In this document: piece by piece, positions 1 through 64,000 of the stretch
How positions within the stretch are numbered: position 1 is the stretch's first letter
Layout: each line of letters starts with the position of its first letter
Assembly (NCBI GenBank): GCA_964648335.1
Contig: CAZYLZ010000006.1
Location: 3,974-67,973, forward strand
DNA: 64,000 nucleotides
Source of the DNA: an uncultured Candidatus Saccharibacteria bacterium
Lineage (GTDB): Bacteria > Patescibacteriota > Minisyncoccia > Phycocordibacterales > UBA2100
Direction of reading: 5' to 3'
Notes under the pieces: model-generated
Told to the model about the DNA's origin: nothing
The model's input: only the letters and a program-made list of their open reading frames with translations
Databases searched by the model: none
Made by a program: the position numbers and the translations under genes

Positions 1-434
1 TCGGCCAATACGCGTGCGAGCGCGGCACGGTCGATCCGGAAGCGGCGCAGCACCTCGGCGGCCTGGCCGGGGTGCTCGAGAACAGCGAGGAGAAGGTGCT
101 CAGTCGAGACGAACTGATCGTTGAACGATGCGGCGATGCGCGGAGCAGCCTCGAACACCTGCGCCAATTCCGGCGTCAGGTAGAGCTGAAACGACGGAGA
201 CACCGTGTTGCCCGTCGAGCCGGCATCGAGCATCTCGATCACCGAGTCCAAGAGGTTATTCGTGTCGACCTCGATCTGCTCGAGCATCGAAAGTACGAGT
301 CCTTCGTCTTGCGAGAGAAGCGCCAAAAAGAGATGGAGCGGATTGACCTGGTTCTGTCCCCGCTCGATAGCAAGCTGATGAGCGCGGTGAACCGCTTCTT
401 TGGCTTTGGTTGTGTAGTTGTTGAATGGCGTCAT
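1..434 (-). CDS. clpB: ATP-dependent chaperone ClpB/ClpC family, N-terminal part (gene continues beyond window start)
   Basis: Reverse-strand translation from ATG at 434-432 reads MTPFNNYTTKAKEAVHRAHQLAIERGQNQVNPLHLFLALL..., a typical Clp_N repeat domain. The ORF is open to the window edge, so it is absent from the ORF table. Confidence 0.75.
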   Translation of the reverse strand, partial: MTPFNNYTTKAKEAVHRAHQLAIERGQNQVNPLHLFLALLSQDEGLVLSMLEQIEVDTNNLLDSVIEMLDAGSTGNTVSPSFQLYLTPELAQVFEAAPRIAASFNDQFVSTEHLLLAVLEHPGQAAEVLRRFRIDRAALARVLA

Positions 435-465
435 AGTGCTCTTATTGTTTTGCTTGTAATCTCGC

Positions 466-1263
466 TTACGTCCCAGGCGTCGACGTGGCCGGTTTTAATA
501 GTTCGAGGATAGCACGGGCAGGTACTATCGTGCCATCGTTGCCCGTCACGATACCTACGACGGACCCATCGGTATTTATTACAGGACTCCCAAAAATGGC
601 TGAAATGCTTGTTCCAATAGCCTTTGTGCTCGGGGTCGAGGTGCTTGCGTCTGTTGGCATCGTGGTCACTATTCCTTGCGAAACCCTTAGGTTCTCGATT
701 CCCGAAAGCCCAATGATCGTATCGCCCAAACGAAGCGCTTCGGAGTTAAGGTTGGCCGGAACTGCCTTCGGGCTCGAGCTTGCATCATCTAATGCAAGTA
801 GGGAGACTCCATGAAGACCGCTGACAAACACGTGGGCCGTCACGTCACCACCAGGGAGCCGCACAATGTAGGTACGGTCCTTCTCGAACTGGTTCGCGTC
901 GGTGGCGATGATCCCGCTCGTTACGGCGACCCCTTTGGCAGTAAAGACAGGTTCGTCGGCGTCGATTGAGTTGCGATAGATACCGGCGACGGATGGTGAC
1001 GCCTTAGCAACCGCCTTGGCAATGAGATCGGTCTCTTTGATGATGACAGTCTTCTCTTGGGTTATGACACTCGCCGTCTGCGACTGTGATGGCACGACCT
1101 TCTCCACGGTACGCTCGACGATGCGGTTTATGTTTTGCGTCACGGTCGAGGGTGCCTGCTGGACCAAAGCTACTGTGACGATACACGTGGCTATCGAAGT
1201 CACAAAGCTCACCAGTAAGGTGAGCAGGATGAGCTGAGATTTGTTGAGTTCTTCGACATTCAT
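466..1263 (-). CDS. Membrane-anchored trypsin-like (S1/HtrA-like) serine protease
   Basis: N-terminal TM helix, a TAHV His-region motif, GSPVIN..GSVVGIVTG serine-region motifs, 265 aa. Confidence 0.55.
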   Translation of the reverse strand: MNVEELNKSQLILLTLLVSFVTSIATCIVTVALVQQAPSTVTQNINRIVERTVEKVVPSQSQTASVITQEKTVIIKETDLIAKAVAKASPSVAGIYRNSIDADEPVFTAKGVAVTSGIIATDANQFEKDRTYIVRLPGGDVTAHVFVSGLHGVSLLALDDASSSPKAVPANLNSEALRLGDTIIGLSGIENLRVSQGIVTTMPTDASTSTPSTKAIGTSISAIFGSPVINTDGSVVGIVTGNDGTIVPARAILELLKPATSTPGT

Positions 1264-1323
1264 AGGGGCATCATAGCAAGCACTACTTGCTCTGCAAGTG
1301 TGAACATGGTCCCGAGCATACGC

Positions 1324-2439
1324 CTATGCCAAGACTGGAGCGCCCATATGGAAACCGAGGACGAGCAAGGTGGCAAGCGCGGTACAGACGAACATGAGAG
1401 CCTGCATTGACCGTTCGATGGCGTATCCGCGGGTATCTATTGAAAGCGTAATGATGAGCGGTATGGAGACGAGCACCACAATGAGCAAGAAGAGGTATTT
1501 CACTATCGTAAACGGCGAAGTTTTTGCCCAGTCCAGGAATCCACCCTTTGCGGTCTCGACGATCACCACCCGTGCCGAAGAGACCTTCTCGGGAAGCGAA
1601 AAACGACTCCTCACGAGATCAGATTCGGGCGACAGTGACTCTACGGCTGGCTCAAGTGCTGTGAGTGCCACCTCGGTTACTGTCGTCGTAGCAACTATTG
1701 CGGCTTCGTCCTTGAACTCGAGCACCTGGGTCTCGGCGCCGAGAACCCTGTCCGACTTTGCCGCTGTCGCGAGCTCGACATGCACCTCCTCGGGTTTGAA
1801 TGACGGAGGCGGAGCCTGCGTTACGCGCTCGACAAGCTTCGGCGAGCCGAACATCTCGACGACAAACGTGGTCTTGTGGCCTTGATACGTCCCCTCTGCG
1901 GTCGCCACTCCAATGTTCGTGTAATGCTGATGCAAAAGATTCGCGCGATGCCCTGGGCTGTTCATCCACGCGCTCTCTACCGCACTCGAGTCCGAGAAAT
2001 CGATAGCGAGGTTCTCGCCGGCATAGAGATAACTGTAACCGGCGCGCTTTACCCAATCCCAGGGCTGCGATCCATCGGGGCTGGTATGCGAAAAGTATCC
2101 CTTTTGTGCCATGTCGTTGGCCTTGGCCTGTGCGGCAAGTACCAAGAGTGGATCGACAGTAAGCGAATCAAGCGACTTTGCCGCGCGGTCGGCATTTGCA
2201 GATTCGGTAAGTACGCTGGCGACTACCGCTGCGTACTGTCCGCCCTTTACCAACTGCGTCTGGTATACAGCCACCGTAACAGAACCGGCAAGAAGCATGG
2301 TACACACCGAGAGCACTGGTCCACGCATCATGTGCGGATAGTGATCGTTGCCCGGATGCGGGATGAGGGCGTGCTTGAGCCATGACATGGCAGTAAGTAT
2401 ACCGCCCTTCGGCACGCTGTTTCTATAGTATGTCCACAA
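1324..2439 (-). CDS. CAP/SCP-domain (YkwD-like) secreted protein with C-terminal TM helices
   Basis: CAP-domain motifs GYFSHTSPDG, GENLA, SAWMNSPGHRANLL, YTNIGVA. The start is ambiguous (possibly the internal MMRGPVLS). Confidence 0.6.
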   Translation of the reverse strand: MWTYYRNSVPKGGILTAMSWLKHALIPHPGNDHYPHMMRGPVLSVCTMLLAGSVTVAVYQTQLVKGGQYAAVVASVLTESANADRAAKSLDSLTVDPLLVLAAQAKANDMAQKGYFSHTSPDGSQPWDWVKRAGYSYLYAGENLAIDFSDSSAVESAWMNSPGHRANLLHQHYTNIGVATAEGTYQGHKTTFVVEMFGSPKLVERVTQAPPPSFKPEEVHVELATAAKSDRVLGAETQVLEFKDEAAIVATTTVTEVALTALEPAVESLSPESDLVRSRFSLPEKVSSARVVIVETAKGGFLDWAKTSPFTIVKYLFLLIVVLVSIPLIITLSIDTRGYAIERSMQALMFVCTALATLLVLGFHMGAPVLA

Positions 2440-2478
2440 ATAAAAAACCGCCCGGGTGTGTCCCGGACGGTGGTAGTT

Positions 2479-2811
2479 CTAGTACTCGTCGTTGGTCGAG
2501 CACTCGTAGGCATCGCGAAGCTGGACGATTTCTGACGTCCAACTACAGAGCCACGAGTCTTTTCGTGCAAGCATTGTCAGTGCCGCCGTCGTGCCGGGGA
2601 TGCCATACTTGCTGGCGGCTTCCCCAATAATCTCCCGCATCATGTCGAACCATTCGTGTCTCGAGTACTTCTCGATCCTCGTGTGGTCAAACCAGCCACG
2701 TTGTGCCAAGACCTCAGCGGCGTCCACCAAGCAATCGATTCGCTCGGGGATACACGCCTTCTGGTCGCGGATGTGGGTGTAGGCGCGGGTGGCGTTCTGG
2801 TACTTGCTCAT
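2479..2811 (-). CDS. Hypothetical protein (110 aa)
   Basis: Clean ORF with no recognisable motif. Confidence 0.35.
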   Translation of the reverse strand: MSKYQNATRAYTHIRDQKACIPERIDCLVDAAEVLAQRGWFDHTRIEKYSRHEWFDMMREIIGEAASKYGIPGTTAALTMLARKDSWLCSWTSEIVQLRDAYECSTNDEY

Positions 2812-2963
2812 TTGGGTGTCCTCTCCATCCGACCAGAGCGTATGCTCGGTCTTCAGATGGCAAAGGTCTCATCAGGCTAGGCCGAGACCGTGAGGGACAA
2901 ACGAGGAGCTGACACCGACTAATATCATAGCACAGATATACGAATATTCAAATCAAACAAAAA

Positions 2964-2993
2964 ACCTCCCATACGCGGGAGGTTTTTTGTTTG
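2964..2993. terminator. Rho-independent terminator (bidirectional hairpin)
   Basis: aaaaaacctcccatacgcgggaggttttttgtttggg: GC stem flanked by A-run and T-run, downstream of the minus-strand pilin gene. Confidence 0.7.
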
Positions 2994-3003
2994 GGAAACA
3001 GAA

Positions 3004-3474
3004 TTATCGAGTGACTGTGATTGCTGGCGGTGTTGGGATCGAGGTTTCGTTCAATGCCTCCGGTGCAGCTACAGTATAGCGACCATCTGCATTGACCAAG
3101 ATCGTAAACTTTGTGTCCGCACTAGCTCCGCCGGTTGGGTCTACTGGCATAACCGCCATGTAAACAGGTACGAGGCACGACTCCAGGTTTACGAGACCAG
3201 ATCCAGTACCGATTTTTCGAGCAGTACCGTCAATCGCCTGCCCGATACCGGTGCATGTGAACTGTCCCTTGTTGTCCGCAAGGTTTTGGCCTACCGCGTT
3301 TAAGATCGTGTTGACTGCCGACGAGCGCTGCGTGTTGCGTGCCTGTGCGAACTGCTTTGCCGGGTTGATAGCGATGATGACAATCGCTGCCAATATAGCG
3401 ATGATGCCGATAACGACCAAAATCTCGATGAGCGTGAAGCCGCCAGAAGCGACTGCTGACTTTACTCGTTTCAT
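3004..3474 (-). CDS. Type IV pilin / pseudopilin (prepilin N-terminal methylation motif)
   Basis: MKRVKSAVASGGFTLIEILVVIGIIAILAAIV: class III signal with G|FTLIE. Start chosen at the internal Met (3474) rather than the upstream in-frame Met of the 3004..3588 ORF. Confidence 0.8.
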   Translation of the reverse strand: MKRVKSAVASGGFTLIEILVVIGIIAILAAIVIIAINPAKQFAQARNTQRSSAVNTILNAVGQNLADNKGQFTCTGIGQAIDGTARKIGTGSGLVNLESCLVPVYMAVMPVDPTGGASADTKFTILVNADGRYTVAAPEALNETSIPTPPAITVTR

Positions 3475-3565
3475 AAGTGAATACATATCTATGCTAGCTA
3501 AATAAATTACTGACCCCGATATACCTTGCCTCCTCCCCTTCCCGCAAGTCTGACGATGTCGTCTG

Positions 3566-6500
3566 CTATGGGCTTTCACCCCACGCACCGATAACGACCG
3601 ACGGCGGTGGAGGTGGTGGAGGTGGGGGCGGTGGGGGCGTATCGTCGTTCACTATCGTGCATTGCTTCGTTTCGCCTGCGGCTATGGTTCCACTGCATAG
3701 AGGTCCGAGCGTCTTTGCGTAGCCCGCGACTCCCGGCTCTTCATCTACGGTGTAGGCCCCCGGGTCGAGCACGACCGAAACTCCCGGCGAATCGGTACCG
3801 GGAAATGTAGCCTGGCTCACGTTGGTGCCCGAGACCGTCATCGTAAAGTCCGCTGCGACCGACGATCCGGTGTTGTCGTTGACCACGTGCTTTACCACGT
3901 AGATGGTGCCCGTGGTCGGCGGCGGCGGCGGTACTATGGCCGCCGCAGGACACACCTGCGCTCCGATAAAACTAAAGATACCTTGCATGTCTGCGGACGT
4001 CGGCGAGATAAAGAAGTTGTCGCCGTCGCCGTTTTCTTGCACTACTTGGTAGTACACCCTAACCGGGATGTGATCGAGATAGAAGTCGCGCGTGTTTACC
4101 GTCGCGTTAGAAGTCACGCGCACGCGGAACTTGCTTTGGTCGAAGTCGCCCTGCGTCCAGCTGCGACCCCACGTGTCGCCACTGTTACCCAAGACACCGA
4201 CATGCGAATGTGATGTCGATTCTCCCGAGTCGGTCTTAGAAACCCAGTTGGCACCCGCGTTGTACGAGAGCTCTACGCGCAGGCTGTTCGTTCCCGTTAC
4301 CGAGTCAAGCCACCAGTTGGGCCGAACTTCGATACCGGTGATGACCGCGTTTGGTGGAACAGAGAGACCGTATCCAGAATAGACATGGCGATCCCCTGCT
4401 CCGTCGGTATTCTGCGCTGCAACGTCGTCGTCCACATACGCTTTGTCGGGACTCACCTCGAAGCCGTTGCCGTCTCCTCCCGAGTCAGCAACATTGCCTG
4501 CGGGCGACTGCAACCCAGTATCGCCGTTAATTATTCCGGTCGTGTCGAAGAACGAGCCGTCGGCGTGCGGCGCATTCGTAACGGTTCCGCTTGCCAGACC
4601 TGCCAAAAGCGCACGTCCTGCAGTAGCACCGTAGTGGATGGTAAAGATGGTCGTTCCGCTTGCTTTTGCGGCGTCGGCTGCAGAGTAGGCCTGTGCGACA
4701 GGATCGGTGACAATGCTCCAGCTCACAACCGCATACAGATGTGTCACTCGCGGTACGGTACCGCCCGACGAAGTATTGAGTACGCCAAAGTGCGTCGTCC
4801 AGTTGTTTACTTCGGCAACGGTCCATGCGCCACCTAGAGGATTAGACGACATCGTCCATGTGTAGTCCGTGTAGTTTGATGAGAGGTTGTGCCCTACATC
4901 CACGGCCTGGGTGATGCTGTTCTCTGCCACCAGCTGGATTGCACCGTTACTCCCTGCCGTCTCTTTTGCAATCGCATGCACTGTCACCCTAATGTTCGAC
5001 GCGTTTGCAGGCACGGTCGCATCGGGAAACGCATACGTCTGTGTTACCGCTCCTGCCGCGCTGTTTGATACATAGGTAGTATCGGAGTCGTTGGTAGAAA
5101 CAGCCGCTACCGACGTTCCGGTGTTTGCGATCCAGGCCGTGTATCCGCCGATTGTTTGGGACTGTACCGTCGCACTGCCGGGGATTGTGTAGTAGACCTT
5201 GGTCTGCACCTGGTCGACCGAGAGCGTCGAATTGTTGGTGCACGAAAAGCCTGGGTCTACGTTCTCGAGTCGTGCGGTAAAGTTGGTGCTGTTGATCTCG
5301 GCTGGAGTCCAGGTGCGCCCCCAGGTGTTGGTGCTGCCACCGAACACCAACACCTGATCGCTGCTGCCGAGACCCGCAACATCGTTTGCCGTGAACGTAG
5401 TGCCGTTGGGAGCCAGATCGATATCGAGCTCGCATCCAGACGAGTCGCTCGACTTGGCTTCTGCTGTAACTTCGATACCGACAATAGTCGCCGTAGGCGG
5501 CACCAGGAATCCGAAGTTAGCGTACCGTTGTCGGTGCCCTGCTACCGCGTCCGTCGCATACTGGTTGTCGCTCGTAAACGCGCGCGTCGCGTTGGCAAAC
5601 TGGTCGACACCACCTTGAGCAGTAGCTGCCGCCGGCGCATTAAACCCGACCGAGCCGGCAATCGTGTACGACACAACGGCGTACACCTGGGTTACGCGCG
5701 GAGTGGTCGCTCCTGTCGATGCGTTAAGTACACCGAACTTGTAGCTCCACGCATTCACGTCTGCCACAGTCCACGATCCACCGAACGGATCTGTCGCCAT
5801 GGTCCAGGTGTAATCGGTGTACGTACTCGACAGCGAGTGCCCCGCATCGGCAACAAGGGTTCCTGCATTTTCTGCCACCAATACCACAGTGCCTGTTGTA
5901 CCACCGGTCTCCTTGGCGATCGCATGAAGCGTCACCGAAATATTGGTAGCGCCCGCGGGAATACCGGCATTTGCCAAAAGGTATGTCTGGGCCTGGACCG
6001 CCGTATTGATATACGAGACATCGCCATCATTTGTGTTTATCGCCGTCACCTTCGTACCGTTGTTCGCGCTCCACCCGCTATAGGTACCGAGTGCCGATGC
6101 TTGCAAAGTTTGCGAACCGGGCGTCGATCCAGAAGGCTCGTTAGGATCGCCATCAGAGACGAGAATGAGTACTTTCTGTTTCGATGGATCGTGCCGCGGG
6201 CCGTTCAGTTCGTCGTTGGCGACAGTGATCGCCGCCGAAAGATCGCTGCCCACCGATGAGTTCGATCCGGTGATCGAGTTTATGGCACTTTTGACGGTGG
6301 CGTAAGCATTGCTGAGAACTCCATTAGCGGGGATTGACGCTGCTGAGCCGTTGAGTCCGCCAAAGCTGCCTGCGCCGATCTTAGGTAGTGTTACCACGCC
6401 GGAATAGAGATTCACCAGAGCTGTCGCGGCAGCATTTTCGTCAGCGCGATCGGTCGAACTCATGCTCCCCGAACGGTCGAGTATCACCACCGTATCGGCG

Positions 6501-7483
6501 CAGGCCGGCGTCGGTGGCGCCGTATCATCATAGGTGATGATACAGGTCTTGTTTTCGCCTGCCGCAAGCGAGATGGACGAGCTTCCTGCACAATGATACC
6601 CCCATGCGCTCTTGGTATAGCCTGGTACGTTCGGAGCGCTCACGGTGTGCCCTCCGGGAGCGAGCGTGTACGGCTGGCCCGGCACCCGGACCACGCCGTC
6701 GATCGAAAGCGCGAAATCTGAGACAGTGCTCGTTCCTGCGTTGTCGTTGATAACGTTAGCTATGACACTGAGCTTGGCAGTCGTCGGGATGTCGTCGTTG
6801 AGCGCAAGACATGTCTTGATCTCGCCCGCAGCGACCGTGCCCGAACAGCCGGCGCTCAGCGTACGCGTATAGCCCGAAACCGCTGACTCAGTAACTTGGT
6901 ACGACCCCGCGTCGACCGTAACCGCGACACCGGTGTCAGATCCTGCAAATGACGAAAGCGAAACTGCGGTACCGGTCACGTTCATGGTGAAGTCGGCGGA
7001 CGCATGGGTTCCGTCATCGTCGTTTACCGTCTGCGTCACGACGAAGATGGTCCCGTGCGTCGGTGACGTTGCCGGGTTTTGAACGGTTGCAGAGACCTCC
7101 ATCTCGGTGAATGCGCCTTTGTACGATGCCTTGGTATGCACGAGTGCTTTCTTCTGAGTCGCATCAATCACGGTATATGTGACGCCCGTGATAAGGCAGG
7201 TGCCGTCGCCAACACTCACCGGCACTCCGCCGAGTGCCGAATCATAGGCAGGATCGGTCATCGGCGTGTAGGTGTAATCTTTCGCGACCTTGAGGAGCCC
7301 CGCATTGACGCACGATTCGGAAAGCCCGAGCGAGATGCGCTTGAACTCCTGGTCGAGCGCGTCGAAGCGCGAGAACAGTCCGGTCGCGCTTGCCGACGAG
7401 ACGAGCCCCATGAGCACCAACGACAAAATGATCGCTGTCATGAGCGCGATGTAGCCGCGAGATCCGGTTGCGTTTTGTTTCAT
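3566..7483 (-). CDS. Giant (1305 aa) pilus-associated vWA-domain protein, GspK/PilY1-like tip adhesin candidate, with C-terminal poly-proline tract
   Basis: N-terminus SRGYIALMTAIILSLVLMGLV is pilin-like but lacks Glu5, as in GspK-type minor pilins. vWA MIDAS motif VVILDRSGSMSS ... LILVSDGDPNE. Repeated beta-rich domains. Ends with 12 consecutive Pro. It sits inside the pilin operon. Confidence 0.65.
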   Translation of the reverse strand: MKQNATGSRGYIALMTAIILSLVLMGLVSSASATGLFSRFDALDQEFKRISLGLSESCVNAGLLKVAKDYTYTPMTDPAYDSALGGVPVSVGDGTCLITGVTYTVIDATQKKALVHTKASYKGAFTEMEVSATVQNPATSPTHGTIFVVTQTVNDDDGTHASADFTMNVTGTAVSLSSFAGSDTGVAVTVDAGSYQVTESAVSGYTRTLSAGCSGTVAAGEIKTCLALNDDIPTTAKLSVIANVINDNAGTSTVSDFALSIDGVVRVPGQPYTLAPGGHTVSAPNVPGYTKSAWGYHCAGSSSISLAAGENKTCIITYDDTAPPTPACADTVVILDRSGSMSSTDRADENAAATALVNLYSGVVTLPKIGAGSFGGLNGSAASIPANGVLSNAYATVKSAINSITGSNSSVGSDLSAAITVANDELNGPRHDPSKQKVLILVSDGDPNEPSGSTPGSQTLQASALGTYSGWSANNGTKVTAINTNDGDVSYINTAVQAQTYLLANAGIPAGATNISVTLHAIAKETGGTTGTVVLVAENAGTLVADAGHSLSSTYTDYTWTMATDPFGGSWTVADVNAWSYKFGVLNASTGATTPRVTQVYAVVSYTIAGSVGFNAPAAATAQGGVDQFANATRAFTSDNQYATDAVAGHRQRYANFGFLVPPTATIVGIEVTAEAKSSDSSGCELDIDLAPNGTTFTANDVAGLGSSDQVLVFGGSTNTWGRTWTPAEINSTNFTARLENVDPGFSCTNNSTLSVDQVQTKVYYTIPGSATVQSQTIGGYTAWIANTGTSVAAVSTNDSDTTYVSNSAAGAVTQTYAFPDATVPANASNIRVTVHAIAKETAGSNGAIQLVAENSITQAVDVGHNLSSNYTDYTWTMSSNPLGGAWTVAEVNNWTTHFGVLNTSSGGTVPRVTHLYAVVSWSIVTDPVAQAYSAADAAKASGTTIFTIHYGATAGRALLAGLASGTVTNAPHADGSFFDTTGIINGDTGLQSPAGNVADSGGDGNGFEVSPDKAYVDDDVAAQNTDGAGDRHVYSGYGLSVPPNAVITGIEVRPNWWLDSVTGTNSLRVELSYNAGANWVSKTDSGESTSHSHVGVLGNSGDTWGRSWTQGDFDQSKFRVRVTSNATVNTRDFYLDHIPVRVYYQVVQENGDGDNFFISPTSADMQGIFSFIGAQVCPAAAIVPPPPPTTGTIYVVKHVVNDNTGSSVAADFTMTVSGTNVSQATFPGTDSPGVSVVLDPGAYTVDEEPGVAGYAKTLGPLCSGTIAAGETKQCTIVNDDTPPPPPPPPPPPPSVVIGAWGESP

Positions 7484-7484
7484 A

Positions 7485-7994
7485 TCATTTTCTTAGGTAG
7501 ACGACCGTTTTAAAATCTTGATCTACCACCTGTCCGGTCGGCGTTCGGGCCGAAACGGTAAAGGATGCTTCTACGCTCTCGGGGTCCGTACCTCCGCCGA
7601 AGGCATGACTGAAGGAAAGCGCACTAATCTCGACGTTATCGTTATTGAGAACGTTTGCAGTGTTCGCGCCGCGTGCAAGCGTCATGTCTGTGCCCACAAG
7701 CTGAACCACGATTGGATGTGGGATCGCGGTGTCCCACTTGGTTACTGAGAGAGACGCTCCAGTATTGCCCACTGCAGGATCATCGACGGCACGAGCACCC
7801 GAGAGTACCCAGCCGATCTTGGCGACCAAGAAATTTCCCTCTTCTTGCACCAACGAGCGCGTAACCGAACGCGTACTAGCCTCGGCGATCGAATACGCGG
7901 CTGTGACGGCGCCGCCGATGATGATACCGAAGAGTGCCATGTACATGAGCGCTTCGATGAGTGTGAACCCGCGTGTGTGAGTCTGTCGTTTCAT
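7485..7994 (-). CDS. Type IV pilin-like protein
   Basis: MKRQTHTRGFTLIEALMYMALFGIIIGG prepilin motif. Start at the internal Met. Confidence 0.75.
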   Translation of the reverse strand: MKRQTHTRGFTLIEALMYMALFGIIIGGAVTAAYSIAEASTRSVTRSLVQEEGNFLVAKIGWVLSGARAVDDPAVGNTGASLSVTKWDTAIPHPIVVQLVGTDMTLARGANTANVLNNDNVEISALSFSHAFGGGTDPESVEASFTVSARTPTGQVVDQDFKTVVYLRK

Positions 7995-7995
7995 A

Positions 7996-9483
7996 TCAGT
8001 TTGCAGTGAATACGCTAACCGATCCATTCGCTCCAGAACCCGACCCTGCATACAGGCTATTAGCCTCGCATTCGAGTGTCGTCCCAGAGTACGGCAGCGA
8101 TTTTTGCGTCACGGAGGAAATCGCTGATGGATCGCTAATGCGTAAGACTTGGAGCTTGCTTGTGGTGGTCGTCACGATAAACGCGAGCGTGTCGCGAACG
8201 ATAACGCCTGCCGCAGTGGCTCCGAGCGCGAATGCGCCTTTGGGCGCAGGCATGGCACTCGACGGGTCCTTTATATCGAGTACGTACAGCTCTTTATTAG
8301 GGCTCGAATATGTCCGCCCAAAGTAGAGATCGTCGCCGACGGCAAAGAGGGATCGTCCGAGTCCCACGCCGCCCGGGTTGTACACAGCACCCGGAGCCAC
8401 GACCGGATTATAGGGATTACTGATATCGAGCACCACGAGTTGCTTGGTGTTATCGTCGGTTGCAAGGTATGCGTAATTGTTGCGGATAGTTATTGCCGTA
8501 ACGCTCCTCCCCACTGCATAGCTTCCGCGTGCGACTGGAAACAAAGGATTGTGAACATCAATGATATGGAACTCCGGACCGCTCCCGGTCTTGCCAAGTC
8601 CAAGATAGAGATATCCGTTCTTGTATGCGACACTCACGCCACGGCCTTGTCCGCCGGTCCCGGTGACGCCCGGCGCCTTGTAAAAATACTTCACCGTCGG
8701 ATTCGAAGGAACCGAGACGTCGACGATTTTGAGCTGCGAGCATGCGCCGCCATATACGGTCGATGCATTCGAGAGATCGTCCGGGTTGAAGCACGATCCG
8801 AAGTTGGCTCCGTGCCCGTCGGCGACATAGGCGTAGTTACCTACGACTGTCACCATGGCGGGACCTGCGGTAGTTGACGTCGCGATATCGACAGATCCGA
8901 GCACGGTCGCGAGGCTCGATGTCGCGTAGATGAAGAAGTTCGGCAAGTTCTGCGATACGGTTTGCGCAAGCCCCACATATACCTTCCCGAACGCAGCATC
9001 GATCGTGCTCACTGGTCCCTGCATCGCATAGTCAGTTTGAGAGGGGTTTGTCCAATCCCCGGTCAAGACCGAGTCGCAGGTGTCGCTCGATTGCGCTGCA
9101 GAAAAATTAGAGACGAGCGAAGAGAGGCGCACGAACTGCCCTGTTCTACCGTAGCTACCGATCCAGGTCACGTTCGCCGTGATCTCTTTGCTCAGGAGGT
9201 CGCCGAGCGTTCTCACCGACAGCGTTTTAGTGTAGGTGATGGGCCCCAACACTTCGGTCGTGGTCGTCGGAACCAGGAGCTTGAAATCCTTGCGCGCTGT
9301 TGCCTGTGCGTTCTCGATCATCGCCTGTGAAATCCCAAGCGCTTCTGATTGAAGTTCGCCGTCGGTGCCCACTCCCTCGGCGCCGTACACGACCATGGCG
9401 ACTGCCGAGATCGACATCACCATTATGGCCATGGCAATCAATACCTCGACTACAGTGAATCCGTAAGATGCGTTTCGTTTCAT
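7996..9483 (-). CDS. Minor pilin/pseudopilin with beta-propeller-like repeat domain
   Basis: MKRNASYGFTVVEVLIAMAIMV prepilin motif, followed by repeated YAYVADG/YLYLG/YAYLATDD/LYFG beta-propeller-like motifs. Confidence 0.7.
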   Translation of the reverse strand: MKRNASYGFTVVEVLIAMAIMVMSISAVAMVVYGAEGVGTDGELQSEALGISQAMIENAQATARKDFKLLVPTTTTEVLGPITYTKTLSVRTLGDLLSKEITANVTWIGSYGRTGQFVRLSSLVSNFSAAQSSDTCDSVLTGDWTNPSQTDYAMQGPVSTIDAAFGKVYVGLAQTVSQNLPNFFIYATSSLATVLGSVDIATSTTAGPAMVTVVGNYAYVADGHGANFGSCFNPDDLSNASTVYGGACSQLKIVDVSVPSNPTVKYFYKAPGVTGTGGQGRGVSVAYKNGYLYLGLGKTGSGPEFHIIDVHNPLFPVARGSYAVGRSVTAITIRNNYAYLATDDNTKQLVVLDISNPYNPVVAPGAVYNPGGVGLGRSLFAVGDDLYFGRTYSSPNKELYVLDIKDPSSAMPAPKGAFALGATAAGVIVRDTLAFIVTTTTSKLQVLRISDPSAISSVTQKSLPYSGTTLECEANSLYAGSGSGANGSVSVFTAN

Positions 9484-9484
9484 A

Positions 9485-9973
9485 TCAGTGGGTCCAGGCG
9501 ATCGTACCTTCGACGCCGAATGTGATGGTTGATGATGATATCCCGTCGGTGATGGCGACCTCGGTGCCGGAAGGATACGTAGTGACGTCACCCGAGAGTG
9601 TATCGAAGACGACGTCAGAAACCGGACCTGAGAACGATACCGGGTACTCGGGTACGGTCACGATATCGACTGCTGTGTCGCGCGCTGCATACGACGTACC
9701 TTGAAAGAGTACATACTGCCCTCCTGACAGGTGCACACCGTGCGCCTTTCCAGCAGTACAACCCGTACCGAGGCAAATGTTGTTCATGCTCTCGGCGCGC
9801 GCTTTGTGGATCATCGCGACAAGCTTGTCACGTTCGCCGCGCAGCGACGATTTGCGGAAGGTATCCATGCCGACGAGCATGCTCATGCTACCGATGATAC
9901 CGACGAGCCCCATCACAACGAGAAGCTCAATCAGTGTGAAGCCGCCGGTGCGGACCAGACCTCTCCTACTCAT
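9485..9973 (-). CDS. Type IV pilin-like protein
   Basis: MSRRGLVRTGGFTLIELLVVMGLVGIIG prepilin motif. The start abuts the pilC stop. Confidence 0.75.
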   Translation of the reverse strand: MSRRGLVRTGGFTLIELLVVMGLVGIIGSMSMLVGMDTFRKSSLRGERDKLVAMIHKARAESMNNICLGTGCTAGKAHGVHLSGGQYVLFQGTSYAARDTAVDIVTVPEYPVSFSGPVSDVVFDTLSGDVTTYPSGTEVAITDGISSSTITFGVEGTIAWTH

Positions 9974-9974
9974 C

Positions 9975-11255
9975 TTAGCCGTGCAAGCTTTGCGTAATGC
10001 CATAAATAGGAGTGATGATCGATACCGCGATGAATCCGACGAGAAGCCCCATGAAGATCATGAGCAAAGGCTCGATCAGTGTGGAGATATCTTTGGCGAA
10101 GTCGTCGACTTCGTTCTCGTAAAGGTCCGAGAGGTAGAGGAGCGTGTTCGAGAGGTTACCCGTCTTCTCACCAACTGCTACAAGTTGGGCGAGGATGTCG
10201 GGAAAGACGTTGCGATGGGCTGCCAGGTAAGTCGACATCCGCTCGCCGCGGTTGATCGTGTGCGCAAGCGCGCGGAAGTGTCGCTTGTAAACCAGATTCT
10301 GCGAAGTATCTGCGGTCAGGGGAAGTGCTTCTGACAAGGTGACGCCACCCTTGAGCATGATACCGAGCGTGCGCGTCGCGTTTGCAAGATTGTAGTACTG
10401 CACCATCTTTCCGACGAGAGGAATTTGGAGCAGGAATCCATGGAAGTACATGCGACTCGCCTTGTTCTTCTTGATGAGGATCGAGAAGGCGGTCACGAAA
10501 AGAACTATCCCCGCGGATAGCGCGAAACCACTCTTCTGCAAGAAATTGCTGATTGCTATGACGATCTGAGTCGACATTGGCAAGGTCATGTGGAGGCTCG
10601 AGAAGATCGGCATAATCTTCGGGAACAGATAGACCATGAGGAAGATCGTTATGCCGACAGTCGCCGTCGTGATGAGCGCCGGGTACACCAACGCACCGAT
10701 CACCTTGCGGCGGAGGATCTGCTTCTTCTTGAGTTCGTCGGCAAGATAGTCGAGGTTCTCGCTCAATACCCCGCTCGACTCACCCACTTTTATGATGTTG
10801 ATCGCAAAATCACCGAACACGTGCGGGAATTTTCCGAAGCTTTTGGAAAGCGCCTGGCCCTGCGACGTGTCTTCTATAATTTGGTCAAGTATGCGGCGGT
10901 GGCTGCGGGTGCGCGATTGCGTGCGCAAGATATGGAGGCTCTCGAGCATCGGAACGCCTGCTCGGGTAAGGAATGAAAGACGCTTGGCAAAGAATGTCTG
11001 CTCTTTTATAGCGAGTCGCGGCGCGACATACTGATCCATCATCATCGCGAGCCTGGTGAAGCGAGACCGGTCGTCATAGCTACGCTTTACCGGAAGCGCT
11101 TTCGGTTCGTCGGGCTCGGGTTCGGTCGGGTCGGTGGGATTGCCGGGCAGCTTCGGGAAGAACGAGAGCTTGGCCGGCTGTCGTCGTACTCGCTCGCCCG
11201 CTATCGAAAACAATATGCGAGCGATGTTCTCGAAGGGTGCGGTTGCGATGTTCAT
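9975..11255 (-). CDS. pilC: Type IV pilus assembly platform protein PilC / GspF family
   Basis: Two GspF-type repeats with polytopic membrane segments, 426 aa, directly downstream of the ATPase gene. Confidence 0.8.
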   Translation of the reverse strand: MNIATAPFENIARILFSIAGERVRRQPAKLSFFPKLPGNPTDPTEPEPDEPKALPVKRSYDDRSRFTRLAMMMDQYVAPRLAIKEQTFFAKRLSFLTRAGVPMLESLHILRTQSRTRSHRRILDQIIEDTSQGQALSKSFGKFPHVFGDFAINIIKVGESSGVLSENLDYLADELKKKQILRRKVIGALVYPALITTATVGITIFLMVYLFPKIMPIFSSLHMTLPMSTQIVIAISNFLQKSGFALSAGIVLFVTAFSILIKKNKASRMYFHGFLLQIPLVGKMVQYYNLANATRTLGIMLKGGVTLSEALPLTADTSQNLVYKRHFRALAHTINRGERMSTYLAAHRNVFPDILAQLVAVGEKTGNLSNTLLYLSDLYENEVDDFAKDISTLIEPLLMIFMGLLVGFIAVSIITPIYGITQSLHG

Positions 11256-11256
11256 A

Positions 11257-12504
11257 TTATTCGTGAATGACGCGTAATACCTCCTCGAGCGTTGTGAGAC
11301 CTGCCTCGACTTTCTTGAGTCCGTCGTCGAACATCGTCGTCATACCGTTCTTTATGGCGATATTTTTTATGTCTGCCGACGATGCACGCGCGAGGATCGC
11401 CTCACGGATCTCGGCATCGGCGACGAGCACCTCGTTGATACAGAGACGTCCGGAATAGCCGCTTCCATTGCAGGAGGCGCAGCCCGCTCCGCGGTGAAGC
11501 TTGGTCTTAGGGTCGATAGTACGGCCGGTCGTGAGCAAGAGATGCTCGCGCAAGGCGTCGGTGAACTCGGTCTCTTCCTTGCAGTCCGAGCAGATTTTGC
11601 GCACGAGTCGCTGGCCGATCGCGATGGAGACCGTCGTCGCAACCAAGAATCCTTCGATCTTCATGTCCAACAGACGTGGAATGGTCGTCGCCGCGTCGTT
11701 GGTATGTACGGTAGAGAGAAGGAGGTGTCCGGTGAGCGCTGTATTGACCGCGATACCAGCGGTCTCGGCATCACGGATCTCGCCGACCATGATGACATTT
11801 GGGTCCTGGCGCAAGATACTCCGAAGACCATTGGCAAACGTAAGCCCGGTGCGTGCGTTAACTTGTATTTGCTCTATGCCGTCGACGGAATACTCGATCG
11901 GGTCTTCGATGGTGATGATGGAAATGTCCGGCGACTTGAGCATCCGCACCAGCGTATACAAGGTAGTCGTCTTTCCCGATCCAGTCGGACCAGTCGCGAG
12001 AATCATGCCGGTCGGCTTCTTGATTGCCTGCAAGATCTTGCGTTTGTCTTCGGGACTGAACCCAAGGTCGTCGAGCGTAAAATCTTCGGCATTGCTCGAA
12101 AGGAGGCGCAGCACCGCATTCTCTCCGTGATACGTAGGACAAATCGAGACACGGATGTCGATGAAGGCTGTCTCGCCCATAGTGTGCCGGATGCGGCCAT
12201 CTTGTGTAGCGTTGTGCTCGTCAGTGCGTAACGATGCGAGAACTTTTATACGCGAAATAACCTCGCCGTGGATCTCTTTAGGCAAGAGGCACACCTGTTG
12301 CAACACGCCATCGACGCGAAAGCGGATGCGGACGCCTGTAAGGCTCGGGTCGATATGGATGTCTGAGGCGCGCATCTCGCTCGCCTTCTCGATGATGGCA
12401 TCGACGACATTTATGATGGAGCAATTGATTCCCCGAGCAAGCTCGAGGTCGAGTTTGCTTATGAGCACGTGCGAATTTATTTTTGGAATTACGGTATCCA
12501 TAGC
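11257..12504 (-). CDS. pilB: Type IV pilus assembly ATPase PilB/GspE family
   Basis: Walker A GPTGSGKTT, a tetracysteine CSDC...CASC zinc motif typical of GspE/PilB, and a GSPII N-domain. Start could be 12504 or the upstream Met at 12588. Confidence 0.8.
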   Translation of the reverse strand, partial: AMDTVIPKINSHVLISKLDLELARGINCSIINVVDAIIEKASEMRASDIHIDPSLTGVRIRFRVDGVLQQVCLLPKEIHGEVISRIKVLASLRTDEHNATQDGRIRHTMGETAFIDIRVSICPTYHGENAVLRLLSSNAEDFTLDDLGFSPEDKRKILQAIKKPTGMILATGPTGSGKTTTLYTLVRMLKSPDISIITIEDPIEYSVDGIEQIQVNARTGLTFANGLRSILRQDPNVIMVGEIRDAETAGIAVNTALTGHLLLSTVHTNDAATTIPRLLDMKIEGFLVATTVSIAIGQRLVRKICSDCKEETEFTDALREHLLLTTGRTIDPKTKLHRGAGCASCNGSGYSGRLCINEVLVADAEIREAILARASSADIKNIAIKNGMTTMFDDGLKKVEAGLTTLEEVLRVIHE

Positions 12505-12646
12505 GTGCAGAATTCTGTCGTAGCGGCCAATCAGACAGCGGAAATTTGCTGTAGGACATTTATACGCCCAGAGGGCCTCTACCCGCAACCAAAAACGCGT
12601 GGTTTGCTATGCGAAAGGTGGCGCAAAACAGCACTACACCACGCTT

Positions 12647-13765
12647 CTAACGAATGACAGAAACGGCCGACTTGAATGCTTCGAGTGATTCGGGACTCGA
12701 GTTGACACGCCAATCTTTTTCTTTGTTGGCATTAAACCAGATCCACGCGACAACGTTGTATCGAGCCATCTGTGTCGAGAGCGCGTCTGTAATCCACGCG
12801 GGCTTGTCGCTTCCCGGTGCACTCGCGATGGAAAACACGTAGATAGGCTTGCCATAATGGCGCAGACGAAAGAGCATCTTCGAGAATAACGACTCGAAGT
12901 CTTGCCACGGCCGCGCGAAATTGAACCCATCTACCCCCACCACATCGACGTATGCGTCTCCTGGATAGTACGCGGCGATATCGTTTTCGGGCGTATCGGG
13001 ATTAGGTTCTTGGTTCACCGCCCAGCCCCAGGTGATGTTGTGCGGTCCCTGCGACATGACGACATCGTGCGTGTGTCGCCAGGCAAACACGAGCTTTGCA
13101 GCGGAGTTACCCGGATGCACTCCGCTCCACGGACTATCGACTAGGTTCATCTCGTGAAAAGGGGCAATGAGAATCGGGTCGCCATACTCGATGGCATCTC
13201 GTGTGAAGGAGCGCATGTAGTCATCCCACTTTCCCGCGATAATGTCGTCGAGACTTCCCTGCGGTTCCCAAAATACGACGAAGGTCTTCGTACTGCCTTT
13301 GAGCGATTGTACGATTGTTTTCGGAAATGCATCGCCGAACGCGACAAAATACGCAGAAAGATTTGCTGTGTGACCAACCAATGATTCGAATCGCGCTAGG
13401 TCCCCTACGTTGTCGCCTGCATAGACACCCCAGCGGTGTGGCTGCTCGGTACCGTATGTAATCTGAGGATCGAGAGGCTTAGGTGGATTCATGACGATGG
13501 AGTTTGTAATGTTAATCGGTACCGAATGACCCAGTGTCGTTGTAGATGGGTCAGGTTGAGCGAGGGTGGTCGGACCCGCTTCGATCGTAGCATTCTCAGT
13601 CGCCGCGGTAGACGCAAGTGCCACTGCCTGCTCAGAGAGAATGCCATCTACCTTCGGCAAATTGTCACTTGAGTCGACCGAACTGAGCCAGTAGGCGCCG
13701 CTAGCTACGAGCATACACGCGGCGAATGAACCCAACACCAAAATCCGCCCACGAATATGATTCAT
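12647..13765 (-). CDS. Secreted TIM-barrel glycoside hydrolase-like protein (GH26/GH5-like, HEMN motif)
   Basis: Signal/TM N-terminus, FHEMN acid/base-like motif, WEPQG motif. A clear nucleophile motif was not found, so the family is tentative. Confidence 0.35.
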   Translation of the reverse strand: MNHIRGRILVLGSFAACMLVASGAYWLSSVDSSDNLPKVDGILSEQAVALASTAATENATIEAGPTTLAQPDPSTTTLGHSVPINITNSIVMNPPKPLDPQITYGTEQPHRWGVYAGDNVGDLARFESLVGHTANLSAYFVAFGDAFPKTIVQSLKGSTKTFVVFWEPQGSLDDIIAGKWDDYMRSFTRDAIEYGDPILIAPFHEMNLVDSPWSGVHPGNSAAKLVFAWRHTHDVVMSQGPHNITWGWAVNQEPNPDTPENDIAAYYPGDAYVDVVGVDGFNFARPWQDFESLFSKMLFRLRHYGKPIYVFSIASAPGSDKPAWITDALSTQMARYNVVAWIWFNANKEKDWRVNSSPESLEAFKSAVSVIR

Positions 13766-13796
13766 AGGCGGATTGTAACAAATTAAGGATGTGATG

Positions 13797-14819
13797 TTAC
13801 TGAAGCGTCGCGGTCTCGCTAAAGTGCGCTGCGCAGGATCCGTTGTTAAACACGGGACCGCTCGCTACCACATAATTCGACGCAGGATCCTTGATGACGG
13901 TGTGCAGATCGGTGACCGCGTCTTCGCAGGCATAGACTGCCGACTGGCTGGCACCCTGACCTCCGACCCAGATGTCGAGCCATGGATGGCCCTGGTAGCC
14001 GGTGTGGCACGGACCGTTTTGCGGGCTGTTGCCGTCTCCACAGGTGTCCTCGACGATAAAGTACCGGTGCAGGAATGGCATGTAGAAGATGGTTCCTGCA
14101 GGGTAGTCGAGGGTGTCTTTACCTCCCGAGATACTGTGACCTACCGCGACTGTTATCGGATCGGCATAGGTACCCATTCCTCCGGCGCTCGAATGGATCT
14201 TGCCATTGGATATGGCACCTCCGGCTGGTGTGTTGTCGGGCCAGCCGTAGCCGGTTATGTAGGCGGTCATGACCGATCCTGCGGGCTTCTGCACTACAGG
14301 CGCAGGAACGGTCGAGGGCGACGCAACAACGGGCTTTGGCGTAGCGACTGGTTTCGGCACGACTGTCACCGGCACTGGAGTCGATACTGACGCGGGCTGC
14401 ACTTGTGCGCAGGTTGGCACGACGACGGTTACGATCTTCGAATAACTGGCACGACGATTACTAGTATATGTCTTGACTTGGTATCGATAGCTTCCGGCTC
14501 CAGCCTTTACCGTTTCCGAGAAACCTGCGGACGGCTGCTTGCTCGACTTGTTTACCCACGAGCCAGTGCCGGGGTCCTGCCTGAACACCGAATAGGAAGT
14601 TGCATTGGTAACGGCGGGCCATGTGAGCGAGACTTTTGCGGTTCCGCTTGCGCAGCTCGCCGCAGCGGTGAGCGTGAGCTTGTTAGAAGAATATGTTTGC
14701 GCGTATGCATTGTCTGCAGTGACTGCTAACATCGACGGGTTGATAACTCCTAGAATAATCCACGCTGCTGGTACGAAGGCAGCAATAACCCACATAGTCT
14801 GGAATGATCGATGTGTCAT
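13797..14819 (-). CDS. Secreted FN3-like + 3D-domain (MltA-like) protein, cell-wall-remodelling candidate
   Basis: Signal peptide. C-terminal YITGYG..GTYADPITVAV..YFIVEDTCGDG..HPWLDIWVGG matches the three-Asp pattern of the 3D domain. Start set at MTHRSF (14819). Confidence 0.5.
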   Translation of the reverse strand: MTHRSFQTMWVIAAFVPAAWIILGVINPSMLAVTADNAYAQTYSSNKLTLTAAASCASGTAKVSLTWPAVTNATSYSVFRQDPGTGSWVNKSSKQPSAGFSETVKAGAGSYRYQVKTYTSNRRASYSKIVTVVVPTCAQVQPASVSTPVPVTVVPKPVATPKPVVASPSTVPAPVVQKPAGSVMTAYITGYGWPDNTPAGGAISNGKIHSSAGGMGTYADPITVAVGHSISGGKDTLDYPAGTIFYMPFLHRYFIVEDTCGDGNSPQNGPCHTGYQGHPWLDIWVGGQGASQSAVYACEDAVTDLHTVIKDPASNYVVASGPVFNNGSCAAHFSETATLQ

Positions 14820-14933
14820 ATAATTACCGTATCTTTTCAGACGCACCGGCACAACAACCATTTCACGCGCGCTTCATAAAGCAACCGAATTGCTTCACGG
14901 TCAATTATTTTCTTTTTCTGACGCACGAATGCG

Positions 14934-17900
14934 TTACGGATTCATCTGTGCGAGCCCCTGCTTCATCGTGACGACCGGGATGCCGTTTGCGACAAGATAG
15001 TTTACGTAGGTCTGGAAGTCTTCAGGAGTTGCTCCGTACTGATCGTTCTGATGATCGATCTGGTGGTACATGAGGATGAGCCACGTGTGGTTTGTCATCG
15101 CGGTCTCCGTCCACTGTTGCCACGTCGCAGCAGTCGTCGATGCATTCACCTCTTGTATCATGAGCTTGTACTTGTCGGTGGCCTTGTTGTTGTAGCCTTG
15201 GTCGACAGTGCGCGCAGCGACGTAACCGGCACTCTTTACAATCGCATCAGTGGTTGCGTTGTAGTCTCCATACGGATAGACGAAGGTATCTGCTGGCGTG
15301 ATGCCGATAGCATTGAGGTCTTGCTTAGCTCCGAGGATCTCGTCAGTAGCCGACGCTGCCGACAGGGTCGTCAAAAACGGATGCGTACGGGTGTGCGACG
15401 AGACTTCGTGGCCCGAAGCGAATATCTGCTGGACCTGCGCGGTGTTCATGTAGTCCTGCGCGATGTCGAGGTGAACGTCGTCGACCGTGAGTGATCCTGC
15501 CGTCGCGATCTTGTGATACACAGCCACGGTCTTGGTGTTAGCAGGCGGAATGAAGGTAAATGCCGCAGTCGCCCAGACAGCCGATGCTGGCACGGTACCG
15601 AGGTCTACCGTCTGCGTCGTGTTGTTCGTGAGTGTGTAGCGGACTGACACCGTGGTCGGGACCGTCGCCATGTAGCGATCGGTGTAGTTGTGCGCCTCGG
15701 CAGAAACGAGCGTCATCTCGTCAGGTTGCCACTGCGCACTGCCGCTCGCAAGCGATGCAACATCGATCTTGACGGCTTTCGCTCCCAGAACTCCGGCGAC
15801 CGGGTACGTGAAGGTCGTGGTGCTGACACCGGTCTTGATCGCAGTCCAGTTCGCTGGCGTCGTCGACGAGAGTGCGACTTCGAATGATGGATTATCGACG
15901 CGATTCTGGTTGATCGCCTCCTGCATCGACTTGGTGATGATAAAGAAGCTTCCTTTGAGACCAGCAGCATTCAGCATCTGATAGGCCGTGTCGTACTGCG
16001 ATCCCCATCCGTCGTCGAAGGTTATCGTGACGAATCCAGCGGGGAAACCATTGGGCCCCGGATCGATCGTCGAAGCCGCCTGCAGCCGAAGCGCCGCATT
16101 ATCGATAGTCAGCGAGCCGTTGCCGTTGATGAGGTGGAAGATGGTGACCTTGGTGCTCGATGCCGGCGGCGTAAACGCCTGCAGTACCGACGTCCAGCTT
16201 GCCGATGGCGCGATGTTGAGCGTGATATCCGAGTAGACGAACGAGTTATCGGAAAGTGTGTAGCGTGCGGTCAGGGTCGAGGTTGCGGTAGAGGTGTACT
16301 GGTTCGAGTATTCGTAGACCTGGCCGGGCGTTACCGCGACGTCCTCGAAGTACCATTTCGCATCGCCGTCGGTTCGGTTAGCCATCGAGACCGAAGCGGC
16401 AGCCGCGCCGTCGATACCCGCTACCGGGTAGCTGAAGGTTGTCGAGCTCGTACCCCAACCGCCCTGGAACCAGTGGTCGGGCACACCCACGACAGTCGCG
16501 GTCTCGAGCGACGGATTCTGAATGAGGTTTGGATTCTGAGGAGTCGGTGGGATGTAGAAGGTATTGAAGGTGACGGTCGACGCGTTGCCGATGTTGTTGG
16601 CAGCATCGGTCGCATATGCAGTGATCGTGTGCGAGCCATTCTTGAGAGCCTTGATCGGAATCTGCACGGTGTAGGGAGCTGCTGTAAGCTCTCCGACGAT
16701 GTGGTCGATACCGTTCGTGACTTCGTAGTGCACCGCAGTAACGGCGACGTTGTCGCTTGCCGCAAAGATGAGTGTCGTCGTCGCTGCCAGGATGGAACCG
16801 GTCGTCGGCTGCGTAATTGATACGACAGGTGCTTGCGTGTCGGGTATCGGATTGTTGACGGTAACGGTGATCGGAGTCGTCGATGCTGCGTTGTTGGCTG
16901 CGTCCTTGGCCTCTGCATAGACCGTGTGCGATCCATTAATAAGTGCCGTCGTGTCGAAGGTCATCGAATACGGCGCGGTCGCGTCAACTCCGTACGACGC
17001 ACCATCGACGAAGAACGTGACCTGCGTCACCGCGACATTGTCACTTGCTGTTGCCGTGAGCGATGTAGAAGTACCGACGACGGTTGCGTTAGCGGTTGGT
17101 GATGTCAGGGCTACAGTCGGCTTGGTTGTGTCTGCAGTCGTCGTCGAGTTCGATACGGTGAATGTCGCGGTGGTAGAGGTACCGATGTTCCCTGCGGCGT
17201 CGCGCGCCTGTGCGTACACCGTATGCGAACCGTTTGTGATTGATGTGGTGTTCACCGAGAGTACGTACGGAGCGGTCGTCGATTCGACTCCGAATGGTAC
17301 GCCATCGACGATGAAGCGGACTCCTGCGACAGCAACGTTATCCGAAGCGGTCGCCGAGAACGATGCTGTGCCGGAGAGGGTCGCACCCGAGGCTGGCGAC
17401 GTAAGCGCTGCGAGCGGCTTGGTGGAGTCAGGCGTCGAGGTCGCGCTGCCGGGGGCAGTGAGTGATGCGTTGTCGATTGTGAGCGTACCTACCGCGTTAA
17501 GTCCATGGAAGACGGTCGCCTTTACCGTGCCTGCGGGCGGCGTGAAGGTCCGTGTTATGTGTGTAAATCCGGAAGAAGCAGGTGCGGCACCGAGATCGAG
17601 ATAACTGTAGGTCGGCGTCGCGGTCTCGTATTGTACGGTGACGAAACTCGAACCGGTCGACTGGTAGTCGTCCTGGAAGGTATAGGTCGTGCCTGGGGTG
17701 ACAGCAACCGGCGTAAAGTACCACTTCGCGTCTCCCGAGGTGAATGCCGTGACCTGGAGCTTTGCGCCATTACCGGCCGCACCCGCCGACGGATACGTGA
17801 ATGTGCGAGTAAGCGTACCCCATCCACCCTGTGCCCAACCCAAGGGCAACGCTCCGTTTGCCGTCTCGAACGTGCCGTTGGTTATGAGATTGGATCCACT

Positions 17901-18752
17901 CGGAGGCACGACAATGACGTTGGAAACAGTGACCGCGACTGATGCCGAGGTCGCGTTATTTGCCGATGTATCGCGTGCTCGTGCAGTGATGGCATGCGCA
18001 CCGTTGGCGAGCGACGCGGTGTTAAGCGAAATGGAGTACGGCGCCGACGTGTCTTCGGCTCCCGTTGCGACACCGTCCACCAAGAACTGAACGCCAGCGA
18101 CCGCTACGTTGTCCGCAGCATTTGCCGAGAGTGTTACCGTTCCCGAGATCGTGGCACCTGCAGTTGGAGCAGTCACCGATACCGTAGGAACTACGCTGTC
18201 GGTCGATGTTGCGTTCGACGTTACCGAGGCGTTATCGATCGTGAGCGTACCTACCGACGACAGTCCGTGGAAGACAGTCGCTTTCACGACGCCAGCCGGA
18301 GGTGTGAACGTGCGCGTGATATGTGAAAACCCTGCCGAGGCGGGCGCGGCCGTAAGCGAAGCATAGCTATAGACCTGTGCTGCTGTCTCGTACTGAATCG
18401 CAAGGAAACTCGAACCGGTCGACTGGTAGTCGTCCTGGAAGGTATAGGTCGTGCCTGGGGTGACAGCAACCGGCGTAAAGTACCACTTCGCGTCTCCCGA
18501 GGTGAATGCCGTGACCTGGAGCTTTGCGCCATTGCCCGTCATTCCGGGAGCGGGGTACGTGAAGGTCTTGGTGTTAGTTCCCCATCCGCCCTGTGCCCAT
18601 CCTAGGGGCAGCGCTCCGTTTGCAGTCTCGAAGTCGCCGTTCACGACGAGGTTTGCCGCTGCAGTTGCTGCGAACGGATTAATGAGGATAAAGCCAGCGA
18701 TGGCGGTGAGGACCAGGAGCCCTACGAGACTTGCTCTGAGTGCGCGGTTCAT
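14934..18752 (-). CDS. Giant secreted polysaccharide deacetylase (CE4/NodB domain) fused to multiple CBM-like and Ig-like domains, IcaB/PgaB-like
   Basis: C-terminal NodB motifs FVTITFDDGWGS, GHEVSSHTRTHP, ILMYHQIDH. Several NLVVNGDFE..GGWG carbohydrate-binding-module-like domains. Repeated Ig-like domains (TVSVTAPTAGATISGT..). Signal peptide. Confidence 0.75.
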   Translation of the reverse strand: MNRALRASLVGLLVLTAIAGFILINPFAATAAANLVVNGDFETANGALPLGWAQGGWGTNTKTFTYPAPGMTGNGAKLQVTAFTSGDAKWYFTPVAVTPGTTYTFQDDYQSTGSSFLAIQYETAAQVYSYASLTAAPASAGFSHITRTFTPPAGVVKATVFHGLSSVGTLTIDNASVTSNATSTDSVVPTVSVTAPTAGATISGTVTLSANAADNVAVAGVQFLVDGVATGAEDTSAPYSISLNTASLANGAHAITARARDTSANNATSASVAVTVSNVIVVPPSGSNLITNGTFETANGALPLGWAQGGWGTLTRTFTYPSAGAAGNGAKLQVTAFTSGDAKWYFTPVAVTPGTTYTFQDDYQSTGSSFVTVQYETATPTYSYLDLGAAPASSGFTHITRTFTPPAGTVKATVFHGLNAVGTLTIDNASLTAPGSATSTPDSTKPLAALTSPASGATLSGTASFSATASDNVAVAGVRFIVDGVPFGVESTTAPYVLSVNTTSITNGSHTVYAQARDAAGNIGTSTTATFTVSNSTTTADTTKPTVALTSPTANATVVGTSTSLTATASDNVAVTQVTFFVDGASYGVDATAPYSMTFDTTALINGSHTVYAEAKDAANNAASTTPITVTVNNPIPDTQAPVVSITQPTTGSILAATTTLIFAASDNVAVTAVHYEVTNGIDHIVGELTAAPYTVQIPIKALKNGSHTITAYATDAANNIGNASTVTFNTFYIPPTPQNPNLIQNPSLETATVVGVPDHWFQGGWGTSSTTFSYPVAGIDGAAAASVSMANRTDGDAKWYFEDVAVTPGQVYEYSNQYTSTATSTLTARYTLSDNSFVYSDITLNIAPSASWTSVLQAFTPPASSTKVTIFHLINGNGSLTIDNAALRLQAASTIDPGPNGFPAGFVTITFDDGWGSQYDTAYQMLNAAGLKGSFFIITKSMQEAINQNRVDNPSFEVALSSTTPANWTAIKTGVSTTTFTYPVAGVLGAKAVKIDVASLASGSAQWQPDEMTLVSAEAHNYTDRYMATVPTTVSVRYTLTNNTTQTVDLGTVPASAVWATAAFTFIPPANTKTVAVYHKIATAGSLTVDDVHLDIAQDYMNTAQVQQIFASGHEVSSHTRTHPFLTTLSAASATDEILGAKQDLNAIGITPADTFVYPYGDYNATTDAIVKSAGYVAARTVDQGYNNKATDKYKLMIQEVNASTTAATWQQWTETAMTNHTWLILMYHQIDHQNDQYGATPEDFQTYVNYLVANGIPVVTMKQGLAQMNP
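17644..17771. repeat. 128-nt exact intragenic duplicate (copy 1), within a ~390-bp diverged CBM-domain duplication
   Basis: Identical to 18405..18532. The flanking ~130 bp on each side are similar but diverged. Confidence 0.85.
18405..18532. repeat. 128-nt exact intragenic duplicate (copy 2)
   Basis: Identical to 17644..17771. Confidence 0.85.
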
Positions 18753-18802
18753 ACGGATAGTTTTGATTACGAGACACGTGATTTGTAAATGAAGATCGGA
18801 TA

Positions 18803-19150
18803 CTACTGCACGGGTTGGTGGTTAGCAACCGCCGCGGCTGCCGTCTGCGTCGTCGTCCCCTCGTGCAACACGATTGACCGCAGCGCTGAGAAGTCGATCT
18901 CGGAGACGCGTGCAGACACCATACCGAACGCGCCCGAGCTCACCCATATAAACACCAAGCCGACGATCGAGTACGAAAGGGCGCGTCGTAATATCGAATC
19001 ACCTGATTGCGATGAAAGTATGTAGGTCACGCGGGGTCGCTCAACGACGACGCCGAGCCGCTCCATGCGGTGCTTGAGATACGAATAGATCATGCTTATC
19101 ACCAGGATAAGCGAATGAGCAATGAGCGAAAGTCCTCCTACAGGTGTCAT
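18803..19150 (-). CDS. Small two-TM membrane protein, IcaD/PgaD-like partner candidate
   Basis: 115 aa with two hydrophobic helices. Its ATG overlaps the GT2 stop (ATGA), suggesting translational coupling, and it lies between the GT2 and CE4 genes. Confidence 0.4.
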   Translation of the reverse strand: MTPVGGLSLIAHSLILVISMIYSYLKHRMERLGVVVERPRVTYILSSQSGDSILRRALSYSIVGLVFIWVSSGAFGMVSARVSEIDFSALRSIVLHEGTTTQTAAAAVANHQPVQ

Positions 19151-20184
19151 ATGGTATTTGTTGATGGACCGATGTTAACGCGTGCCGGCTTAAACCAGAT
19201 GAGTCGCTTGCGACGCAAGAGAATCTCCTTAAAGAACTGCTCGATGAACACGTACGAATTGATAAAGAGGAACAGCGGATAGATTGGGATCACAGCAAAG
19301 AGGTCCCAGCGCTTGCGTGTTGCCGCCGCATAGACTCCGGAAATGAAAACAAAAGCGAAGTAGATGGCTAGGAAGTAAAGGAAAAGCCCAAAGTTGAAGA
19401 ATGCGAGCAAGAATGGAAGGCACGCGAAGAAGAGTCCTTCGATATAAATGATCGATATCTCGAGCGCACCGCCGGGTTTATGTACGATGTTCGAACCGTG
19501 CTTCAAGAGGTTCTGCCAGATACCGCTGTGCCAGCGTCGCATCTGATTGATGTAGGCGCGGACTGTCGTCGGATCCTGCGTATAGGCGACCGCCTTCTTC
19601 TGGTATTCGATCTTGAAATACTGCTGATGCAACTTGAAGGTAAAGTCGAGATCCTCGGTGAGAGTGTCGTGGTCGAACCCGATATATTTGCGAAAGATGT
19701 CGGTCTTGAACGCGCCCGCGCATCCAGGGATCACAAAGAGAAATCCGATGTTCGCCTGAGCGGTTTTGTGGATGTCCTGACCCACCACGTAGTCGATCTC
19801 TCGACACGCTGTTACCCAGTTGTATTGCATGCTCTTCACGTATCCCGCTACCGCGTCGACTTCCGGGTTCTGATAGCTCTCTTCAATCGACTCGACAAAC
19901 AAAGGATCGAGAATAGTGTCGCCATCGGTCGCAATGAAGACTTCGCTCGTCACATGCGCAATCCCCTGTTCTTGCGCGTAGCTTTTGTTACCGGTGGCCA
20001 CAGGAATCGTTACCACCTTTATCTTGTTTCCGTAGGTCGCCAAGATCTGCGGCGTAGCGTCGGTGGAGCCGTCGTCGACGACAACGATCTCGTCAGCCGG
20101 ACGTGTCTGGTTGAGACATGAGTCAATACACGCGCGAACGGATTGTTCTTCGTTATGACATGGGACGAGTATGGATATTCGCAT
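19147..20184 (-). CDS. Family 2 glycosyltransferase, processive IcaA/PgaC-like (polysaccharide synthase)
   Basis: ILVPCHNEE, VVDDGSTD, and a QMRRWHSGIWQ (QxxRW-like) motif, with C-terminal TM helices. An alternative upstream start exists at 20292. Confidence 0.75.
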   Translation of the reverse strand: MRISILVPCHNEEQSVRACIDSCLNQTRPADEIVVVDDGSTDATPQILATYGNKIKVVTIPVATGNKSYAQEQGIAHVTSEVFIATDGDTILDPLFVESIEESYQNPEVDAVAGYVKSMQYNWVTACREIDYVVGQDIHKTAQANIGFLFVIPGCAGAFKTDIFRKYIGFDHDTLTEDLDFTFKLHQQYFKIEYQKKAVAYTQDPTTVRAYINQMRRWHSGIWQNLLKHGSNIVHKPGGALEISIIYIEGLFFACLPFLLAFFNFGLFLYFLAIYFAFVFISGVYAAATRKRWDLFAVIPIYPLFLFINSYVFIEQFFKEILLRRKRLIWFKPARVNIGPSTNTI

Positions 20185-20698
20185 AGAATGTTCGGATTGC
20201 TTTCGCTCGGCGACTGGCTCGGTCGTACTGATGGCGGAAAAGTGTCCGGTAGATTCGAGTATGGGCTTCACGTATGAAGCAGCGGTTAACAAAAAACCCA
20301 GGACATTGATCCAGGGTAGTACTGTCTACGAGCTCCACGAAAAACAGACCGTTCAAGTCGTGCTTTTCTGCAATCTCTTCGTTCAGATACGAGCCGGATC
20401 GTCTGTCGTTAACCGTCATACACGAGAAGCTCTCGCGTATGCGTATAGAAATACTCCTATAAGCGGGCATCGTCAAGCAGACAAAGGATGAAAATGATGG
20501 TCGCATGTCTAACTAATGGAGAAATCGCGGCTCAGGCACCAGTGGCAATCACTGGCCCAGAGGCCTGCACGGACGTCAATATTTTTTTAACTCTCTGCAT
20601 GGTAGTGTTTTCGATTGACCGGTCTGCGGTCAGCTTTATCAACGCCTTTGCAGGCGTATTCTGCAAAGGTATTTACCGGATTACAGAATCATTTCAGT

Positions 20699-22693
20699 AT
20701 GACTAGCATTTCTCGATACAGCTCGACAGATACGATCGCGCTTGCCGTTGCCATCGTGGCACTCATAGCGCTCGTGTTCTCGCCGATTTCTCATATTACT
20801 AAGGCAAACTCCCTCTTGGGATCGACCCACCTCTCGATCGCGCATGCAGAAGGCGATGGAGGGGGCGGTGACGGAGGTGGAGGCGATGGCGGAGGTGGTG
20901 ATGGCGGAGGCGGAGATGGTGGTGGTGACGGAGGTGGAGATGGTGGTGGAGATGGCGGAGGTGACGGAGGCGGAGATGGTGGTGGTGACTCCGGCGGAAG
21001 CGATGGTGGAGGCAGCGACTCCGGCTCTGGAGATTCTGGCTCCGGTGACTCGGGCATGGGCAGCGACGGCGGATGCTGCGGCGGCGGAGACGACTCGGGC
21101 TCAGAAGGCGGAAGCAACGGCATTTTCGTGCCGGTAATTCCGTCGACTCCGGTCGCAAACCCTTCGTGCTCTCTCAGCTCGATCAAGATCCCGATCCCGT
21201 TCGTCGGCGACGCCGCGGTCCTCTTTTGGAGCTCGTCGAACGCCACATCGGCTTCGATCGACCACGGAATCGGGGCTCTCTCCCCTGTCTCGGTAGGTAC
21301 TCGCGTGATCTCAAGCATCACGGCGACTACCAAGTACACAATGACGGCAGTCGGTGCAAATGGGGCAAAGGCTATCTGCTCGACGACAGTTACCGTGACG
21401 CCTGTCACGCCAAAACCTACCTGTGTCATCACTGCGACCCCAGGATCGATCGCAACGGGCGGCCATAGCGTCCTTTCTTGGAACTCGACTGACGCCGCAT
21501 CGGCAACGATCGACAACGGATTGGGATCGGTCATGACGAGCGGCGCTCAGAGCGTCTCTCCAACGGCAAACACTCAGTACACTATGACCGTTACAGGTAC
21601 CGGCGGTACCGCTACCTGCAACGCGACGGTAGTAGTCACGAATGTCCCTCCTCCTGCACAGCCAACATGCACGATCTCGGCGTACCCTTCTGAGGTCTCT
21701 CAGGGCGGATCGTCGGTACTCACCTGGTCGTCGACAAACGCATCGTCGGCATCCTTGAATGGCGGCATCGGGGCCGTGTCGACCAATGGATCACGATCAG
21801 TGACTCCGTCGTCAAACACAACCTATGTCCTAACGGTGACAGGTTCGGGCGGAACCGCGACATGCAGTGCACCAGTGACGATCAAGAACACTCCTCCAAC
21901 GCAGCCTTCGTGCACCCTCTCGGCCAGCCCGACACAGGTCGTGGCAGGCGGCGCGAGCGTCCTCTCGTGGACCTCGAACAACGCGACATCGGCAACCTTG
22001 GGTGCATTTGGAACGGTCGCCGTAAACGGATCGACCACCGTAACCCCGAGCGTCAACACAACGTACACACTCACCGTAACCGGTGCAGGAGGCACTGCGA
22101 CGTGCACGGCACACGTGACTATCAAGTCTGTACAGACATACACTCCGACCTGCTCTATCTGGGCAATCCCGGATGAGCAGATCGTTCCTGGTGGATCCAC
22201 GGCACTCTCGTGGTCTTCGACCAACGCATCGTCGGCATCGATCGATAACGGCATCGGGGCAGTGAGCCTCGAGGGCACACGTACCGTGTCGAATCTCTGG
22301 GACGACACCATCTTCACGATGAACGTTTCGGGCCAGGGCGGAACAGCACAGTGCTCGGTACCGGTATTCCTCAAGGAGACGACTCCAAAGCCGCCGAAAA
22401 AGCCAACCTGTGATATCCACATGGGTGGCAAGAACGCATACGGTGCCGAAGAGACCATCGCATGGAACACCGACGACGACGTCGACTCGGTAGAGATCGA
22501 GGGCGCCGGCGAAGTCCCTAAGCACGGATGGCGCGGCATCATGAAGCTCGACAAGCAGACCACCTTCAAGATGAAGGTAAAGAAAGGAACCCAGGTCACC
22601 GAATGCTCTTGCGTAGGAAACCCTATCGAGGACAAGTCGGCAGACTGGAGCAGCTGGTCTAACCAGGGCTGGCAGCACAGCGCGTGGTACTAG
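20699..22693 (+). CDS. Secreted/anchored tandem-repeat surface protein with Gly/Asp-rich low-complexity tract and 5-6 Ig-like ~85-aa repeats
   Basis: TM/signal N-terminus. (GDGGG)n then (SGSGD)n tract. Repeats of the form PTCTISA.P..V..GGSSVLTWSSTNASSASL.GIGAVS..TYVLTVTGSGGTATC. Start set at MTSISRY (20699). Confidence 0.65.
   Translation: MTSISRYSSTDTIALAVAIVALIALVFSPISHITKANSLLGSTHLSIAHAEGDGGGGDGGGGDGGGGDGGGGDGGGDGGGDGGGDGGGDGGGDGGGDSGGSDGGGSDSGSGDSGSGDSGMGSDGGCCGGGDDSGSEGGSNGIFVPVIPSTPVANPSCSLSSIKIPIPFVGDAAVLFWSSSNATSASIDHGIGALSPVSVGTRVISSITATTKYTMTAVGANGAKAICSTTVTVTPVTPKPTCVITATPGSIATGGHSVLSWNSTDAASATIDNGLGSVMTSGAQSVSPTANTQYTMTVTGTGGTATCNATVVVTNVPPPAQPTCTISAYPSEVSQGGSSVLTWSSTNASSASLNGGIGAVSTNGSRSVTPSSNTTYVLTVTGSGGTATCSAPVTIKNTPPTQPSCTLSASPTQVVAGGASVLSWTSNNATSATLGAFGTVAVNGSTTVTPSVNTTYTLTVTGAGGTATCTAHVTIKSVQTYTPTCSIWAIPDEQIVPGGSTALSWSSTNASSASIDNGIGAVSLEGTRTVSNLWDDTIFTMNVSGQGGTAQCSVPVFLKETTPKPPKKPTCDIHMGGKNAYGAEETIAWNTDDDVDSVEIEGAGEVPKHGWRGIMKLDKQTTFKMKVKKGTQVTECSCVGNPIEDKSADWSSWSNQGWQHSAWY
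20862..21060 (+). repeat. Coding microsatellite-like (GGN GAY)n tract encoding (GDGGG)n/(SGSGD)n
   Basis: ggcgatggagggggcggtgacggaggtggaggcgatggcggaggtggtgatggc... periodic repeat, slippage-prone. Confidence 0.8.
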
Positions 22694-22716
22694 TACCCGC
22701 CTTGCGCGAACAGTGC

Positions 22717-22752
22717 TAGCTAAAAGCCGGACCACGTGGTCCGGCTTTTAGT
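22717..22752 (+). terminator. Rho-independent terminator
   Basis: aaaagccggaccacgtggtccggctttt hairpin plus T-run. Confidence 0.7.
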
Positions 22753-22857
22753 ATGTGCAGAGTTTCAAATTGACTTTTTTTCTTTTTATGATACAATTCC
22801 GTCAGCTAGCATACCTGCTGGCTTCGGCTTTTGCCGACACTTAGGAAGGGGAAGAAA

Positions 22858-23205
22858 ATGTCATTGCGGAATTCTGTAGTGCTTACAGGCGCGACCATGA
22901 AGCGATTCAATAGCTTCACTCGCGCCGCAGAAGTCGCATTGGGTCAGCGCTTCGAAATCGCCGAGATCGCAATCTTCTGCAACTCGCTTTCGGGCCTGTT
23001 GCAGACGAGCGATGGCAAGGTGTTTCGATTCCTTGCCAACGAAGACGCTTTCAAGCTTGGTGCCACGTGGTGGTCTGTCGGGCAAGACGAGTCCGTCGTG
23101 CGCGTTCGCCACGATGATCTCTATATGCCGTCGACGACACTGCCCGCAGTCCGCGTCGGCACGTGCCACTCGGACGTCAGACTCCGGCCGCACCGCGCAG
23201 CATAA
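22858..23205 (+). CDS. Hypothetical small protein
   Basis: aggaagggga SD-like sequence upstream of ATG 22858, followed by a terminator hairpin at 23244-23270. Confidence 0.4.
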   Translation: MSLRNSVVLTGATMKRFNSFTRAAEVALGQRFEIAEIAIFCNSLSGLLQTSDGKVFRFLANEDAFKLGATWWSVGQDESVVRVRHDDLYMPSTTLPAVRVGTCHSDVRLRPHRAA

Positions 23206-23243
23206 AACCGTATTTTTCATCCTAGGGGCACGTCCCCTGTCAC

Positions 23244-23308
23244 CCGCGTTCGCGCGGGTGATTTTTTACACATAAAAACCGGCGGGTTAACCCCACCGGC
23301 ATTGTTTG
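23244..23308. terminator. Convergent pair of rho-independent terminators
   Basis: cacccgcgttcgcgcgggtgatttttt for the plus strand. ccggcgggttaaccccaccgg with a T-run on the minus strand, serving gene 23314..24294. Confidence 0.6.
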
Positions 23309-23313
23309 TTGTT

Positions 23314-24294
23314 CTATCGCTGCATGATTCCTGCCCGTTCAAACCGGTAGACCTTTTCTGCGACTTTGCGCGACAGCGCTTCGGGCAGATAGCAGCGAAT
23401 CTGGGTGCGTTTCCAGCTGTACCAGTTCTTTTCGGGCGATTCGAGCCCTCGTATCACGCCTACCGTGGCTCGATCGACCGAGCTAAGAAACGAGTTCATC
23501 TCTTCATCGCTGGTACCGATACGACGCGCGATGAATACCGGGATGTTCGTCAGGGTCGGTATCCCGTCTTTTTCGACATTTCCGCTCAGCTTGATCGTAC
23601 GCTTTTCCGACTGCTTGAGATCAGTCGCGTCCGTTATTCCAAGCAAGAAAAATAGCGGCGACTCGATGGGAAGTACCGCCTGCTCCCCGTTATGGACGAA
23701 GGTGCAGGTGTACTCAATGAGCCCTGGAGATCGTTCGGCAAAAGTGCTAGTAGTGAGCAGGTTCACTAGAGGACCGTAATCCTCGTCAATGAGTTCGCGT
23801 GTGCGTAGTGGTCGACGTTTGGCAAGCTCGGCGACATTGTCGAGCGTCATTGTCCTCATCGTCACTTCCATAGGATCCGTGTAGGTCACGAGAATCCTCG
23901 CATCGTCATCCATCAATCCTGCGATCGGTCGCAACAGTTTAATACGAACGTCAGAGTCGAGAGGCAAAGGAGTTACGATTTTCCTCATTGCCTCGGCATC
24001 AATAACTCCCGTACCATTGACCTCGACGATGACGTCGCCGCACTGCATTCCTGCTTTCTCTGCAGGAGATTTGGCGCGGACCCCTTTCACAAAGACGCCA
24101 CGAATTCTGTCGGCACGCTTATACCGTCGCGAGGAGTTTGTTGCATCAGTGCAGTCGTAGGTGTTCACGAAGCCGCTCAGCATCGAACCGAGCTCGACTC
24201 CGATTACCTGTGCGTAGCGCGGAGTGAGCGGCGTTTCGGCCTGCGCGAAGTTTGTTACGAGAAGTGAGAACAGAATAAACAGCGTGTATCGCAT
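23314..24294 (-). CDS. Secreted PDZ-domain protein
   Basis: Signal peptide MRYTLFILFSLLVTNFAQA. PDZ-like GVFVKGVRAKSPAEKAGMQCGDVIVEVNG. Confidence 0.5.
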   Translation of the reverse strand: MRYTLFILFSLLVTNFAQAETPLTPRYAQVIGVELGSMLSGFVNTYDCTDATNSSRRYKRADRIRGVFVKGVRAKSPAEKAGMQCGDVIVEVNGTGVIDAEAMRKIVTPLPLDSDVRIKLLRPIAGLMDDDARILVTYTDPMEVTMRTMTLDNVAELAKRRPLRTRELIDEDYGPLVNLLTTSTFAERSPGLIEYTCTFVHNGEQAVLPIESPLFFLLGITDATDLKQSEKRTIKLSGNVEKDGIPTLTNIPVFIARRIGTSDEEMNSFLSSVDRATVGVIRGLESPEKNWYSWKRTQIRCYLPEALSRKVAEKVYRFERAGIMQR

Positions 24295-24424
24295 GTTTTC
24301 CTCCTGGTTGCATCATATTCTGGAGGGCACGCTATCACGAGCGATAGGTTACTGCAACGATTCTTTCGAGCCTGCAAATGCGTACACAAAGCACCGAACA
24401 ACGGCGAGGGACCCGATGTATCCC

Positions 24425-25063
24425 TTATGGCAGCTGCGGCATCGGCTCATTCAGGCTCTTGCACTTGGACATGTTTATGTAGTGGAGCGTCGTCTTGTAT
24501 ACATAGCCGGTCGGCGTGTTTTCGGGCAAGCCATAGGGCACCCAGGGCTTTAAGATGTCGTCGTTATGCTTGAGCTGAAAGAGCTTCACCGCGCCGAAGG
24601 TGAGGTCACCGAAGAGCCCGTTGGTTGGCAGATCGAGTCCGAGCTCGTCGTTAAGGTACTGCTGCAGCTTGCGTATGGACTCGCCCGTCGAAACACCCCT
24701 CTTAAGATAGGTGTCCAAATATGCCGTGCAGCCTGCAGGCAGTGCGTCGTCGCCCGAGCCCGAAAATTCTCCCGTCGCATTTGGGCCGGTCGAGGCTCCT
24801 AACACCGCTCCAGATCCTGCCGTTCCCGAACCTGCTCCCGACACGTTCACATCGCCGCCAAAGACAAATTTTCCAAATCCAAATGGTCCTTCGCCAATCG
24901 GCACGAGCGTTATGGTACCAACCGATGCAGGATCGGGCGTAACCTCGGTTGTGGTAAATGTCGCCGAACTTACCTGAGCCGATGCCGGTGCTACTAACAA
25001 AAGAGATACCGCTGTGCTCGCAATTACAATGAGTGCGCGTGGATGTCGCAAAGAAATAGGCAT
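24425..25063 (-). CDS. Secreted protein with C-terminal peptidoglycan-binding (PG_binding_1-like) domain
   Basis: Signal peptide. C-terminal LPAGCTAYLDTYLKRG..IRKLQQYLNDELGLDLPTNGLFGDLTFGAVKLFQ matches the PGBD pattern (LQxxL...DGxFGxxTxxAVxxFQ). Start at MPISLRH (25063). Confidence 0.55.
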   Translation of the reverse strand: MPISLRHPRALIVIASTAVSLLLVAPASAQVSSATFTTTEVTPDPASVGTITLVPIGEGPFGFGKFVFGGDVNVSGAGSGTAGSGAVLGASTGPNATGEFSGSGDDALPAGCTAYLDTYLKRGVSTGESIRKLQQYLNDELGLDLPTNGLFGDLTFGAVKLFQLKHNDDILKPWVPYGLPENTPTGYVYKTTLHYINMSKCKSLNEPMPQLP

Positions 25064-25206
25064 ACCGAATTCTAGAATGTATCGACAAAAAGCGTCAAAA
25101 TTTATTGGGGACAACCCTGGGTTATCTTCATCTTTTATCAAAACAAAAAGACCGCTCATGCTGCGTACAGCACGTATGCGGTCTTTTGTTTATTGCTCAA
25201 AGAAAC

Positions 25207-26490
25207 TTACGGAAGCTGTGGAGCAGGCTCGTTCAAGGTCTTGCACTTGGCCAGGTTAATCTGGTGCATGGTGGTCTTGTACACGTAGCCGGTCGGCGTG
25301 CCGTCGTGGCCATAGGCAGCCCACGGAGTAAGGATCTGATCCTTGTACTTGAGCTGGAATGCCTTGACCGCGTCGAAGGTCATCGATCCGAAGATGCCCG
25401 AGACAGGGAGACTAAGGCCGAGCTCTTCGTTCAAGAATTCCTGGAGCTTCTTGATTTTGTCTGAGTGCGACGATCCGCGCTTGAGGTAGGTATCGAGGTA
25501 CGCGGTGCAGCCTGCAGGCAAGGCGTCGCTCGAGGTTGCGGTTGGGCCAGTTGTAGCACCCAAGACCTGTCCGGACGATCCTGATGATCCACTGGTCGGA
25601 CCGATAGGACCGAAGCTACCGCCAAAAATTGGTCCGTTTCCGCCGCCCGATCCACCGCCCGATCCACCGCCAGCGGTTAGTGTGCGAACGAATGGTGCAC
25701 AGTCAGCATCGGCAATATCAGGGAACGAGTCACGGTCGTTATCGATACCGTCCTGGCAGAGCGCCTCGGTGTTCTCGACATCAGCGATGACGACCGGAGG
25801 TGTTGTGGTTGCTGGCGTGGTAGTTCCCTCGCCCGAACCCGATCCAGTATCTACCGGCGCGTCGGCGGTGAGCGTGACGACGCACGACTTCGAGCCGATT
25901 TCGCCCATGGTTCCTACGCATTCTGTGCTAAACGATGGCGTGTATCCTGTGGGACCGGTTGCCGCTACCGAATATGCGCCCGAACGGTCGACAAACACCG
26001 TCGTCGTAGCTGCAGATGCTGTAAACGACGAGGGCGAAGGATTGCCGGCACCGCTCACTGAGATAGTGAAGTCTCCGACGACAGCGGTACCGCCAGAAAC
26101 GAGAGCCGAAACGTAGAGCGGATGGATCACCGAAACGCGGACCGTACAGGTGCTCGTTACGACGCCGTCGCCGACGGTCATCACATATGGCTCGTCGGTG
26201 ACAAGTCCATCCGGTGGCATGCCGCCAGCCCACGAGAAGGTGCCCGCTGCGACGGTCGCACCTGAGATCGAGTTGATGTCGATGCCGTGGTCCAACGTTG
26301 CGGTGGTCGAGTTTGCAGACGTCCACGAGATACTGAAGGGAGCTCCGGCGACGATAGTGTCGGGAGTGCTAATAAGCGTACAGGTTGGCCCGGTCTGTGC
26401 AGAAGCAAACGTCGCCGAGGCGAACGAGAGCAGCGCTACAGCGAGGACAATCGCACGGTGCTGGATAGAAACAGTAGTCATAACGGTCAT
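25207..26490 (-). CDS. Secreted paralog with the same C-terminal peptidoglycan-binding domain plus N-terminal Ig-like domain related to repeats of the 20699-22693 protein
   Basis: The C-terminal ~100 aa are near-identical in pattern to the previous gene. N-terminal PTCTLISTPDTIVAGAPFSISWTSANSTTATLDHGID resembles the tandem-repeat unit. Gly/Ser-rich linker. Confidence 0.55.
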   Translation of the reverse strand: MTVMTTVSIQHRAIVLAVALLSFASATFASAQTGPTCTLISTPDTIVAGAPFSISWTSANSTTATLDHGIDINSISGATVAAGTFSWAGGMPPDGLVTDEPYVMTVGDGVVTSTCTVRVSVIHPLYVSALVSGGTAVVGDFTISVSGAGNPSPSSFTASAATTTVFVDRSGAYSVAATGPTGYTPSFSTECVGTMGEIGSKSCVVTLTADAPVDTGSGSGEGTTTPATTTPPVVIADVENTEALCQDGIDNDRDSFPDIADADCAPFVRTLTAGGGSGGGSGGGNGPIFGGSFGPIGPTSGSSGSSGQVLGATTGPTATSSDALPAGCTAYLDTYLKRGSSHSDKIKKLQEFLNEELGLSLPVSGIFGSMTFDAVKAFQLKYKDQILTPWAAYGHDGTPTGYVYKTTMHQINLAKCKTLNEPAPQLP

Positions 26491-26607
26491 ATCTGGCTAT
26501 CGGATAAATAAAAAGAATCTGGAAACCAACGTCACTTAACATAAAAAAATACCCCCGGTCAATGGAGCGTGGCAGATAGAGGCAAAAGCTTGCAGGGTGT
26601 CAAATTA

Positions 26608-27783
26608 TTAGGTCTGCACTGGGCCCTTCAAGACATCGGCAAGTTCGTCAACAAAATGATCCACATCTTTTGCCTGTGTCCCCTCGCCCAGCGATATGCG
26701 CAACGTGCTCTTCGCTCGTTCTTTGTCGCCATACTGTGCCAGGATGACGTGCGAGAACGATTCTTCACCTTCGCGGCACGCGCTTTTAGTAGATACGGCG
26801 AATCCACGATGATCGAGCGCAAGCGTGATGTACTCGGTGCTGGTCCCCAGGATAGAGATATTGAGCATATGCGGCAAGACATCATCAGTCACGTTAACCA
26901 ATGCTGATGGCACCTTTTCTGCGATACGAGCAACCATCGATCGCGTGAGTTTCGCCAGACGTTCGGACTCGGACTCCCGCAGGGCGACAATGTGTTCGTA
27001 GGCTGCCGCCATTCCGAGAATGAGCGAGACATTCTCTGATCCAGGTCGCACACCGCGCTCTTGCCTGCCGCCAAATAACAGCGGCTTGAGCGTAGTCGTA
27101 TCCTTAAGGAACAATATTCCGACGCCCCGCGGACCGTAGAGCTTACTCGCATCGAGCGATGCCAAGTCGATCCCAAGACTAAAGAGGTCCGAAGCGAGGT
27201 ACAACGGAGCCTGGCCAAGGTCGCTGTGCACAACGATGGCCGCATTCTTTTTGCGCATCGCCTGCACGATGGCACGCACGGGCTGCACGGCACCGGTTTC
27301 TCCGGTACCCCACCCCATCGATGCAAATACAGTCCGTTCGGTTACGAGATTCGCCGCAGTCTCGGGGTCAATATGCCCGCTCTCGCTCACGGGGATCATG
27401 GTGACAATCGCGCCCATAGCAACGAGCGAGTCGGCACAGGCGAGCACCGACGGATGCTCTATAGCCGAAAACAAGAATTCAGCTCCCTCTATCGTTCCGG
27501 TCGACGCGAGTGCTCTCGCAAATCCGATAATCGCGAGGTTGTTGGCTTCGGTACCGCCCGACGTAAAGACGAGCGTATGCGCTCGAACACCGAGATGCCG
27601 GGCGATGCCAGACCGCGCTCCCTCGAGCGCTTCTGCTGCGCGAACCCCTTCGCTGTGTATGGAGCCCGGATTGCCGACGAGCTCGAATCCTGCGACTACC
27701 GCGGTACGTGCGGCGTCGCACACCGGCGTTGCGGCGGCATAGTCGAGGTAGATGCGGGTCTTAGGAAGGTTTTGTGAGGCCAC
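26608..27783 (-). CDS. Cysteine desulfurase family (class V aminotransferase, IscS/NifS-like)
   Basis: SGGTEANN, HSDLGQ, SLDASKLYGPRGVG PLP-lysine region, 391 aa. Confidence 0.7.
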   Translation of the reverse strand: MASQNLPKTRIYLDYAAATPVCDAARTAVVAGFELVGNPGSIHSEGVRAAEALEGARSGIARHLGVRAHTLVFTSGGTEANNLAIIGFARALASTGTIEGAEFLFSAIEHPSVLACADSLVAMGAIVTMIPVSESGHIDPETAANLVTERTVFASMGWGTGETGAVQPVRAIVQAMRKKNAAIVVHSDLGQAPLYLASDLFSLGIDLASLDASKLYGPRGVGILFLKDTTTLKPLLFGGRQERGVRPGSENVSLILGMAAAYEHIVALRESESERLAKLTRSMVARIAEKVPSALVNVTDDVLPHMLNISILGTSTEYITLALDHRGFAVSTKSACREGEESFSHVILAQYGDKERAKSTLRISLGEGTQAKDVDHFVDELADVLKGPVQT

Positions 27784-27900
27784 GATAGTATGCTACGTGC
27801 AAATCCTGCTTTTGCAAAACGGGCAGTTCGCGCGTATACTGTGCCCACTGTTCGTTTCGCGCTCGTCGCGAAATTTCTATGAACTACCCCCACAAAAACC

Positions 27901-29412
27901 ATGGCCCAGAAACCAACGCACACCTCTCATATCACCGAGCGTCCTCCGGTCGTCGTAGTGATGGGCCACGTCGATCACGGCAAATCGTCGCTCCTCGACT
28001 ACATTAGACACACTAACGTTGTCTCGGGTGAAGCCGGCGGCATAACGCAGCACGTAGCGGCATACGAAGTCGTGCACGAGGGCAAAGAGGGCAAGAAACG
28101 GATCACCTTCATAGACACTCCTGGACACGCGGCATTCACCGCAATCCGTTCGCGCGGAGCGAACGTCGCGGATATCGCTATCTTGGTGGTCTCGGCCGAG
28201 GATGGCGTCAAAGAGCAGACGCTCGAGGTACTAAAGAGCATCCAGGATTCAGAAACACCTTACGTGGTTGCAATAAACAAGATCGACAAGCCGAACGCCG
28301 ACATCGAGCGCACCAAGGTTACCCTCATGGAGCACAACGTGTTTCTCGAAGGGCTCGGTGGCGATGTACCTTGGGTTCCTATTTCTGCCAAAACTGGCCA
28401 AGGCATCCCCGACCTCCTCACGACCGTACTTCTTCTTGCCGAGATAGAAGAGCTTACGGGCGACGAGAATGCGCCTGCAGAGGGATTCGTCATCGAAGCA
28501 AACCGCGATTCGCGCCGTGGCATCGCAGCAACCCTCATCATCACCAACGGATCGCTCAAGATCGGCAACGCGATCCGCGCAAGCACGGCGATCGCTCCGC
28601 TGCGTATACTCGAAGACACCATGGGTAAAAAGCTTAAGAGCGCCGAGATGTCATCACCGATCGTGGTCGTCGGCTTTGACGAACTGCCGCTTGCCGGTAC
28701 GTCGTTCGTCACCCACAACAACAAGCGCGATGCCGAAGAGGCTCGCTCGGCGTTTGTGCGCGCACGCGGCCGCGTTGTGCCACAAGCAGTTGCAGCACAG
28801 GGCACCAAGCACATCATCCCCATCATCATCAAGGCAGATGCGGCAGGATCTCTTGAGGCGCTTCTTCAGGCTTGTGGAGCGCTTGCTACCGAATACGCAG
28901 CCATCACGGTCATCCAGAGCGGTATCGGTCCTGTTTCCGAAAACGACACCAAATCGTCTCTGGCGTCCGGCAGCGCTACCATCATCGCGTTCAACGTGAC
29001 CACCGACAAAAACGCGCTCGAGGCTGCACGCCAGCACTCGATCCCGATCGAAACCTTCGACATCATCTACAAGCTCGTCGAGCGTCTCGAGGCCATCATC
29101 AAGAACCGCACGCCAAAACGATCCGTCGAGAAAGTCTTGGGAACCATTAAGCTCTTGAAGCACTTCAGCAAGCAGAAAGAGTTGCAGGTCGTGGGTGGTC
29201 GGGTCGAGGAAGGAACGCTCGCCAAGAAGGCGAATCTCAAGGTCTCTCGTCGCGGCGTCGTCTTAGGCTACGCCAAAGTGGTTAACCTGCAGTCGCACAA
29301 GCAAAACGTCGAGCGTGTCGATGCCGGCGGTGAGTTCGGCGCACAGCTCGAGGCTGTGTTCGAGATGGCTCCGGGCGACACGCTCGAGAGCATCCAAACC
29401 GTCGAAGAATAA
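27901..29412 (+). CDS. infB: Translation initiation factor IF-2, short form beginning at the G domain
   Basis: [22 protein letters not shown] GTPase motifs. 503 aa. Followed by rbfA. Confidence 0.85.
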
Positions 29413-29416
29413 TACT

Positions 29417-29746
29417 ATGGACGATCTCCAGCGCATGACTCGCTTTTCAGAAGAACTCGCTCACCAGGCGGCCGAGTTTATACTGCAAGAGATGGGCAGG
29501 CAGTCTTTGGTCACCGTCACTCGTGCGCAGTCTTCGGACGACTTTAACGGCATCACTATCTTCGTGACTGTGTTTCCCGAATCCGAGCAAGAAAAGGCAC
29601 TGGCCTGGCTCAAGCGCTCGCGCACGGCGTTTCGGGACTTTATTGCCAAGAAATCGCCCGGATTACGCCCTCCTACCATAGACTTTGTCATAGACCTCGG
29701 CGAGCGAAATCGCCGCCTCATCGACGAGAAGCTCAAGCCTTTGTAA
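29417..29746 (+). CDS. rbfA: Ribosome-binding factor A
   Basis: MDDLQRMTRFSEELAHQAAEFILQEMGRQSLVTVTRAQSSDDFNGITIFVTV pattern. infB-rbfA synteny. Confidence 0.7.
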   Translation: MDDLQRMTRFSEELAHQAAEFILQEMGRQSLVTVTRAQSSDDFNGITIFVTVFPESEQEKALAWLKRSRTAFRDFIAKKSPGLRPPTIDFVIDLGERNRRLIDEKLKPL

Positions 29747-29768
29747 GCAGAATTTGGGACACACTTGC

Positions 29769-29797
29769 CTACCACCCCTCGTGTGGTAGTTTTTTTA
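29769..29797 (+). terminator. Rho-independent terminator
   Basis: ctaccacccctcgtgtggtagttttttt. Confidence 0.7.
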
Positions 29798-29820
29798 TAG
29801 ATACAACACAAGGAGCTGGT

Positions 29821-30126
29821 ATGTCGATAATGGTACTTATGCTCGGGGCCAAGGGTCCTGGCAACGTCACCGAGTGGCGAGTCGATACGGTAGAGCCGTT
29901 CGACTCGAAAGAGTTCCAGCGGATCGGGATCAAGAACACACGAGTTGAAGCGTTTCTAAAGGCGCAGCTCGCGGATGCCTTCGTGACGACAGATCGCGAT
30001 CATGCCCTTTCGGTCGGCTTTTGGCTTGGTGAGACACATCCCTACTGGTCCGACTTCCACGGAAAGTTGGTGGATATGTGGATCACGGTACTCGACTATT
30101 CGGCTACGGATGGGTTTCCTGTCTGA
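29821..30126 (+). CDS. Hypothetical protein (101 aa)
   Basis: aaggag RBS. Terminator hairpin ccaccgtacggtgg plus T-run at 30131-30160. Confidence 0.45.
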   Translation: MSIMVLMLGAKGPGNVTEWRVDTVEPFDSKEFQRIGIKNTRVEAFLKAQLADAFVTTDRDHALSVGFWLGETHPYWSDFHGKLVDMWITVLDYSATDGFPV

Positions 30127-30160
30127 TATGCCACGGCCACCGTACGGTGGTCTTTTTTTA

Positions 30161-30286
30161 TCCCGAGAGTGGGACTCGGCCAAGAACATTCTTAAACGCC
30201 GACGCGTTCAAGAATTTCTCGGCCCTGATTCTGCGACCAGGCCTACTGGCCTAGTACGCGCAGAATCGTTCGAGTCCCACTCTCGG
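30161..30286. repeat. ~125-nt compound inverted-repeat structure whose outer arms are copies of the tRNA-Leu(TAA) 3' end
   Basis: ccgagagtgggactcg at 30161-30176 and its reverse complement at 30270-30285. A 21-nt tRNA-sense copy gttcgagtcccactctcggca lies at 30265-30286. Two nested internal hairpins at 30177-30221 and 30225-30267. Confidence 0.7.
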
Positions 30287-30297
30287 CAAAAACAATA

Positions 30298-30321
30298 CGG
30301 CCTGCAAACATGTTTGCAGGC
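30298..30321. terminator. Perfect 24-nt palindrome ggcctgcaaacatgtttgcaggcc (bidirectional terminator candidate just 3' of tRNA-Leu)
   Basis: Perfect palindrome followed by T-rich sequence on both strands. Confidence 0.55.
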
Positions 30322-30334
30322 CTACTGTTTTATG

Positions 30335-30421
30335 TGCCGAGAGTGGGACTCGAACCCACACGCCGTTTTAAGTCGGCAAGAGATTTTAAGTCTCTGACGT
30401 CTACCATTCCGCCATCTCGGC
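30335..30421 (-). tRNA. tRNA-Leu(UAA), type II with long variable arm
   Basis: Minus-sense GCCGAGATGGCGGAATGGTAGACG..AGAGACTTAAAATCTCT..variable arm..TGTGGGTTCGAGTCCCACTCTCGGCA. Anticodon TAA. CCA not encoded. Confidence 0.85.
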
Positions 30422-30424
30422 TTG

Positions 30425-30640
30425 AGATATTTAGAGGGATTCGGCCACCCGTAATTTGCTGGTGCAAATTCGGTCGGCCCCCGCTCGTCCTCGTCAGGAC
30501 TCCGCGATGCGAATCCCTCCCGTCATGTGCCTATGCACATGACTTCAGGCTCCCTCATGGGATTCGGGAGGCCTGAGAGGGATTCGCACCCTCGCATAGT
30601 AGTTTTGCAGACCACCGCGTTTACTTCTTCGCCATCAGGC
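30425..30640. other. Highly structured intergenic region with four copies of GGGATTCG/CGAATCCC and several perfect hairpins (candidate ncRNA or tRNA-derived fragments)
   Basis: gagggattcg (30434) pairs with cgaatccctc (30509). Hairpins aatttgc-tggt-gcaaatt, tcatgtgc-ctat-gcacatga, gaggg-attcgca-ccctc. The reverse complement TGCGAAT loop resembles a T-loop. Confidence 0.35.
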
Positions 30641-30745
30641 CGTAGCAGGCAGTATAAATCATGAATGGCATAGTCCAAAATGCTTGAGTAGTGCCGCCCC
30701 ATCAGCATGGTTAAATTGAGTCCAGGAAGCATACAGGAGAAACTA

Positions 30746-31396
30746 ATGACTCACGAAGAAACCATCACCGCCATCGAGAAGCGCGTCAGGACAATGATGC
30801 CAACCGAGGCTGCGCACGACTGGTTCCATGTCGAACGTGTGCAGCGAACGGCGCGTCATATAGCTCGTGCCGAGGGCGCGAGCCTCTACATCGTAGAGCT
30901 CGCGGCACTTTTGCACGACATCGGTGATTGGAAGTTCCACGATGGCGACGACACCGTAGGTCCAAAGATAGCACGCGAAGTGATGGCCGAATTCAAGATC
31001 GAGCTGCCTGTCGTCGATCATGTGGCCGACATCATAGCGACCATATCGTTCAAGGGTGCGGGTGTACCCACGCCCATGCGGACACTCGAGGGCAAGTGTG
31101 CTCAAGACGCCGATCGTCTCGACGCAATAGGTCCCATCGGCATCGCTCGCGTATTTGCCTACGGCGGACATAAGTGCACACCTTTGTGGGATCCGAACGA
31201 AAAGCCGGTTCTGCACACCAACAAACAAAGCTACCATCGCAGTACTGCAAGCTCGCTCGGGCACTTCGACGAAAAGCTGTTTCATATCGCCGGGCGCATG
31301 CAGACAAAGACCGGCCAAGCGATGGCACAGGGACGCGACGCATACATGCGCGAGTTCGTAACCCGCTTCAAGCAAGATTGGTTTATCGACGAGTGA
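30746..31396 (+). CDS. HD-domain metal-dependent phosphohydrolase
   Basis: HDWFHVERV...LLHDIGD...DADRLDAIG motifs. aggaga RBS before ATG 30746. Confidence 0.7.
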   Translation: MTHEETITAIEKRVRTMMPTEAAHDWFHVERVQRTARHIARAEGASLYIVELAALLHDIGDWKFHDGDDTVGPKIAREVMAEFKIELPVVDHVADIIATISFKGAGVPTPMRTLEGKCAQDADRLDAIGPIGIARVFAYGGHKCTPLWDPNEKPVLHTNKQSYHRSTASSLGHFDEKLFHIAGRMQTKTGQAMAQGRDAYMREFVTRFKQDWFIDE

Positions 31397-31408
31397 CACG
31401 ACCACACT

Positions 31409-31445
31409 GGTCCCGCGCACATGCTGCGCGGGACCACATTATTTG
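31409..31445 (+). terminator. Rho-independent terminator
   Basis: ggtcccgcgcacatgctgcgcgggacc followed by acattatttg. Confidence 0.65.
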
Positions 31446-31543
31446 ACACATTTCTAATGTACAGTCGAGGTAGTTTAGTGTTAGATACAAAGAGACACTT
31501 CCATCCGGAGGTGGAAAAGAGAAGTAACAACAGGAGAAGTATC

Positions 31544-33388
31544 ATGTGCGGAATCGTCGGATGCATAGGCGCCAAGCCAGCACTCCCCATGCTCTATGCA
31601 GGTCTCAAAGACCTCATGTATCGCGGGTACGACAGTGCAGGTATCGCGACCTTCAACAACGACTCTATCGTGCGCGCTCGCGTTCAAGGTGCGCCTTTGA
31701 AGCTCAAACACAAGCTCAAGCACCTTCCGCAAGACGCCACGGTCGGTATCGCTCACAACCGGTGGGCCACTCACGGCAAGCCGGCCGAACGGAATGCGCA
31801 TCCGCATACCTCGAGCGGCAACATGGTCGCGGTGGTCCATAACGGAATCATCGAGAATCATGATGAACTTCGAGACGAGCTGATCGCCCAAGGCTGCCGC
31901 TTTCAGAGCGAAACCGACACCGAGGTCATCCCGAACCTAATCGAACGAGAAATCGTTGCCGGCGCGAGGGATTTAACCCAAGCTGTCGAGCGCATCGTTC
32001 CCCGGCTCAAAGGCGGCTTCGCGATCGCGGTCATCTCGAGCCTCTTCCAAGACGAAGTCGTGCTCGTTCGATCGGGCATGCCTCTCATAATCGGAGCGGG
32101 TATCGGTGGCGTCTATTTTGCCTCAGACGAGACCCCGCTTGTCGACTATGTGAAGGAAGTGGTTCAGATGGTCGACGGCGAGATAGCTACTCTCTGTCGC
32201 GACGGAACCTTCCAGATTGCACGTAAACGACTGCCGAAGAATTCAGACCGGAGGCGGCCGCTGCGCGTACAGAAAGGAACAACTGGAAAGGACGGGCACA
32301 AGTACTACATGTTCAAAGAGATCATGGAACAGCCCGAATCCGTGCGAAATGCCATCCGCGGACGACTCTTCGATGGCACCGTGGTACTGCCCGAGCTCGA
32401 TCTGATCGAGGATAAGATCAGAAATGCGTCGTGCGTTACCCTGGTCGCCTGCGGCACCTCGAAATATGCTGGAGCAGTCGCTCGACTCGCATTCGAGAAG
32501 CTTGCGCGCGTGAAGACGATGCTCGAAGAAGCATCCGAGTATCATACGCGCGAAGCCCTTGTCCAAGACGGAGAGCTCGTCATCGGCATCTCCCAATCGG
32601 GAGAGACCGCCGACACCTGCCTTGCGCTCGAATACGCCAAGAACCGCAATGCCACGTGCATCGCAGTAGTGAACCGACAGGGCTTCAAGCTCGGCGACAT
32701 CGCTGATGCCGAGATCGGAGCGCTTGCGGGTCCCGAGATAGCAGTAGCCTCTACCAAAGCTTTTACGGCCCAGGTGGTGGTGCTCATTCTCTTGGCGATG
32801 CGCGTAGCGACAATCCGTGGGACGCTTACCGACTACGATCGTCTTCGGCTCGTCGAGAGCCTCGAGAACCTACCAGAGGCAGTCGAAGAAGTGCTCAAGT
32901 ACGCCAATGTGATGCGAAACGTCGCAAAATCGTATCTTGCGGCACCCAGAACGCTCTTCATCGGACGCGGCTATTGTGTGCCGATCGCCGACGAAGGAAC
33001 GCTCAAGCTCCAAGAGATCGGCTATGTCGATGCTGCTGCCTACTCGGCAGGAGCGCTCAAGCACGGACCCTTGGCTCTCGTCGAGGACGTGATCCCTGTA
33101 ATCGCAATCGCGCTTTCGGGAACGGCGTCGGACAAGACCTTAAACAGCGTGCAGGAAGTGGTCGCACGCAGCGGGCACATCATCGGCATCGTCACGAAAG
33201 GGTCAGCAGAAGAGGAGCTCATGCGGAAGCTCGCGAAGGTCCTGATAAGCCTTCCAAACACTGCAGAGGAGCTCTCGCCTATTCTTGCGGCGCCACTCGT
33301 TCAGCTCTACGCGTACTACAGCGGCGTGCTTCGTAAGCACAACGTTGATCGTCCGCGTAATCTCGCAAAATCGGTGACGGTCGAATAA
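31544..33388 (+). CDS. glmS: Glutamine--fructose-6-phosphate aminotransferase
   Basis: Starts MCGIVGCIG (N-terminal Cys nucleophile), followed by two SIS domains. aggaga RBS. Confidence 0.9.
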   Translation: MCGIVGCIGAKPALPMLYAGLKDLMYRGYDSAGIATFNNDSIVRARVQGAPLKLKHKLKHLPQDATVGIAHNRWATHGKPAERNAHPHTSSGNMVAVVHNGIIENHDELRDELIAQGCRFQSETDTEVIPNLIEREIVAGARDLTQAVERIVPRLKGGFAIAVISSLFQDEVVLVRSGMPLIIGAGIGGVYFASDETPLVDYVKEVVQMVDGEIATLCRDGTFQIARKRLPKNSDRRRPLRVQKGTTGKDGHKYYMFKEIMEQPESVRNAIRGRLFDGTVVLPELDLIEDKIRNASCVTLVACGTSKYAGAVARLAFEKLARVKTMLEEASEYHTREALVQDGELVIGISQSGETADTCLALEYAKNRNATCIAVVNRQGFKLGDIADAEIGALAGPEIAVASTKAFTAQVVVLILLAMRVATIRGTLTDYDRLRLVESLENLPEAVEEVLKYANVMRNVAKSYLAAPRTLFIGRGYCVPIADEGTLKLQEIGYVDAAAYSAGALKHGPLALVEDVIPVIAIALSGTASDKTLNSVQEVVARSGHIIGIVTKGSAEEELMRKLAKVLISLPNTAEELSPILAAPLVQLYAYYSGVLRKHNVDRPRNLAKSVTVE

Positions 33389-33397
33389 ACCGCGCCA

Positions 33398-33475
33398 CGA
33401 CGCCGAGCACACTGTGCTCGGCGTTTTTTATTTTGGTCATTAATAAAAAATCCCCAGGGTATGACCTGGGGAATC
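33398..33475. terminator. Convergent terminator pair
   Basis: gccgagcacactgtgctcggcgtttttt for the plus strand. tccccagggtatgacctgggga with a T-run on the minus strand. Confidence 0.65.
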
Positions 33476-33484
33476 GAATCAATA

Positions 33485-34051
33485 TCAGACCGTCTCGGGC
33501 ACGGTCTGAAGCGGCCGCGAGATGGTTCTGCAATTGGCTTTATCGCCCGCGGACCAATCGAACTTTTCGGAGAGATCTACGTAGTCCTCGGGGCGGTCGA
33601 GTCGTACCCACACGCGGTGCGTAGCACCATCTGATGTCTTGTGGACTGTCTGTGCGATCTCGTCGACGCTTGCAAGGATGCCAGACTCGTCACTGTCGTC
33701 ATCATTCAATACGAGCCGCGCACCTTTCGCAGGCAGCGGGTCGAGGAAGACGAGGGATTCGAGACATGGCCCGAAGGCACGTGCGAGCTCCGTACTTGGA
33801 GCCTCAACAATCATCAGGACATTCGGCACTTCATCCTGCTCATCATCATAATCTCCCGTGTCATTTCGATCGTGCTTGTCGGGAGCGTTCACGTAAAGGA
33901 AAAACATCATGACGACCCACACCGTGCCGAGCACGAATAATCCGTCTGTATCTGCAAGCACAGGCTTACCGGCCGAAGTCGCGCGAAACAGTGACTCAGA
34001 GAACGCTACTACGGGCCAAAACCCGAGTGCCCAGATCAAGAAATACGCCAT
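33485..34051 (-). CDS. Hypothetical membrane protein with acidic C-terminal region
   Basis: Start chosen at MAYFLIW (34051) because gcaggagg SD lies 5 nt upstream. The longer ORF extends to 34162. Confidence 0.45.
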   Translation of the reverse strand: MAYFLIWALGFWPVVAFSESLFRATSAGKPVLADTDGLFVLGTVWVVMMFFLYVNAPDKHDRNDTGDYDDEQDEVPNVLMIVEAPSTELARAFGPCLESLVFLDPLPAKGARLVLNDDDSDESGILASVDEIAQTVHKTSDGATHRVWVRLDRPEDYVDLSEKFDWSAGDKANCRTISRPLQTVPETV

Positions 34052-34296
34052 TAGATGCCTCCTGCGTTGATACATAGCCACAAAGAAAATACTATTTATT
34101 GTCGATTTGTCAAATCGGCAATCCATCATGCACGCGTATGCAAAAAGATGCTTTCTGCACAATTCTCAGCTATCGGCCGAGTCATATTTTTTGTTAGTTT
34201 GTGGGTAGAGGAGCTCGGTCACGACTCTCAATCTGCCGTCGCAGATTTCGGTCGCGACCCCGCCTCGCGGTTTTGCCTGCTGGCCAAACATCGCTG

Positions 34297-34341
34297 CGGC
34301 TTTCGAGTCTCCCTCGCGATGTGCTCAAGCACATCGCTTCT
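34297..34341. repeat. Inverted partial copy of tRNA-Leu(UAG) 3' end interrupted by a 22-nt perfect palindrome
   Basis: ttcgagtctccctc[gcgatgtgctcaagcacatcgc]ttctgccca in tRNA sense on the plus strand, 25 nt from the real tRNA 3' end on the minus strand. Confidence 0.65.
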
Positions 34342-34365
34342 GCCCATAATGTCACTTCGTTCCTG

Positions 34366-34447
34366 TGGGCAGAGGGAGACTCGAACTCCCATGCCTTGCG
34401 GCGTCGCGTCCTAAGCGCGGTGCGTCTACCAATTTCGCCATCTGCCC
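34366..34447 (-). tRNA. tRNA-Leu(UAG)
   Basis: Minus-sense GGGCAGATGGCGAAATTGGTAGACGC..CCGCG CTTAGGA CGCGA..GGGAGTTCGAGTCTCCCTCTGCCCA. Anticodon TAG. Confidence 0.8.
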
Positions 34448-34536
34448 GTCCAGCCGAGTATAGCGCACCTGGCCTGTTTTCAAAACGAAATAACCTGTTA
34501 GAATAGCCCTCGTATCGGCAAAGGCTTATACAGTAT

Positions 34537-34609
34537 GCGCCCGTAGCTCAGTTGGTAGAGCAGCCGCCTCTTAAGCGGTAGGTCCATGGTTCGAGTCCAT
34601 GCGGGCGCA
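34537..34609 (+). tRNA. tRNA-Lys(CUU)
   Basis: GCGCCCGTAGCTCAGTTGGTAGAGCAGCCGCCTCTTAAGCGGTAGGTCCATGGTTCGAGTCCATGCGGGCGCA. Anticodon CTT. Confidence 0.9.
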
Positions 34610-34619
34610 CCGGAGACAA

Positions 34620-34650
34620 AAAGGACTGGCCTGTGCCAGTCCTTTTTGCG
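34620..34650. terminator. Bidirectional terminator hairpin
   Basis: aaaaaggactggcctgtgccagtccttttt. Confidence 0.7.
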
Positions 34651-34756
34651 AGGTGCGAGCCGGAGCAGCTTGGCTACGAATCACCTCGATGGTGGCAGGA
34701 GGGAGCCTGCCGAGCCCGGGCCGTGCGCGTTTATAGCAAGAAACCACGCTAGGCCA

Positions 34757-34797
34757 CGAAAATACAAAATCCCCTGTGGGGATCTTTGTATTTTATT
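34757..34797. terminator. Terminator hairpin at end of minus-strand small-protein array
   Basis: atacaaaatcccctgtggggatctttgtatttt. Confidence 0.6.
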
Positions 34798-34805
34798 TTG
34801 GTTCC

Positions 34806-34985
34806 TCATCGGACGTCTGCAGACTCCGCGAGGCTCCGGGTGTATTCTTCGAGCCTCTTACGATTCTCTTGTATCGCCTTCTCCAAGTTCGCAAGGCAGC
34901 GCCGGGCATGTGCCAGGTCGCGCTCGCGCGCCGCTATCTCGCCTCGATACCACGTAACCTCCTGTTGTATGTGTTGCGTATTCAT
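34806..34985 (-). CDS. Small coiled-coil protein P1 (59 aa; not in ORF table because <60 aa)
   Basis: Reverse translation MNTQHIQQEVTWYRGEIAAREADLAHARRCLANLEKAIQENRKRLEEYTRSLAESADVR. Paralogous pattern with the next two genes. Confidence 0.4.
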   Translation of the reverse strand: MNTQHIQQEVTWYRGEIAARERDLAHARRCLANLEKAIQENRKRLEEYTRSLAESADVR

Positions 34986-35035
34986 ATTTCACATATACAT
35001 GAACTGTATAGAGAAAGTATGAAGATAGTTTCAGC

Positions 35036-35290
35036 TTACCTTTTCTGCCCCGCCTGCTTCCTCAGATCATCGGCATACCGTTCCATATCCCTCTTATAAC
35101 CATCGAGCTTTGTCTTGCCACCTGCCATGTAGCGAGTCAGCTCTCCTTCGGCACGCTTCGCGTCATCTAGCTCGCGCGCAAGTCGAGCCTGTGTGCTTTT
35201 GTTCTTCTCTAATTCTCCCTGCTTTATCTCGAGTTCCCTGGTCCACCATGCCGCCTCGCTCTTTGCCTTTTCGATATTTATATCTGCCAT
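35036..35290 (-). CDS. Small coiled-coil protein P2 (84 aa)
   Basis: EAAWWTRELEIKQGELEKNK..., heptad-rich and charged. Same (W/R)(W/Y)xxE(L/I)....ELEK pattern as P1 and P3. Confidence 0.45.
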   Translation of the reverse strand: MADINIEKAKSEAAWWTRELEIKQGELEKNKSTQARLARELDDAKRAEGELTRYMAGGKTKLDGYKRDMERYADDLRKQAGQKR

Positions 35291-35343
35291 ATCTATGAGT
35301 TTATACTTTGTACCTGGTAAATAGCATGAAGGCAGCGGGCACC

Positions 35344-35592
35344 TTAATGAAGCTTGACCGACCCCTTGCGCTGCACCTCGTCGAACTCCGCCTTCGAGAG
35401 CTCGCGCTCTGCCATGCTCTTTTTTTGGCGGTCGCTCCTGATCTTCGCCTCGAGCTGCGCCGCGTGCACCTTAATCTTCTCAAGATCTTCTATCGTGCGC
35501 TTAGCTTTTTCGAGTTCTCGTTCCGCATTCTTGAGTTCTTCGCCGTATCGTTGGATGACCTGCTTTATCTGGGGGATGTCCATGGAGAGCAT
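35344..35592 (-). CDS. Small coiled-coil protein P3 (82 aa)
   Basis: QRYGEELKNAERELEKAKRTIEDLEK pattern. Confidence 0.45.
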   Translation of the reverse strand: MLSMDIPQIKQVIQRYGEELKNAERELEKAKRTIEDLEKIKVHAAQLEAKIRSDRQKKSMAERELSKAEFDEVQRKGSVKLH

Positions 35593-35599
35593 TATCTTC

Positions 35600-35941
35600 T
35601 TAAAAGCCCGTGGTTCCCGTCGGAAACGGGGATGTCGATCCGCTGTCGCGGTTGATACCTGTACTGTACGTCTGGCCGCGTATATCGAGCCCGAAAGTAT
35701 CGTCGATAAGCGAGATGATACTGCCGACCGCCACCATGATGAACATGCCGATGATGCCGTAGATCATATGATTCTTCCCGTCTGCGTTCTCGCCCCCCGA
35801 CTCCACGCTCCGCATAAACTGGAACAGTCCCCACACAAACACCAAAAATCCTACCGAGAATATCAGTAGGATTATTGGGTTGATGATGTATTCAACAATG
35901 CGGCCCAGGAGCTCTGCCCCGCTGGTTGCTGAAAAGTTCAT
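35600..35941 (-). CDS. Small two-TM membrane protein M1 (paralog family)
   Basis: Two hydrophobic helices separated by a short charged loop. C-terminal pattern (K/A)xR..IYG.I..F(V/M).V..I shared with M2-M4. Confidence 0.5.
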   Translation of the reverse strand: MNFSATSGAELLGRIVEYIINPIILLIFSVGFLVFVWGLFQFMRSVESGGENADGKNHMIYGIIGMFIMVAVGSIISLIDDTFGLDIRGQTYSTGINRDSGSTSPFPTGTTGF

Positions 35942-35963
35942 ACACTAAATCTATCGACGTGAG

Positions 35964-36323
35964 CTAGAAGCTCGTGCCCTGGAGCTGAATCGCCTTAGGG
36001 ATGATTGGATCGGTCGAGGTGACCTTGAAGGTGCTCTGCAAGAGACGGATGATACCCCAGACCGACACCATGACGAAGAGCGAAAGGATGCCGTAGATCA
36101 TAATGTCGCGTGCCTTCTCCTTCGACTCGTCTCCAGAGCCGATGTACTGGATGAGTCCCCAAAAGAAGTAGATGAGCGCCAAAGTGATCAGCATCGGTAT
36201 GACCGCGTTCAAGACCGTGTTCACCAAGTTGAGGGTGTCGAGAAACGTTACTGCTCCAGCCACTGCAGGGATCGTTACTGCTGCGATGGCGAGTGCTCCT
36301 GCGAGCTTGGGGCTAAAGTTCAT
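35964..36323 (-). CDS. Small secreted two-TM membrane protein M2 (VirB2/TrbC-like topology)
   Basis: Signal peptide MNFSPKLAGALAIAAVTIPAVAGA, TM1, loop GSGDESKEKARD, TM2. Confidence 0.5.
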   Translation of the reverse strand: MNFSPKLAGALAIAAVTIPAVAGAVTFLDTLNLVNTVLNAVIPMLITLALIYFFWGLIQYIGSGDESKEKARDIMIYGILSLFVMVSVWGIIRLLQSTFKVTSTDPIIPKAIQLQGTSF

Positions 36324-36362
36324 ACGGGGCGATTAGTTAAAGCTAGTGATATAGATACCATT

Positions 36363-36746
36363 TTACCCCCGAAGCGTCTCTTTAGGTTCTGCCGCTGTGG
36401 ATAGCATATGTGCATCGGGCCCTCGAGCGCTTCCAGCGGCGTCAAGGCTACTCTGGAGGATGCGCAGTATCCCCCAGATGGACACGGCTACGAACAGGAT
36501 GAGTATGCCCCAGCCGAAAATCTGCGACCGCTTAGCAAGACCGCCCTCTTCGAGATTCTGCGTCGAGTTGAATCCGATCCACATATAGTAGACAACCATG
36601 AGCGTAAGGATGGTCGGTATAAGCAAATCTATGATGCCGACGAACCAATTGACCAGATCGTCGAACGTCTTAGGTGCGGCAAAGGCCACCGCCGGCATCA
36701 CTATCAAGATGGCGAGGAGGAAGGTTATGCGTCGTGTGTACGCCAT
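36363..36746 (-). CDS. Small secreted two-TM membrane protein M3
   Basis: Signal peptide ..MPAVAFA|AP, TM1, loop NSTQNLEEGGLAKRSQ, TM2. Confidence 0.5.
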   Translation of the reverse strand: MAYTRRITFLLAILIVMPAVAFAAPKTFDDLVNWFVGIIDLLIPTILTLMVVYYMWIGFNSTQNLEEGGLAKRSQIFGWGILILFVAVSIWGILRILQSSLDAAGSARGPDAHMLSTAAEPKETLRG

Positions 36747-36747
36747 A

Positions 36748-37128
36748 TTAGCCGCGCAGCTGCTCTACGGTTCCTGCCAGTATTTGCGAAAGGGCCCACG
36801 CACCCAATATCATGATCGCTCCAATGACGACGTACAGGAAGTTGCGCTTTGCCGCCTCGATGCCGCTCGAGTTGCCGCGTGCAACCACAAACTGGAACCC
36901 AGCGTACACAATGAATACGCTGATGATGGGGAGCGAGATTGTGACTAGTGCTTTCAAAAGGCCCGATATGAATTCGGGGAAGGAGCAGAATTGGAGCGGG
37001 TTACTGAGACGCCCAGCATCGTTGGAACCGCATGCAGCGAATGTCGGGGTCACGCCTGCAAGCCACAGGCAGGTCGCCGAAGCGGCTAACGTACCGACCT
37101 TGTCATATGTCGAGGTAAATAGTTTCAT
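36748..37128 (-). CDS. Small secreted two-TM membrane protein M4 (possible lipobox FAAC)
   Basis: Signal peptide with TFAAC, TM1, loop ARGNSSGIEAAKRN, TM2. Confidence 0.5.
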   Translation of the reverse strand: MKLFTSTYDKVGTLAASATCLWLAGVTPTFAACGSNDAGRLSNPLQFCSFPEFISGLLKALVTISLPIISVFIVYAGFQFVVARGNSSGIEAAKRNFLYVVIGAIMILGAWALSQILAGTVEQLRG

Positions 37129-37135
37129 GAGTGAT

Positions 37136-38443
37136 CTAGAGTCCTAGTAAGTTTGATATCTCCTTATCAGCGCGCTGGACGGCGTCAGAAAGCTTGAGCG
37201 ACCCGCTCGTCACGTCGTTAATCATAGCGCGAAAGACCTGATCGGTCTTTGCCGCATCTGGGTCCAAGAAACCGCGCGAGATTATCGCATCAAGCCTGAA
37301 CACCTCGTCGGCGCCGTCGACCGGCTTTGCAAGAACATCGCGCCGTGACGAGGCCAGTCCCCACGCTGTTGCAAGCTGCGTCGTTGCCTCCGCAGTAGCA
37401 AGCTTCTTGGCAATAGCAAACGCGGCCGTCGGATTGCGCGCAGCCTTTGGAATTGCCAAGCCATAGAGCTTGCCAAACGACACGCTCCGCTTTGCTACCT
37501 GGATCTGCGGCAGCTGGGCGATAGCGAAGTTAAGGTTAGGATTCTGCGCCTTTATGAGCGGAAGCTCGCTCGCAGTGCCGATATAGAGCGCGAGGTCGCC
37601 CGACGTGAAAGCAAGGAGCGAGTCGGGCATGGACCGATTCCACGAGTAGACGTTCTTGCTCGGATCGGCAAAGGTAGTAAAGAAACGTACTGCGCTGTCG
37701 CCAGGCTGGATCGCCGACGCCGTCTTTGCCGACAATTGCGAAACGACACGACCTTGTACATCGCGACCTGTAATCTCGCCCCCTGCCTGCATCACCAAGG
37801 CGCTGAGAATCTCTTTTGCATGTCGTACGTTATCAAACGATCCGAAAGCTATCGTGCTCGTCTGCACCGTTCCGGCGTCATCGCGCACGGTTAGCTTTTC
37901 TGCCATCTTAAAGACCTCTTCCCAATACTTGGGTGCAGCCGCGTATCCCTGTGCCGCGAGCATGTCCTTGTTCCAGTACAAGACGAGCGGGTCGACCACA
38001 AGCGGGATCGCAAGCACGCCTGCAGGTGTTAGAAACAGCTGCGACTCGTCGATAAACATACTCTGGAACGTCTGTTCTGGCAGCGAATCGAACGGTACGG
38101 TCACGATCTTGGCCTGCTGCGAAAAAACCTGATCTTGGGTCAGCATGAAGAGATCGGGACCTGCGCCGCTAGCGAGTGCGTTGGCAAGGTCGTAGTCGTA
38201 GGTACGGGCGTCCTTTTGTTCGTAAGTCACCTGTCGGAGCGTGTCGTCGTTTTCGGCAAGCGAACGAATTACGGTCGTCATGGCACGCTCGTCGAGTGTC
38301 CCCCATATGTGGATTGGACCGATATCTTTCGCAGAGCTCGTCCCTCCCAACACTCCCGAGAAGAACAAGAGGCCGACTACGGCAAAGATACCGAATCCTG
38401 CCATCAGAAAGAGTTGAAACGGAGTTGCTTTGCTGCTATCCAT
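37136..38443 (-). CDS. Membrane-anchored extracellular solute-binding-protein-like protein (ABC SBP family 1-like)
   Basis: N-terminal TM anchor. ~400-aa periplasmic-binding-protein-like composition. No permease or ATPase genes adjacent. Confidence 0.35.
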   Translation of the reverse strand: MDSSKATPFQLFLMAGFGIFAVVGLLFFSGVLGGTSSAKDIGPIHIWGTLDERAMTTVIRSLAENDDTLRQVTYEQKDARTYDYDLANALASGAGPDLFMLTQDQVFSQQAKIVTVPFDSLPEQTFQSMFIDESQLFLTPAGVLAIPLVVDPLVLYWNKDMLAAQGYAAAPKYWEEVFKMAEKLTVRDDAGTVQTSTIAFGSFDNVRHAKEILSALVMQAGGEITGRDVQGRVVSQLSAKTASAIQPGDSAVRFFTTFADPSKNVYSWNRSMPDSLLAFTSGDLALYIGTASELPLIKAQNPNLNFAIAQLPQIQVAKRSVSFGKLYGLAIPKAARNPTAAFAIAKKLATAEATTQLATAWGLASSRRDVLAKPVDGADEVFRLDAIISRGFLDPDAAKTDQVFRAMINDVTSGSLKLSDAVQRADKEISNLLGL

Positions 38444-38452
38444 AGAGATTGG

Positions 38453-39151
38453 TTATATTCGCTTTACGACGAGCCCATAATGGTGCGAGCCGGCGTCGAA
38501 CTCGCGCACCAAGGCAAACCCATTGCGCGACACGAGCGCAAGCGCCGCTTCTTTCGTCACGAGATGATCCTCGTGAGGACCGATAGCGCCCGATCCCCCG
38601 CTGTCAGACCAGTCGATGATGACCGCCAATCCGCCGGGAACGAGGATACGCTTTGCTTCAACGAGCACCGCATCGCGGTGTTCTGCCTGGAAAAGCATAT
38701 TAGAGACAAGCACCATGTCGAGCGACGATGCGGCAATCTTACTACCATCCTTGCTTTCGACGTTTCCCCAGACGATGTCGATGTTGTGACGGTTATCGCG
38801 CACTGCCGTGTTGCGGATACGAAGCAGCAGGTCTTGTTGAACGTCGACAGCAAAGATATGCCCGGCGACTCCGACCGCCTCGGCAAGTGCAAGAGTATAT
38901 ACCCCCGACCCTGCGCCGAAGTCTGCTACGCGCATACCTTCTTTAATGGGCAGTTGCGAGATGATCCGCGAGGGCTGCACGAATGCTTTCGGGACGTTCG
39001 CGGCGACCGCGGTTTCGTGACTTGCCTTTGGTGTTGCGACGAGTTTATGCGGGAACATGCGTAGTATCAGTATACCCTGCCGCATAATCGATACCGAGCC
39101 ACTATCAACAAAATGCCCCGCGATCGAGGTAGATCGCGGGGCGCCCTTCAT
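38453..39151 (-). CDS. Class I SAM-dependent methyltransferase
   Basis: Motif I VADFGAGSGVYT, motif II HIFAVDV. The upstream small-gene stop overlaps this start (ATGA), supporting the 39151 start. Confidence 0.6.
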   Translation of the reverse strand: MKGAPRSTSIAGHFVDSGSVSIMRQGILILRMFPHKLVATPKASHETAVAANVPKAFVQPSRIISQLPIKEGMRVADFGAGSGVYTLALAEAVGVAGHIFAVDVQQDLLLRIRNTAVRDNRHNIDIVWGNVESKDGSKIAASSLDMVLVSNMLFQAEHRDAVLVEAKRILVPGGLAVIIDWSDSGGSGAIGPHEDHLVTKEAALALVSRNGFALVREFDAGSHHYGLVVKRI

Positions 39152-39330
39152 CGTTTGGCCTTGGCTGTCGGAGCCGACTTAGTCGGCGCCTTCTGCGGAA
39201 GCCGCTCGCTCATCGTATACAACATGTAGTTGTTGAACGTAAGCTGCGCTATCAAGACTACGATGACCCAGAACCATGCACGCTTCATGTACTGCGGTAC
39301 GCGTATCTGGGGCTTATTGGGTAACTTCAT
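39148..39330 (-). CDS. Small membrane protein (60 aa)
   Basis: MKLPNKPQIRVPQYMKRAWFWVIVVLIAQLTF with aaggagtt SD. Start at the internal Met of ORF 39148..39390. Confidence 0.4.
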   Translation of the reverse strand: MKLPNKPQIRVPQYMKRAWFWVIVVLIAQLTFNNYMLYTMSERLPQKAPTKSAPTAKAKR

Positions 39331-39399
39331 GTGTAACTCCTTTGCTTGAACTTGCTGTACCATACTCCTTCTTCTGCAAATGCAAAGCATCTATGAACG

Positions 39400-39440
39400 A
39401 AAGACCCGCGGCAACTGCCGCGGGTCTTTCGTTTTCGTAT
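39400..39440. terminator. Terminator hairpin downstream of gyrA
   Basis: gaaagacccgcggcaactgccgcgggtctttcgttttcg. Confidence 0.6.
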
Positions 39441-39450
39441 CGCGTTAGAA

Positions 39451-41943
39451 TCAGGCCACTTCGTCTCCCTCGAAAATGACGAAGGATGCTACCTGGTCGC
39501 CTTCGCGCATCTTCATGATGCGTACTCCCTGCGTCGCGCGGCCGAGTGCCGGGATCTCGTCGAGCGCAGTGCGGATCGTCTGGCTCTTCTGGCTCATTGC
39601 TACCAGCTCGCCACCCTTTTGTACAACGGCAGCACCGACGAGCTGCTTGGTCTTGGCAGTTATCGACATCGTCTTGATGCCCGAGCCGCCGCGTCCCTGG
39701 ATTTTGTATTCCTTGAGCGGTGTCTTTTTGCCGTACCCGGTGGAAGAAAGCACCAGAAGCTCTGCGTCTTTTGCTTCTTTCGGCACGACTCCGGCGCCGA
39801 CAATCACGTCTCCCGATCCGAGCTTCATACCGCGCACTCCTGCCGCCTGGCGACCCATCTCGCGAACTTCGCCTTCGGCAAATCGAATCGACTGTCCCTT
39901 GGACGTGGTCATGAGGACGCTGTCGCCTTTGTTGACGAACTGTGCCGATATGAGGGCATCGCCCTTGTCGAGGGTGATAGCGATAAGACCGGAACGGCGT
40001 ACTTCTTTAAATGCTTCTGCCTTGGTCTTTTTGACGGTTCCGTCCTTGGTCGCCATAAGAAGCGAGAGTTCTCCGGTATTCTTGAGCTCTTTTGGCATGG
40101 CCAAAATAGAAGTGATACTCTCTCCTTCTTCGAGCGACAAGAAGTTCATGATCGACTTGCCTTTGGTTGCGCGGCGCCCCTCGGGGAGCTCGTACATCTT
40201 GAGCTGATACGCCTTTCCGCGATCCGAGAAGAACAACAGATCGCTGTGCGCAGAAGCGGTCACGAACTGCGTTACGAAATCCTCATCTTTAGTATCCAAA
40301 TCGACGACACCTACGCCTCCGCGCTTCTGGCGGCGGTACTCGGATGGATTAGTACGCTTGATGTAGCCTCCCGACGTAAGGACGAGCACCGAGTCTTCGT
40401 CGGGCACCAGGTCCTCGACCGAGAAGGTCTTGGCACCGCGCTTTACAATCTTGGTGCGGCGGTCGTCTCCGTATTTCTCTGCGATCTCTTTCAGTTCGGC
40501 CTTGATGACGCCGAGCATCTTCTTTTCGGAAGCCAAGAGGGCTTTCAATTCCGCAATGAGCGCCTGTACTTCTTTGAGCTCGTCCTCGATCTTCTGACGC
40601 TCGAGATTCGCCAAGCGCTGCAGGCGCATTTCCAAGATTGCGGTCGCCTGCTTAGGCGAGAATCTGAATTCTTTTATGAGATTCGCATGTGCCGTCTCGA
40701 CGTCCTTGCTCTTGCGTATGAGTTTTATTACCTCGTCGATGTGATCGAGCGCCTTCTTGAGACCGAGCAAGATGTGCTCGCGCTCTTCTGCACGGAACAG
40801 GTCGTACTTGGTGCGGCGCGTGACGACCTCTTTTCGGTGCAAGACGAACGACTCGAGGAAGCCGCGCAAAGACAAGGTCTGCGGTATGCCGTCCACGAGA
40901 GCGACGCAGTTGTAGTGGAACGTTTCTTCGAGCTGGGTGTGCTTGTATAGGTAGTTGAGAACTGTCTGGGGATGCGATGTTCCCTTGAGGTCGATCGCGA
41001 TGCGGATATCTTTTGCCGACTCGTCGCGCAAGCCCTTGATGCCATCTACTTTTTTCTCGTGAACCAAGTCGGCGATCTTGCTTATGAGATCCGCCTTGTT
41101 TACGCGAAACGGCACCGACGTGATGATGATCTGCGTCTCGCCTTTCTTTCCTTCGACTATCTCGGCCTCGCCACGCACCACGACACCACCGCGCCCAGAC
41201 GCGTATGCCTGTGCAATGTCCTTTTGGTTAAACGCGATACAGCCTGTCGGAAAATCCGGACCCTGCACGAACTGCAGCAAGTCTTCGGTGGTGGCCTTTG
41301 GGTTGTCGATAAGATGCTCAGTCGCGGCGCAGACCTCGCGCAAGTTGTGCGGCGGGATGTTGGTCGCCATGCCCACGGCGATGCCAAGCGTGCCGTTGAC
41401 GAGGAGGTTAGGGAATCCTGCCGGCAGGACTACCGGCTCTTTGCGGGTGTTTTCGTAGTTTGGAGCAAAATCGACGGTGTCTTTTTCGATGTCTTTCAAC
41501 ATCATCAATGCAAGACGCGACATCTTGGCCTCGGTGTAACGCGACGCAGCTGGCGGATCGCCGTCGATGGAGCCAAAGTTTCCCTGGCCGATAACGAGCG
41601 GATAACGCATCGTAAAGTCCTGCGCCAATTTTGCGAGCGAGTCGTACACCGCGACGTCTCCGTGCGGATGGTAGTTACCCGTTACGTCTCCGGTGATCTT
41701 TGCCGATTTGCGCGTCTTGCCACCCGGGTTGAGGCCGAGCTCGTGCATGGTGTAGAGAATGCGACGGTGAACGGGCTTAAGACCGTCGCGGACATCAGGA
41801 AGCGCGCGTGCCGTAATGACCGACATCGCGTAGTCGAGATACGATTCGCGCATCTCTGCGGTGATAGAGCGGGCGATGACGCCCAAGCTCGGATCTCGTG
41901 GTTCTGGAGCGGCTTCTGCCTTTGCAACCTTTTTCTGAGCCAT
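39451..41943 (-). CDS. gyrA: DNA gyrase subunit A
   Basis: ALPDVRDGLKPVHRRILY, YHPHGD, a GyrA-box-like QKRGGVG in the C-terminal domain, 830 aa. Confidence 0.9.
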   Translation of the reverse strand: MAQKKVAKAEAAPEPRDPSLGVIARSITAEMRESYLDYAMSVITARALPDVRDGLKPVHRRILYTMHELGLNPGGKTRKSAKITGDVTGNYHPHGDVAVYDSLAKLAQDFTMRYPLVIGQGNFGSIDGDPPAASRYTEAKMSRLALMMLKDIEKDTVDFAPNYENTRKEPVVLPAGFPNLLVNGTLGIAVGMATNIPPHNLREVCAATEHLIDNPKATTEDLLQFVQGPDFPTGCIAFNQKDIAQAYASGRGGVVVRGEAEIVEGKKGETQIIITSVPFRVNKADLISKIADLVHEKKVDGIKGLRDESAKDIRIAIDLKGTSHPQTVLNYLYKHTQLEETFHYNCVALVDGIPQTLSLRGFLESFVLHRKEVVTRRTKYDLFRAEEREHILLGLKKALDHIDEVIKLIRKSKDVETAHANLIKEFRFSPKQATAILEMRLQRLANLERQKIEDELKEVQALIAELKALLASEKKMLGVIKAELKEIAEKYGDDRRTKIVKRGAKTFSVEDLVPDEDSVLVLTSGGYIKRTNPSEYRRQKRGGVGVVDLDTKDEDFVTQFVTASAHSDLLFFSDRGKAYQLKMYELPEGRRATKGKSIMNFLSLEEGESITSILAMPKELKNTGELSLLMATKDGTVKKTKAEAFKEVRRSGLIAITLDKGDALISAQFVNKGDSVLMTTSKGQSIRFAEGEVREMGRQAAGVRGMKLGSGDVIVGAGVVPKEAKDAELLVLSSTGYGKKTPLKEYKIQGRGGSGIKTMSITAKTKQLVGAAVVQKGGELVAMSQKSQTIRTALDEIPALGRATQGVRIMKMREGDQVASFVIFEGDEVA

Positions 41944-42019
41944 AACGCGAGAATTGTATCATATGTGGAATTCTTTGCAGTAACGCAAAGAGCCCTCTCT
42001 TCGTCATCGTGGGGAGTTA

Positions 42020-42412
42020 TCAGTTTTCAAACGACCCGCCAGTTGCCGTGGAATCGAGCTTGTAGGTGGCCTGTCCGCCCGTCGTACCACCCGAATTGGC
42101 CGCCTCGTCGCGGATGGCCTTGAGCTCGCTCGTTGCGTCGTTATAGCTTTTGCCAAACGAGTCTTGCGCCTCTTTTACGTTCGTAAACTGCATGATGTCC
42201 TTTTGCGGTCCCCACGACGTATCTACCTGCTCGCCATTGACTATCTTATGAAAAAAGAAGAACGCCCACGCGGCAAACAGGATAAAGCCGATGAGCGCAG
42301 CAGACCCGCCGGCTATGACCTTCTTCTGGTCTTTGGGCCGGTTCTGGAGATCACCAAGTTTGCTGGAGCCCGAAGCTCCCGAGCCCGTAAACGGATGCGT
42401 ACTTTGCATCAC
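42020..42412 (-). CDS. Hypothetical single-TM membrane protein
   Basis: IAGGSAALIGFILFAAWAFFFF TM segment. 130 aa. Confidence 0.4.
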   Translation of the reverse strand: MMQSTHPFTGSGASGSSKLGDLQNRPKDQKKVIAGGSAALIGFILFAAWAFFFFHKIVNGEQVDTSWGPQKDIMQFTNVKEAQDSFGKSYNDATSELKAIRDEAANSGGTTGGQATYKLDSTATGGSFEN

Positions 42413-42438
42413 ATTATTCTACTATAGGTATACGCGAC

Positions 42439-42684
42439 TTATTGTCCTCTACCTACTTCCTTGTACTTTCTCCACGTGTAAATCAAGTATCCGCTGGATG
42501 CAATAACCCACAGTGTGGCCACAGTAATGTCACTATAACTAAAAGAAGCAGGGTCGAGAATCGAAGCTGCGGCATAAATAAGCCCCATCAAAAAAATAAT
42601 AGTTGCTCCAGCCAGGTCTTTAAATTCGAAATTGATCTTCATACAATCTATGATCCTCGGGTTTTCGCGATCCGATACTGCCAC
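42439..42684 (-). CDS. Hypothetical small membrane protein
   Basis: Two hydrophobic segments. 81 aa. Confidence 0.3.
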   Translation of the reverse strand: MAVSDRENPRIIDCMKINFEFKDLAGATIIFLMGLIYAAASILDPASFSYSDITVATLWVIASSGYLIYTWRKYKEVGRGQ

Positions 42685-42711
42685 TCCACGGAAATGCGTG
42701 GTGTGTAAGTG

Positions 42712-43344
42712 CTAAGCCTTCAGGACGACAACTTCACCCGCCTTACCAGCAACATCCTTGGGTTTTATCGTCAGCTTGTCGAGCATTTCTGCCTTTTCGA
42801 CGCCTGCCTCCTTAAGAAAGAGTTTGAGCGCATCTTTGTCACCAACGCCTTCCCAGTGAATCGGAATAATTATCTTGGCCTCGAGCTTGACGGCAAGCTT
42901 ATGCGCTTCTTGGGCATCGAGTACGCCCGAGCCGCCTATCGGCACAAACACCACGTCGACGTCTTCGATAGCCTCGATGGCATCTGCGGGCAACTGCATC
43001 TCGCCGATTGCTCCCAAATACAGCACATGGAGTCCGTCCATGGTTACCGTATAGATAGTGTTGATGAGTTCTTTGCCGCCGTAAAACGTTTTGGTAGCAA
43101 ATCCTGCCGCGGTTATCGATCCTACTTCGTACTCGCCCGGTCCATTGATGGCAAAAGGCGCTTTGTCGCCGCGCGAGGCCTCGGCAACGCCGTTCATGTC
43201 GGGGTGGTTGGCAGAAACAAACACGACATCGGACCCAAAGCTCATTGATTTGAGTTTTGATTCTTTGGAAACAGGACCGAACGCGAGTGTCGTGTCGCCT
43301 GCCGATACTTTTACTGCTTCACCTGCGTGGTACGTGATTATCAT
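42712..43344 (-). CDS. Metallo-beta-lactamase-fold hydrolase
   Basis: MBL-like pattern in a ~210-aa UlaG/YtnP-size protein. Confidence 0.5.
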   Translation of the reverse strand: MIITYHAGEAVKVSAGDTTLAFGPVSKESKLKSMSFGSDVVFVSANHPDMNGVAEASRGDKAPFAINGPGEYEVGSITAAGFATKTFYGGKELINTIYTVTMDGLHVLYLGAIGEMQLPADAIEAIEDVDVVFVPIGGSGVLDAQEAHKLAVKLEAKIIIPIHWEGVGDKDALKLFLKEAGVEKAEMLDKLTIKPKDVAGKAGEVVVLKA

Positions 43345-43497
43345 AGTAGATTTTGTTAGTGTGTCTTCGAGTTTAGAAAATCTTAGATCCCGAGCGATTC
43401 CGCAACGAGGGATAAGATACCCGCAATCGTATCACAAAAATGGTGTGGTAGAAAAAGCCAGAAAGTAGGCCGTTTTTTAAGCCTTATCGCAAAATAC

Positions 43498-43525
43498 TTG
43501 ACATATTTTACATACGTGCTAAGAT
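43498..43525 (+). promoter_or_regulatory. Near-consensus sigma70-type promoter with extended -10
   Basis: TTGACA (43498-43503), 16-nt spacer, TGcTAAGAT (43517-43525). Predicted TSS near 43532. Confidence 0.6.
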
Positions 43526-43531
43526 ACTCAT

Positions 43532-44171
43532 ATCTGCGCCATCGATCGCGTGTCCGCCGACGGACATAGGGGCAGATACCGCTTTGGGAAGGAGGAATGT
43601 GTGTATCACACTCGCGACCCGACCTTCTAGTATTGCTCTTTCGTATATCAAGCGGCCTGAACAAGGCACGTGCAAAATAAAGCGCAAAAAACGCAGGGAG
43701 TTCACCCGACGAATCGCGAATCCTCGAGAGCAGAACGGCACCCATGCCCAATGTTCCATGGACTAGGATTGCAAACGGTAACCCCACCGGGACTCGTGTC
43801 CCACCATGCGCAGAGCGCTTAAGTTGCGCGAATACCGAACCTCAGCCTTCACTGGTTGAGGTTCACTCTTTTATACGCACCCGGATGCGTTGACACCGCG
43901 TACGGGCATGCGAGTATGTCGTTTCCTGCGCCTTGGCATCAAGGACAAGCAGGGTTGCTCTGTATACAGGAGGACGACATGATTCGAGCGGATCCGGGTA
44001 CTGGTCTCACAAAACCAATCACGGCCGGCGGACACTAACCCGCCGACTTCCCTCTCGACTCTGTTTGAAGGAGTGCGCGATGCCCTTTGCGCGAGACGGT
44101 CCCTAGGACCATCAGCATCCTCATCTCACCTCAGGACCCCTGCCCTAGCCGGCATGTGGGTCCTCTTTTTT
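43532..44171 (+). ncRNA. Candidate ~630-nt non-coding transcript (identity unresolved: RNase P RNA, tmRNA, 6S RNA or a novel large RNA)
   Basis: Runs from the promoter to an intrinsic terminator at 44133-44171 (aggaccc..18-nt loop..gggtcct ctttttt). No convincing ORF (only short or Arg-rich frames). Many internal hairpins. rpsA has its own promoter downstream. Confidence 0.35.
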
Positions 44172-44197
44172 GCAAAAAACCCGATTTCTGCTATAGT
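44170..44197 (+). promoter_or_regulatory. Putative rpsA promoter
   Basis: TTGCAA (44170-44175), 16-nt spacer, TATAGT (44192-44197), ~95 nt upstream of the rpsA ATG. Confidence 0.45.
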
Positions 44198-44291
44198 CCT
44201 TTCCACGCATTACTAGTCCGATGCTAGTGGTAACCCTCGTGTGCTCCCTACCCCGGCTGCTCGCACCGAAACCATAGCTTCGATATAAACA

Positions 44292-45425
44292 ATGCCAACA
44301 AAAGAAACCGAGGCTAAGACAGCCTCGACTGCGGTTGCCGCAGAAGAAGTGGTCCCCGAGACGGTCATGTCCGTCCTTACCAAAGACATCCCGGCACGCC
44401 CGAGCGTCGGCGACGTGGTCGAAGGACCGGTCGTCGCTATCGGACGCGCACGTGTGTTCGTCGACCTCCACCCATACGGAACGGGTATCATTTACGGCCG
44501 CGAGTATCTCTCGGCGCGCGATACGCTTAAGAACGTCAATGTAGGAGACCTCATCACCGCAAAGGTGGTCGAAGTCGAGAACGCCGACGGCTACATCGAG
44601 ATCTCGCTTCGCGAAGCTCGCCAGGCTCTTATGTGGAGCGAGGCAGAGGCAGCCGTTACCGACAAGGTGGTCTTTAGCTTGCCTGTCAAAGACGCGAACA
44701 AGGGCGGACTCATCATCGAGTGGCAGGGCCTTCAGGGCTTCTTGCCAGCATCACAGTTGGGCTCCACCCACTACCCACGCGTCACCGACGGCGATAAGGA
44801 CAAGATCTTCGTCGAGCTCAAGAAGCTCATCGGCGAGAAGCTCGAGGTCATGATCATCACCGCAAACCCCAAGGAGCAGAAGCTCATCTTTAGCGAGAAG
44901 GGTGCCGGAGGTGCCGAGCGCCAGACATTGGTCGGCAAATACCAGATCGGCGACGTCTTCGACGGCGAGGTCACCGGTGCCACCGAGTTCGGCGTATTCG
45001 TCAAGATCGAGGAAGGACTCGAGGGCTTGGTCCACATTTCCGAGATGGATTGGGGCTTGGTCGAGGATCCAAAGAAGCGCTTCAAGGTGGGCGATCACGT
45101 AAAGGTGAAGGTCATCGAGATCAAGGACGACAAAGTCTCGCTCTCGATCAAGGCTCTTACCGAGGACCCATGGAAGACTGCTGCGGCCAAGTTCAAGAAA
45201 GGCGAGCGCGTCGACGCGGTCGTGATCAAGTACAACAAGCACGGAGCACTCGCCTCTATAGAAGAAGGTGTTGCAGGCTTGGTGCACGTATCCGAGTTTG
45301 CCGACGAGAACGAGCTTCGCCAGAACCTCGAGCTCGGCAAGGTATACCCGTTCTCTATCTCGTTCTTCGAGCCAAAGGACCGCCGCATGACACTCTCGTT
45401 TGCCGGCGAAAAGAAAAAGAAATAA
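44292..45425 (+). CDS. rpsA: 30S ribosomal protein S1, short four-S1-domain form
   Basis: Four S1 domains (GDVVEG.V, GDVFDGEVTG..FGVFV, GDHVKVKV, GERVDAVV..HG). 377 aa. Confidence 0.8.
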   Translation: MPTKETEAKTASTAVAAEEVVPETVMSVLTKDIPARPSVGDVVEGPVVAIGRARVFVDLHPYGTGIIYGREYLSARDTLKNVNVGDLITAKVVEVENADGYIEISLREARQALMWSEAEAAVTDKVVFSLPVKDANKGGLIIEWQGLQGFLPASQLGSTHYPRVTDGDKDKIFVELKKLIGEKLEVMIITANPKEQKLIFSEKGAGGAERQTLVGKYQIGDVFDGEVTGATEFGVFVKIEEGLEGLVHISEMDWGLVEDPKKRFKVGDHVKVKVIEIKDDKVSLSIKALTEDPWKTAAAKFKKGERVDAVVIKYNKHGALASIEEGVAGLVHVSEFADENELRQNLELGKVYPFSISFFEPKDRRMTLSFAGEKKKK

Positions 45426-45445
45426 GACTACGCAAAGCTATACAA

Positions 45446-45508
45446 AACGGGCGCCAGGGCGCCCGTTTTGTATACAGAAACCCCGGCACGTGTGCCGGGG
45501 TTTTGGGA
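45446..45508. terminator. Tandem terminator hairpins
   Basis: aacgggcgccagggcgcccgtttt and aaccccggcacgtgtgccggggtttt. Confidence 0.7.
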
Positions 45509-45521
45509 TTCTTCGTACAGA

Positions 45522-45935
45522 CTACTCGAGCTTAAAAATGGCAGTCGACGTCTGCTGCAGCATCCGTACGCTCGCCTCGAGAGCAGAAAGCCCTTCGCAC
45601 ATACTCCGCGTGTCGGGCACGAACGAGCTACCCTTCTGCATGATCGAACGTGCGCAGAGTCGGTAGATGCCGAGGTAGAGCAGTATATCTGCGCTCTGAC
45701 TCCTCGTGGCTTCGACGCCATGGCGGGCCTTGTACGTTTCGGCCCAGATTACCATTCGGTCTAGTATCAGATGGACCTCGTCGAAGCTTTTATTCACCGA
45801 GCGCAAGATCTGGTTCGCCTCGTCCATTCGAATTATCACGAACGTAAGCCCCCCGAAGGCGCAGAGTACTGCGATAAGGCTTATGGTTTTGAGGACATCG
45901 ATGTCCATACGGACCTCCGTTGTTGCTCTCGGCAA
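45522..45935 (-). CDS. Hypothetical membrane protein
   Basis: TM helix ISLIAVLCAFGGLTFVII. 137 aa. Confidence 0.35.
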   Translation of the reverse strand: MPRATTEVRMDIDVLKTISLIAVLCAFGGLTFVIIRMDEANQILRSVNKSFDEVHLILDRMVIWAETYKARHGVEATRSQSADILLYLGIYRLCARSIMQKGSSFVPDTRSMCEGLSALEASVRMLQQTSTAIFKLE

Positions 45936-46011
45936 AGTACCATTATTGTATACATGTGCAACTTCTCTCGGACCCTAAGAAAAAGCCCGAGCATGCGCTC
46001 GGGCCTCTATG

Positions 46012-46407
46012 TCAGACGGCAGATTCTCTCCTGCCGGCATGACGATCGACGAGACGGGCTATTATGTCCCGCTCGGCTTTGATTCTTGCGATGACCTTCA
46101 TGCACGCGCGATAGTGAGCACGGAGCTTCCCGAGCTCGGGAAATCTCGACTCACACCGCTGTTTAAGCCGGTCTAAGTCTCCCGACACGCGGGCAAGATC
46201 CCGGTCGTAGCACAGTGGTGTCGTTGCGACGATCGCCGAACAGGATCTGAGTCGTGCAGAAAGCTCGACAGACTCGGCAGCGAGCGCATCTGCAAGCGTG
46301 CGCGCCTCTCGCGTATCGTGCAAGAGGCAGCGAGCACTATAGAGCACGAAGCCCCAGTAGCCACCCACAACGCATGCGATCGTAACCATGATCGATGCTG
46401 CTATCAT
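46012..46407 (-). CDS. Hypothetical membrane protein
   Basis: Start at MIAASIMVTIACVV with gaggag SD. The longer ORF extends to 46554. Confidence 0.35.
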   Translation of the reverse strand: MIAASIMVTIACVVGGYWGFVLYSARCLLHDTREARTLADALAAESVELSARLRSCSAIVATTPLCYDRDLARVSGDLDRLKQRCESRFPELGKLRAHYRACMKVIARIKAERDIIARLVDRHAGRRESAV

Positions 46408-46494
46408 GTCGTATCTCCTCTGTAGCCGTCGGGTACCATACCACAATAAGACAATTTGTTGTATAGTGCCGCAAGCACAACGGAGGACGTCGCT

Positions 46495-46791
46495 ATGAAA
46501 GACAGAACGCTTACCGGCAAAGATTTGGTATTGGGCAAGATGGTACTCCTCCATGTCGACGAGAAGATCGGCTGGTGGCCCTCGACCCTACGACGCATCG
46601 GCGAGACGCACCACTACTACGAAGTCATGGGTCGCGATATGGTTGCAAAAAAACCAGCTCCGCAAGACATGACCGCATGCATCACGTACGCCCGTGTTTG
46701 CATGCGCGAAGATCTCGACGCAATCGTATGCGACATGGTACGCGATGTACAGACGCAGGTTCGCCGATATGTGTCATCGACAGCCGCCTAG
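46495..46791 (+). CDS. Hypothetical protein (98 aa)
   Basis: ggagga SD before ATG 46495. Terminator aaagagcacgccagccgcgtgctctttttt at 46800-46832. Confidence 0.4.
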   Translation: MKDRTLTGKDLVLGKMVLLHVDEKIGWWPSTLRRIGETHHYYEVMGRDMVAKKPAPQDMTACITYARVCMREDLDAIVCDMVRDVQTQVRRYVSSTAA

Positions 46792-46940
46792 AACCTTCTG
46801 CAAAGAGCACGCCAGCCGCGTGCTCTTTTTTATATGCCGCTGCTACGGAATGTATGGTGACAAAAAACCACCATATTGACCCCCGTGCGGTTCGTGGTAG
46901 CGTGCACCGAGGTAAGAACGTCAAGCAACGGAGAGTTGTG

Positions 46941-47120
46941 ATGTCGAGCGAATCAAAAATATGGACCAAGAACGGCAAGCTCTACTATATAAAGCAAAAG
47001 TACGGTAGGTACTACGTGAGCAAGCCAGGGCACGGAGGGCTCGGAGACGCCAGCACACTGGACAATGCGTTAAGCATAATCAAATCGCACTCCGGCTCCA
47101 CCATCAAATCGATCGACTAA
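46941..47120 (+). CDS. Hypothetical small basic protein (59 aa)
   Basis: ggagag SD before ATG 46941. MSSESKIWTKNGKLYYIKQKYGRYYVSKPGHGG. Confidence 0.3.
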   Translation: MSSESKIWTKNGKLYYIKQKYGRYYVSKPGHGGLGDASTLDNALSIIKSHSGSTIKSID

Positions 47121-47191
47121 GCAGTGTCGCGAGCGACACGATGTATTCTTCGAACTGCTCCATCGTGCGATTCCATAGGAATCGCACGATT

Positions 47192-47788
47192 TTAGTTTGA
47201 ATTACATGCGTTCATCGCCGCAACGTAGCCATCCTCGATGATGGTCGCGAGCGCTTCATCGGTCTTCTTGAAGATCGTCTTCATCTCGACGAGCTCTGCC
47301 GGTTTAAACTTACCGACGATAAACTTGAGCACCGCCTCTTCGCCCGTCGGCTTCTTGGCGACGCCTTTGGCGTTCTCGGGCGAAACGCCGATTCGAATAC
47401 GCGTAAACTCCTTACTTTTGATAGCTTTCATTACACTTTCGATACCGCGATGCCCTCCCGAATTCTTCCCGAACGAGACCTTAATGCGCCCCAGGGGCAA
47501 GTCCATGTCGTCGTGCAATACAACGAGGTTTTTAGCCATTTTAGGGCCCAAAATGTACTTAGAGACAGCGGCACCAGACTTGTTCATGTAGGTAGTGGGT
47601 AACACATACACCGCCGTATGCTTTCCCATCTCTCCCTTGGCGACTATCGCCATCGCTTTTTTTTCTTCTTTCCATTCGCTTGCGTCGTGCTTCTTTGCAA
47701 AGTGCTCGACGGCCATCCATCCGGCGTTGTGACGCGTGTCCGAATATTCTTCTCCAGGGTTTCCGAGTCCTACGATGATCCATTTCAT
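47192..47788 (-). CDS. pth: Peptidyl-tRNA hydrolase
   Basis: MKWIIVGLGNPG, HNAGW, HDDMDLPLGRIK, GHRGIESV motifs. Confidence 0.85.
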   Translation of the reverse strand: MKWIIVGLGNPGEEYSDTRHNAGWMAVEHFAKKHDASEWKEEKKAMAIVAKGEMGKHTAVYVLPTTYMNKSGAAVSKYILGPKMAKNLVVLHDDMDLPLGRIKVSFGKNSGGHRGIESVMKAIKSKEFTRIRIGVSPENAKGVAKKPTGEEAVLKFIVGKFKPAELVEMKTIFKKTDEALATIIEDGYVAAMNACNSN

Positions 47789-47878
47789 AAAAACAGTATA
47801 TCGCAATCGCATGCGCTACGCATTTTTTAATTTTTTTTTAGATTTTCTCTCGAGAAAAAAATAAAAAAGCACGACACG

Positions 47879-48571
47879 ATGCGATATCGCTTGCGTCAAA
47901 GAAATCTTGAGAGTAGAATGCTTCGCATGGAATCTGCTGCTCATTCGACTCAACCAAGTTTGAATGATGCTTCGCACGGTACTCCTTCTATCGAACAAGA
48001 GTCGTACACGACGCTCATCTGGTACACGCTCGCAGCACTCGGCATCGCGCTGTTCATCCGTTTCTTCGTCGCAGCTCCGTACATAGTAGAGGGCGCCTCG
48101 ATGGAAAATACCTTCCACACCTTCAACTATCTCATCATCGACAAGCTCTCGTACGAGCTCGGCTCGCCCATGCGTGGCGACGTGATCGTCATGAAGTTCC
48201 CCTACGACACGACGCGCTCCTTTATAAAGCGTGTCATCGGCCTCCCGGGCGAGACCGTCATCATCGATGGCACCGCAGTCACCATAAAGAATGCAGCGCA
48301 CCCCGAGGGATTCGTCCTAAACGAGCCATATGTGTCGCCAGATAATGCCGCTGAATCACATGTCGAGATAGTCCTAGGCCCCACCGAGTACTGGGTCTTA
48401 GGCGACAACCGCAAAGCCTCTGCCGATTCTCGCGCCTGGGGAACCTTGCCACGCAAAGACATCGTCGGCCGCGCGTTCGTACGACTCTATCCTCTCTCAG
48501 AAGCAAACCTTTTCCCGGGCACCGCCCGCTACCCTCAAGACTCTTCCCCTGCACAGAGTGCAGATAATTAA
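47879..48571 (+). CDS. lepB: Signal peptidase I
   Basis: GASMENTF (SM.PT-like), RVIGLPGE, YWVLGDNRKASADSR motifs. Start ambiguous among N-terminal Mets. Confidence 0.8.
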   Translation: MRYRLRQRNLESRMLRMESAAHSTQPSLNDASHGTPSIEQESYTTLIWYTLAALGIALFIRFFVAAPYIVEGASMENTFHTFNYLIIDKLSYELGSPMRGDVIVMKFPYDTTRSFIKRVIGLPGETVIIDGTAVTIKNAAHPEGFVLNEPYVSPDNAAESHVEIVLGPTEYWVLGDNRKASADSRAWGTLPRKDIVGRAFVRLYPLSEANLFPGTARYPQDSSPAQSADN

Positions 48572-48585
48572 TAGTAGCTATCCTC

Positions 48586-49734
48586 ATGCAAAAGAATCTT
48601 TCCCTTGCGCCCGCTATCCGTGCTGCCGAATATTATGGATTCCTTCCGTTCGAGTCTCTCGCCCATAATCGCGAGATCCACGAGAAGAAGCCCGAGAAAG
48701 CTCCTAAAAACGTCGGCGAGATCGCGGTCGTGCGCAGCGAAGAGAAATCGCTCATAAGCGCTGCAAAGATGTTTGCGCGTTACAACGCATCGGGTAAGCG
48801 TCCGCGTTTCTTGTGGCGCAAGGCTGCCGGCAAAGACGCCGACACCGCAAACCTCGAGCTCCACGTGCTCAACGTCCCGACTGGCATGGCAGAAGCGCTC
48901 CTCATCACCCTCTCGCATGCGATTGCCGAAGATGCCGGGATCACCGACCGCGTCCTCAAGATAAACTCCATCGGCAACGCCGATTCATCGGGTCGCTACG
49001 TACGCGACATCGGCATCTTCTTGCGCAAGCACCTAGAACAGATTCCGTCGGCCTTGCGCGCTCGCGCGGCACTCGACCCCTTGGGCACACTCCTCAAACT
49101 TATCGAAAAGTCGAGCCCCATCATCGGCACGGCACCACAAGCTATGGAGTATCTCAACGAAGACGAGCGCAAGCACCTGTGGGACGTACTCGAATACCTC
49201 GAGGCGGCCGAGCTGTACTATGAGCTCTCCGGACACGTCATTGGCAGCCGCGACTGCTGGACGCACACCCTTTTCGAACTCGTCTCGATCGACCGCGAGA
49301 AAGGACTTACCGAATCCATCGCCCGCGGCGGTCGGTACGACACGCTCGCTACGCGCTTTACCGGCACGCCAACCCACGCCACCATGCTCGCGCTCTCATG
49401 CTCGCCGAAAGGCTCGGCAACCGCAAAGAAGCAGACGCCGTCGACCATCTACTTCGCACACCTCGGCCTCGAGGCTCGCCGCCGATCGCTCTTGGTGCTC
49501 GAGTCACTCCGGCGCGCAGGTATCCCTGTTGCGCAGTCTCTTACCTTCGAGCAGCTCGGCGACCAGATGCGTATTGCCAAAGAGCAGCGCGTTCCGTATC
49601 TTCTTATAATGGGCCACAAAGAAGCCATGGAAGGTACCGTCTTGGTCCGCGACACCTACACCAACATGCAAGAGGCCATCTCGCTCCCCGAACTTCCGTC
49701 GTACCTGCGCAAGAACAAGATGATTCGCATGTAG
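48586..49734 (+). CDS. Histidyl-tRNA synthetase-like protein (HisS/HisZ family) with apparently degenerate catalytic motifs
   Basis: C-terminal region matches HisRS (GGRYDTL motif 3, anticodon-binding-like YLLIMGHKEAMEGTVLVRD). N-terminal ~100 aa lack recognisable motif 1/2 (no FRxE, GRxRQF). Confidence 0.5.
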   Translation: MQKNLSLAPAIRAAEYYGFLPFESLAHNREIHEKKPEKAPKNVGEIAVVRSEEKSLISAAKMFARYNASGKRPRFLWRKAAGKDADTANLELHVLNVPTGMAEALLITLSHAIAEDAGITDRVLKINSIGNADSSGRYVRDIGIFLRKHLEQIPSALRARAALDPLGTLLKLIEKSSPIIGTAPQAMEYLNEDERKHLWDVLEYLEAAELYYELSGHVIGSRDCWTHTLFELVSIDREKGLTESIARGGRYDTLATRFTGTPTHATMLALSCSPKGSATAKKQTPSTIYFAHLGLEARRRSLLVLESLRRAGIPVAQSLTFEQLGDQMRIAKEQRVPYLLIMGHKEAMEGTVLVRDTYTNMQEAISLPELPSYLRKNKMIRM

Positions 49735-49765
49735 ACGGCTGCAAAGCGCACATTAACAAAGTAAA

Positions 49766-50300
49766 CCACTGCCGCCTGTAAGGCGGCAGCTTTCTTTGCG
49801 GACTGAAGTCCGAAACTCACAGACCGAGTATCGTGAAGTCGTCTCCTCGCTTCTCCTTGTCGTCATCTTGGTTCTCGATGTAGTCGACAATCATCTCGTC
49901 GGTGATTGCTCCTGAGGTGGTCGCGAAGTAGCCACGCGACCAGAAGTGCTTGCCCCAGAACTGTTTGTTAAGGGCCGGGTTCTCTTGCAGGATCTTTCGC
50001 GAGGTCTTCCCCTTGAGGTACTGTACGATCTTGGAGACGGATATCTGCGGTGGTATGGAGACGAAGATGGCACATGATCTTTCGAGACATGACCGCGGAT
50101 GATTTGCACACTGTTCGTGACACATATCTCCCGGATCAGGTCCCGCACACGGGAAGCGATTCTTCCGGTGAGTACCGGTTTCTTGTACTTTGTGGTCCAC
50201 ACGAGATGGTACTTCAGATCAAAGACCGTGTGGGGACCTGACCGGTACAGCTTCATGGGTGTACTGTATCACTTGAAACGTCCGCCTGAAGGCGGGGGCT
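49766..50300. mobile_element. IS200/IS605-family insertion sequence (tnpA-only type), boundaries approximate
   Basis: Y1-transposase gene flanked by related subterminal hairpins ctgccgcctgtaaggcggcag (49769-49789) and ccgcctgaaggcgg (50282-50295). Confidence 0.6.
49817..50256 (-). pseudogene. tnpA: IS200-type transposase tnpA, split by a frameshift
   Basis: N-terminal part MKLYRSGPHTVFDLKYHLVWTTKYKKPVL..GHVSKDHV in one frame (ORF 49891..50256). C-terminal part AIFVSIPPQISVSKIVQYLKGKTSRKILQ..WSRGYFATTSGAITDEMIVDYIENQ in another frame (ORF 49817..50200). Confidence 0.7.
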
Positions 50301-50321
50301 TTGCTCCCAAAGATGGATAGG

Positions 50322-50348
50322 AAAGCGCGATCGTACGATCGCGCTTTT
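50322..50348. terminator. Hairpin terminator candidate
   Basis: aaagcgcgatcgtacgatcgcgctttt. Confidence 0.45.
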
Positions 50349-50362
50349 GGTATTTGTTAGTC

Positions 50363-51352
50363 TCAGTGTCTAAAGTGACGACAGTCAGCAAAGACCATGG
50401 CCACACCGGCACTATCAGCCAGTGCGATCACTTCCTCGTCACGTTTGGCACCGCCAGGTTGAATTACGGCACGGACACCCGCGTCGATTGCCGCTTGTAA
50501 CGCATCAGGAAATGGAAAGAATGCATCGGAAGCAGCAACCAAACTGGTCAGCTTTAATGTGCCAGCGTTTTCCGATATTCCAACCTTTAGAGCACCGAAG
50601 CGCGCTGCGTCAAATCGGCTTACATGTCCGGAACCGATACCTAACGTTGCACCATCTGCGGCATACACTATCGCGTTCGACTTTGCATGTTTCGCTACTG
50701 TAAAAGCAAAGAGAAGATCCTTGGTCTCAGCAGTAGTTGGAGGACGTTTCGTGACGACTCGCGCAGTCCTACACAAAACACAACTATCGTGCGATTGGAT
50801 CACAAATCCGCCAGCAACAGAGCGTACCGAGACTTCAGTATTTGCCCGGTCAGGCATGCCACCCGTGATCAAGATACGAAGCGCCAGCTTCGACCGCAAT
50901 ACGTGCAAGGCCTCGTCAGTGACTGCTGGACAGATTATAAGCTCGACGAAGCTTTGTGCGATCATTTTCGCCAGAGGCATGTCGAGCACTCCATTCAAAG
51001 CAATGACGCCACCGTATGCCGCTTCTGGATCACATGCTCGAGCGCGAGCATACGACTCAATAAACGTATTACATGCAGCAACACCGCACGGTGTCTGGTG
51101 CTTGACGATAACAACTGCTTTTGTGTTTCGCACATCGAATTCGGCAACACATTCAAACGCCGCATCGGCATCGAGTATGTTGTTATACGACAGTTCTTTC
51201 CCTTGACACACTACGGCTGAAAGCACACCCGGTCGCGCATCATTGATTCTGTATACCGCCGCCCTTTGGTGAGGATTTTCTCCATACCGTAAAACACGGC
51301 TAAGGGTACCAACAATTTGCAGCGTAGGGGTAAACACTGGATTCTCTGACAT
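50363..51352 (-). CDS. AICAR transformylase (PurH AICARFT domain only, no MGS-like IMP cyclohydrolase domain)
   Basis: LRYGENPHQ, KHQTPCG, ASDAFFPFPD, QPGGAKRD motifs. 329 aa. Confidence 0.75.
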   Translation of the reverse strand: MSENPVFTPTLQIVGTLSRVLRYGENPHQRAAVYRINDARPGVLSAVVCQGKELSYNNILDADAAFECVAEFDVRNTKAVVIVKHQTPCGVAACNTFIESYARARACDPEAAYGGVIALNGVLDMPLAKMIAQSFVELIICPAVTDEALHVLRSKLALRILITGGMPDRANTEVSVRSVAGGFVIQSHDSCVLCRTARVVTKRPPTTAETKDLLFAFTVAKHAKSNAIVYAADGATLGIGSGHVSRFDAARFGALKVGISENAGTLKLTSLVAASDAFFPFPDALQAAIDAGVRAVIQPGGAKRDEEVIALADSAGVAMVFADCRHFRH

Positions 51353-51512
51353 TAGGTTTCTCCACCGAGGTTCAAGCTATAGAAACTGTACCGCAAAGCA
51401 ATCTCATGAACAACGAGATCCATACCAGCAGGTCATCCGCTTGTATTCTGGTTGACACACAGATAAGATAAAGGTATAAATTGCGCGGCACATTGATCAC
51501 GGAGAGACGATC

Positions 51513-51935
51513 ATGCAGGTACGAAGAAAAGTGTTTAAGAAGACAAAACCTGAGCGCGACCGAATCTGGCTCTCGATCTACAGTCAACTATTGCAAGAGC
51601 TTACGAACGAGCCGGCCGAAACGCTCTCATTCTTCGACGAGAGGTCGCGACTGCGTCGTCAGCAGAAGTTTGCAGAATATCTTGCAAAATATGCCGGACT
51701 CGGCGCACGCGAGAAAAGTCTCAATCTCCTCATCGGCGCGTTCGTCACCAACGAGACCGAGGCGAGCAAACGTACTCTTGTGCGTGCTGCACAAGGAATC
51801 GCCGAGACACTGCTCGAAGCAGGCGCAACACTCGACTCTGCTACCGAAGTTCTCGACGATGTTTCGTTCACCTTGACTGAATACGTTCAGGACGAAGCGG
51901 CACCCGAGCCAGCCCAGTTTGCGCTCTCGGCATAA
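51513..51935 (+). CDS. Hypothetical protein (140 aa)
   Basis: ggagag RBS. Terminator ccggcggacccatacagggtccgccggtttt at 51940-51972. Confidence 0.4.
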   Translation: MQVRRKVFKKTKPERDRIWLSIYSQLLQELTNEPAETLSFFDERSRLRRQQKFAEYLAKYAGLGAREKSLNLLIGAFVTNETEASKRTLVRAAQGIAETLLEAGATLDSATEVLDDVSFTLTEYVQDEAAPEPAQFALSA

Positions 51936-51994
51936 CCCCCGGCGGACCCATACAGGGTCCGCCGGTTTTCTTTTGTCTACACGACATCAAACAC

Positions 51995-52087
51995 CTGGCC
52001 AACTCCCCGTAACCCCTCTTAGAAAGAAGGGTAAGAATTCTTGGCCCCCTCCTCTTTCTAAGAGGAGGGTTGGGGCGGAGTTGGTCC
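51995..52087. repeat. Imperfect ~45-bp-arm palindrome centred on gaattc (two inverted copies of a ggaccaactcc...ccctcttagaaagaggg motif)
   Basis: tggccaactccccgtaacccctcttagaaagaagggtaagaattcttggccccctcctctttctaagaggagggttggggcggagttggtcc. Confidence 0.7.
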
Positions 52088-52099
52088 AGCCAGCAAGTC

Positions 52100-52449
52100 C
52101 GCTTTTCTTTTATTGAATCAATAACAGCCGAAACATTTCTATTAACATCTGAATTTGTAAGTCGAAGCACTGTACTACCAAGCGACTCGAGAAATACCGA
52201 CCGTTCATCATCATATGTCCGCTTACCCTCATCAAAATGCTGGCTACCGTCGATTTCTATAGCCAGCTTCAGCGACGGACAATAGAAGTCGACAATATAG
52301 GAACCTACCCCGTGCTGCCTACGAAACCGAAAACCTAGTTGGTCGATCTTGAGACGGGACCAGAGAATCTTTTCTTGAGGAGTGGCTGACTTTCTCAGTT
52401 CTCTGCGAAAATTCTTGTTTTCTGGCTGGTTAAAGAGATTTTGCTACAT
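52100..52449 (-). pseudogene. DUF559 / Vsr-like endonuclease-domain gene disrupted by a stop at codon 2 (ATG TAG)
   Basis: The minus-strand frame reads ATG TAG then NLFNQPENKNFRRELRKSATPQEKILWSRLK..FRFRRQHGVGSYIVDFYCPSLKLAIEIDGSQH..VLRLTNSDVNRNV, a DUF559 pattern. The normal stop also appears lost, with the frame reading on through to 51868. Confidence 0.5.
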
Positions 52450-52477
52450 CTAAACTGTCTATCATGAAAGGCCGGTG

Positions 52478-52530
52478 CGGACCAACTCCCCCTCGATCCC
52501 CCTCTTAAAAAGAGTGGGAGGAAAATACAG
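52478..52530. repeat. Third copy of the ggaccaactcc...ccctctta motif flanking the DUF559 gene
   Basis: cggaccaactccccctcgatccccctcttaaaaagagtgggagg. Confidence 0.6.
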
Positions 52531-52594
52531 TCCACTACCTATAAGGTCCCTGTTTTGTTGCGAGAAATAAGGCCCTATGGTACAGTGTGCCGAC

Positions 52595-52858
52595 ATGTCA
52601 ATAAACGTAGAAATAGTAAAGAGCGGCACCGAGAACAGCCTCAGTGTCATCCGCAAGTTCACCCGCAAGATGCAGGGTACTCAGATCGTTCAGAACTCTC
52701 GTAAAAACCGTTATTTCGCGCGCCAGATGTCGGACACTGTTAAGCGCAAGAAGGCCCTCAAGCGCATCGGCCGCACCGCAAAGTACAACCAGCTCCTCAA
52801 AGAGGGCAAGATCCAGGAAGAGGTCAAGAAGCGAGGCGGTTCACGCTCACAGGCGTAA
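52595..52858 (+). CDS. rpsU: 30S ribosomal protein S21
   Basis: MSINVEIVKSGTENSLSVIRKFTRKMQG..RYFARQMSDTVKRKKALKR matches the S21 pattern (V.V..E....L.RFKR...G.....R.YEKPS..RKR). Confidence 0.6.
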   Translation: MSINVEIVKSGTENSLSVIRKFTRKMQGTQIVQNSRKNRYFARQMSDTVKRKKALKRIGRTAKYNQLLKEGKIQEEVKKRGGSRSQA

Positions 52859-52861
52859 ACC

Positions 52862-53260
52862 ATGCAGGGATTCGAGTCAGAGACTCTCGGCGTCAGAGCT
52901 ACCGCTCGGACGCCGTTTCCTGTTATACCCTTCGCTACCATCAAAGATTCCGTACTCGGAGCTCGGTACGAACTCTCGCTCGTGTTCGTCGGGGACACGA
53001 TCGCTCGGCGCCTCAACCAAAAGCACCGCGGCAAGTCGTACGTTCCAAATGTCCTCTCATTTCCCAACTCGAAGTCCGAGGGCGAGATCTTTATAAATCT
53101 GCGCGTGGCCGCACGCGAAGCAAAACAGCTCCGAACTTCTCTCAAAAGGCGCGTAGCGCTCCTGTTTGTGCATGGTCTGTATCACCTCAAAGGCCACGAT
53201 CACGGCGACGCCATGGAAGCCGCAGAGCAAAAAACACTCAGCTCGTTCGGGGTCGCGTAA
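52862..53260 (+). CDS. ybeY: rRNA maturation endoribonuclease YbeY
   Basis: NVLSFP and HGLYHLKGHDH (H..H..GYDH) motifs. 132 aa. Confidence 0.8.
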   Translation: MQGFESETLGVRATARTPFPVIPFATIKDSVLGARYELSLVFVGDTIARRLNQKHRGKSYVPNVLSFPNSKSEGEIFINLRVAAREAKQLRTSLKRRVALLFVHGLYHLKGHDHGDAMEAAEQKTLSSFGVA

Positions 53261-53417
53261 ACCTCGAATCAGCGAGGGTTTGTCCACTATTTTGGGTACT
53301 TCACTCATTTGTATCGCGCGGGTCAAGAGGATACAATAGACGGGACCGAAGTCTAAAGCGTGCGAATGTCCCGTACCGATTGTGCGATTCGTTTCTGACA
53401 GACCTTCGTCGTTAACC

Positions 53418-54623
53418 ATGCAGCGCATCTATACAGGCATCGACATCGGCTCGTATCATGTACGTGTCGTCGTAGCGCGCGCGCCCGAGAGCTCAGACTC
53501 GCCGATGCCGATTCTCTCGACCGGCACCTCGACATCGCGCGGACTCCATCACGGGTACATTATCTCGCAAAAAGACGCAACCAAGAGCATCGCAGAGGCC
53601 GTAGCATCGGCAGCAACCGCTGCCGGCGTCCCGATAAAACGCGCACGCGTTTCGGTAGGCGGCGTCGGCATCGACGAGATCCGCTCGACCGGTGAAGTCG
53701 CTATCGGATTTTCGGACCGCGGCGGCTACGGAAAGAAACCAGTTACGATCGCCGGCGAAGTCACCGAAGCCGACATCGAGCGTGCAATCGTCGACAGCGA
53801 AAAGCGCGCGGCGGCACAGCTAACCAATCGCAAGGTGATCCAGGCAATACCGCTAGGATACCGGATCGATGGCAACAAGGTACTCGGACGACCCTTGCAC
53901 ATGCGCGGCAACAAGCTCTCGGTCGACACCCTTCTCATCACCGCGCTCGAACAACACCTCAATGACTTGATCGAAGCGGTCGAAGCTGCCGGCGTCGAGG
54001 TAGAAGACGTGTTGCCTGCACCGTTGGCTGCAAGCCTCTCGCTTCTCACTAAGCCGCAAAAGATGGCCGGATCGATATTGGCCAACATCGGTGCCGAGAC
54101 GCTCTCGATTGCCATTTTCGAGAACGACATACCGATCTCGGTCAAGATATTCCCTATCGGTAGTTCCGACATTACAAACGACATCGCACTCTCGCTCCAG
54201 GTGCCGCTCAAGGAAGCCGAGCAAATGAAGCGCGGTGCCTTAACGCGTGCCGATGCTTCGCGCAAACGTGTCGACGATCTCGTCTCGGCGCGTCTTAAAG
54301 ACATGTTCAATCTCATCGACTCGCATTTGCGCTCGATCGGCAAGCAACGCCTCCTCCCTGCAGGCGTCATTCTCACGGGTGGTGGATCGGGGCTCGTGGG
54401 CGTGCGCGATCTTGCAAAGGCGGTCTTGAAACTGCCATCGCAAGTCGGTGTCTTGCCTAATCATATCCGCACGCTCGATGCTACGTGGGCCGTCGCGTAT
54501 GGACTGTGTCGGTGGGCCTACATGAGCGACGACCGCAGGACGCCGGCGACCGCCGAGCTCGGCGGTGTGGTGAGCGAGCTCTGGAACAGTATCAAGCAAG
54601 CAGTCAAGGGATTCATGCCCTAA
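53418..54623 (+). CDS. ftsA: Cell division protein FtsA
   Basis: Actin-like ATPase starting MQRIYTGIDIGS, GGG loop ILTGGGSGLVG. Upstream of ftsZ. Confidence 0.8.
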   Translation: MQRIYTGIDIGSYHVRVVVARAPESSDSPMPILSTGTSTSRGLHHGYIISQKDATKSIAEAVASAATAAGVPIKRARVSVGGVGIDEIRSTGEVAIGFSDRGGYGKKPVTIAGEVTEADIERAIVDSEKRAAAQLTNRKVIQAIPLGYRIDGNKVLGRPLHMRGNKLSVDTLLITALEQHLNDLIEAVEAAGVEVEDVLPAPLAASLSLLTKPQKMAGSILANIGAETLSIAIFENDIPISVKIFPIGSSDITNDIALSLQVPLKEAEQMKRGALTRADASRKRVDDLVSARLKDMFNLIDSHLRSIGKQRLLPAGVILTGGGSGLVGVRDLAKAVLKLPSQVGVLPNHIRTLDATWAVAYGLCRWAYMSDDRRTPATAELGGVVSELWNSIKQAVKGFMP

Positions 54624-54735
54624 CTCATGAAGTCGTGGCACACGGGCCGCATATCTGATACCGTGAAGAGAGATTCGATACTAGACAACTATAAGAACAG
54701 ATGTCCGCAAATAGTCCGCGGACACCGAGTATGAT

Positions 54736-56025
54736 ATGCTGACTCCGATTAAAGAAATGACACCTACCCCTATGAGCAAAAAAGTTAAATCAGACGTAGA
54801 AACCGTAGCGCGAATACGCGTCGTGGGAGTAGGCGGCTCGGGAAATAACGCGGTCAATCACATGGTCCAGTCGCAAGTCCGCGGCGTGGACTTTATCGCA
54901 ATCAATACCGACGCGCAGGATCTCATCAAGTCGAAGGCCAAAGACAAAATCCACATAGGCACCAACCTCACTCGCGGACTCGGAACCGGCATGAACCCGG
55001 ACTTGGGCAAGCAATCGGCAGAAGAGAATAAAGACGAGATCCAAGAAGCGCTCTCGGGTTCCGATATGGTGTTCGTCACCTGCGGAATGGGCGGCGGTAC
55101 CGGAACCGGTGCAGCACCCATCGTCGCTCAAGCGGCTCGCGACCTTGGAGCGCTTACCATTGGTGTCGTTACCAAGCCATTTTCGTTCGAAGGTGCGCAG
55201 CGCATGCGCCTCGCCGAGCAAGGATTGGCAGAACTCAAGAAAGCTGTCGATGCACTCATCGTAATTCCGAACGATAAAATTCTCCAGATCGTCAATCGCG
55301 ATACCGGCATCAAGAACGCCTTTGCCATGTGCGACGACGTCCTAAAGCAGGCAGTCGAGGGTATCTCTGACATCATCACGACCACCGGCATCATCAACGT
55401 CGACTTCGCAGACGTGCGCGCCGTCATGGCAAATGCAGGCTCGGCGCTTATCGGCATCGGCACTGCAACCGGCGAGAAGCGTGCAGAAGAGGCAGCGCGT
55501 GCGGCTATCTCATCGCCACTCTTGGACGTCTCGATCCACGGAGCCAAGGGCGTCCTTTTCTCTGTCACCGGCGGAGACGATCTGGGCATGCTCGAAGTCC
55601 AAGATGCCGCAAAGATCATCACCGAGGCCGTCGATCCAGATGCCAAGGTCATCTTCGGTGCTGTCACCGACGATGCCATGAAGAAGGGCGAATTCCGCAT
55701 CACCGTCATAGCGACCGGCTTCCCCGAAGGCTCAGCATCGCGCGGGAGCATGGGGGCGGCACCTATGAGCGCTCCCACCACCCCAATCTATACCGCTCCC
55801 AAGCGCCGCACTACATTCGGCCGTATGGAAGAAGAGCTTCCTAAGATAAAGAGCGAGGAACCACGCCCCGTAATTGAGGACCGTCCTGTCATGGCCGCAC
55901 AACCGATCCCGAAGCCGCCATCCACGCCTGTCATCCCGACTCCTCCGGCGCCAGTCGAAGAAGATAAGTCGACCGACGATGATGATTGGAGCTCTTTCCC
56001 CTCCTTTCTCCGCCGCTCCAAGTAG
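54736..56025 (+). CDS. ftsZ: Cell division protein FtsZ
   Basis: VVGVGGSGNNAVNHM, GGGTGTGAAP tubulin signature. Start may be the internal Met at 54772. Confidence 0.9.
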   Translation: MLTPIKEMTPTPMSKKVKSDVETVARIRVVGVGGSGNNAVNHMVQSQVRGVDFIAINTDAQDLIKSKAKDKIHIGTNLTRGLGTGMNPDLGKQSAEENKDEIQEALSGSDMVFVTCGMGGGTGTGAAPIVAQAARDLGALTIGVVTKPFSFEGAQRMRLAEQGLAELKKAVDALIVIPNDKILQIVNRDTGIKNAFAMCDDVLKQAVEGISDIITTTGIINVDFADVRAVMANAGSALIGIGTATGEKRAEEAARAAISSPLLDVSIHGAKGVLFSVTGGDDLGMLEVQDAAKIITEAVDPDAKVIFGAVTDDAMKKGEFRITVIATGFPEGSASRGSMGAAPMSAPTTPIYTAPKRRTTFGRMEEELPKIKSEEPRPVIEDRPVMAAQPIPKPPSTPVIPTPPAPVEEDKSTDDDDWSSFPSFLRRSK

Positions 56026-56226
56026 AATATTTACAATCGGCGAACACCTGCGTTTCCCATCGCCACATATCCGTCGCCGTACTGCAAGTACGTCTCCGCA
56101 TATGTTGCTCGGGCGCCTTGGATTTCATCCGATTCTAAAAATTCTATGCGAAACACGAAAAGTCCCGAGAGGGGCTTTTTTTGCTGATTTTCTAGACATC
56201 ACGGAGTCGTGTATACTGTTTCGACT

Positions 56227-57144
56227 ATGTACGATTTGATCATTGTAGGAGGAGGCCCGGCAGGAGTATCCGCAGCGGTCTATGCCGCACGCAAACAATT
56301 AAAAACAGCATTTATCACCGACGAGTGGGGCGGACAGAGTATCGTATCCGACGACATCCAGAACTGGATAGGTACACCCCACATCTCGGGCGCAGACCTC
56401 GCAAAGTCGCTTAAGGCGCATGTTACCGAATACGCTGGTTCGTTCGTGACCACGCTCTCTCCCAAGCGCGTCGCGTCTGTCGAGAGCAAGGCCGATTCGG
56501 TTTTGGTTACGCTAGCGTCCGGCGAGACACTTGAAGCACAGGCGCTTTTGGTTGCTACCGGTGCCAACCGACGCAAGCTCGCAGTACCTGGCGCCGATAT
56601 GTTCGAACACAAAGGACTCACATACTGCGCATCGTGCGACGGACCGTTGTTTGCCGACATGGATGTCGCAGTCGTAGGTGGCGGTAATGCCGCATTCGAG
56701 ACCGCAGCGCAGCTACTGGCTTACTGCAAATCGGTCACCCTCTTCAATCGCACCGACAAATACCGCGCCGACGAGATCACCGTCGCGAAAGTCCTCGCAA
56801 ATCCTAAGATGAAGGCCATCAACAACGCCGAGCTCGTCTCGATCGAGGGCGACAAGTTCGCCGCAGGCATCAAATACAAGGTTGCGGGCGCAGAATCGAC
56901 GCTTCCCGTTTCGGGCATCTTCGTCGAGATTGGACTCATTCCGAATACTGACTGGCTCGGTTCTCTCGTCGAGCTCAATGACGTCAAGCAGGTCGTGGTA
57001 AACCCCTGGACGCAACAGACTTCGAACCCGCGCATCTGGGCTGCCGGCGACGTCACCAATGCGCACTATCACCAAAACAATATTGCCGCCGGAGATGCGG
57101 TAAAGGCGCTCGAAGACATCTACATGTCGCTCAAGACCAAATAA
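56227..57144 (+). CDS. trxB: Thioredoxin-disulfide reductase
   Basis: MYDLIIVGGGPAG FAD motif, CASCDG redox-active disulfide, second GGGNAA NAD(P) motif. Confidence 0.85.
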   Translation: MYDLIIVGGGPAGVSAAVYAARKQLKTAFITDEWGGQSIVSDDIQNWIGTPHISGADLAKSLKAHVTEYAGSFVTTLSPKRVASVESKADSVLVTLASGETLEAQALLVATGANRRKLAVPGADMFEHKGLTYCASCDGPLFADMDVAVVGGGNAAFETAAQLLAYCKSVTLFNRTDKYRADEITVAKVLANPKMKAINNAELVSIEGDKFAAGIKYKVAGAESTLPVSGIFVEIGLIPNTDWLGSLVELNDVKQVVVNPWTQQTSNPRIWAAGDVTNAHYHQNNIAAGDAVKALEDIYMSLKTK

Positions 57145-57199
57145 GGCCAAGCTTCTGGCGCATTACTGAAAAAGTGGGGAATGCGGCCACTTTGTAAGT

Positions 57200-57229
57200 T
57201 TGACATAACAACACATATTGTGATATAAT
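57200..57229 (+). promoter_or_regulatory. Near-consensus promoter with extended -10
   Basis: TTGACA (57200-57205), 18-nt spacer, TGaTATAAT (57221-57229). Confidence 0.55.
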
Positions 57230-57266
57230 ACACTCAGGAATATAGGCAACCACGGAGTCCACTACC

Positions 57267-58043
57267 ATGAACAAAAAGCAGAACCCGCTGCAAATTCGCG
57301 TCGGCGATACGGTCAAGATTCGATTCACGCACTACACACCCACTCGAATTTTCCTCGCCGAAGTGCTTCATGTTACGGACCGAACGTTGATGGGCTGCGA
57401 CGCCTGCATCGACTACAAGCCCGAGGAGTCCGCACGGGACCTGGACGCCGAGAAGTCGAACATCCCCTACGGGTGCTCGGTCTCGCATGTCATCGAGGTC
57501 GTCAAACGTGCACCCTACAAGGCAATGAAGTCGGCGCCGACCAACATCTTCCGCGAGAATATCGTGAGGCAAACGATTGGTCGCAAGGGTGACCCGAGGA
57601 ATACGGGAGACTGGCAAGGATACTATCGCTTCGGCGACATCCGAGTCGGATACGAAGAGCTCGGCACGTTGGTCGAGATCGCCCTCGCCTCGGCGAAGGA
57701 TACCCTCGATCGCCCGATGGACATCCAGCGTTTCCGGAATCTGTGGGCTAAGGACGGCTATCGTGGCAAGGTCGCCTTGCCGGTCGATCCCCTGTTCGAA
57801 GACCCGTACACGAAGAAATACAATCCGTACACGGCTGTCCGTTGGAGCGTTTTCCGAAACTATGTGCTCGCCAATCGGCAAAAGATTCTCCTTTCCCGCA
57901 AAGAAATGGAGAAGGCAGGTCGCGAGTATAGTGAAGCGATGCAGGCGCGGGACGACGACTTCGACACGTCGTTCAGCCGCGATCTCGACGATGAGGCGGA
58001 GGAGTGTCGACACGATGAAGATGCTCTCGCCTTCACTGATTGA
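57267..58043 (+). CDS. Hypothetical protein (258 aa) with acidic C-terminus
   Basis: Clean ORF behind a strong promoter. Terminator gagcccggggaaaatacccgggctc at 58072-58103. Confidence 0.45.
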   Translation: MNKKQNPLQIRVGDTVKIRFTHYTPTRIFLAEVLHVTDRTLMGCDACIDYKPEESARDLDAEKSNIPYGCSVSHVIEVVKRAPYKAMKSAPTNIFRENIVRQTIGRKGDPRNTGDWQGYYRFGDIRVGYEELGTLVEIALASAKDTLDRPMDIQRFRNLWAKDGYRGKVALPVDPLFEDPYTKKYNPYTAVRWSVFRNYVLANRQKILLSRKEMEKAGREYSEAMQARDDDFDTSFSRDLDDEAEECRHDEDALAFTD

Positions 58044-58165
58044 GCATTTCGGTGACCAATAACGATCTTTCTAGAGCCCGGGGAAAATACCCGGGCTCTT
58101 CTTTTGCACATTCGTTTCCTCAGCTGTTTCCTCATTAAAAGCCCGGCATCGCTGCCGGGCTTTGG

Positions 58166-59083
58166 TCATTCACACGCGTAGTACTTGGTTCCTTCGTTCG
58201 GCGTGACCTCGAGCCGCTCAGTGCCGTTTGCACACAGCATGGCGAGCGCCCGTTGCCTGCACTCATCTGACTCAGATAGGCACATCACCGAATCGCTGTC
58301 TGGATTCTCCGGATCGTGCATAGCGACAGGATCATCCCCAGAATCAGGTGGATAGTAGGTCACGATCTCGTCTGTGCCGCGCTTTTTCGTCTCTGCCATC
58401 TCCTGTTCGCGAAGTGCCTCGAGTTCGGCATGCTTCTTGGCGAGCACACGAAGCTCTGCTGTGAGACGAGCGATTCGCGTCTCCAGTTCGATTGCCGCAG
58501 TCTTGGCTTGGACCGACGCGGCGGCATGTTGCTTCGACTGCGACGCGAGCTTTTCTTGCACCGCAGCCTGCGAGGCCTTGAGTGCAGAAATCTCGCTCTG
58601 GAGCGACTTCTGTAAGGCTTGTGCCGAATCTCGTTCGCGATCGAGTCCCTCAGAAAGTGCCTTTTTCTCGACACGCTCTGCTGCGATATTCTTGCGCAGC
58701 TCTTGGTTGTCGAAGACTGCTGTCGGAACACTCGCCTTCAACTGCTCCATCTCGGACGACAGGGCGTTAGTTCGCTCCTTCTGCCGGTCTCGCTCGAGCT
58801 CAGCGCTCTTCTGCAGACCGGTCGCGCGCTCGGCTATCGCAATCAACCGCTTCGCCTCGGCGGTCAGCTCGATATTCTCGTGCACGATATCCCGCATGCT
58901 TTTGGGATACCACAGGGTATACACGTAAAAAGAAGTCAGGAGGCAGAGCATGACTGCACAGAGCGAAAGCCCGGCAGTCTGCAGTGGCGACATCTTTCGG
59001 TAGGTCTCTAAGAGGCGCTCGAGCGCATCTATACTCGCAGCTATCACGGCATCCTCGTCGGTTTGAGTGAGAAGACTAGTCAA
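58166..59083 (-). CDS. Membrane-anchored coiled-coil protein
   Basis: One TM helix followed by long Ala/Glu/Lys/Gln-rich heptad region. Terminator hairpin aaagcccggcatcgctgccgggcttt at 58138-58165. Confidence 0.45.
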   Translation of the reverse strand: MTSLLTQTDEDAVIAASIDALERLLETYRKMSPLQTAGLSLCAVMLCLLTSFYVYTLWYPKSMRDIVHENIELTAEAKRLIAIAERATGLQKSAELERDRQKERTNALSSEMEQLKASVPTAVFDNQELRKNIAAERVEKKALSEGLDRERDSAQALQKSLQSEISALKASQAAVQEKLASQSKQHAAASVQAKTAAIELETRIARLTAELRVLAKKHAELEALREQEMAETKKRGTDEIVTYYPPDSGDDPVAMHDPENPDSDSVMCLSESDECRQRALAMLCANGTERLEVTPNEGTKYYACE

Positions 59084-59189
59084 AGAGCTGGTGCTCTTAC
59101 CGCCTTTACCATAGCCTTGTTTTAGTGATAGTCAAGGAATGCATAGCGTGCTATAACGCCGGTAGACTAAACAGACATGGAGTAACATC

Positions 59190-59576
59190 ATGGGTGCCTT
59201 CATCGACGGGGACGCTGACTTCGAAGAGCTGCAACTCGACCTCCCACCCTCGAAGATGCTTCTCGACGCGCAACTACATGGCCTTCTAGGCGATGACCAG
59301 TTAGCGGAACAGGCCTTGCGCAACATCCTAATCCTCACCAAGCGGAAAGACCGATGGTTTATCTTTACGCTCAAAGAGTACAAAGTACTCGTTGACCACG
59401 CAGTAACGGTCGACGAAGAAATGGCGTTCGATCGCCTAGTAGATTACGACTACCTGAGACGGCACATTCGCCAGTATCGTGTCGAGCAAAAGACGGCAGA
59501 TCTGCTTCTTAAAAGCGGTCGTGTGGCACACCTTGACTGGAGTCCGACGAGAACCTGTTTCGGCAGGCACAAATAG
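59190..59576 (+). CDS. Hypothetical protein (128 aa)
   Basis: Followed by terminator gaggcgccactctgtggcgcctcttttcg. Confidence 0.4.
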   Translation: MGAFIDGDADFEELQLDLPPSKMLLDAQLHGLLGDDQLAEQALRNILILTKRKDRWFIFTLKEYKVLVDHAVTVDEEMAFDRLVDYDYLRRHIRQYRVEQKTADLLLKSGRVAHLDWSPTRTCFGRHK

Positions 59577-59818
59577 CCTTCGAGGCGCCACTCTGTGGCG
59601 CCTCTTTTCGTAAAAACATGATTCTGTCCTATTTCAAGCCCCCCTTTGACCTATCCCCGCTCCTGTCGTACAACACTTGCAATTTCTTTAGTATCTGGTA
59701 TACTGTCCCCACGTAAGTACTTCAGACGTCGGTGTACACTCTACGACTTCCAAGTTTGTGTGAGATACGCTAGACGGCCTAAGGAGGTCGTCTTACGGGA
59801 TTAGATAACACACTACAC

Positions 59819-60118
59819 ATGTCCACCAAACTCTATATTGGAGGCATCAACTACAAGACGACAGATCAGGGCTTGCAGGAGGCTTTTGCCCCAGCAGGAA
59901 ACGTTCTCTCGGCTCGGATTATCATGGACAAGATGACTGGCCGCTCACGCGGATTCGGTTTCGTCGAGTTCGAATCTGAGGAGGATGCTAACAAAGCGAT
60001 CGAAATGTGGGACGGCAAGGAACTCGAGGGCCGCAAGCTCATCGTGAACATTGCTCGCCCTATGGAAGAGCGCGCACCACGCCGTGATTCAAACACCGGC
60101 GGAGGAAACCGCTGGTAA
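59819..60118 (+). CDS. RRM-type RNA-binding protein
   Basis: RNP-2 KLYIGGI and RNP-1 RGFGFVEF motifs. Terminator aaagccccagagcaatctggggcttttgg at 60160-60188. Confidence 0.8.
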   Translation: MSTKLYIGGINYKTTDQGLQEAFAPAGNVLSARIIMDKMTGRSRGFGFVEFESEEDANKAIEMWDGKELEGRKLIVNIARPMEERAPRRDSNTGGGNRW

Positions 60119-60286
60119 TCGCATGAGGCTCTCAGGCCTCATTCGACCAACGTACCAAAAGCCCCAGAGCAATCTGGGGCTTTTGGTATGCAAACGTTGT
60201 CCCGCTATTATGAAATAAAGCAGCGTGGTATCGTGTAATACCTAGTGCACTCTGTCGTCTAGAATTATGGAGAGCACGCAACCATC

Positions 60287-60889
60287 ATGAAAAAAATACT
60301 GCTCTCCCTGTTCGTCATGCTCTCGTTCGGAGGGTACGCCCTCTATAGCAAGAACGCTGCCGAAGCAGAAGCCAAGAATATACCAGTCGCCTCCATTGCT
60401 GACTCTGCACTTCCGACCGGCAGCGCAGCAGTCCCCGCACCGGCGCAACCCGCATACTCCGTCTCGCGTCGCCACGATGATGACGATGACGACGATGATC
60501 GACCCATTCGAAAGCCCGCGACAATCCCGGCTGTCCAACCCGCCACGATTCCGACACCCACAAACAATGTACCGACGCCCTCGCAGGCTCCGGTCGCAAC
60601 CGGGCAGTACAAAGACGGAAGCTACACGGGCAACTCGGCCGACGCGTACTACGGGTATGTGCAGGTGCAAGCCATCATCAAGGGCGGAAAGATTGCAGAC
60701 GTGAAGGTGCTCCAGTCGCCAAACGATCGCAGCACTTCGATACGCATAAACAGCCAGGCGATGCCGTATCTCGTTCAAGAAGCAATACAGGTTCAGAATG
60801 CCAAGGTAAACGTCGTCTCTGGCGCAACCGATTCGAGCTACGCATTCCAAGAGTCTCTTGGTACCGCTCTTGCCATAGCGCAGCGCTAA
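60287..60889 (+). CDS. Secreted/anchored FMN-binding-domain protein (ApbE substrate candidate) with poly-Asp tract
   Basis: Signal/TM N-terminus. FMN_bind pattern YKDGSYTG...GGKIADVKVL...VVSGATDSS with SGAT flavinylation motif. Run of 9 Asp. Confidence 0.7.
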   Translation: MKKILLSLFVMLSFGGYALYSKNAAEAEAKNIPVASIADSALPTGSAAVPAPAQPAYSVSRRHDDDDDDDDRPIRKPATIPAVQPATIPTPTNNVPTPSQAPVATGQYKDGSYTGNSADAYYGYVQVQAIIKGGKIADVKVLQSPNDRSTSIRINSQAMPYLVQEAIQVQNAKVNVVSGATDSSYAFQESLGTALAIAQR

Positions 60890-60891
60890 CC

Positions 60892-61635
60892 ATGATCGAA
60901 CGGCGCGACATCATGGGCATGCCGATTGCCGTCGATATAGTCGGCGCCGATACTACGTCGGGCCATGAGGCGGTATTCACGTACTTTCGTAGCATCGACA
61001 CTATCTTCAGCACCTACAAGCCTGAGAGCGAGATGAGTCGGATAAACCGAGGCGAGATAGCTCTGGCCGACGCAAGTGGGCTCATGAACGAGATCTTCGC
61101 GCGTGCCCGCGAGACCAAGGCGGATACAAACGGGTTCTTCGATATCGAACACGACGGCACGATCGATCCTTCGGGCATCGTCAAAGGATGGGCAATACAG
61201 AACGCCGCTCGCATCCTCGACGACCTCGGCTATGAGCATTTCTATGTCGAGGCCGGCGGAGACATCGAGGTACGCGGCTTCAACGATGAAGGCAAGCTCT
61301 GGCAGATAGGCATACGTAACCCATTCGAGAAGTCTCAAATAATCAAGGTCGTTGCACTCACCAACCGAGGTATCGCGACGTCTGGTGCGTATCTGCGTGG
61401 CGCGCACATCTACAACCCGCACGACTCGAGCGATACGCTCGCCGAGATAGCGAGCATGACCGTCATAGGACCAAACGCCTACGAGGCAGACCGCTTTGCC
61501 ACCGCCGCCTTTGCGATGGGTCGGGACGGCATCGCATTCATCGACTCGATTCCGGATCTTGAGGGATATTCAATCGACAAGTATGGCATCGCGACCATGA
61601 CGAGACGCTTCACCGACTTTACCCATACGACGTAA
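60892..61635 (+). CDS. apbE: FAD:protein FMN transferase ApbE family
   Basis: DPSGIVKGWAIQ, EAGGDIEV motifs typical of ApbE, located between two FMN_bind genes. Confidence 0.7.
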   Translation: MIERRDIMGMPIAVDIVGADTTSGHEAVFTYFRSIDTIFSTYKPESEMSRINRGEIALADASGLMNEIFARARETKADTNGFFDIEHDGTIDPSGIVKGWAIQNAARILDDLGYEHFYVEAGGDIEVRGFNDEGKLWQIGIRNPFEKSQIIKVVALTNRGIATSGAYLRGAHIYNPHDSSDTLAEIASMTVIGPNAYEADRFATAAFAMGRDGIAFIDSIPDLEGYSIDKYGIATMTRRFTDFTHTT

Positions 61636-61647
61636 CCCAAAGAATCT

Positions 61648-62535
61648 ATGCAATCATTCAATAAAAAAATACTCGCATCGGTCGCCACCATCGTTTCGTT
61701 TGCCGCGTATTCTGTCTACGTCCGCTCGAGCGACGCGTTAGCACTTGCCGCACGGGCGAATCCCGGCGATACGAGTGTGCTCGCGACCAAAGAATCTGCT
61801 CCGGCGCTCGAACGGCTTGACGCTACAGCGACCACGACTCTCCTCACCGTCCAAGAGATAAAGCAGCAAGCGCTCGAGGCGAAGCGACTTGCGATCGAGG
61901 CCGAGCTGCAAGCCGAGAAGACGCTCGCCACCATCGCCAAGCAAGAATCCTCCCCTCCACCGGCGAAACCCGCTAAGATTGCTGTCGCAACGGTTGTCAA
62001 AAAGGCAACGCCGACCGCAAAGCCGGCAGTGACAACAACAAAGACGGTCGCTTCCCCAACGCCACCACCCGCATCGAATGCGGCACAACTGCAGGCTGCC
62101 GCCGAGGCCACTGCACGTTCTGCCGCAGCTGCGCAGGCGCAAGCGCTCGCAGACCAACAGGCCCGCGATCAAGAAGCGGCGCGACAAGCTGCGGCAGCGG
62201 CCGAAGCTGCACGCCAAGTGGCCACTCAACAGGCAGCACAGGCAAGCGGACAGTACAAAAACGGCAGCTACACCGGTACAAGCGTCGATGCCTATTATGG
62301 CTTTGTACAGGTAGAGGCTATCATCCAAGGTGGCAAGCTCGCCGACGTCCGCTTTTTGTCATACCCCAACGATCGAAAGACGTCGGTGCGCATAAACACA
62401 AGTGCGATGCCAGAATTGATACAAGAGGCCATCCAGGCACAAAGTGCGAACGTCAACGGAGTGTCCGGAGCTTCTGACACCAGCCAGGCCTTCGTCGAGT
62501 CGCTCGGTGCCGCATTGTCGCAGGCACACGCATAA
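61648..62535 (+). CDS. Second FMN-binding-domain protein with Ala/Gln-rich linker, motif variant SGAS
   Basis: QYKNGSYTGTSVDAYYGFVQVEAIIQGGKLADVRFL...GVSGASDTS. TM/signal N-terminus. Confidence 0.7.
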   Translation: MQSFNKKILASVATIVSFAAYSVYVRSSDALALAARANPGDTSVLATKESAPALERLDATATTTLLTVQEIKQQALEAKRLAIEAELQAEKTLATIAKQESSPPPAKPAKIAVATVVKKATPTAKPAVTTTKTVASPTPPPASNAAQLQAAAEATARSAAAAQAQALADQQARDQEAARQAAAAAEAARQVATQQAAQASGQYKNGSYTGTSVDAYYGFVQVEAIIQGGKLADVRFLSYPNDRKTSVRINTSAMPELIQEAIQAQSANVNGVSGASDTSQAFVESLGAALSQAHA

Positions 62536-62552
62536 AACCACTCATGATCAAC

Positions 62553-64000
62553 GCCGTAGACTCATTTCTCAACAAGATTACGATGTACCGCCTTTTGGCG
62601 TATTACTTGGGCGGCCTGGTTGCAGTCGCGACAGCGTTTTCTGCCGTCGGCATCCTTCCGTACGATCCTCTGGCACTCCTCACATCGACTGCGTTTCTTG
62701 TGTCGGTGTGCTGGCTTTTTAATTACGTGATAGCCCGTATCTGGGAAACTCCTACCAACAGCGAATCTGCTCTCATCACGGCGCTCATATTGGCACTCAT
62801 CATCACGCCCGAGCGCCCTGATGTCTCGTTCTTTTTCTTGTTCTGGGCGGGCGTACTCGCAATGGCCTCGAAATACATCATCGCCATCCGTGCCAAACAT
62901 CTCTTTAATCCCGCGGCGCTTGCTGTTGCCATTACTGCTCTCGTCTTGGACCAACCCGCGACCTGGTGGGTAGGTGGCAATATACCGATGCTTCCCTTCG
63001 TTCTCGTCGGCGGCATCCTAATTGTACGCAAGATCCGACGTATTGATCTTGTGCTTTCATTCGTGGCCGCCGCGATACTGAGCTCGCTCGCGCCTGCGTT
63101 CATAAACGGTGGAGACGTGCTGACGACGCTTTCGCGCACACTCATCCACACGCCACTTTTCTTCTTTGCGTTTGTGATGATAACCGAGCCCCTGACCATG
63201 CCGCCGCGGCGACCAGGACGGATCGCATATGGATTGTTTGTCGGTGCACTCTTTGCGCCGTGGGTCAACATCGCTTCCTTCTACTTTACGCCCGAGTTAG
63301 CACTCCTGGCCGGCAACATGCTCTCGTACGCACTCAGCCCCAAGTTCAAGATGCTTCTTAAGCTCAAAGAAAAGATACTCTTGGCCGATAACGCTTACGA
63401 ATTTGTCTTCGACGCCTCGGGGCATACCTTTATTCCGGGACAATACGCAGAATGGACGATACCCGCCGATTCGTCGGACTCACGTGGTAATCGACGGTTC
63501 TTCACCATCTCATCTGCTCCGAACGACCCGGAGATACGCGTCGGCATCAAGCTCTATCCTAATCCGAGCACATTCAAGAAACGCCTTTCCGAGCTGGTTG
63601 CCGGCGACACAGTGCTCGCTGGAACTATCGCGGGCGACTTTACCATGCCAAATAATACGGCTCAAAAGCTCACTTTTATAGCGGGCGGCATCGGTGTGAC
63701 GCCGTTCATCAGCATGATTCGCTCACTAGACGACACTAAACAGAAGCGAGATATCGTCTTCTTCTATGGCAACGCAAAAGAGTCGGAGATTGCGTACCGG
63801 GATCTCATCGAAGCTATCGCGCAAACCGCCGGAGTACGTGTCGTCTACGCGCTCTCTGACAAAACCGTTCCCGAGACATGGCAGGGTGAGCGCGGTTTCG
63901 TAAACGCAGCCATGATTGCTCGGCATGTGCCCGACCATGCCGACCGCCTCTTCTATATTTCGGGTCCGAATTCGATGGTTATGGCAGTCTCAAACGAACT
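62553..64000 (+). CDS. Polytopic membrane protein fused to ferredoxin-NADP-reductase-like FAD/NAD(P)-binding domain (continues beyond window end)
   Basis: No stop from ATG 62553 to the window end, so absent from the ORF table. 6+ TM helices, then RRFFTISSAP (RxYS-like FAD motif) and FIAGGIGVTPF (GGxGxxP NAD motif). Confidence 0.6.

Follow-up and report, generated by a model that had tools for sequence, protein, structure and literature searches.

A structured element that mirrors the 3' end of its tRNA lies behind the tRNA genes of an uncultured, deep-branching bacterium and recurs in metagenomes and Oxalobacteraceae

The stretch of DNA analysed here (64,000 nucleotides, referred to as the window) contains four tRNA genes, none of which (0/4) encodes the CCA 3' end. 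They were identified with ARAGORN and the Rfam tRNA model.

30334-30421, minus strand: tRNA-Leu(taa), host gene of the third member of the family described below.
30567-30641, minus strand: tRNA-Cys(gca), host gene of the second member.
34365-34447, minus strand: tRNA-Leu(UAG), called by ARAGORN, with 53.6 bits for the Rfam tRNA model at 34366-34447 (start at 34365/6).
34537-34611, plus strand: tRNA-Lys(ctt), host gene of a degenerate fourth member.

The tRNA-Cys and tRNA-Leu(taa) genes are 145 nt apart with no evident promoter between them, and are therefore probably co-transcribed across one of the elements. Both programs call only these four true tRNAs, which disposes of a tRNA gene or pseudogene on the opposite strand as an explanation for what follows.

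Directly 3' of tRNA-Leu(UAG), and on the same strand, lies a non-coding structured element of about 150 nt. The sequence mirrored in it is the tRNA segment from the T-loop to the 3' end (segment A). Going downstream from the tRNA, the following parts can be distinguished.

34347-34364, minus strand: spacer from tRNA to element, AGGAACGAAGTGACATTA (sequence comparison by eye).
34339-34346, minus strand: acc', TGGGCAGA, the complement of the acceptor 3' strand and the discriminator.
34316-34337, minus strand: hp0, GCGATGTGCTTGAGCACATCGC, a hairpin with 10-nt arms between the acceptor complement and the T-arm complement.
34302-34315, minus strand: T', GAGGGAGACTCGAA, the exact complement (14 nt, 100%) of the T-loop, the T-stem 3' strand and the first two acceptor bases.
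34223-34301, minus strand: core, a closing stem (GCC..GGC) round hairpin 1 (AGCA loop), then hairpin 2 (GACG loop), as defined by folds and by covariation in alignment A3.
34203-34222, minus strand: A2, GACCGAGCTCCTCTACCCAC, a decayed direct copy of the tRNA 3' end that pairs with T' and acc' and closes the element.
34197-34349, minus strand: the whole element, as matched by the covariance model (137.5 bits).

The inverted partial copy that the initial annotation had placed behind tRNA-Leu(UAG) is real. Positions 34302-34315 of the plus strand, TTCGAGTCTCCCTC, are the exact reverse complement of 34372-34385, a tRNA segment that covers the T-loop and the 3' strand of the T stem and reaches two bases into the acceptor strand. 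The 22-mer comes next (34316-34337) and, separated from it by a single junction base, TCTGCCCA (34339-34346) copies the acceptor 3' strand and the discriminator. Read on the tRNA strand, the order is the acceptor 3' strand complement, a 10+2+10 hairpin and the exact 14-nt complement of the T-stem and T-loop. Two details had to be corrected: the 22-mer is not a perfect palindrome as described, consisting instead of two perfect 10-nt arms flanking a non-palindromic CA centre, and the gap to the tRNA 3' end measures 18-19 nt rather than 25 nt. Within this spacer, GAACGAAGTGA resembles (by eye) a GAACGCAGTGA loop found at the equivalent position in several metagenome copies. The initial annotation covered no more than the first third of the element and missed both inner hairpins as well as the direct copy of the tRNA end further downstream. 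The feature first seen is the 5' module of the longer element.

Related units lie behind the other three tRNA genes, and a separate hairpin accompanies one of them.

30423-30555, minus strand: second member, filling the spacer between tRNA-Cys and tRNA-Leu(taa) (covariance model, 103 bits), with acc' at 30545-30554, hp0 at 30522-30543, T' at 30508-30519 (12/12 exact), a core, and A2 at 30433-30444.
30158-30307, minus strand: third member, 3' of tRNA-Leu(taa) (covariance model, 66 bits; a copy outside the seed), with an exact 21-nt complement of the tRNA 3' end at 30268-30288 and no embedded hairpin, a two-hairpin core, and A2 at 30160-30179.
30299-30322, no strand assigned: bidirectional terminator-like hairpin with A-run and T-run flanks, between tRNA-Leu(taa) and the inverted copy.
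34610-34772, plus strand: degenerate fourth member, 3' of tRNA-Lys(ctt) (covariance model, 27.6 bits, E 1.6e-6), with a recognisable type I core, decayed arms, and the tRNA terminator hairpin (34617-34648) in the hp0 position.

The idea that both tRNA-Leu genes share one architecture has to be corrected as well. The inverted copy does recur at tRNA-Leu(taa), but the palindrome there sits between the arms and is not embedded within the copy; hairpin and arms together make up an extended palindrome of about 88 nt, and the hairpin itself (30299-30322) qualifies as an intrinsic terminator. It is tRNA-Cys that displays the embedded-hairpin layout of tRNA-Leu(UAG). The hairpins at these two genes are related by the core ATGTGC-N4-GCACAT, which occurs at no other site in the window (0.2 expected). 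The 14-nt match at tRNA-Leu(UAG) and the 21-nt match at tRNA-Leu(taa) were reached by none of 5000 shuffles, the 12-nt match at tRNA-Cys was equalled by the best of 5000, and random 24-mers of the window seldom attain a match length of 10. Since shuffles and random window positions fall far short, the inverted-copy matches are not due to chance. A descent of the inverted arm from the tRNA 5' strand, by tandem tRNA duplication, was also considered and rejected: the T-loops of the window Leu and Cys tRNAs are non-palindromic, so that the arm is a true reverse complement.

Beyond the inverted segment, each trailer runs for about 100 nt further on the tRNA strand, first through two hairpins and then into a partly decayed direct copy of the tRNA 3' end. 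Because the inverted segment (A') pairs with this direct copy (A2), each unit forms a closed multi-helix fold of 130-150 nt. In the predicted fold the closing helix is the acceptor-stem sequence stacked on the T stem, lengthened by pairing between the T-loop copy and its complement. The 22-nt hairpin would branch off between the acceptor and T parts, just as the D and anticodon arms do in a real tRNA.

Structural support was sought in an alignment of 11 'type I' members (A3), which includes the window units at tRNA-Leu(UAG) and tRNA-Cys. The RNAalifold consensus contains 43 pairs, 30 of them with compensatory changes, and the outer pairs of hp0 covary across the family. Paired cells amount to 93.9%, compared to 74.2% in column shuffles (none of 500 reached the observed value) and 32-48% when the partners are slid. 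On the tRNA-sense strand G:T stands at 18 against 5 for A:C. The alignment thereby lends strong support to a structure on the tRNA-sense strand, and the bias points to a single strand of tRNA polarity as the active form, most simply an RNA. Changes are distributed unequally over the two copies of the tRNA end: in 344 positions, unilateral changes fall 25 times in the direct copy (A2) and 5 times in the inverted one, i.e. five times more often in A2. The corresponding pairing is 96% for the inverted arm with the tRNA (Watson-Crick), against a comparison value of 90%.

A covariance model built from A3, R1, matches 3' of all four window tRNAs. As it recovers the third unit, which is not in its seed, as well as the degenerate unit at tRNA-Lys, each of these tRNA genes carries a member of the family. 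Outside the window, R1 yields 83 matches in 62 metagenome loci and detects three units arrayed in tandem behind tRNA-Glu of Herbaspirillum seropedicae; 1.46 Mb of control DNA from unrelated genome loci gave no match. A pattern scan with the hairpin core plus the T-loop complement as query returned 62 metagenome loci, where about one would be expected by chance (a rough estimate). The scan gave 64 matches, of which 33 lie at most 80 nt 3' of a same-strand tRNA (Ser, Glu, Leu, Pro, Gln or His) and five are second units behind a first, so that 38 of the 61 non-chance matches follow a tRNA or an earlier unit. Nine more are truncated by contig ends, 14 lack an intact tRNA (several retain a tRNA 3' fragment), and the three chance matches lie inside coding-like DNA.

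Each copy is fitted to its own tRNA. Ahead of the hairpin lies, in every case, a complement of the acceptor 3' strand, the discriminator and, if encoded, the CCA of that tRNA; behind the hairpin lies a complement of the T-stem and T-loop of the same tRNA, and the direct copy is found about 100 nt further on. Other tRNAs on the same metagenome contigs (Tyr, Trp, Gly, Arg, Phe, Glu and more) show the same architecture with very different hairpin sequences. The position and size of the hairpin are thus constant, and ATGTGC..GCACAT marks one subfamily. Some contigs that look like those of small genomes have copies at almost all of their tRNAs. Several types of module are found in the inner part, and one tRNA species can bear different types in different genomes. 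The initial annotation had argued for a systematic mechanism over chance, and this is borne out by a family member at all four window tRNAs and by the recurrence at many tRNA species in metagenomes and in Herbaspirillum. The survey of other tRNAs and relatives that it proposed was positive wherever it was run. Many different tRNA species are followed by a member of the family, and the bacteria concerned include uncultured ones with small genomes as well as Oxalobacteraceae.

Copies can be single, tandem, nested or without an intact tRNA. The window units are single; tandem units are present in L149 (three), L117/L141, L087 and L091/L093, and orphan copies lie kilobases away from any tRNA. Many metagenome contigs end inside element arrays. 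Extra partial tRNA ends were found in L142, L089 and L117. One contig (L145 103-254, minus strand) carries a pseudo-tRNA-Ser with the element core within its T-loop, in the order tRNA 5' part, T-loop, short loop, T-loop complement, core and remaining T-arm; an intact tRNA-Ser follows about 25 nt downstream. As regards a possible MITE- or REP-like repeat, the core is conserved and copies are many, orphans included; the terminal arms, however, are copied from the local tRNA and not fixed. No protein is shared near the copies beyond local synteny (all-against-all comparison of ORFs within 4 kb of 48 non-redundant copies). Viral contigs, phage records and plasmids gave no match to the element, and a phage or plasmid origin was rejected on this ground.

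The window itself stems from a deep-branching bacterium of a thinly sampled lineage. No GlmS more than 46% identical to its own was found, and a search for glmS in species-representative genomes returned nothing above 42% identity. The window has type IV pilus genes, T4SS-pilin-like genes, gyrA and ftsAZ. The affinities of the organism are weak and may lie with the Patescibacteria. Four Logan and ENA contigs carry the exact or nearly exact glmS (three at 100%, one with a single mismatch in 2667 nt), and being essentially identical to the window they offer no useful variation. Searches with homologues of glmS and the HD protein gave one usable near relative, at 94% amino-acid identity (L085 1-20, corresponding to window 30551-30570), whose contig stops 17 nt past tRNA-Cys. 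Its tRNA-Cys is identical and the promoter is conserved; in the 17 nt of trailer that are visible (AAAAACGCAGTTTTTGG) the sequence diverges exactly at the tRNA-Cys 3' end. Several of the metagenome loci come, by their record names, from 0.1-0.2 um groundwater fractions.

Some features of the window were noticed in passing. A cluster of small genes (35964-37128, minus strand), three with T4SS_pilin (PF18895) matches, adjoins a solute-binding protein and a methyltransferase; together with PilB/PilC-like genes (9975-12588) such a cluster is typical of ultra-small uncultured bacteria. The longest glmS ORF begins 41 codons upstream of the conserved MCGI start (31421-31543), while the recorded product starts at 31544, and Rfam finds no glmS ribozyme upstream of this gene. 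Two very large ORFs encode 1272 aa with a C-terminal polysaccharide-deacetylase domain (14934-18752) and 1305 aa with no NCBIfam match (3566-7483, minus strand).

A cultured host is found among the Oxalobacteraceae, to which the metagenome tRNA-Glu loci belong; the GltX of these loci is 92% identical to a Herbaspirillum protein. In Herbaspirillum seropedicae (GCA_031454715.1; JAVDRJ010000001.1, about 45.4-46.1 kb; L149 6066-6700) a gltX-linked Ala/Glu tRNA operon is followed by a terminator and then by three tandem units of about 198 nt. The 22-nt hairpin in this array (L149 6176-6682) is identical to window 34316-34337 in 22/22 positions, while other family members have unrelated hairpin sequences in that place. 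Such identity across phyla points to a specific constraint on the sequence, such as a particular ligand, or to recent horizontal spread. Noviherbaspirillum and Janthinobacterium possess the same gltX-linked operon with the terminator only and no element. Collimonas retains a stump of the first arm only: in Collimonas sp. H4R21 (L150 4929-4995) the tRNA-Glu terminator is followed by TGGCGGCCACAAGT, which matches the first arm and the first hairpin bases of the Herbaspirillum-type element, and the DNA beyond is unrelated. This stump is either a deletion remnant or a clue to the insertion boundary.

The best reading of these data, which we hold at about even confidence, is a dispensable, self-propagating trailer element that is linked to its tRNA and imitates the acceptor/T-arm helix of that tRNA. 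The element would be transcribed as a tRNA trailer or by read-through, as the RtT repeat of the E. coli tyrT operon is. The transcript would fold into a tRNA-like junction and be excised and stabilised by the enzymes of tRNA 3'-end formation. As a dispensable repeat it would persist, spread to other sites and grow in tandem via the direct tRNA-end repeats. Its inverted arm would stay true to the neighbouring tRNA through hairpin-templated strand switching, and tRNA production would not need the element. This reading is favoured by the anatomy and fold, the R1 family matches, the covariation, the tandem, nested and orphan copies, the lack of a conserved neighbour protein, the empty sites in sister genera, the decay of A2 and the logic shared with RtT. 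Of the three mechanisms named at the outset, among which no choice was made there, a tRNA-targeting element, in the sense of an element tied to tRNA 3' ends, fits best; a terminator does not hold for the 22-nt hairpin. Some role in termination or 3' processing is possible. The third proposal, a processing signal, is likewise possible, though not required, as sister genera do without the element. Transcription may be weak, since a good terminator often separates the tRNA from the element. Some observations sit less easily with a selfish repeat. The closer maintenance of the inverted arm (5 vs 25 changes) could reflect selection for pairing with the tRNA, which would be functional, and one would not expect junk to accompany almost all tRNAs of a contig, as it does on some of them, where genomes are streamlined. 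The identity of the 22-nt hairpin between a betaproteobacterium and the window organism likewise implies a specific constraint.

The first two of these observations also bear on the main rival, in which the element is a host-beneficial cis-acting RNA module. Here, once RNA polymerase has read past the tRNA, the two complementary segments of the trailer would pair with the tRNA from T-loop to 3' end in a very long branched hairpin and serve as a fail-safe terminator or insulator, or a tRNA-like fold of the trailer would guide RNase P, RNase Z or exonucleases in defining the tRNA 3' end. The high and preferentially kept complementarity to the tRNA (96% Watson-Crick, better kept than the direct copy) speaks for such a module, as do the conserved, covarying structure and the presence at nearly every tRNA of some contigs. 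The spacer, too, extends the helix, either by A-run/T-run flanks or by the conserved loop. The predicted minimum-energy fold of tRNA plus trailer uses the long hairpin at -62.5 kcal/mol, compared to -52.8 kcal/mol with the cloverleaf enforced. The same pairing with the 3' half of the tRNA, however, would be in competition with the folding of the tRNA itself. Neither the 22-nt hairpin nor the long one is followed by a U-tract, and termination would do harm in the spacer of the probably co-transcribed tRNA-Cys and tRNA-Leu(taa) genes, which one member occupies. In sister genera, moreover, the same tRNA operon ends in a plain terminator, and the family includes decayed copies as well as copies remote from any tRNA. 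On balance we consider a host-beneficial module unlikely, though it is the most serious of the competing explanations.

The duplicated block itself suggests a further possibility, as it spans the T-loop to the 3' end, which is reportedly the classic extent of tRNA attachment sites. In a footprint of site-specific integration, A2 would be the displaced tRNA end (attR-like), and the inverted copy would be part of a small, non-autonomous element; folded as a single strand, this element would rebuild a double-stranded att site for a recombinase encoded elsewhere. The stacking of units behind one tRNA, the extra partial tRNA ends (L142, L089, L117), the core inside the T-loop of the pseudo-tRNA-Ser (L145), the variable presence between genera, and the strand-specific G:T bias, which would suit a single-stranded intermediate, all agree with it. 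The Oxalobacteraceae arrays do not, since a full tRNA 3' end is not found behind each of their tandem units, which makes them resemble tandem duplication rather than serial integration. The folded arm would give only half a recombinase core site, a free circle of 130-200 nt has no known precedent in bacteria, no integrase or other conserved protein lies near any copy, and phage, plasmid and viral collections gave nothing similar. Integration is accordingly judged improbable.

A purely mutational by-product, in which replication template switching at terminator hairpins extends palindromes into the tRNA 3' end, would account for the perfect inverted arm and for the one long palindrome of tRNA end, A-run, terminator, T-run and inverted copy at tRNA-Leu(taa) and in many metagenome copies, but it leaves unexplained the conserved hairpin at a fixed junction, the conserved, covarying two-hairpin core with its downstream direct copy, and the 22/22 hairpin identity across phyla, so that it appears highly improbable; largely refuted by the covariance-model results, palindrome extension survives only as a mechanism that maintains the inverted arm.

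The tRNA-linked trailer element favoured above is absent from Rfam and belongs to a widespread, structurally well-supported kind of RtT-like, tRNA-linked elements. At gathering score, Rfam recognises only tRNAs in the whole window. Scans at permissive settings, run on the two tRNA regions, the Herbaspirillum array and ten metagenome loci, add only noise and a sub-threshold match to sX4, and a literature search on the hairpin sequence and on tRNA-linked inverted repeats found nothing specific. T-boxes, retrons, bridge RNAs, group I/II introns, known self-cleaving ribozymes and a retroelement primer-binding site were considered as well, and none has a supporting feature. In practice, inverted and direct partial tRNA copies can mislead tRNA annotation, assemblers and genomic-island finders that look for att sites.

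A number of known systems share individual traits with the family. Intrinsic terminators are represented by the spacer hairpin at tRNA-Leu(taa), which is canonical, with A- and T-runs, as it is in many relatives. For lack of a U-tract behind it, the 22-nt hairpin is no terminator: GAGGGAGACTCG comes next on the transcribed strand, and the hairpin is absent from the terminator scan. mascRNA and viral tRNA-like structures (TLS) also mimic the acceptor/T-stem with a side arm, although the mimic in the window has no T-loop. Retroviral primer-binding sites equally comprise about 20 nt complementary to a tRNA 3' end, without a reverse transcriptase context in our case. Both likenesses are analogies only.

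tRNA att sites of integrative elements come closer. There, a direct repeat from T-loop to 3' end flanks the insert and inserts stack behind one tRNA, as in the present family; in the window, too, a direct repeat of the tRNA 3' part (D1, 174-nt spacing) flanks the insert. The att sites lack an inverted copy, however, whereas our inserts have one, are only 130-200 nt long and come with no integrase. No integrase or recombinase was detected in or beside the insert, which is non-coding and has no shared protein family within 4 kb; the neighbours in the window are glmS, an HD protein and small proteins without a Pfam match. Integron attC sites and the attP of CTX phage are strand-specific folded sites with two inverted segments and an extra-helical feature, and their integrated form consists of inverted copy, loop and direct copy. 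The family differs by having no linked recombinase and by targeting a tRNA end instead of attI or dif, and the resemblance is structural only.

The Xanthomonas sRNA sX4 (RF02223) may be a mis-scoped tRNA-linked element, judging from its model. The consensus consists of tRNA-Ser(CGA) with a 12-nt leader and a trailer of about 60 nt, and it contains a helix between the T-stem 3' strand and the trailer, the trailer part having no T-loop complement. Applied to a metagenome tRNA-Ser with the start of its element (L089 1835-1982), the sX4 model scores 49 bits, below the gathering threshold of 70 and mostly from the tRNA-Ser itself. At the sX4 locus, an RNA of 280-300 nt was detected by Schmidtke et al. 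(PMC3300014).

The closest known relative in kind is the RtT RNA (rttR; RF00391), the 178-bp repeat of the E. coli tyrT-tyrV operon, which follows the same logic and is not detectably homologous. It lies directly 3' of a tRNA on the same strand, with three tandem units after tyrV, and a direct copy of the tRNA 3' end concludes each unit. As in the window family, pairing of this copy with a complementary segment near the start closes a fold of several hairpins; in the Rfam consensus the partners are GGGGAAGGAU and, from the direct tRNA-Tyr 3'-end copy, AUCCUUCCCC. RtT is reportedly released from the tRNA precursor as a stable RNA. Its complement spans only about 10 nt (T-stem 3' strand and acceptor start), and RtT lacks the T-loop or CCA-end complement as well as the acceptor/T junction hairpin that characterises the window family. 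Searches with the RF00391 model (gathering score 45 bits) came back empty for window regions 30050-30700 and 34100-34850 (E up to 10), for Herbaspirillum (E up to 1) and for ten metagenome loci (E up to 0.1), and R1 in turn does not match the E. coli RtT locus. Because each model misses the other's elements, the likeness may be a case of convergence.

RtT is known from one tRNA in enterobacteria and has for decades been an orphan curiosity of a single E. coli operon, whereas elements that are linked to a tRNA and mirror it are widespread: they are present behind many tRNA species, on 60 or more metagenome contigs, behind all four window tRNAs and in Herbaspirillum, which is cultured. They offer a testable handle on what RtT-like RNAs do, on how tRNA operons end in reduced genomes and on how short non-coding elements acquire sequence tailored to their insertion site, and experiments are feasible because Herbaspirillum seropedicae is cultured and genetically tractable. 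A bolder view, offered tentatively and with clearly less than even confidence, is that of a new structured nucleic acid that programs itself with the host tRNA. A conserved scaffold (junction hairpin plus two-hairpin core) would take its arms from the tRNA 3' end in both orientations and would imitate the acceptor/T helix or clamp the tRNA, either as a self-retargeting mobile element carried along by tRNA transcription and processing or as an unrecognised device for termination and 3' maturation. In both cases small-genome bacteria would use it at most of their tRNA genes, with RtT as its enterobacterial analogue.

Follow-up and report, generated by a model that had tools for sequence, protein, structure and literature searches.

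A candidate VirB2-like pilin array behind methyltransferase and solute-binding-like genes on a putative Patescibacteria chromosome

Do seven small genes, packed in tandem on one strand downstream of gyrA, constitute an undescribed surface-filament or envelope module, or do they belong to a system that is already known? A sequence-only reading had proposed the former, dividing the genes into two paralogous families (P1–P3 and M1–M4). Within the 64-kb stretch of DNA that was analysed (the window), all seven open reading frames were confirmed on the minus strand (ORF list; Table 1), with intergenic gaps of 1–53 nt in the minus-strand run. The most probable explanation, at roughly three chances in four, is a chromosomal operon of VirB2-like pilins that are assembled by a type IV secretion system (T4SS) encoded elsewhere, with a solute-binding-like (SBP-like) protein and a methyltransferase coupled to the array and P1–P3 as lineage-specific riders.

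Table 1. Positions of the array genes and of the features on either side of them
Feature	Position	Strand	Remarks
tRNA-Leu(tag) and tRNA-Lys(ctt) pair	34365..34611	.	ARAGORN and Rfam; downstream boundary
Terminator-like hairpin and T-run	34766..34786	-	directly 3' of P1 stop; closes operon
P1, cytoplasmic charged coiled-coil protein, 59 aa	34806..34985	-	pN/pS 0.07; paralogue of P3 N-terminal 50 residues
P2, cytoplasmic charged protein, 84 aa, predicted single helix	35036..35290	-	pN/pS 0.07; orphan
P3, cytoplasmic charged coiled-coil protein, 82 aa (79 aa from 35583)	35344..35592	-	pN/pS 0.04
M1, slot-4 pilin paralogue, 113 aa, two TM, without signal peptide	35600..35941	-	PF18895 25.3 bits
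M2, slot-3 pilin paralogue, 119 aa, signal peptide and two TM	35964..36323	-	PF18895 35.1 bits
M3, slot-2 pilin paralogue, 127 aa, signal peptide and two TM	36363..36746	-	paralogy to M2
M4, slot-1 VirB2-like pilin, 126 aa, weak signal peptide and two TM	36748..37128	-	PF18895 T4SS_pilin 38.1 bits
Family-1 solute-binding-like protein, membrane-anchored, 435 aa	37136..38443	-	PF13416 77 bits, PF01547 66.6 bits
Class I SAM-dependent methyltransferase	38453..39151	-	Methyltransf_25/31/11, E~1e-11 to 1e-12; directly precedes SBP gene
Small basic protein, 60 aa (80 aa from 39390), one hydrophobic stretch	39148..39330	-	between gyrA and methyltransferase
gyrA	39451-41943	-	upstream of small TM ORF and methyltransferase

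The small ORF next to gyrA is not conserved: it is predicted with 60 aa in L001 and L016 and is absent or replaced in the relatives L017, L021 and L022. It has no family match. At the other end, the hairpin has a nine-pair stem followed by GTATTTTCGT and is retained in the close relative L016. L017, L021 and L022 have this tRNA pair 3' of the array too, but with its order and orientation reversed. The closest protein relatives of the region are labelled Parcubacteria or Kaiserbacteria. Genes for the type IV pilus proteins PilB and PilC lie about 23 kb from the array.

The Pfam cut-off for T4SS_pilin (PF18895; 26.6 bits) is passed by M2 and M4, and M1 falls 1.3 bits below it. M3 has no PF18895 match in Pfam and only a weak one to TrbC (PF04956; 18.2 bits); the TrbC matches of M3 and M4 (E = 0.002–0.003) remain below the threshold of that family. 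The NCBIfam profile of the Mbov_0395 pilin-like conjugal protein (NF045849) matches M1, M2 and M4 at E~1e-4 (approximately 21 bits against a cut-off of 40). Paralogy is clear from phmmer comparisons of M2 with M3 (E = 2e-14) and of M1 with M2 (E = 2e-12), M4 being a more distant subfamily, and the profile of the pilin family matches the pKM101 pilus subunit TraM (8cw4; E = 0.008). A signal peptide and two transmembrane segments had been ascribed to all four proteins; hydropathy supports this clearly only for M2 and M3 (M3 has three hydrophobic segments), the N-terminal hydrophobic stretch of M4 being weak and M1 having no signal peptide. The AlphaFold2 model of M2 consists of a signal-peptide helix and two long helices, at low confidence (pLDDT 60.8), and a Foldseek search with it gave no match below E = 1. 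Holin/antiholin, Flp or type IV pilin and bacteriocin immunity identities were considered and rejected, M1–M4 having no holin, Flp or N_methyl match in Pfam, NCBIfam or PHROGs. Judged by sequence, M1–M4 are VirB2-like pilins (M3 by paralogy, M1 near the threshold), and the VirB2/TrbC-like two-TM topology first proposed for them was borne out, with PF18895 matches.

Tandem VirB2-like pilin arrays are already known in Patescibacteria, having been described in 2018, 2023 and 2025. Saccharibacteria carry arrays of 4–6 small VirB2-like proteins (McLean et al. 2018, 10.1101/258137), 441 arrays of 2–11 pilins each have been counted in Patescibacteria (Quinonero-Coronel et al. 2025, PMC12102498), and in Ca. 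Southlakia epibionticum ML1 six essential PF18895 pilins, SEML1_0014–0019, adjoin VirB6 and VirB4 (Wang et al. 2023, PMC10633639). Because M1–M4 fall in a named family whose arrays are tied to a T4SS with VirB4, VirB6 and VirB3, and because P1–P3 are not conserved (see below), the proposal of an undescribed system is not supported.

What seems to be new is the context of the array. In all 21 loci that have an orthologue of the SBP-like protein, a same-strand pilin array follows its gene, and an orthologue of the methyltransferase lies directly upstream in every one of these loci that reaches that far. The gaps between methyltransferase, SBP gene and array are only 7–9 nt, and this invariable co-location and co-orientation makes co-transcription probable. 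The methyltransferase probably starts at 39067 (204 aa), and its orthologue in L016 is called as 204 aa. The SBP-like protein has an N-terminal transmembrane segment (residues 6–38) and remote similarity to maltose/trehalose-binding proteins (E = 1e-8); it may serve outside the cell as a binding component or receptor. We infer that both proteins are coupled in function to the pilins. Of all that was observed, the co-orientation, already pointed out from the sequence, has stood up best and has been described least; published array studies (PMC12102498, 10.1101/258137), which centred on the neighbourhood of virB4, do not mention the methyltransferase–SBP context.

These same facts could suggest an autonomous envelope module, independent of any T4SS and made up of the methyltransferase, the SBP-like protein and an ordered set of 4–5 pilin-like proteins; it might be a binding-protein-dependent uptake or adhesion device with the two-TM proteins as its membrane component. 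The triad is invariant across loci labelled Parcubacteria and Saccharibacteria, and S. epibionticum, whose array stands beside VirB6 and which has no family-1 SBP, suggests that there are two array contexts. Genes for VirB4, VirB6, VirB3 and VirD4 are absent from the window and from ±10 kb around the array in L004, L005, L017, L021 and L022; nor does the window hold a secretin or an ABC permease, as had been noted at the outset. However, no energising component is present at the locus either, and members of the same Pfam family are essential within a T4SS cluster in S. epibionticum. About 80% of Patescibacteria assemblies have VirB4 (2,417 of 3,035), and T4SS genes are often dispersed: only 1,135 of 1,948 assemblies have VirB2-like genes close to virB4 (PMC12102498). 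Adjacency is also weaker evidence here because the whole surrounding housekeeping region (MBL–gyrA…RbfA–IF2) shows strong conserved synteny, which the coupling of methyltransferase and SBP-like protein to the array could merely mirror. We therefore regard an autonomous module as unlikely, although it is the strongest competitor of the T4SS-assembled pilin operon. Because no VirB4, VirB6, VirB3 or VirD4 gene is nearby, the T4SS link in this organism is drawn from the family and from literature statistics. We know of no experimental demonstration that PF18895 proteins form a pilus.

P1–P3 had been presented as the coiled-coil family of the system, and could be dedicated partners of M1–M4, whether they help to fold or assemble the pilins (chaperones, assembly factors) or are themselves secreted as substrates. 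Comparison with L016 (pN/pS of 0.04–0.07) indicates that all three are genuine genes under strong purifying selection. P3, in which 43% of residues are charged and a hydrophobic segment is absent, starts in L016 at the second methionine (79 aa from 35583). Its start lies 7–16 nt past the M1 stop and the sole terminator-like hairpin is 3' of P1, so that co-transcription with the array is likely. P3 has only two homologues, P0129 (95%) and P0130 (62%); the 62% identical one is on another contig, again with a small gene downstream. The supposed family is itself divided. A P3-family HMM scores 25.6 bits on P1, a value reached by none of 300 shuffles, and 4.0 bits on P2, reached by 29 of 300; by BLASTP, P2 matches P3 at E = 0.13 and P1 at E = 8e-4 with a 14-residue gap. 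P1 and P3 are paralogues by these scores, whereas P2 is not demonstrably related, which leaves one of the two proposed families (the M paralogues) intact and the other reduced to a pair. No true homologue of P2 was found in 5.8 billion proteins (word-index search) or in 1.84 billion representative proteins (exhaustive phmmer), and its AlphaFold2 model is one long helix (residues 2–82, pLDDT 90.5).

The distribution of the P genes argues against a partnership. They form a lineage-specific insertion of about 800 bp between M1 and the tRNA pair, and are missing from L017–L022 and from relatives that retain the four-pilin array. Relatives with orthologous M4–M1 and an SBP that is 52–53% identical have tRNAs or convergent genes directly after M1, and more distant arrays have no P genes either. 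Genes that the module does without in most lineages are not required by it, and dedicated partners are therefore improbable, slightly more so than the autonomous module. By this comparison, P1–P3 lie outside the conserved module; we would guess at lineage-specific accessory genes with oligomeric products, or at hitch-hikers.

The pilins themselves are conserved by position. Same-slot orthologues in different genomes are 38–62% identical, against 13–35% among paralogues within the array: 47–48% for M4 (L017 and L019), 38% for M3, 54–62% for M2 and 46–47% for M1, whose orthologues also lack the signal peptide. L021 and L022 also show recognizable slot types. Slot-1 pilins of relatives have large extracellular N-terminal extensions, with a TSP_1 domain in L007. 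Between the window and L016, M2 is 100% and M4 97.6% identical (pN/pS 0.00–0.02). The four pilins appear to be ancient paralogues kept in the fixed order M4-M3-M2-M1, which seems not to have been described before, and their structural roles are therefore probably not equivalent. An alternative is that the array arose by recent tandem amplification that serves antigenic or host-range variation, as proposed for VirB2 paralogues of Bartonella and Anaplasma; this would accord with the high divergence within the array, which fits the mean paralogue identity of 25% in the CPR arrays for which such variation was proposed (PMC12102498). Each slot, however, has its same-position orthologue in genomes in which the SBP is only about 50% identical, and the pN/pS values of M2 and M4 point to strong conservation rather than diversifying selection, making this reading highly improbable. 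Least probable is that M1–M4 belong to one of the other small transmembrane classes named above, as their size and two TM segments might suggest, given that their specific matches are to T4SS_pilin, TrbC and Mbov_0395 and their setting is conserved chromosomal housekeeping DNA rather than a prophage.

For the pilin operon served by a distant T4SS, we hypothesize the following course. The operon would lie on the chromosome of a member of the Patescibacteria (CPR). By analogy with VirB2/TrbC and the S. epibionticum array, the pilins would enter the membrane through Sec as helix–loop–helix hairpins, with signal-peptide cleavage for M2–M4. From there, a monoderm-type (MPF-FATA-like) T4SS whose genes (VirB4, TrsD, VirB3/PrgI, VirB6) would lie at another place on the genome would extract them and build a surface filament or conduit for host contact. 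The pilins would probably be non-equivalent, for example with a tip or adhesin-bearing pilin in slot 1 and a pilin without signal peptide in slot 4; interchangeable antigenic variants would be unlikely. P1–P3 would have joined the operon at its 3' end in this species-level lineage alone.

Among known systems, SEML1_0014–0019 (PMC10633639) resemble M1–M4 in being tandem, same-strand genes of about 100–185 aa on a Patescibacteria chromosome, assigned to PF18895 T4SS_pilin (M3 by paralogy), divergent in sequence and similar in structure. That array has six genes beside VirB6-like, PrgI/VirB3 and VirB4 genes and is not trailed by coiled-coil genes, and S. epibionticum has no family-1 SBP; here four follow a methyltransferase gene and an SBP-like gene, and the 64 kb contain no T4SS gene. 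Other Patescibacteria arrays (PMC12102498; 10.1101/258137) share the gene number (2–11), the paralogue identity of about 25%, the frequent distance from virB4 and the syntenic region, but antigenic or host-range variation was proposed for them, whereas the paralogues here are positionally orthologous and strongly conserved. The diderm pilins VirB2, TrbC and TraM (PF04956; 8cw4) have a similar signal peptide and hydrophobic two-helix hairpin with a short charged loop; this locus differs in its monoderm host, in several non-identical paralogues in place of one major pilin, and in that no VirB5 or VirB1 partner was seen. Mbov_0395 (NF045849) of Mycoplasma ICEs is likewise a small two-TM pilin-like protein, of monoderm MPF-FATA conjugation, but it occurs as a lone ICE gene rather than in a chromosomal array. 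The pCF10 conjugation system sets a precedent, its monoderm T4SS being accompanied by a gene for a solute-binding-type protein, PrgZ, which is an OppA-like family-5 peptide binder that feeds the host Opp permease in pheromone sensing. The SBP-like protein here is instead of family 1 (sugar-type) and TM-anchored, so PrgZ offers an analogy only.

The seven small genes lie in a co-oriented minus-strand string (34766-41943) in which, from the methyltransferase onward, neighbouring genes are separated by only 1-53 nt. The sole convincing terminator-like hairpin sits directly 3′ of the P1 stop codon, is kept in the close relative L016 (97%) and has a tRNA-Lys/tRNA-Leu pair downstream; a further terminator-like match (35873-35847) was dismissed as intragenic, inside M1. 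The seven small genes are thus real and lie where the sequence-only reading had placed them. Between the window and L016, pN/pS is 0.00-0.09 across the operon, which is under purifying selection. A promoter scan performed at chance (4 found versus 3.3 expected), and Rfam returned no regulatory RNA in the window, its only matches being four tRNAs.

Coordinates of the gene string and of other features in the window
Feature	Coordinates	Strand	Source or remark
Type IV pilus/surface-protein cluster	3566-12588	minus	
VWA + SpaA-like protein, 1305 aa	3566-7483	minus	
531-aa protein, N_methyl motif + LVIVD repeat	7996-9591	minus	
PilC-like T2SSF	9975-11255	minus	
PilB-like T2SSE	11257-12588	minus	
Candidate ORF, 692 aa	20615-22693	plus	no Pfam family at E<0.01; several long minus-strand ORFs overlap
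IF2	27901-29412	plus	only 503 aa, without long N-terminal region
tRNA-Leu(tag)/tRNA-Lys(ctt) pair	34365-34611		
Terminator-like hairpin	34786-34766		
P1	34806-34985	minus	ORF list
P2	35036-35290	minus	ORF list
P3	35344-35592	minus	ORF list
M1	35600-35941	minus	ORF list
M2	35964-36323	minus	ORF list
M3	36363-36746	minus	ORF list
M4	36748-37128	minus	ORF list
SBP-like protein	37136-38443	minus	ORF list
SAM methyltransferase	38453-39151	minus	ORF list; start probably 39067
Small TM ORF	39148-39330/39390	minus	ORF list
gyrA	39451-41943	minus	ORF list; first gene of co-oriented string
130-aa ORF	42020-42412	minus	between metallo-beta-lactamase-fold gene and gyrA

M1-M4 form a tandem array of two-TM proteins assigned to the T4SS_pilin family (PF18895), in which direct membership calls for a whole-protein score no lower than the 26.6-bit gathering threshold. 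M4 (38.1 bits) and M2 (35.1 bits) pass this threshold, in agreement with the precomputed annotation of contigs identical to the window; M1 falls 1.3 bits below it (25.3 bits) and M3 has no PF18895 match in the Pfam scan. Paralogy ties M3 and M1 to the family (M1-M2, E=2e-12; M2-M3, E=2e-14; jackhmmer E<=1e-50), M1, M2 and M3 being significant mutual paralogues and M4 a more distant subfamily. By hydropathy, M2 and M3 each have a signal peptide followed by two TM segments, M4 has two such segments behind a weak signal peptide, and M1 has two without a signal peptide; all four show the topology of PF18895 (an optional signal peptide, two TM helices and a short charged loop). In a low-confidence AF2 model of M2 (pLDDT 60.8), a signal-peptide helix is followed by helices 27-62 and 65-103; Foldseek of this model against the PDB found generic helical hairpins only, all at E>1.

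Scores, paralogy and hydropathy agree with the first description of M1-M4 as pilin-like proteins of VirB2/TrbC topology. The relation to the VirB2/TrbC family itself (PF04956) appears remote and direct membership is not supported: M3 (18.2 bits) and M4 (18.6 bits) miss its threshold of 27.9 bits. M1, M2 and M4 also yield weak NCBIfam matches to Mbov_0395, a Mycoplasma ICE pilin-like family, and a profile built from 28 pilin-family sequences matches the pKM101 pilus subunit TraM (8cw4) in the PDB at E=0.008. A holin/antiholin reading was rejected, as was one of M1-M4 as type IV or Flp pilins, for which Pfam and NCBIfam contain no N_methyl or Flp match; the true type IV pilus genes of the window (7996-12588) lie apart from the array.

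Comparison with relatives shows that the pilin paralogues are ancient, strongly conserved and specific to their array position (slots 1 to 4, corresponding to M4, M3, M2 and M1). Whereas identity between paralogues is only 13-35%, genes in the same slot share 38-62% between the window and L017 or L019, two relatives with the same four-pilin array (M4, 47% and 48%; M3, 38% and 38%; M2, 54% and 62%; M1, 46% and 47%, respectively). The same slot types recur in two further loci, L021 and L022, and against L016 M2 is 100% and M4 97.6% identical. Slot orthology, conservation in L016 and low pN/pS together speak against an array that was recently amplified or is diversifying for antigenic variation. 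These comparisons favour a distinct structural role for each pilin slot, and ancient slot-specific pilins argue for a heteromeric structure over antigenic variation.

Some slot-1 pilins are fusions in which a large extracellular N-terminal region precedes a C-terminal T4SS_pilin domain (436 aa at L007:11290-12597, the same gene as L011:3395-4711; 324 aa at L013:6423-7394). In L007 a thrombospondin type-1 (TSP_1) domain, scoring 45.4 bits, forms part of this extension and is fused to T4SS_pilin; TSP_1 domains are unusual in bacteria. Such extensions would fit a surface-exposed, adhesive role, and suggest that slot-1 pilins can carry adhesin domains.

The array also has a conserved neighbourhood, consisting of the methyltransferase, the SBP-like protein (a membrane-anchored, family-1 solute-binding-like protein) and the pilin genes. 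Related loci were collected with the SBP-like protein as query and their contexts taken from contig look-ups. In all 21 loci with an SBP orthologue, two to six same-strand pilin-like genes, a count limited by contig ends, lie directly downstream of it, and a methyltransferase orthologue lies directly upstream wherever the contig extends so far; gyrA and a metallo-beta-lactamase-fold gene occur farther upstream at a variable distance. The 130-aa ORF between these last two genes has counterparts of 117-131 aa at the same position in L015, L017, L021 and L022, and its sole family lead is a sub-threshold match to a tail-sheath subdomain (E=4e-4).

The SBP domain scores above threshold (PF13416, 77 bits; PF01547, 66.6 bits) and its remote PDB matches are maltose/trehalose-binding proteins; neither the window nor any of the 21 related loci has a cognate ABC permease or ATPase gene. 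The protein database holds about 1,500 homologues at E<=1e-30, one of them 97% identical; many others share approximately 50% identity and bear Parcubacteria or Kaiserbacteria labels. A scan of genome and metagenome contigs added relatives at 34-40% identity, with Patescibacteria or Saccharibacteria labels, and one 49% fragment. We set aside a Sphaerochaeta locus (L009, 23% identity), which encodes an ordinary SBP and no array.

In Pfam scans that covered nearly every large ORF, the 64-kb window showed no VirB4, VirB6, VirD4 or ABC permease, which bears out the initial remark that VirB4 and an ABC permease are missing nearby. The cognate T4SS set (VirB4, TrsD, VirB3/PrgI and VirB6) likewise has no member within the 64 kb, and longer related loci have no T4SS genes within ±10 kb of the array. 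As the window contains no T4SS gene, the array belongs to the class that is remote from virB4. Its surroundings are ordinary CPR (Patescibacteria) chromosome, with IF2, GlmS, S1, Pth, FtsA/FtsZ and large surface proteins. The short IF2, whose orthologues in L004, L017, L021 and L022 are 498-503 aa, is consistent with a CPR origin of the window.

P1-P3 are real genes, with 9-20 synonymous and only 2-4 non-synonymous differences from L016 (pN/pS 0.04-0.07). The encoded proteins have 36-44% charged residues and no hydrophobic segment, and gave only sub-threshold coiled-coil noise in PHROGs, Pfam and NCBIfam. The first 50 residues of P1 score 25.6 bits against the P3-family HMM, a value reached by 0 of 300 shuffles, and P1 and P3 are therefore paralogues; for P2 the score is 4.0 bits, which 29 of 300 shuffles attain, and P2 is not significantly related to them. 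The three paralogues of the sequence-only reading are thereby reduced to two. AF2 predicts P2 as one continuous helix (residues 2-82, pLDDT 90.5). A WXG100 or ESAT-6-like identity for P1-P3, which would call for a family HMM match and a helix-turn-helix hairpin of about 100 aa built around a central WXG motif, was rejected on the lack of any Pfam/NCBIfam match, the lack of a WXG motif in all three and the single helix of P2.

P1-P3 had also been assigned to one module with M1-M4, an association that fails in relatives. Relatives whose SBP is 52-53% identical, like more distant relatives, keep the M4-M1 array and have none of the P1-P3 genes; in these, what directly follows M1 is either the tRNA-Leu(tag)/tRNA-Lys(ctt) pair or convergent genes. 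The tRNA pair of the window is inverted relative to L017:11148-11364, L021:14111-14393 and L022:13655-13886, with a P block of ~800 bp between it and M1. A third arrangement is seen in L004 and L019, and the stretch just past the array seems to be a hot-spot of rearrangement. Given the relatives without P genes and the inverted tRNA pair, P1-P3 represent a lineage-specific insertion into a junction prone to rearrangement. Downstream of the array and tRNAs, L022:14095-15747 encodes a 550-aa protein with 29% charged residues and no TM segment, for which the only match is a sub-threshold one to a PcfJ-like protein (pCF10 conjugation region; E=0.005).

Database searches found no homologue of P2 beyond its own species cluster: a word-index search of 5.8 billion proteins returned P2 only, and exhaustive phmmer against 1.84 billion representatives returned itself and the database protein P0122, an artefact whose score is the sum of five identical repeats at 9.7 bits each. 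Another database protein in the P2 cluster, P0123 (185 aa; JGI, 2.8-kb contig), is a frameshifted P3-P2 read-through, most likely an assembly or sequencing error; its JGI name, SbcCD ATPase subunit, exemplifies misleading annotation of coiled-coil sequence. P3 has one 62% homologue, P0130, on a 1-kb contig, where it is adjoined by a 67-aa gene. These coiled-coil genes serve as a caution: being co-transcribed with a conserved module is not enough to place a gene within it.

We propose that the pilins enter the membrane via Sec and that a dispersed MPF-FATA-like T4SS, with no core gene in the window, may assemble them into a heteromeric surface filament for host interaction. We further propose that the SBP-like protein works together with the array, perhaps along with the methyltransferase, and that P1-P3 are accessory or hitch-hiking cytoplasmic coiled coils. 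A bolder reading, which we consider unlikely, is that the triad constitutes a previously undescribed Patescibacteria envelope sub-module: a cytoplasmic SAM methyltransferase, a TM-anchored family-1 SBP-like protein and 4-6 ancient VirB2-like paralogues in a set order, always unlinked from virB4. In such a sub-module the SBP-like protein would partner a heteromeric pilus and bind a ligand or the host, slot-1 pilins would carry adhesin domains (for example, TSP_1) in some lineages and P1/P3 would be lineage-specific coiled-coil recruits; it could even work without a T4SS.

The type of array found here is already known. Four tandem same-strand genes with 13-35% identity between paralogues have the form of a Patescibacteria VirB2-like array, for which at least two divergent pilin genes in tandem on one strand are required, and the nearest relatives carry Patescibacteria, Parcubacteria or Saccharibacteria labels. 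In Saccharibacteria, arrays encoding 4-6 small, VirB2-related proteins with signal peptides lie in a syntenic region (McLean et al., bioRxiv 2018, 10.1101/258137), and Ca. Southlakia epibionticum has a T4SS cluster with six predicted pilins, SEML1_0014-0019, all PF18895 and all essential by Tn-seq (Wang et al., Cell 2023, PMC10633639). VirB4 occurs in 2,417 of 3,035 Patescibacteria assemblies, 1,948 of the VirB4-positive assemblies have VirB2-like pilins, and these lie near virB4 in only 1,135 and remote from it in about 800; the 441 arrays contain 2-11 pilin genes each, with a mean identity between paralogues of 25% (Quinonero-Coronel et al. 2025, PMC12102498). A 2025 FEMS review gives the same picture, and reviews report no extracellular filament shown for any PF18895 protein. 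The unusual pilin arrays of the Patescibacteria T4SS proved essential in the only species examined for this, and their pilus is yet to be seen.

M1-M4 are assigned to PF18895, with partners known elsewhere in VirB6/VirB4-type clusters, and P1-P3 lack conservation in relatives; these are the two outcomes that the sequence-only reading had named as refuting it. The proposal of an undescribed system is not supported: the locus is no new kind of system. In S. epibionticum, in which the array adjoins VirB6, we found no family-1 SBP, and in the published accounts of Patescibacteria pilin arrays that we read we found no mention of the methyltransferase-SBP context. The added value of the locus is modest, and consists of the conserved methyltransferase-SBP-array triad and slot-specific orthology; many lineages have the array linked to a methyltransferase and an SBP-like protein, not to virB4.

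Follow-up and report, generated by a model that had tools for sequence, protein, structure and literature searches.

The 947-bp gap at 43345-44291, upstream of rpsA in this Kaiserbacteria-like bacterium, is best explained, tentatively, as a translated cassette of leader-peptide-like mini-ORFs that is organized in two units and would gate read-through into rpsA. The cassette would be an insertion restricted to one species, spanning approximately 43431-44170, at a variable hot spot that separates rpsA from the divergent gene for an MBL-fold hydrolase. The window referred to below is the whole stretch of DNA that was analyzed (64,000 nucleotides), and all positions are numbered within it. The gap agrees with the approximately 950 bp upstream of rpsA given in an earlier note on this DNA.

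Layout of the Locus

The gap is bounded by the MBL-fold gene on one side and by rpsA on the other. The features are as follows.

42712-43344, minus strand: gene for the MBL-fold hydrolase
43345-43430, minus strand: MBL-proximal segment outside the conserved unit, with many indels between strains
43385-43380, minus strand: putative −10-like TAAGAT for the MBL-fold gene, proposed from sequence inspection
43498-43525, plus strand: promoter P1, TTGACA-16-TGcTAAGAT (−10 of the extended type), with an A/T-rich tract upstream
43531-43578, plus strand: 5′ stem-loop at the predicted transcription start (−20.5 kcal/mol, pair probabilities of 0.94)
43590-43630, plus strand: SD1 (AGGAGG, 43590-95) and sORF1, GTG at 43601 to TAG at 43630, 9 codons, MYHTRDPTF
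43631-43836, plus strand: structured, with a number of stable local hairpins; no conserved ORF
43837-43873, plus strand: T1, internal and intrinsic-terminator-like, a G+C-rich hairpin (11 bp, 6-nt loop) followed by ACUCUUUUA
43890-43917, plus strand: P2, candidate internal promoter, TTGACA (43890-95)-16-TG-c-GAGTAT (43909-17)
43968-44038, plus strand: SD2 (AGGAGG, 43968-73) and sORF2, ATG at 43979 to TAA at 44038, 19 codons, MIRADPGTGLTKPITAGGH
44068-44106, plus strand: SD3 (AAGGAG, 44068-73) and sORF3, ATG at 44080 to TAG at 44106, 8 codons, MPFARDGP
44133-44171, plus strand: T2, intrinsic terminator with stem 44133-39/44158-64 and inner helix 44141-44/44151-54, followed by UCUUUUUU
44170-44197, plus strand: promoter of rpsA, TTGCAA-16-TGcTATAGT
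44198-44291, plus strand: 5′ leader of rpsA, common to relatives
44292-45425, plus strand: rpsA, S1-domain gene, 377 aa

The identity between the two strain groups jumps from 68.6% in the segment at 43345-43430 to 94-96% from 43431 onward. The more variable segment is presumed to contain the promoter and the 5′ UTR of the MBL-fold gene. At the other end of the gap, the separate rpsA promoter noticed earlier at 44170-44197 is confirmed. It is conserved in relatives together with the leader that follows (“CAC GCATTACTAG ... GGTAACCC”), and the promoter and leader are ancestral and lie outside the inserted cassette. Since rpsA has its own conserved promoter, neither a cis effect of the cassette nor dependence of rpsA on read-through is required.

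In the main type of rpsA leader, a helix covaries at 6 of 7 pairs within a set of 28 sequences, and the leader in the window is a divergent member; RNAalifold returned no structure for a broad alignment of 56 rpsA leaders. An GGUAACCC box is found in both the cassette (43776-83) and the rpsA leader (44228-35). A copy of the leader inside the cassette was rejected since their local alignment is no better than those of shuffles. Pairing of the RNA of the unit with the rpsA leader or with the 5′ end of the MBL-fold gene was rejected likewise from the duplex energies, and the 13-nt complementarity between 43760-72 and 44207-19 is at chance level.

Promoters and Terminators

P1 matches the promoter consensus at 10 of 12 positions and carries the TG extension, in agreement with the extended −10 promoter that had been recognized at 43498-43525. 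The second strain group has identical hexamers and differs only in spacer bases, and a promoter of the TTGACA-16-TG-n-TAATAT type occupies the equivalent position in two relatives (L006 and L012). The 5′ stem-loop consists of an outer helix (43531-37/43572-78) and an inner hairpin (43550-56/43561-67); the substitution at 43567 converts a G-U pair to G-C and that at 43556 opens the loop-closing pair.

The intrinsic terminator placed earlier at 44133-44171 also holds up: the T2 hairpin (44133-44164) has a folding energy of −18.4 kcal/mol and a pair probability of 0.98, and it is followed by the UCUUUUUU tract. A simple terminator scanner missed T2 only because the inner helix was counted as an over-long loop. 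The stem is conserved between strains, whose U-tracts differ in length, and the U-tract reaches into the −35 of the rpsA promoter. The stretch just upstream of T2 (44115-44133) is hypervariable, with three alleles.

P1 lies upstream of T1 and T2 on the same strand, as in a sigma70-type transcription unit, and all three are kept in the second strain group. The idea of a transcription unit that is autonomous, contains no normal gene, and precedes an rpsA with a promoter of its own appears to have been right. The proposed unit of approximately 630 nt from promoter to terminator stands with respect to its ends, P1 and T2, but not as a single unit, which is broken by T1 and the candidate P2. T1 was listed as terminator-like by the scanner (−18.5 kcal/mol, pair probability of 1.00), and its two strain differences, at 43850 and 43853, are both in the loop and leave the stem unaltered. 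P2 falls under the −10 threshold of the scanner with 3 of 6 matches, but A2, T6, and the TG extension are present. Both P2 hexamers are the same in the second strain group, and the sole nearby difference (43902) is in the spacer. The cassette is probably composed of two tandem, strongly structured promoter-to-terminator units and not of one 630-nt RNA.

Mini-ORFs

The earlier description of the gap as containing no ORF, or spurious ORFs only, is wrong in detail. Three pairs of an SD and a start codon are found on the plus strand, compared with 0.13 expected (P = 2e-4 from 5000 dinucleotide shuffles). Three or more such pairs occur in just 0.7% of 642-nt windows drawn from the genome. None of the three mini-ORFs is disrupted in either strain group, and the six small indels and a 79-nt insertion all lie outside the SD-plus-sORF spans. 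In the second strain group (L083), sORF1 has one synonymous change (43606) and one conservative F to V change (43625). The 79-nt insertion, which follows 43586 in that group, adds a fourth mini-ORF, GGGAG-8-ATG, encoding MKKY and a stop.

The longest invariant block among approximately 20 contigs (43968-44038, 71 nt) runs from SD2 through the stop codon of sORF2, base for base. The nearest differences flank it directly at 43967 and 44039, and sORF2 has no synonymous variation inside the species. In transcripts started at P1, SD2 and its AUG are predicted to be sequestrable by 43916-28 in a helix of −25.4 kcal/mol. The GGAGG of SD2 may itself be structural, since SD2 and the AUG sit in this −25 kcal/mol helix. 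The start codon of sORF3 is in a hairpin (44075-80/44087-92), as is its stop codon (44098-102/44106-110). The other strain group carries G44079A, which replaces a G-U pair in the start hairpin by A-U.

The motif R-A?-D-G?-P is common to all three peptides and is encoded by different codons. The motif was defined post hoc, and the nominal chance of its being shared (3e-8) becomes an estimated 1e-3 or so once any tripeptide motif is allowed. Part of the R-D similarity could come from RNA-level palindromes of the CGCGA type (43612-17, 43714-19, and 44091-95). An SD-like match of even four nucleotides is found for only 6 of the 42 long genes in the window. The SD does function in this genome, as several clearly real genes have strong ones.

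A distant relative (L006, rpsA 76% identical) has, between its MBL-fold gene and rpsA and behind the same TTGACA-16-TGcTAAnAT promoter type, an SD followed by MIRAGPATGTP, compared with MIRADPGTGLT in the window. Within the first nine codons, four of the six differences from sORF2 are synonymous third-position changes. A local alignment of 38 nt gave a z of 4.1 for a segment picked post hoc. Homology with L006 is claimed only for the segment of SD2 and the first nine codons, as judged from this alignment: a colinear chain of 6-mers across unit B has a z of approximately 3 for a hand-picked segment and is not outstanding among all spacers. The MIRAxP start occurs in only 1 of approximately 66 related spacers. 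Across the spacers of 66 relatives, 41 SD-plus-start sites are in the rpsA sense, against 18 antisense and 12.9 expected. Another relative (L057) has a like layout of promoter, ORF, terminator, ORFs, terminator, and rpsA promoter, with SD-led ORFs of 55, 38, and 4 codons.

No codon-usage signal was detected in any frame of 43300-44200: in the gap the coding score of the best frame never exceeds 0.02, compared with 0.2-0.55 in the flanking genes. No protein homology of the gap was found with Pfam, or with tblastx including the accessory genes of relatives. All ORFs of >25 codons are broken by 1- and 2-nt indels between strains. A pseudogene or hidden gene was rejected on these grounds. An ATG ORF of 27 codons at 43597 was also rejected; its start is lost and its changes are mostly nonsynonymous in the other strain, and the 9-codon GTG frame is preferred. 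The search for terminal repeats of a mobile element gave only weak two-copy matches.

Predicted RNA Structure

The hairpin-rich character ascribed earlier to the sequence is borne out by folding. Relative to shuffles, the MFE z is −4.3 for the plus strand and −1.9 for the minus strand; 20 control windows from the genome average −0.35 (sd 0.74, minimum −2.0). Local hairpins at 43655-67, 43728-56 (inner 43737-48), and 43789-802 are present in both alleles, and 1-nt indels between strains occur at 43654, 43686, and 43813 in the stretch that contains them. Hairpin loops vary with their stems unchanged at 43850/43853, 43744, and 43662.

These properties would fit one or two stable, untranslated, lineage-specific structured RNAs, in which the GGAGG sequences are helix strands or binding sites for a protein or 16S. 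This alternative is unlikely, although it survives better than the others. Its transcript would start with the −20.5 kcal/mol stem-loop and finish at the terminator, and approximately 520 of the 640 nt are unaccounted for by the mini-ORFs yet have diverged by just 4.5%, against 8.9% at four-fold sites of rpsA, without a coding signal. Substitutions between the two allele groups (approximately 29) are twice as dense at positions predicted to be unpaired (16, at 38% of positions) as at those predicted to be paired (13, at 62%). Six of the 13 are switches between G-U and G-C or A-U that keep the pair; the other seven break the MFE pair.

Covariation, which the earlier note had proposed to look for, was not found: there is no double compensatory change between the two allele groups, the sole homologs available. 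Different long-range helices are predicted for the L083 allele in place of those of the window allele. ORF-less spacers of relatives reach z values of −3 to −6.6, so the z is not special here. An untranslated RNA would also leave the SD-plus-start enrichment, the shared peptide motif, and the synonymous pattern in L006 unexplained. The earlier suggestion of a novel large structured RNA was correct in that the plus strand is unusually structured. It is no longer the best reading because of the split by T1 and P2, the long-range helices that are not kept, the lack of compensatory changes, the similar z values of relatives, and the peptide-level conservation of three SD-led mini-ORFs.

Species Range and Divergence

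The unit is known from one species, in which the two strain groups are approximately 95% identical and mosaic alleles of the unit exist. Between the strain groups, dS is 0.089 for rpsA and 0.239 for the MBL-fold gene. The unit appears to be absent from the two nearest relatives: it is missing upstream of rpsA in an 86%-identical relative (L082, gap of 150 bp), and an 87%-identical relative has beside its MBL-fold gene a gap of 185 bp, too small for the unit. Among relatives, the spacer between the MBL-fold gene and rpsA ranges from 140 to 2263 bp and in many is occupied by mscL or by SD-led small secreted proteins.

No homolog of the unit was found among 80 related rpsA loci with blastn, nhmmer, or tblastx, and no paralog was found in a self-search of the window. 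Collections of phages and plasmids gave just 27-nt chance matches, and pattern scans of viral contigs and a 20-mer scan of metagenome contigs gave no match. A back-translated scan of metagenomes for an SD followed by MIRA[GD]PxTG gave eight matches, all unrelated and inside other genes. A concatenated six-frame pseudoprotein had no match at E ≤ 10 among 5.8e9 proteins.

This narrow range, the variable and often gene-bearing spacer, the mosaic alleles, and the indels and 79-nt insertion that differ between strains are all compatible with a nonfunctional, decaying relic of SD-led accessory genes, made up of leftover promoters, SDs, first codons, and terminators. Recent recombination could then explain the low divergence, the dS of rpsA being far under that of the MBL-fold gene. 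A relic is unlikely, and slightly less probable than an untranslated RNA. No leftover coding signal is seen in any frame and no tblastx or protein similarity is found, the accessory genes of relatives included. The promoters, SDs, starts, stops, and terminators are all intact in both strain groups at approximately 5% divergence, and the start MIRAxPxTG has been retained between species.

A known RNA disguised by insertions, as had been considered earlier, is extremely improbable, whether RNase P, tmRNA, 6S, SRP, a group I or II intron, OLE, ROOL, GOLLD, HEARO, raiA, a riboswitch, or an r-protein leader. With the 4227 models of Rfam 15, cmscan found only four tRNAs in the 64-kb window at gathering thresholds. 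The sole support, a by-eye resemblance of the reverse complement of 43705-43725 to the 5′ end of tmRNA, is backed neither by Rfam nor by ARAGORN, which detects no tmRNA either in L083 or in the window. At E ≤ 10, both strands of the gap in two alleles matched only pntA (E of 2), c4-a1b1 (E of 1.6), and PVT1_6 (E of 2.2); the best scores in either allele are 14-21 bits against thresholds of 45-54 (E of 1.5-2.2), at chance level.

Proposed Mechanism

In the mini-ORF cassette that we tentatively favor, unit A would run from P1 through the 5′ stem-loop, SD1 and sORF1, and approximately 200 nt of hairpins to T1. Unit B would run from P2 through SD2 and sORF2 and then SD3 and sORF3 to T2, which abuts the rpsA promoter. 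We infer that both units are transcribed, P2 being active, and that ribosomes translate the mini-ORFs into peptides with a leader-type regulatory role. Loading and pausing of ribosomes on the mini-ORFs would remodel the local structure, as suggested by the start and stop codons inside hairpins and by Arg-(Ala)-Asp-(Gly)-Pro in all three peptides. SD2 and its AUG would be hidden in read-through transcripts from P1 and open in transcripts from P2, and the remodeling would set termination at T1 and T2 versus run-on into rpsA. No anti-terminator that would convincingly compete with T1 or T2 was identified; two weak candidates seen by inspection, GGUCC at 44098-102 with GGACC of T2 and UCGCGA at 43612-17 with 43714-19, are without support from variation.

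S1 is the protein that loads SD-less mRNAs. In a more specific version of the cassette, which we consider quite doubtful, R-A/x-D/G-P mini-peptides would pause ribosomes and gate read-through of T1 and T2 into rpsA as a translation-status sensor for S1. The peptides would be relatives of the SecM-type RAGP core that act with almost no nascent chain, at the N- or C-terminus, and the paused ribosomes would be on mini-ORFs that have SDs, which most ordinary genes of this genome lack. The different mini-ORFs at the same spot in other Kaiserbacteria (MNWP or MTWP, and MQNRPGLKAR, each followed by a stop) would be functional analogues.

If the mini-ORFs are translated and cis-acting, the cassette would be a control element of the leader- or pause-peptide kind, linked to the S1 gene of a member of the Patescibacteria (CPR), and its R-A-(G/D)-P peptides would act when a chain has barely begun. 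If the cassette is an untranslated RNA, it would be a young, single-species structured RNA and a useful instance of RNA origin at a hot spot within a streamlined genome. The practical lesson is that “ORF-free” intergenic units should be checked for SD-led ORFs of <20 codons before they are called large noncoding RNAs.

Comparison with Known Systems

The cassette resembles the large bacterial noncoding RNAs OLE, ROOL, GOLLD, raiA, and HEARO in length (several hundred nucleotides), in having many hairpins and a promoter and terminator of its own, and in lacking a long ORF. It differs from them in having no Rfam match, homologs, or covariation, in its confinement to one species, and in its internal terminator, candidate internal promoter, and SD-led mini-ORFs. 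It shares with autoregulatory leaders of r-proteins its location directly upstream of rpsA, and the GGUAACCC box is present in both elements. The covarying rpsA leader (44198-44291; Kaiserbacteria) is a separate element downstream of T2 with no significant similarity to the cassette, which is absent from related species that carry this leader.

Leader-peptide attenuators (the trpL, hisL, pheL, and pyrL type, and uORF-controlled attenuators of translation-stress genes) likewise combine a short SD-led ORF with a structured leader, ORF starts and stops embedded in hairpins, a terminator downstream of the ORF, and a gene beyond. In the cassette, the ORFs have 8-19 codons, T1 lies 207 nt past sORF1, and T2 lies 26 nt past the stop of sORF3, directly before rpsA. 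Unlike these attenuators, the cassette has three mini-ORFs together with a second terminator and, probably, a second promoter; no mutually exclusive anti-terminator was found in it, and rpsA has its own promoter and leader. The run of codons for a single amino acid is also missing, and only R-(A)-D-(G)-P recurs.

RAPP-like ribosome arrest peptides include SecM (RAGP), ApdA and ApdP (RAPP), and ApcA (RAPG) (PMC12992588, PMC10951299, PMC10951233). The cores RAPP, RGPP, RAGP, and RAPG tolerate only limited substitutions, and the core, which is located close to the C terminus, is insufficient alone, an adjacent N-terminal region that supports arrest being needed (PMC12992588). The cores in the window (RADP, RDP, and RDGP) fall outside the tolerated set. 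The motif is at residues 3-6 in sORF2 and in the L006 peptide, with almost no preceding nascent chain, and only four residues precede it in sORF3; the downstream gene is rpsA and not a secretion or insertion factor. As with the arrest peptides, a small ORF with Arg-Ala-x-Pro lies upstream of another gene. The peptide encoded by sORF3 finishes with RDGP directly before the stop, the proline adjoining it, and the L006 peptide reads IRAGP, exactly as in the core of SecM.

Anatomy of the Gap Upstream of rpsA

The source genome is patescibacterial (CPR) and of Kaiserbacteria/Paceibacterota type. The S1 protein it encodes (377 aa) shares 63–79% identity with S1 of 80 Kaiserbacteria/Paceibacterota-type MAGs. 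The gap between the MBL-fold gene and rpsA (43345–44291) measures 947 bp, as against ~950 bp in an earlier note that described one ORF-less promoter-to-terminator RNA unit of ~630 nt. The physical observation was largely correct. Promoter P1 (TTGACA-16-TGcTAAGAT, 43498–43525) and the separate rpsA promoter (44170–44197) were both recovered by a promoter scan. Terminator T2, upstream of rpsA, is a hairpin of −18.4 kcal/mol and pair probability 0.98, with its stem at 44133–44139/44158–44164 and a further helix inside; UCUUUUUU follows it. Hairpin richness was confirmed with 60 dinucleotide shuffles: the minimum free energy z is −4.3 for the plus strand and −1.9 for the minus strand of the unit, with a mean of −0.35 (sd 0.74, minimum −2.0) in 20 same-length genomic windows. 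The reading as one large RNA with no ORF is probably wrong. A six-frame codon-usage log-odds profile of 43300–44200 gave no coding signal (the flanking genes score 0.2–0.55), as that reading expects, but the unit (~43431–44170) contains three mini-ORFs led by Shine-Dalgarno (SD) sites, an internal terminator and a candidate second promoter. The features are as follows; gyrA lies farther left than the MBL-fold gene.

42712–43344, minus strand: MBL-fold hydrolase gene, left flank of the gap
43601–43630, plus strand: sORF1, GTG to TAG, SD GGAGG with 5-nt spacer; MYHTRDPTF
43837–43864, plus strand: T1 hairpin, 11 bp, −18.5 kcal/mol, then ACUCUUUUA, U-tract end 43873; terminator-like by scanner
43890–43917, plus strand: candidate promoter P2, TTGACA (43890–43895), 16-nt spacer, TGcGAGTAT (43909–43917); 17 nt past the T1 U-tract end
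43979–44038, plus strand: sORF2, ATG to TAA, SD AGGAGG with 5-nt spacer; MIRADPGTGLTKPITAGGH
44080–44106, plus strand: sORF3, ATG to TAG, SD AAGGAG with 6-nt spacer; MPFARDGP
44292–45425, plus strand: rpsA, right flank of the gap

Mini-ORFs

The mini-ORFs were recognized from relative L057, in which a promoter, two terminators and the rpsA promoter follow one another as they do here and which also has SD-led small ORFs. The three SD-start pairs on the plus strand have canonical spacing; 0.13 sites are expected from shuffles of the unit (P(≥3) = 2e-4), and only 0.7% of genomic 642-nt windows contain at least three. Strong SDs also precede several ORFs that are clearly genuine genes (e.g., those starting at 24294, 34063, 45918 and 46419 on the minus strand and 36729 on the plus strand), which makes the signal a meaningful one for this organism. 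An SD-like 4-mer is found upstream of the first in-frame ATG in only 6 of 42 long window ORFs; rpsA and the MBL gene are among those without one. The genomic window with the most SD-like sites (six) owes them to tandem GGAGG(T/C)GG(A/T)G... units at 20858–20980 (plus strand), a repetitive coding segment within a 692-aa ORF (20615–22693).

The unit is present in ~20 metagenome contigs, all of the same species, in two groups. Window-type contigs are 99–100% identical; those of the second group, represented by L083, are ~95% identical and differ by 79 nt inserted after 43586 and by six small indels, one of 2 nt and the others of 1 nt. None of the three mini-ORFs is disrupted in the L083 group: sORF1 carries one synonymous change and one F-to-V change, and sORF2 and sORF3 are unchanged. 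Every indel and the insertion, which has its own mini-ORF (GGGAG-8-ATG, MKKY then stop), fall outside the SD-plus-sORF spans. The longest block invariant in the ~20 contigs, 43968–44038, extends exactly from the first base of the sORF2 SD to the last base of its stop codon, bounded directly by differences at 43967 and 44039.

An R-(A)-D-(G)-P motif is common to all three peptides, with differing codons. Its nominal chance is 3e-8, or an estimated ~1e-3 after allowing for any tripeptide motif. In relative L006 (S1 76% identical), a P1-type promoter (TTGACA-16-TGcTAATAT) is followed by a hairpin, an SD and MIRAGPATGTP.... The nine codons for MIRAGPATG differ from those for the window's MIRADPGTG at six nucleotides, four of them synonymous changes at third positions, and the 38-nt local alignment scores above all 300 shuffles (z 4.1); a k-mer chain test did not single out L006. 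Across 66 spacers, SD-start sites number 41 in the rpsA sense versus 18 antisense (expected 12.9 ± 3.5), a ~three-fold sense enrichment. A conserved strong-SD mini-ORF of four codons, AGGAGGTCACAATGA(A/C)TTGGCC, encoding MNWP, MTWP or MTWT before the stop, occurs at the same MBL-rpsA spot in three other species (L054, spacer position 338; L057:3638–3665; L059, spacer position 180). A 10-codon mini-ORF, M(Q/P)NRPGLKAR then stop, is common to L001 and L003.

Two Probable Transcription Units

The region between P1 and T2 probably comprises two units, P1 to T1 (sORF1) and P2 to T2 (sORF2 and sORF3). The T1 stem is kept between strains, both differences lying within the loop. P2 matches the −35 hexamer perfectly, carries the TG extension and keeps A2 and T6 of the −10; it was not called by the promoter scanner and is therefore treated as a candidate. 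In predicted longer transcripts, strand 43916–43922 sequesters the sORF2 AUG in a helix of −25.4 kcal/mol. A transcription start near 43924 would drop this strand and free the AUG. The sORF3 start lies inside predicted hairpin 44075–44080/44087–44092, where G44079A in the other allele converts a G-U to an A-U pair. The loops of predicted hairpins 44026–44045 and 44098–44110 contain the stop codons of sORF2 and sORF3, respectively, and 26 nt separate the sORF3 stop from T2.

Divergence between Strain Groups

Aligned sites of the unit diverge by 4.5% between strain groups, as against 8.9% for four-fold sites of rpsA and 23.9% for those of the MBL gene. The lower unit divergence is mild evidence for constraint, confounded by possible recombination. 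The left flank 43345–43430 is not alignable (68.6% identity). Directly downstream of rpsA (window 45502–45914 versus L083 3989–4396) there is no blastn alignment over ~400 bp, and past 45914 identity is 83% versus 97.6% in rpsA; rpsA and the cassette thus form a low-divergence island. Some same-species contigs (L094, L096, L097 and L099, compared over 43491–44133) are mosaics of the two allele groups. Segment 44115–44133 is hypervariable, and L099 has a third allele there (5-nt deletion and eight substitutions, restricted to 44115–44132 just before T2). The mosaics and third allele point to recombination between strains.

An untranslated structured RNA is an unlikely but serious alternative. 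Substitutions are about twice as dense at predicted unpaired as at paired positions, and local hairpins are found in both alleles. Long-range helices are not; the 13 paired-site changes keep pairing through G-U switches in 6 cases and break it in 7, with no double compensatory substitution between the two allele groups. Since ORF-less spacers in relatives reach z of −3 to −6.6, hairpin richness is usual for the locus and not diagnostic.

Distribution and Locus History

Gap homologs were found neither in 80 related rpsA loci (blastn, nhmmer, tblastx) nor elsewhere in the window or in phage and plasmid collections. Viral-contig scans with two patterns and a metagenome-contig scan with a 20-mer gave no match; a back-translated pattern gave eight metagenome sites, all unrelated. 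The unit appears absent from the nearest other relatives: one with an 86%-identical S1 has a 150-bp gap and a different upstream gene, and one with an 87%-identical MBL protein has merely 185 bp to a divergent neighbour. Judged from the 66 relatives in which both genes are present, the spacer between MBL and rpsA (140–2263 bp) is a variable hot spot: in many it holds mscL (minus strand), in others small SD-led proteins whose N-termini resemble signal peptides. A decaying relic of such accessory genes is somewhat less probable again than an untranslated RNA; it would suit the hot spot and must accommodate mini-ORFs intact in both alleles.

A known RNA family is highly improbable: at gathering score, Rfam 15 matched four tRNAs alone in the 64-kb window, at E ≤ 10 the gap gave only chance-level matches in either allele, that of the window or the longer one of L083, and the unit belongs to no Rfam family. 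ARAGORN found no tmRNA, so the minus-strand 21-mer previously likened to a tmRNA 5′ end is a coincidence. The two longest minus-strand ORFs of the gap had no Pfam match, and its concatenated six-frame open segments had none at E ≤ 10 among 5.8 billion proteins.

The rpsA promoter and ~100-nt leader are conserved across relatives, with covariation at 6 of 7 pairs of a helix in the main leader type. This leader, which had no Rfam match, is probably an S1 autoregulatory leader. Promoter and leader together occupy 44170–44291 in the window, whose leader is a divergent member, and lie ~110 nt before each rpsA ATG in L001–L080 (e.g., L054:3802–3886). In Kaiserbacteria, TATA(T)AGT is followed by a small hairpin and AUUAUUAAUUAAUAG, after which comes GGUAA-nn-CUUCCCUGC ... 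ACGGUAGCGYAAG ... GCAGGGAAG-nCC. The single-species distribution and the conserved promoter and leader argue that the unit is an insertion into the hot spot, upstream of the ancestral rpsA promoter and leader. In many relatives (L004, L006, L012, L037, L039, L043, L046), the rpsA −35, CTTGC[A/G], lies in the loop or 3′ side of a terminator-like hairpin ~40 nt before the −10, with a C/U tract after it (e.g., L012:3816–3844, 12-bp stem); the rpsA promoter thus overlaps a terminator in these relatives too, like the overlap with T2 in the window.

Interpretation and Comparison with Known Systems

A translated, leader-peptide-like mini-ORF cassette is the most likely reading, held tentatively. What was observed in its favour is the anatomy, the excess of SD sites, mini-ORFs that are intact in both alleles, a motif common to the three peptides and a peptide start shared between species. 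From these we infer transcription, translation, pausing, P2 activity and rpsA coupling. Ribosomes would load and pause on the R-(A)-D-(G)-P mini-ORFs and remodel the hairpins, which would alter termination at T1 and T2 and so read-through into rpsA. Against the leader-peptide reading count the lack of a convincing anti-terminator in the cassette, rpsA's own promoter, the post hoc definition of the motif, to which CGCGA palindromes may contribute, and the restriction of the common peptide start to L006.

Like leader-peptide attenuators, the cassette places an SD-led mini-ORF and a terminator ahead of a gene; unlike them, it has no demonstrated anti-terminator or rpsA dependence on read-through. 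The likeness to RAPP-like arrest peptides is loose: IRAGP of L006 is as in the SecM core, whereas the window peptides have RADP, RDP and RDGP. In RAPP-like peptides, few substitutions of the core are tolerated, its position is close to the C-terminus, and an adjacent N-terminal region is required (PMC12992588); lacking these defining features, the cassette is not classed with such peptides. It is best described as an orphan, single-species variant of the leader/mini-ORF kind, of uncertain function.
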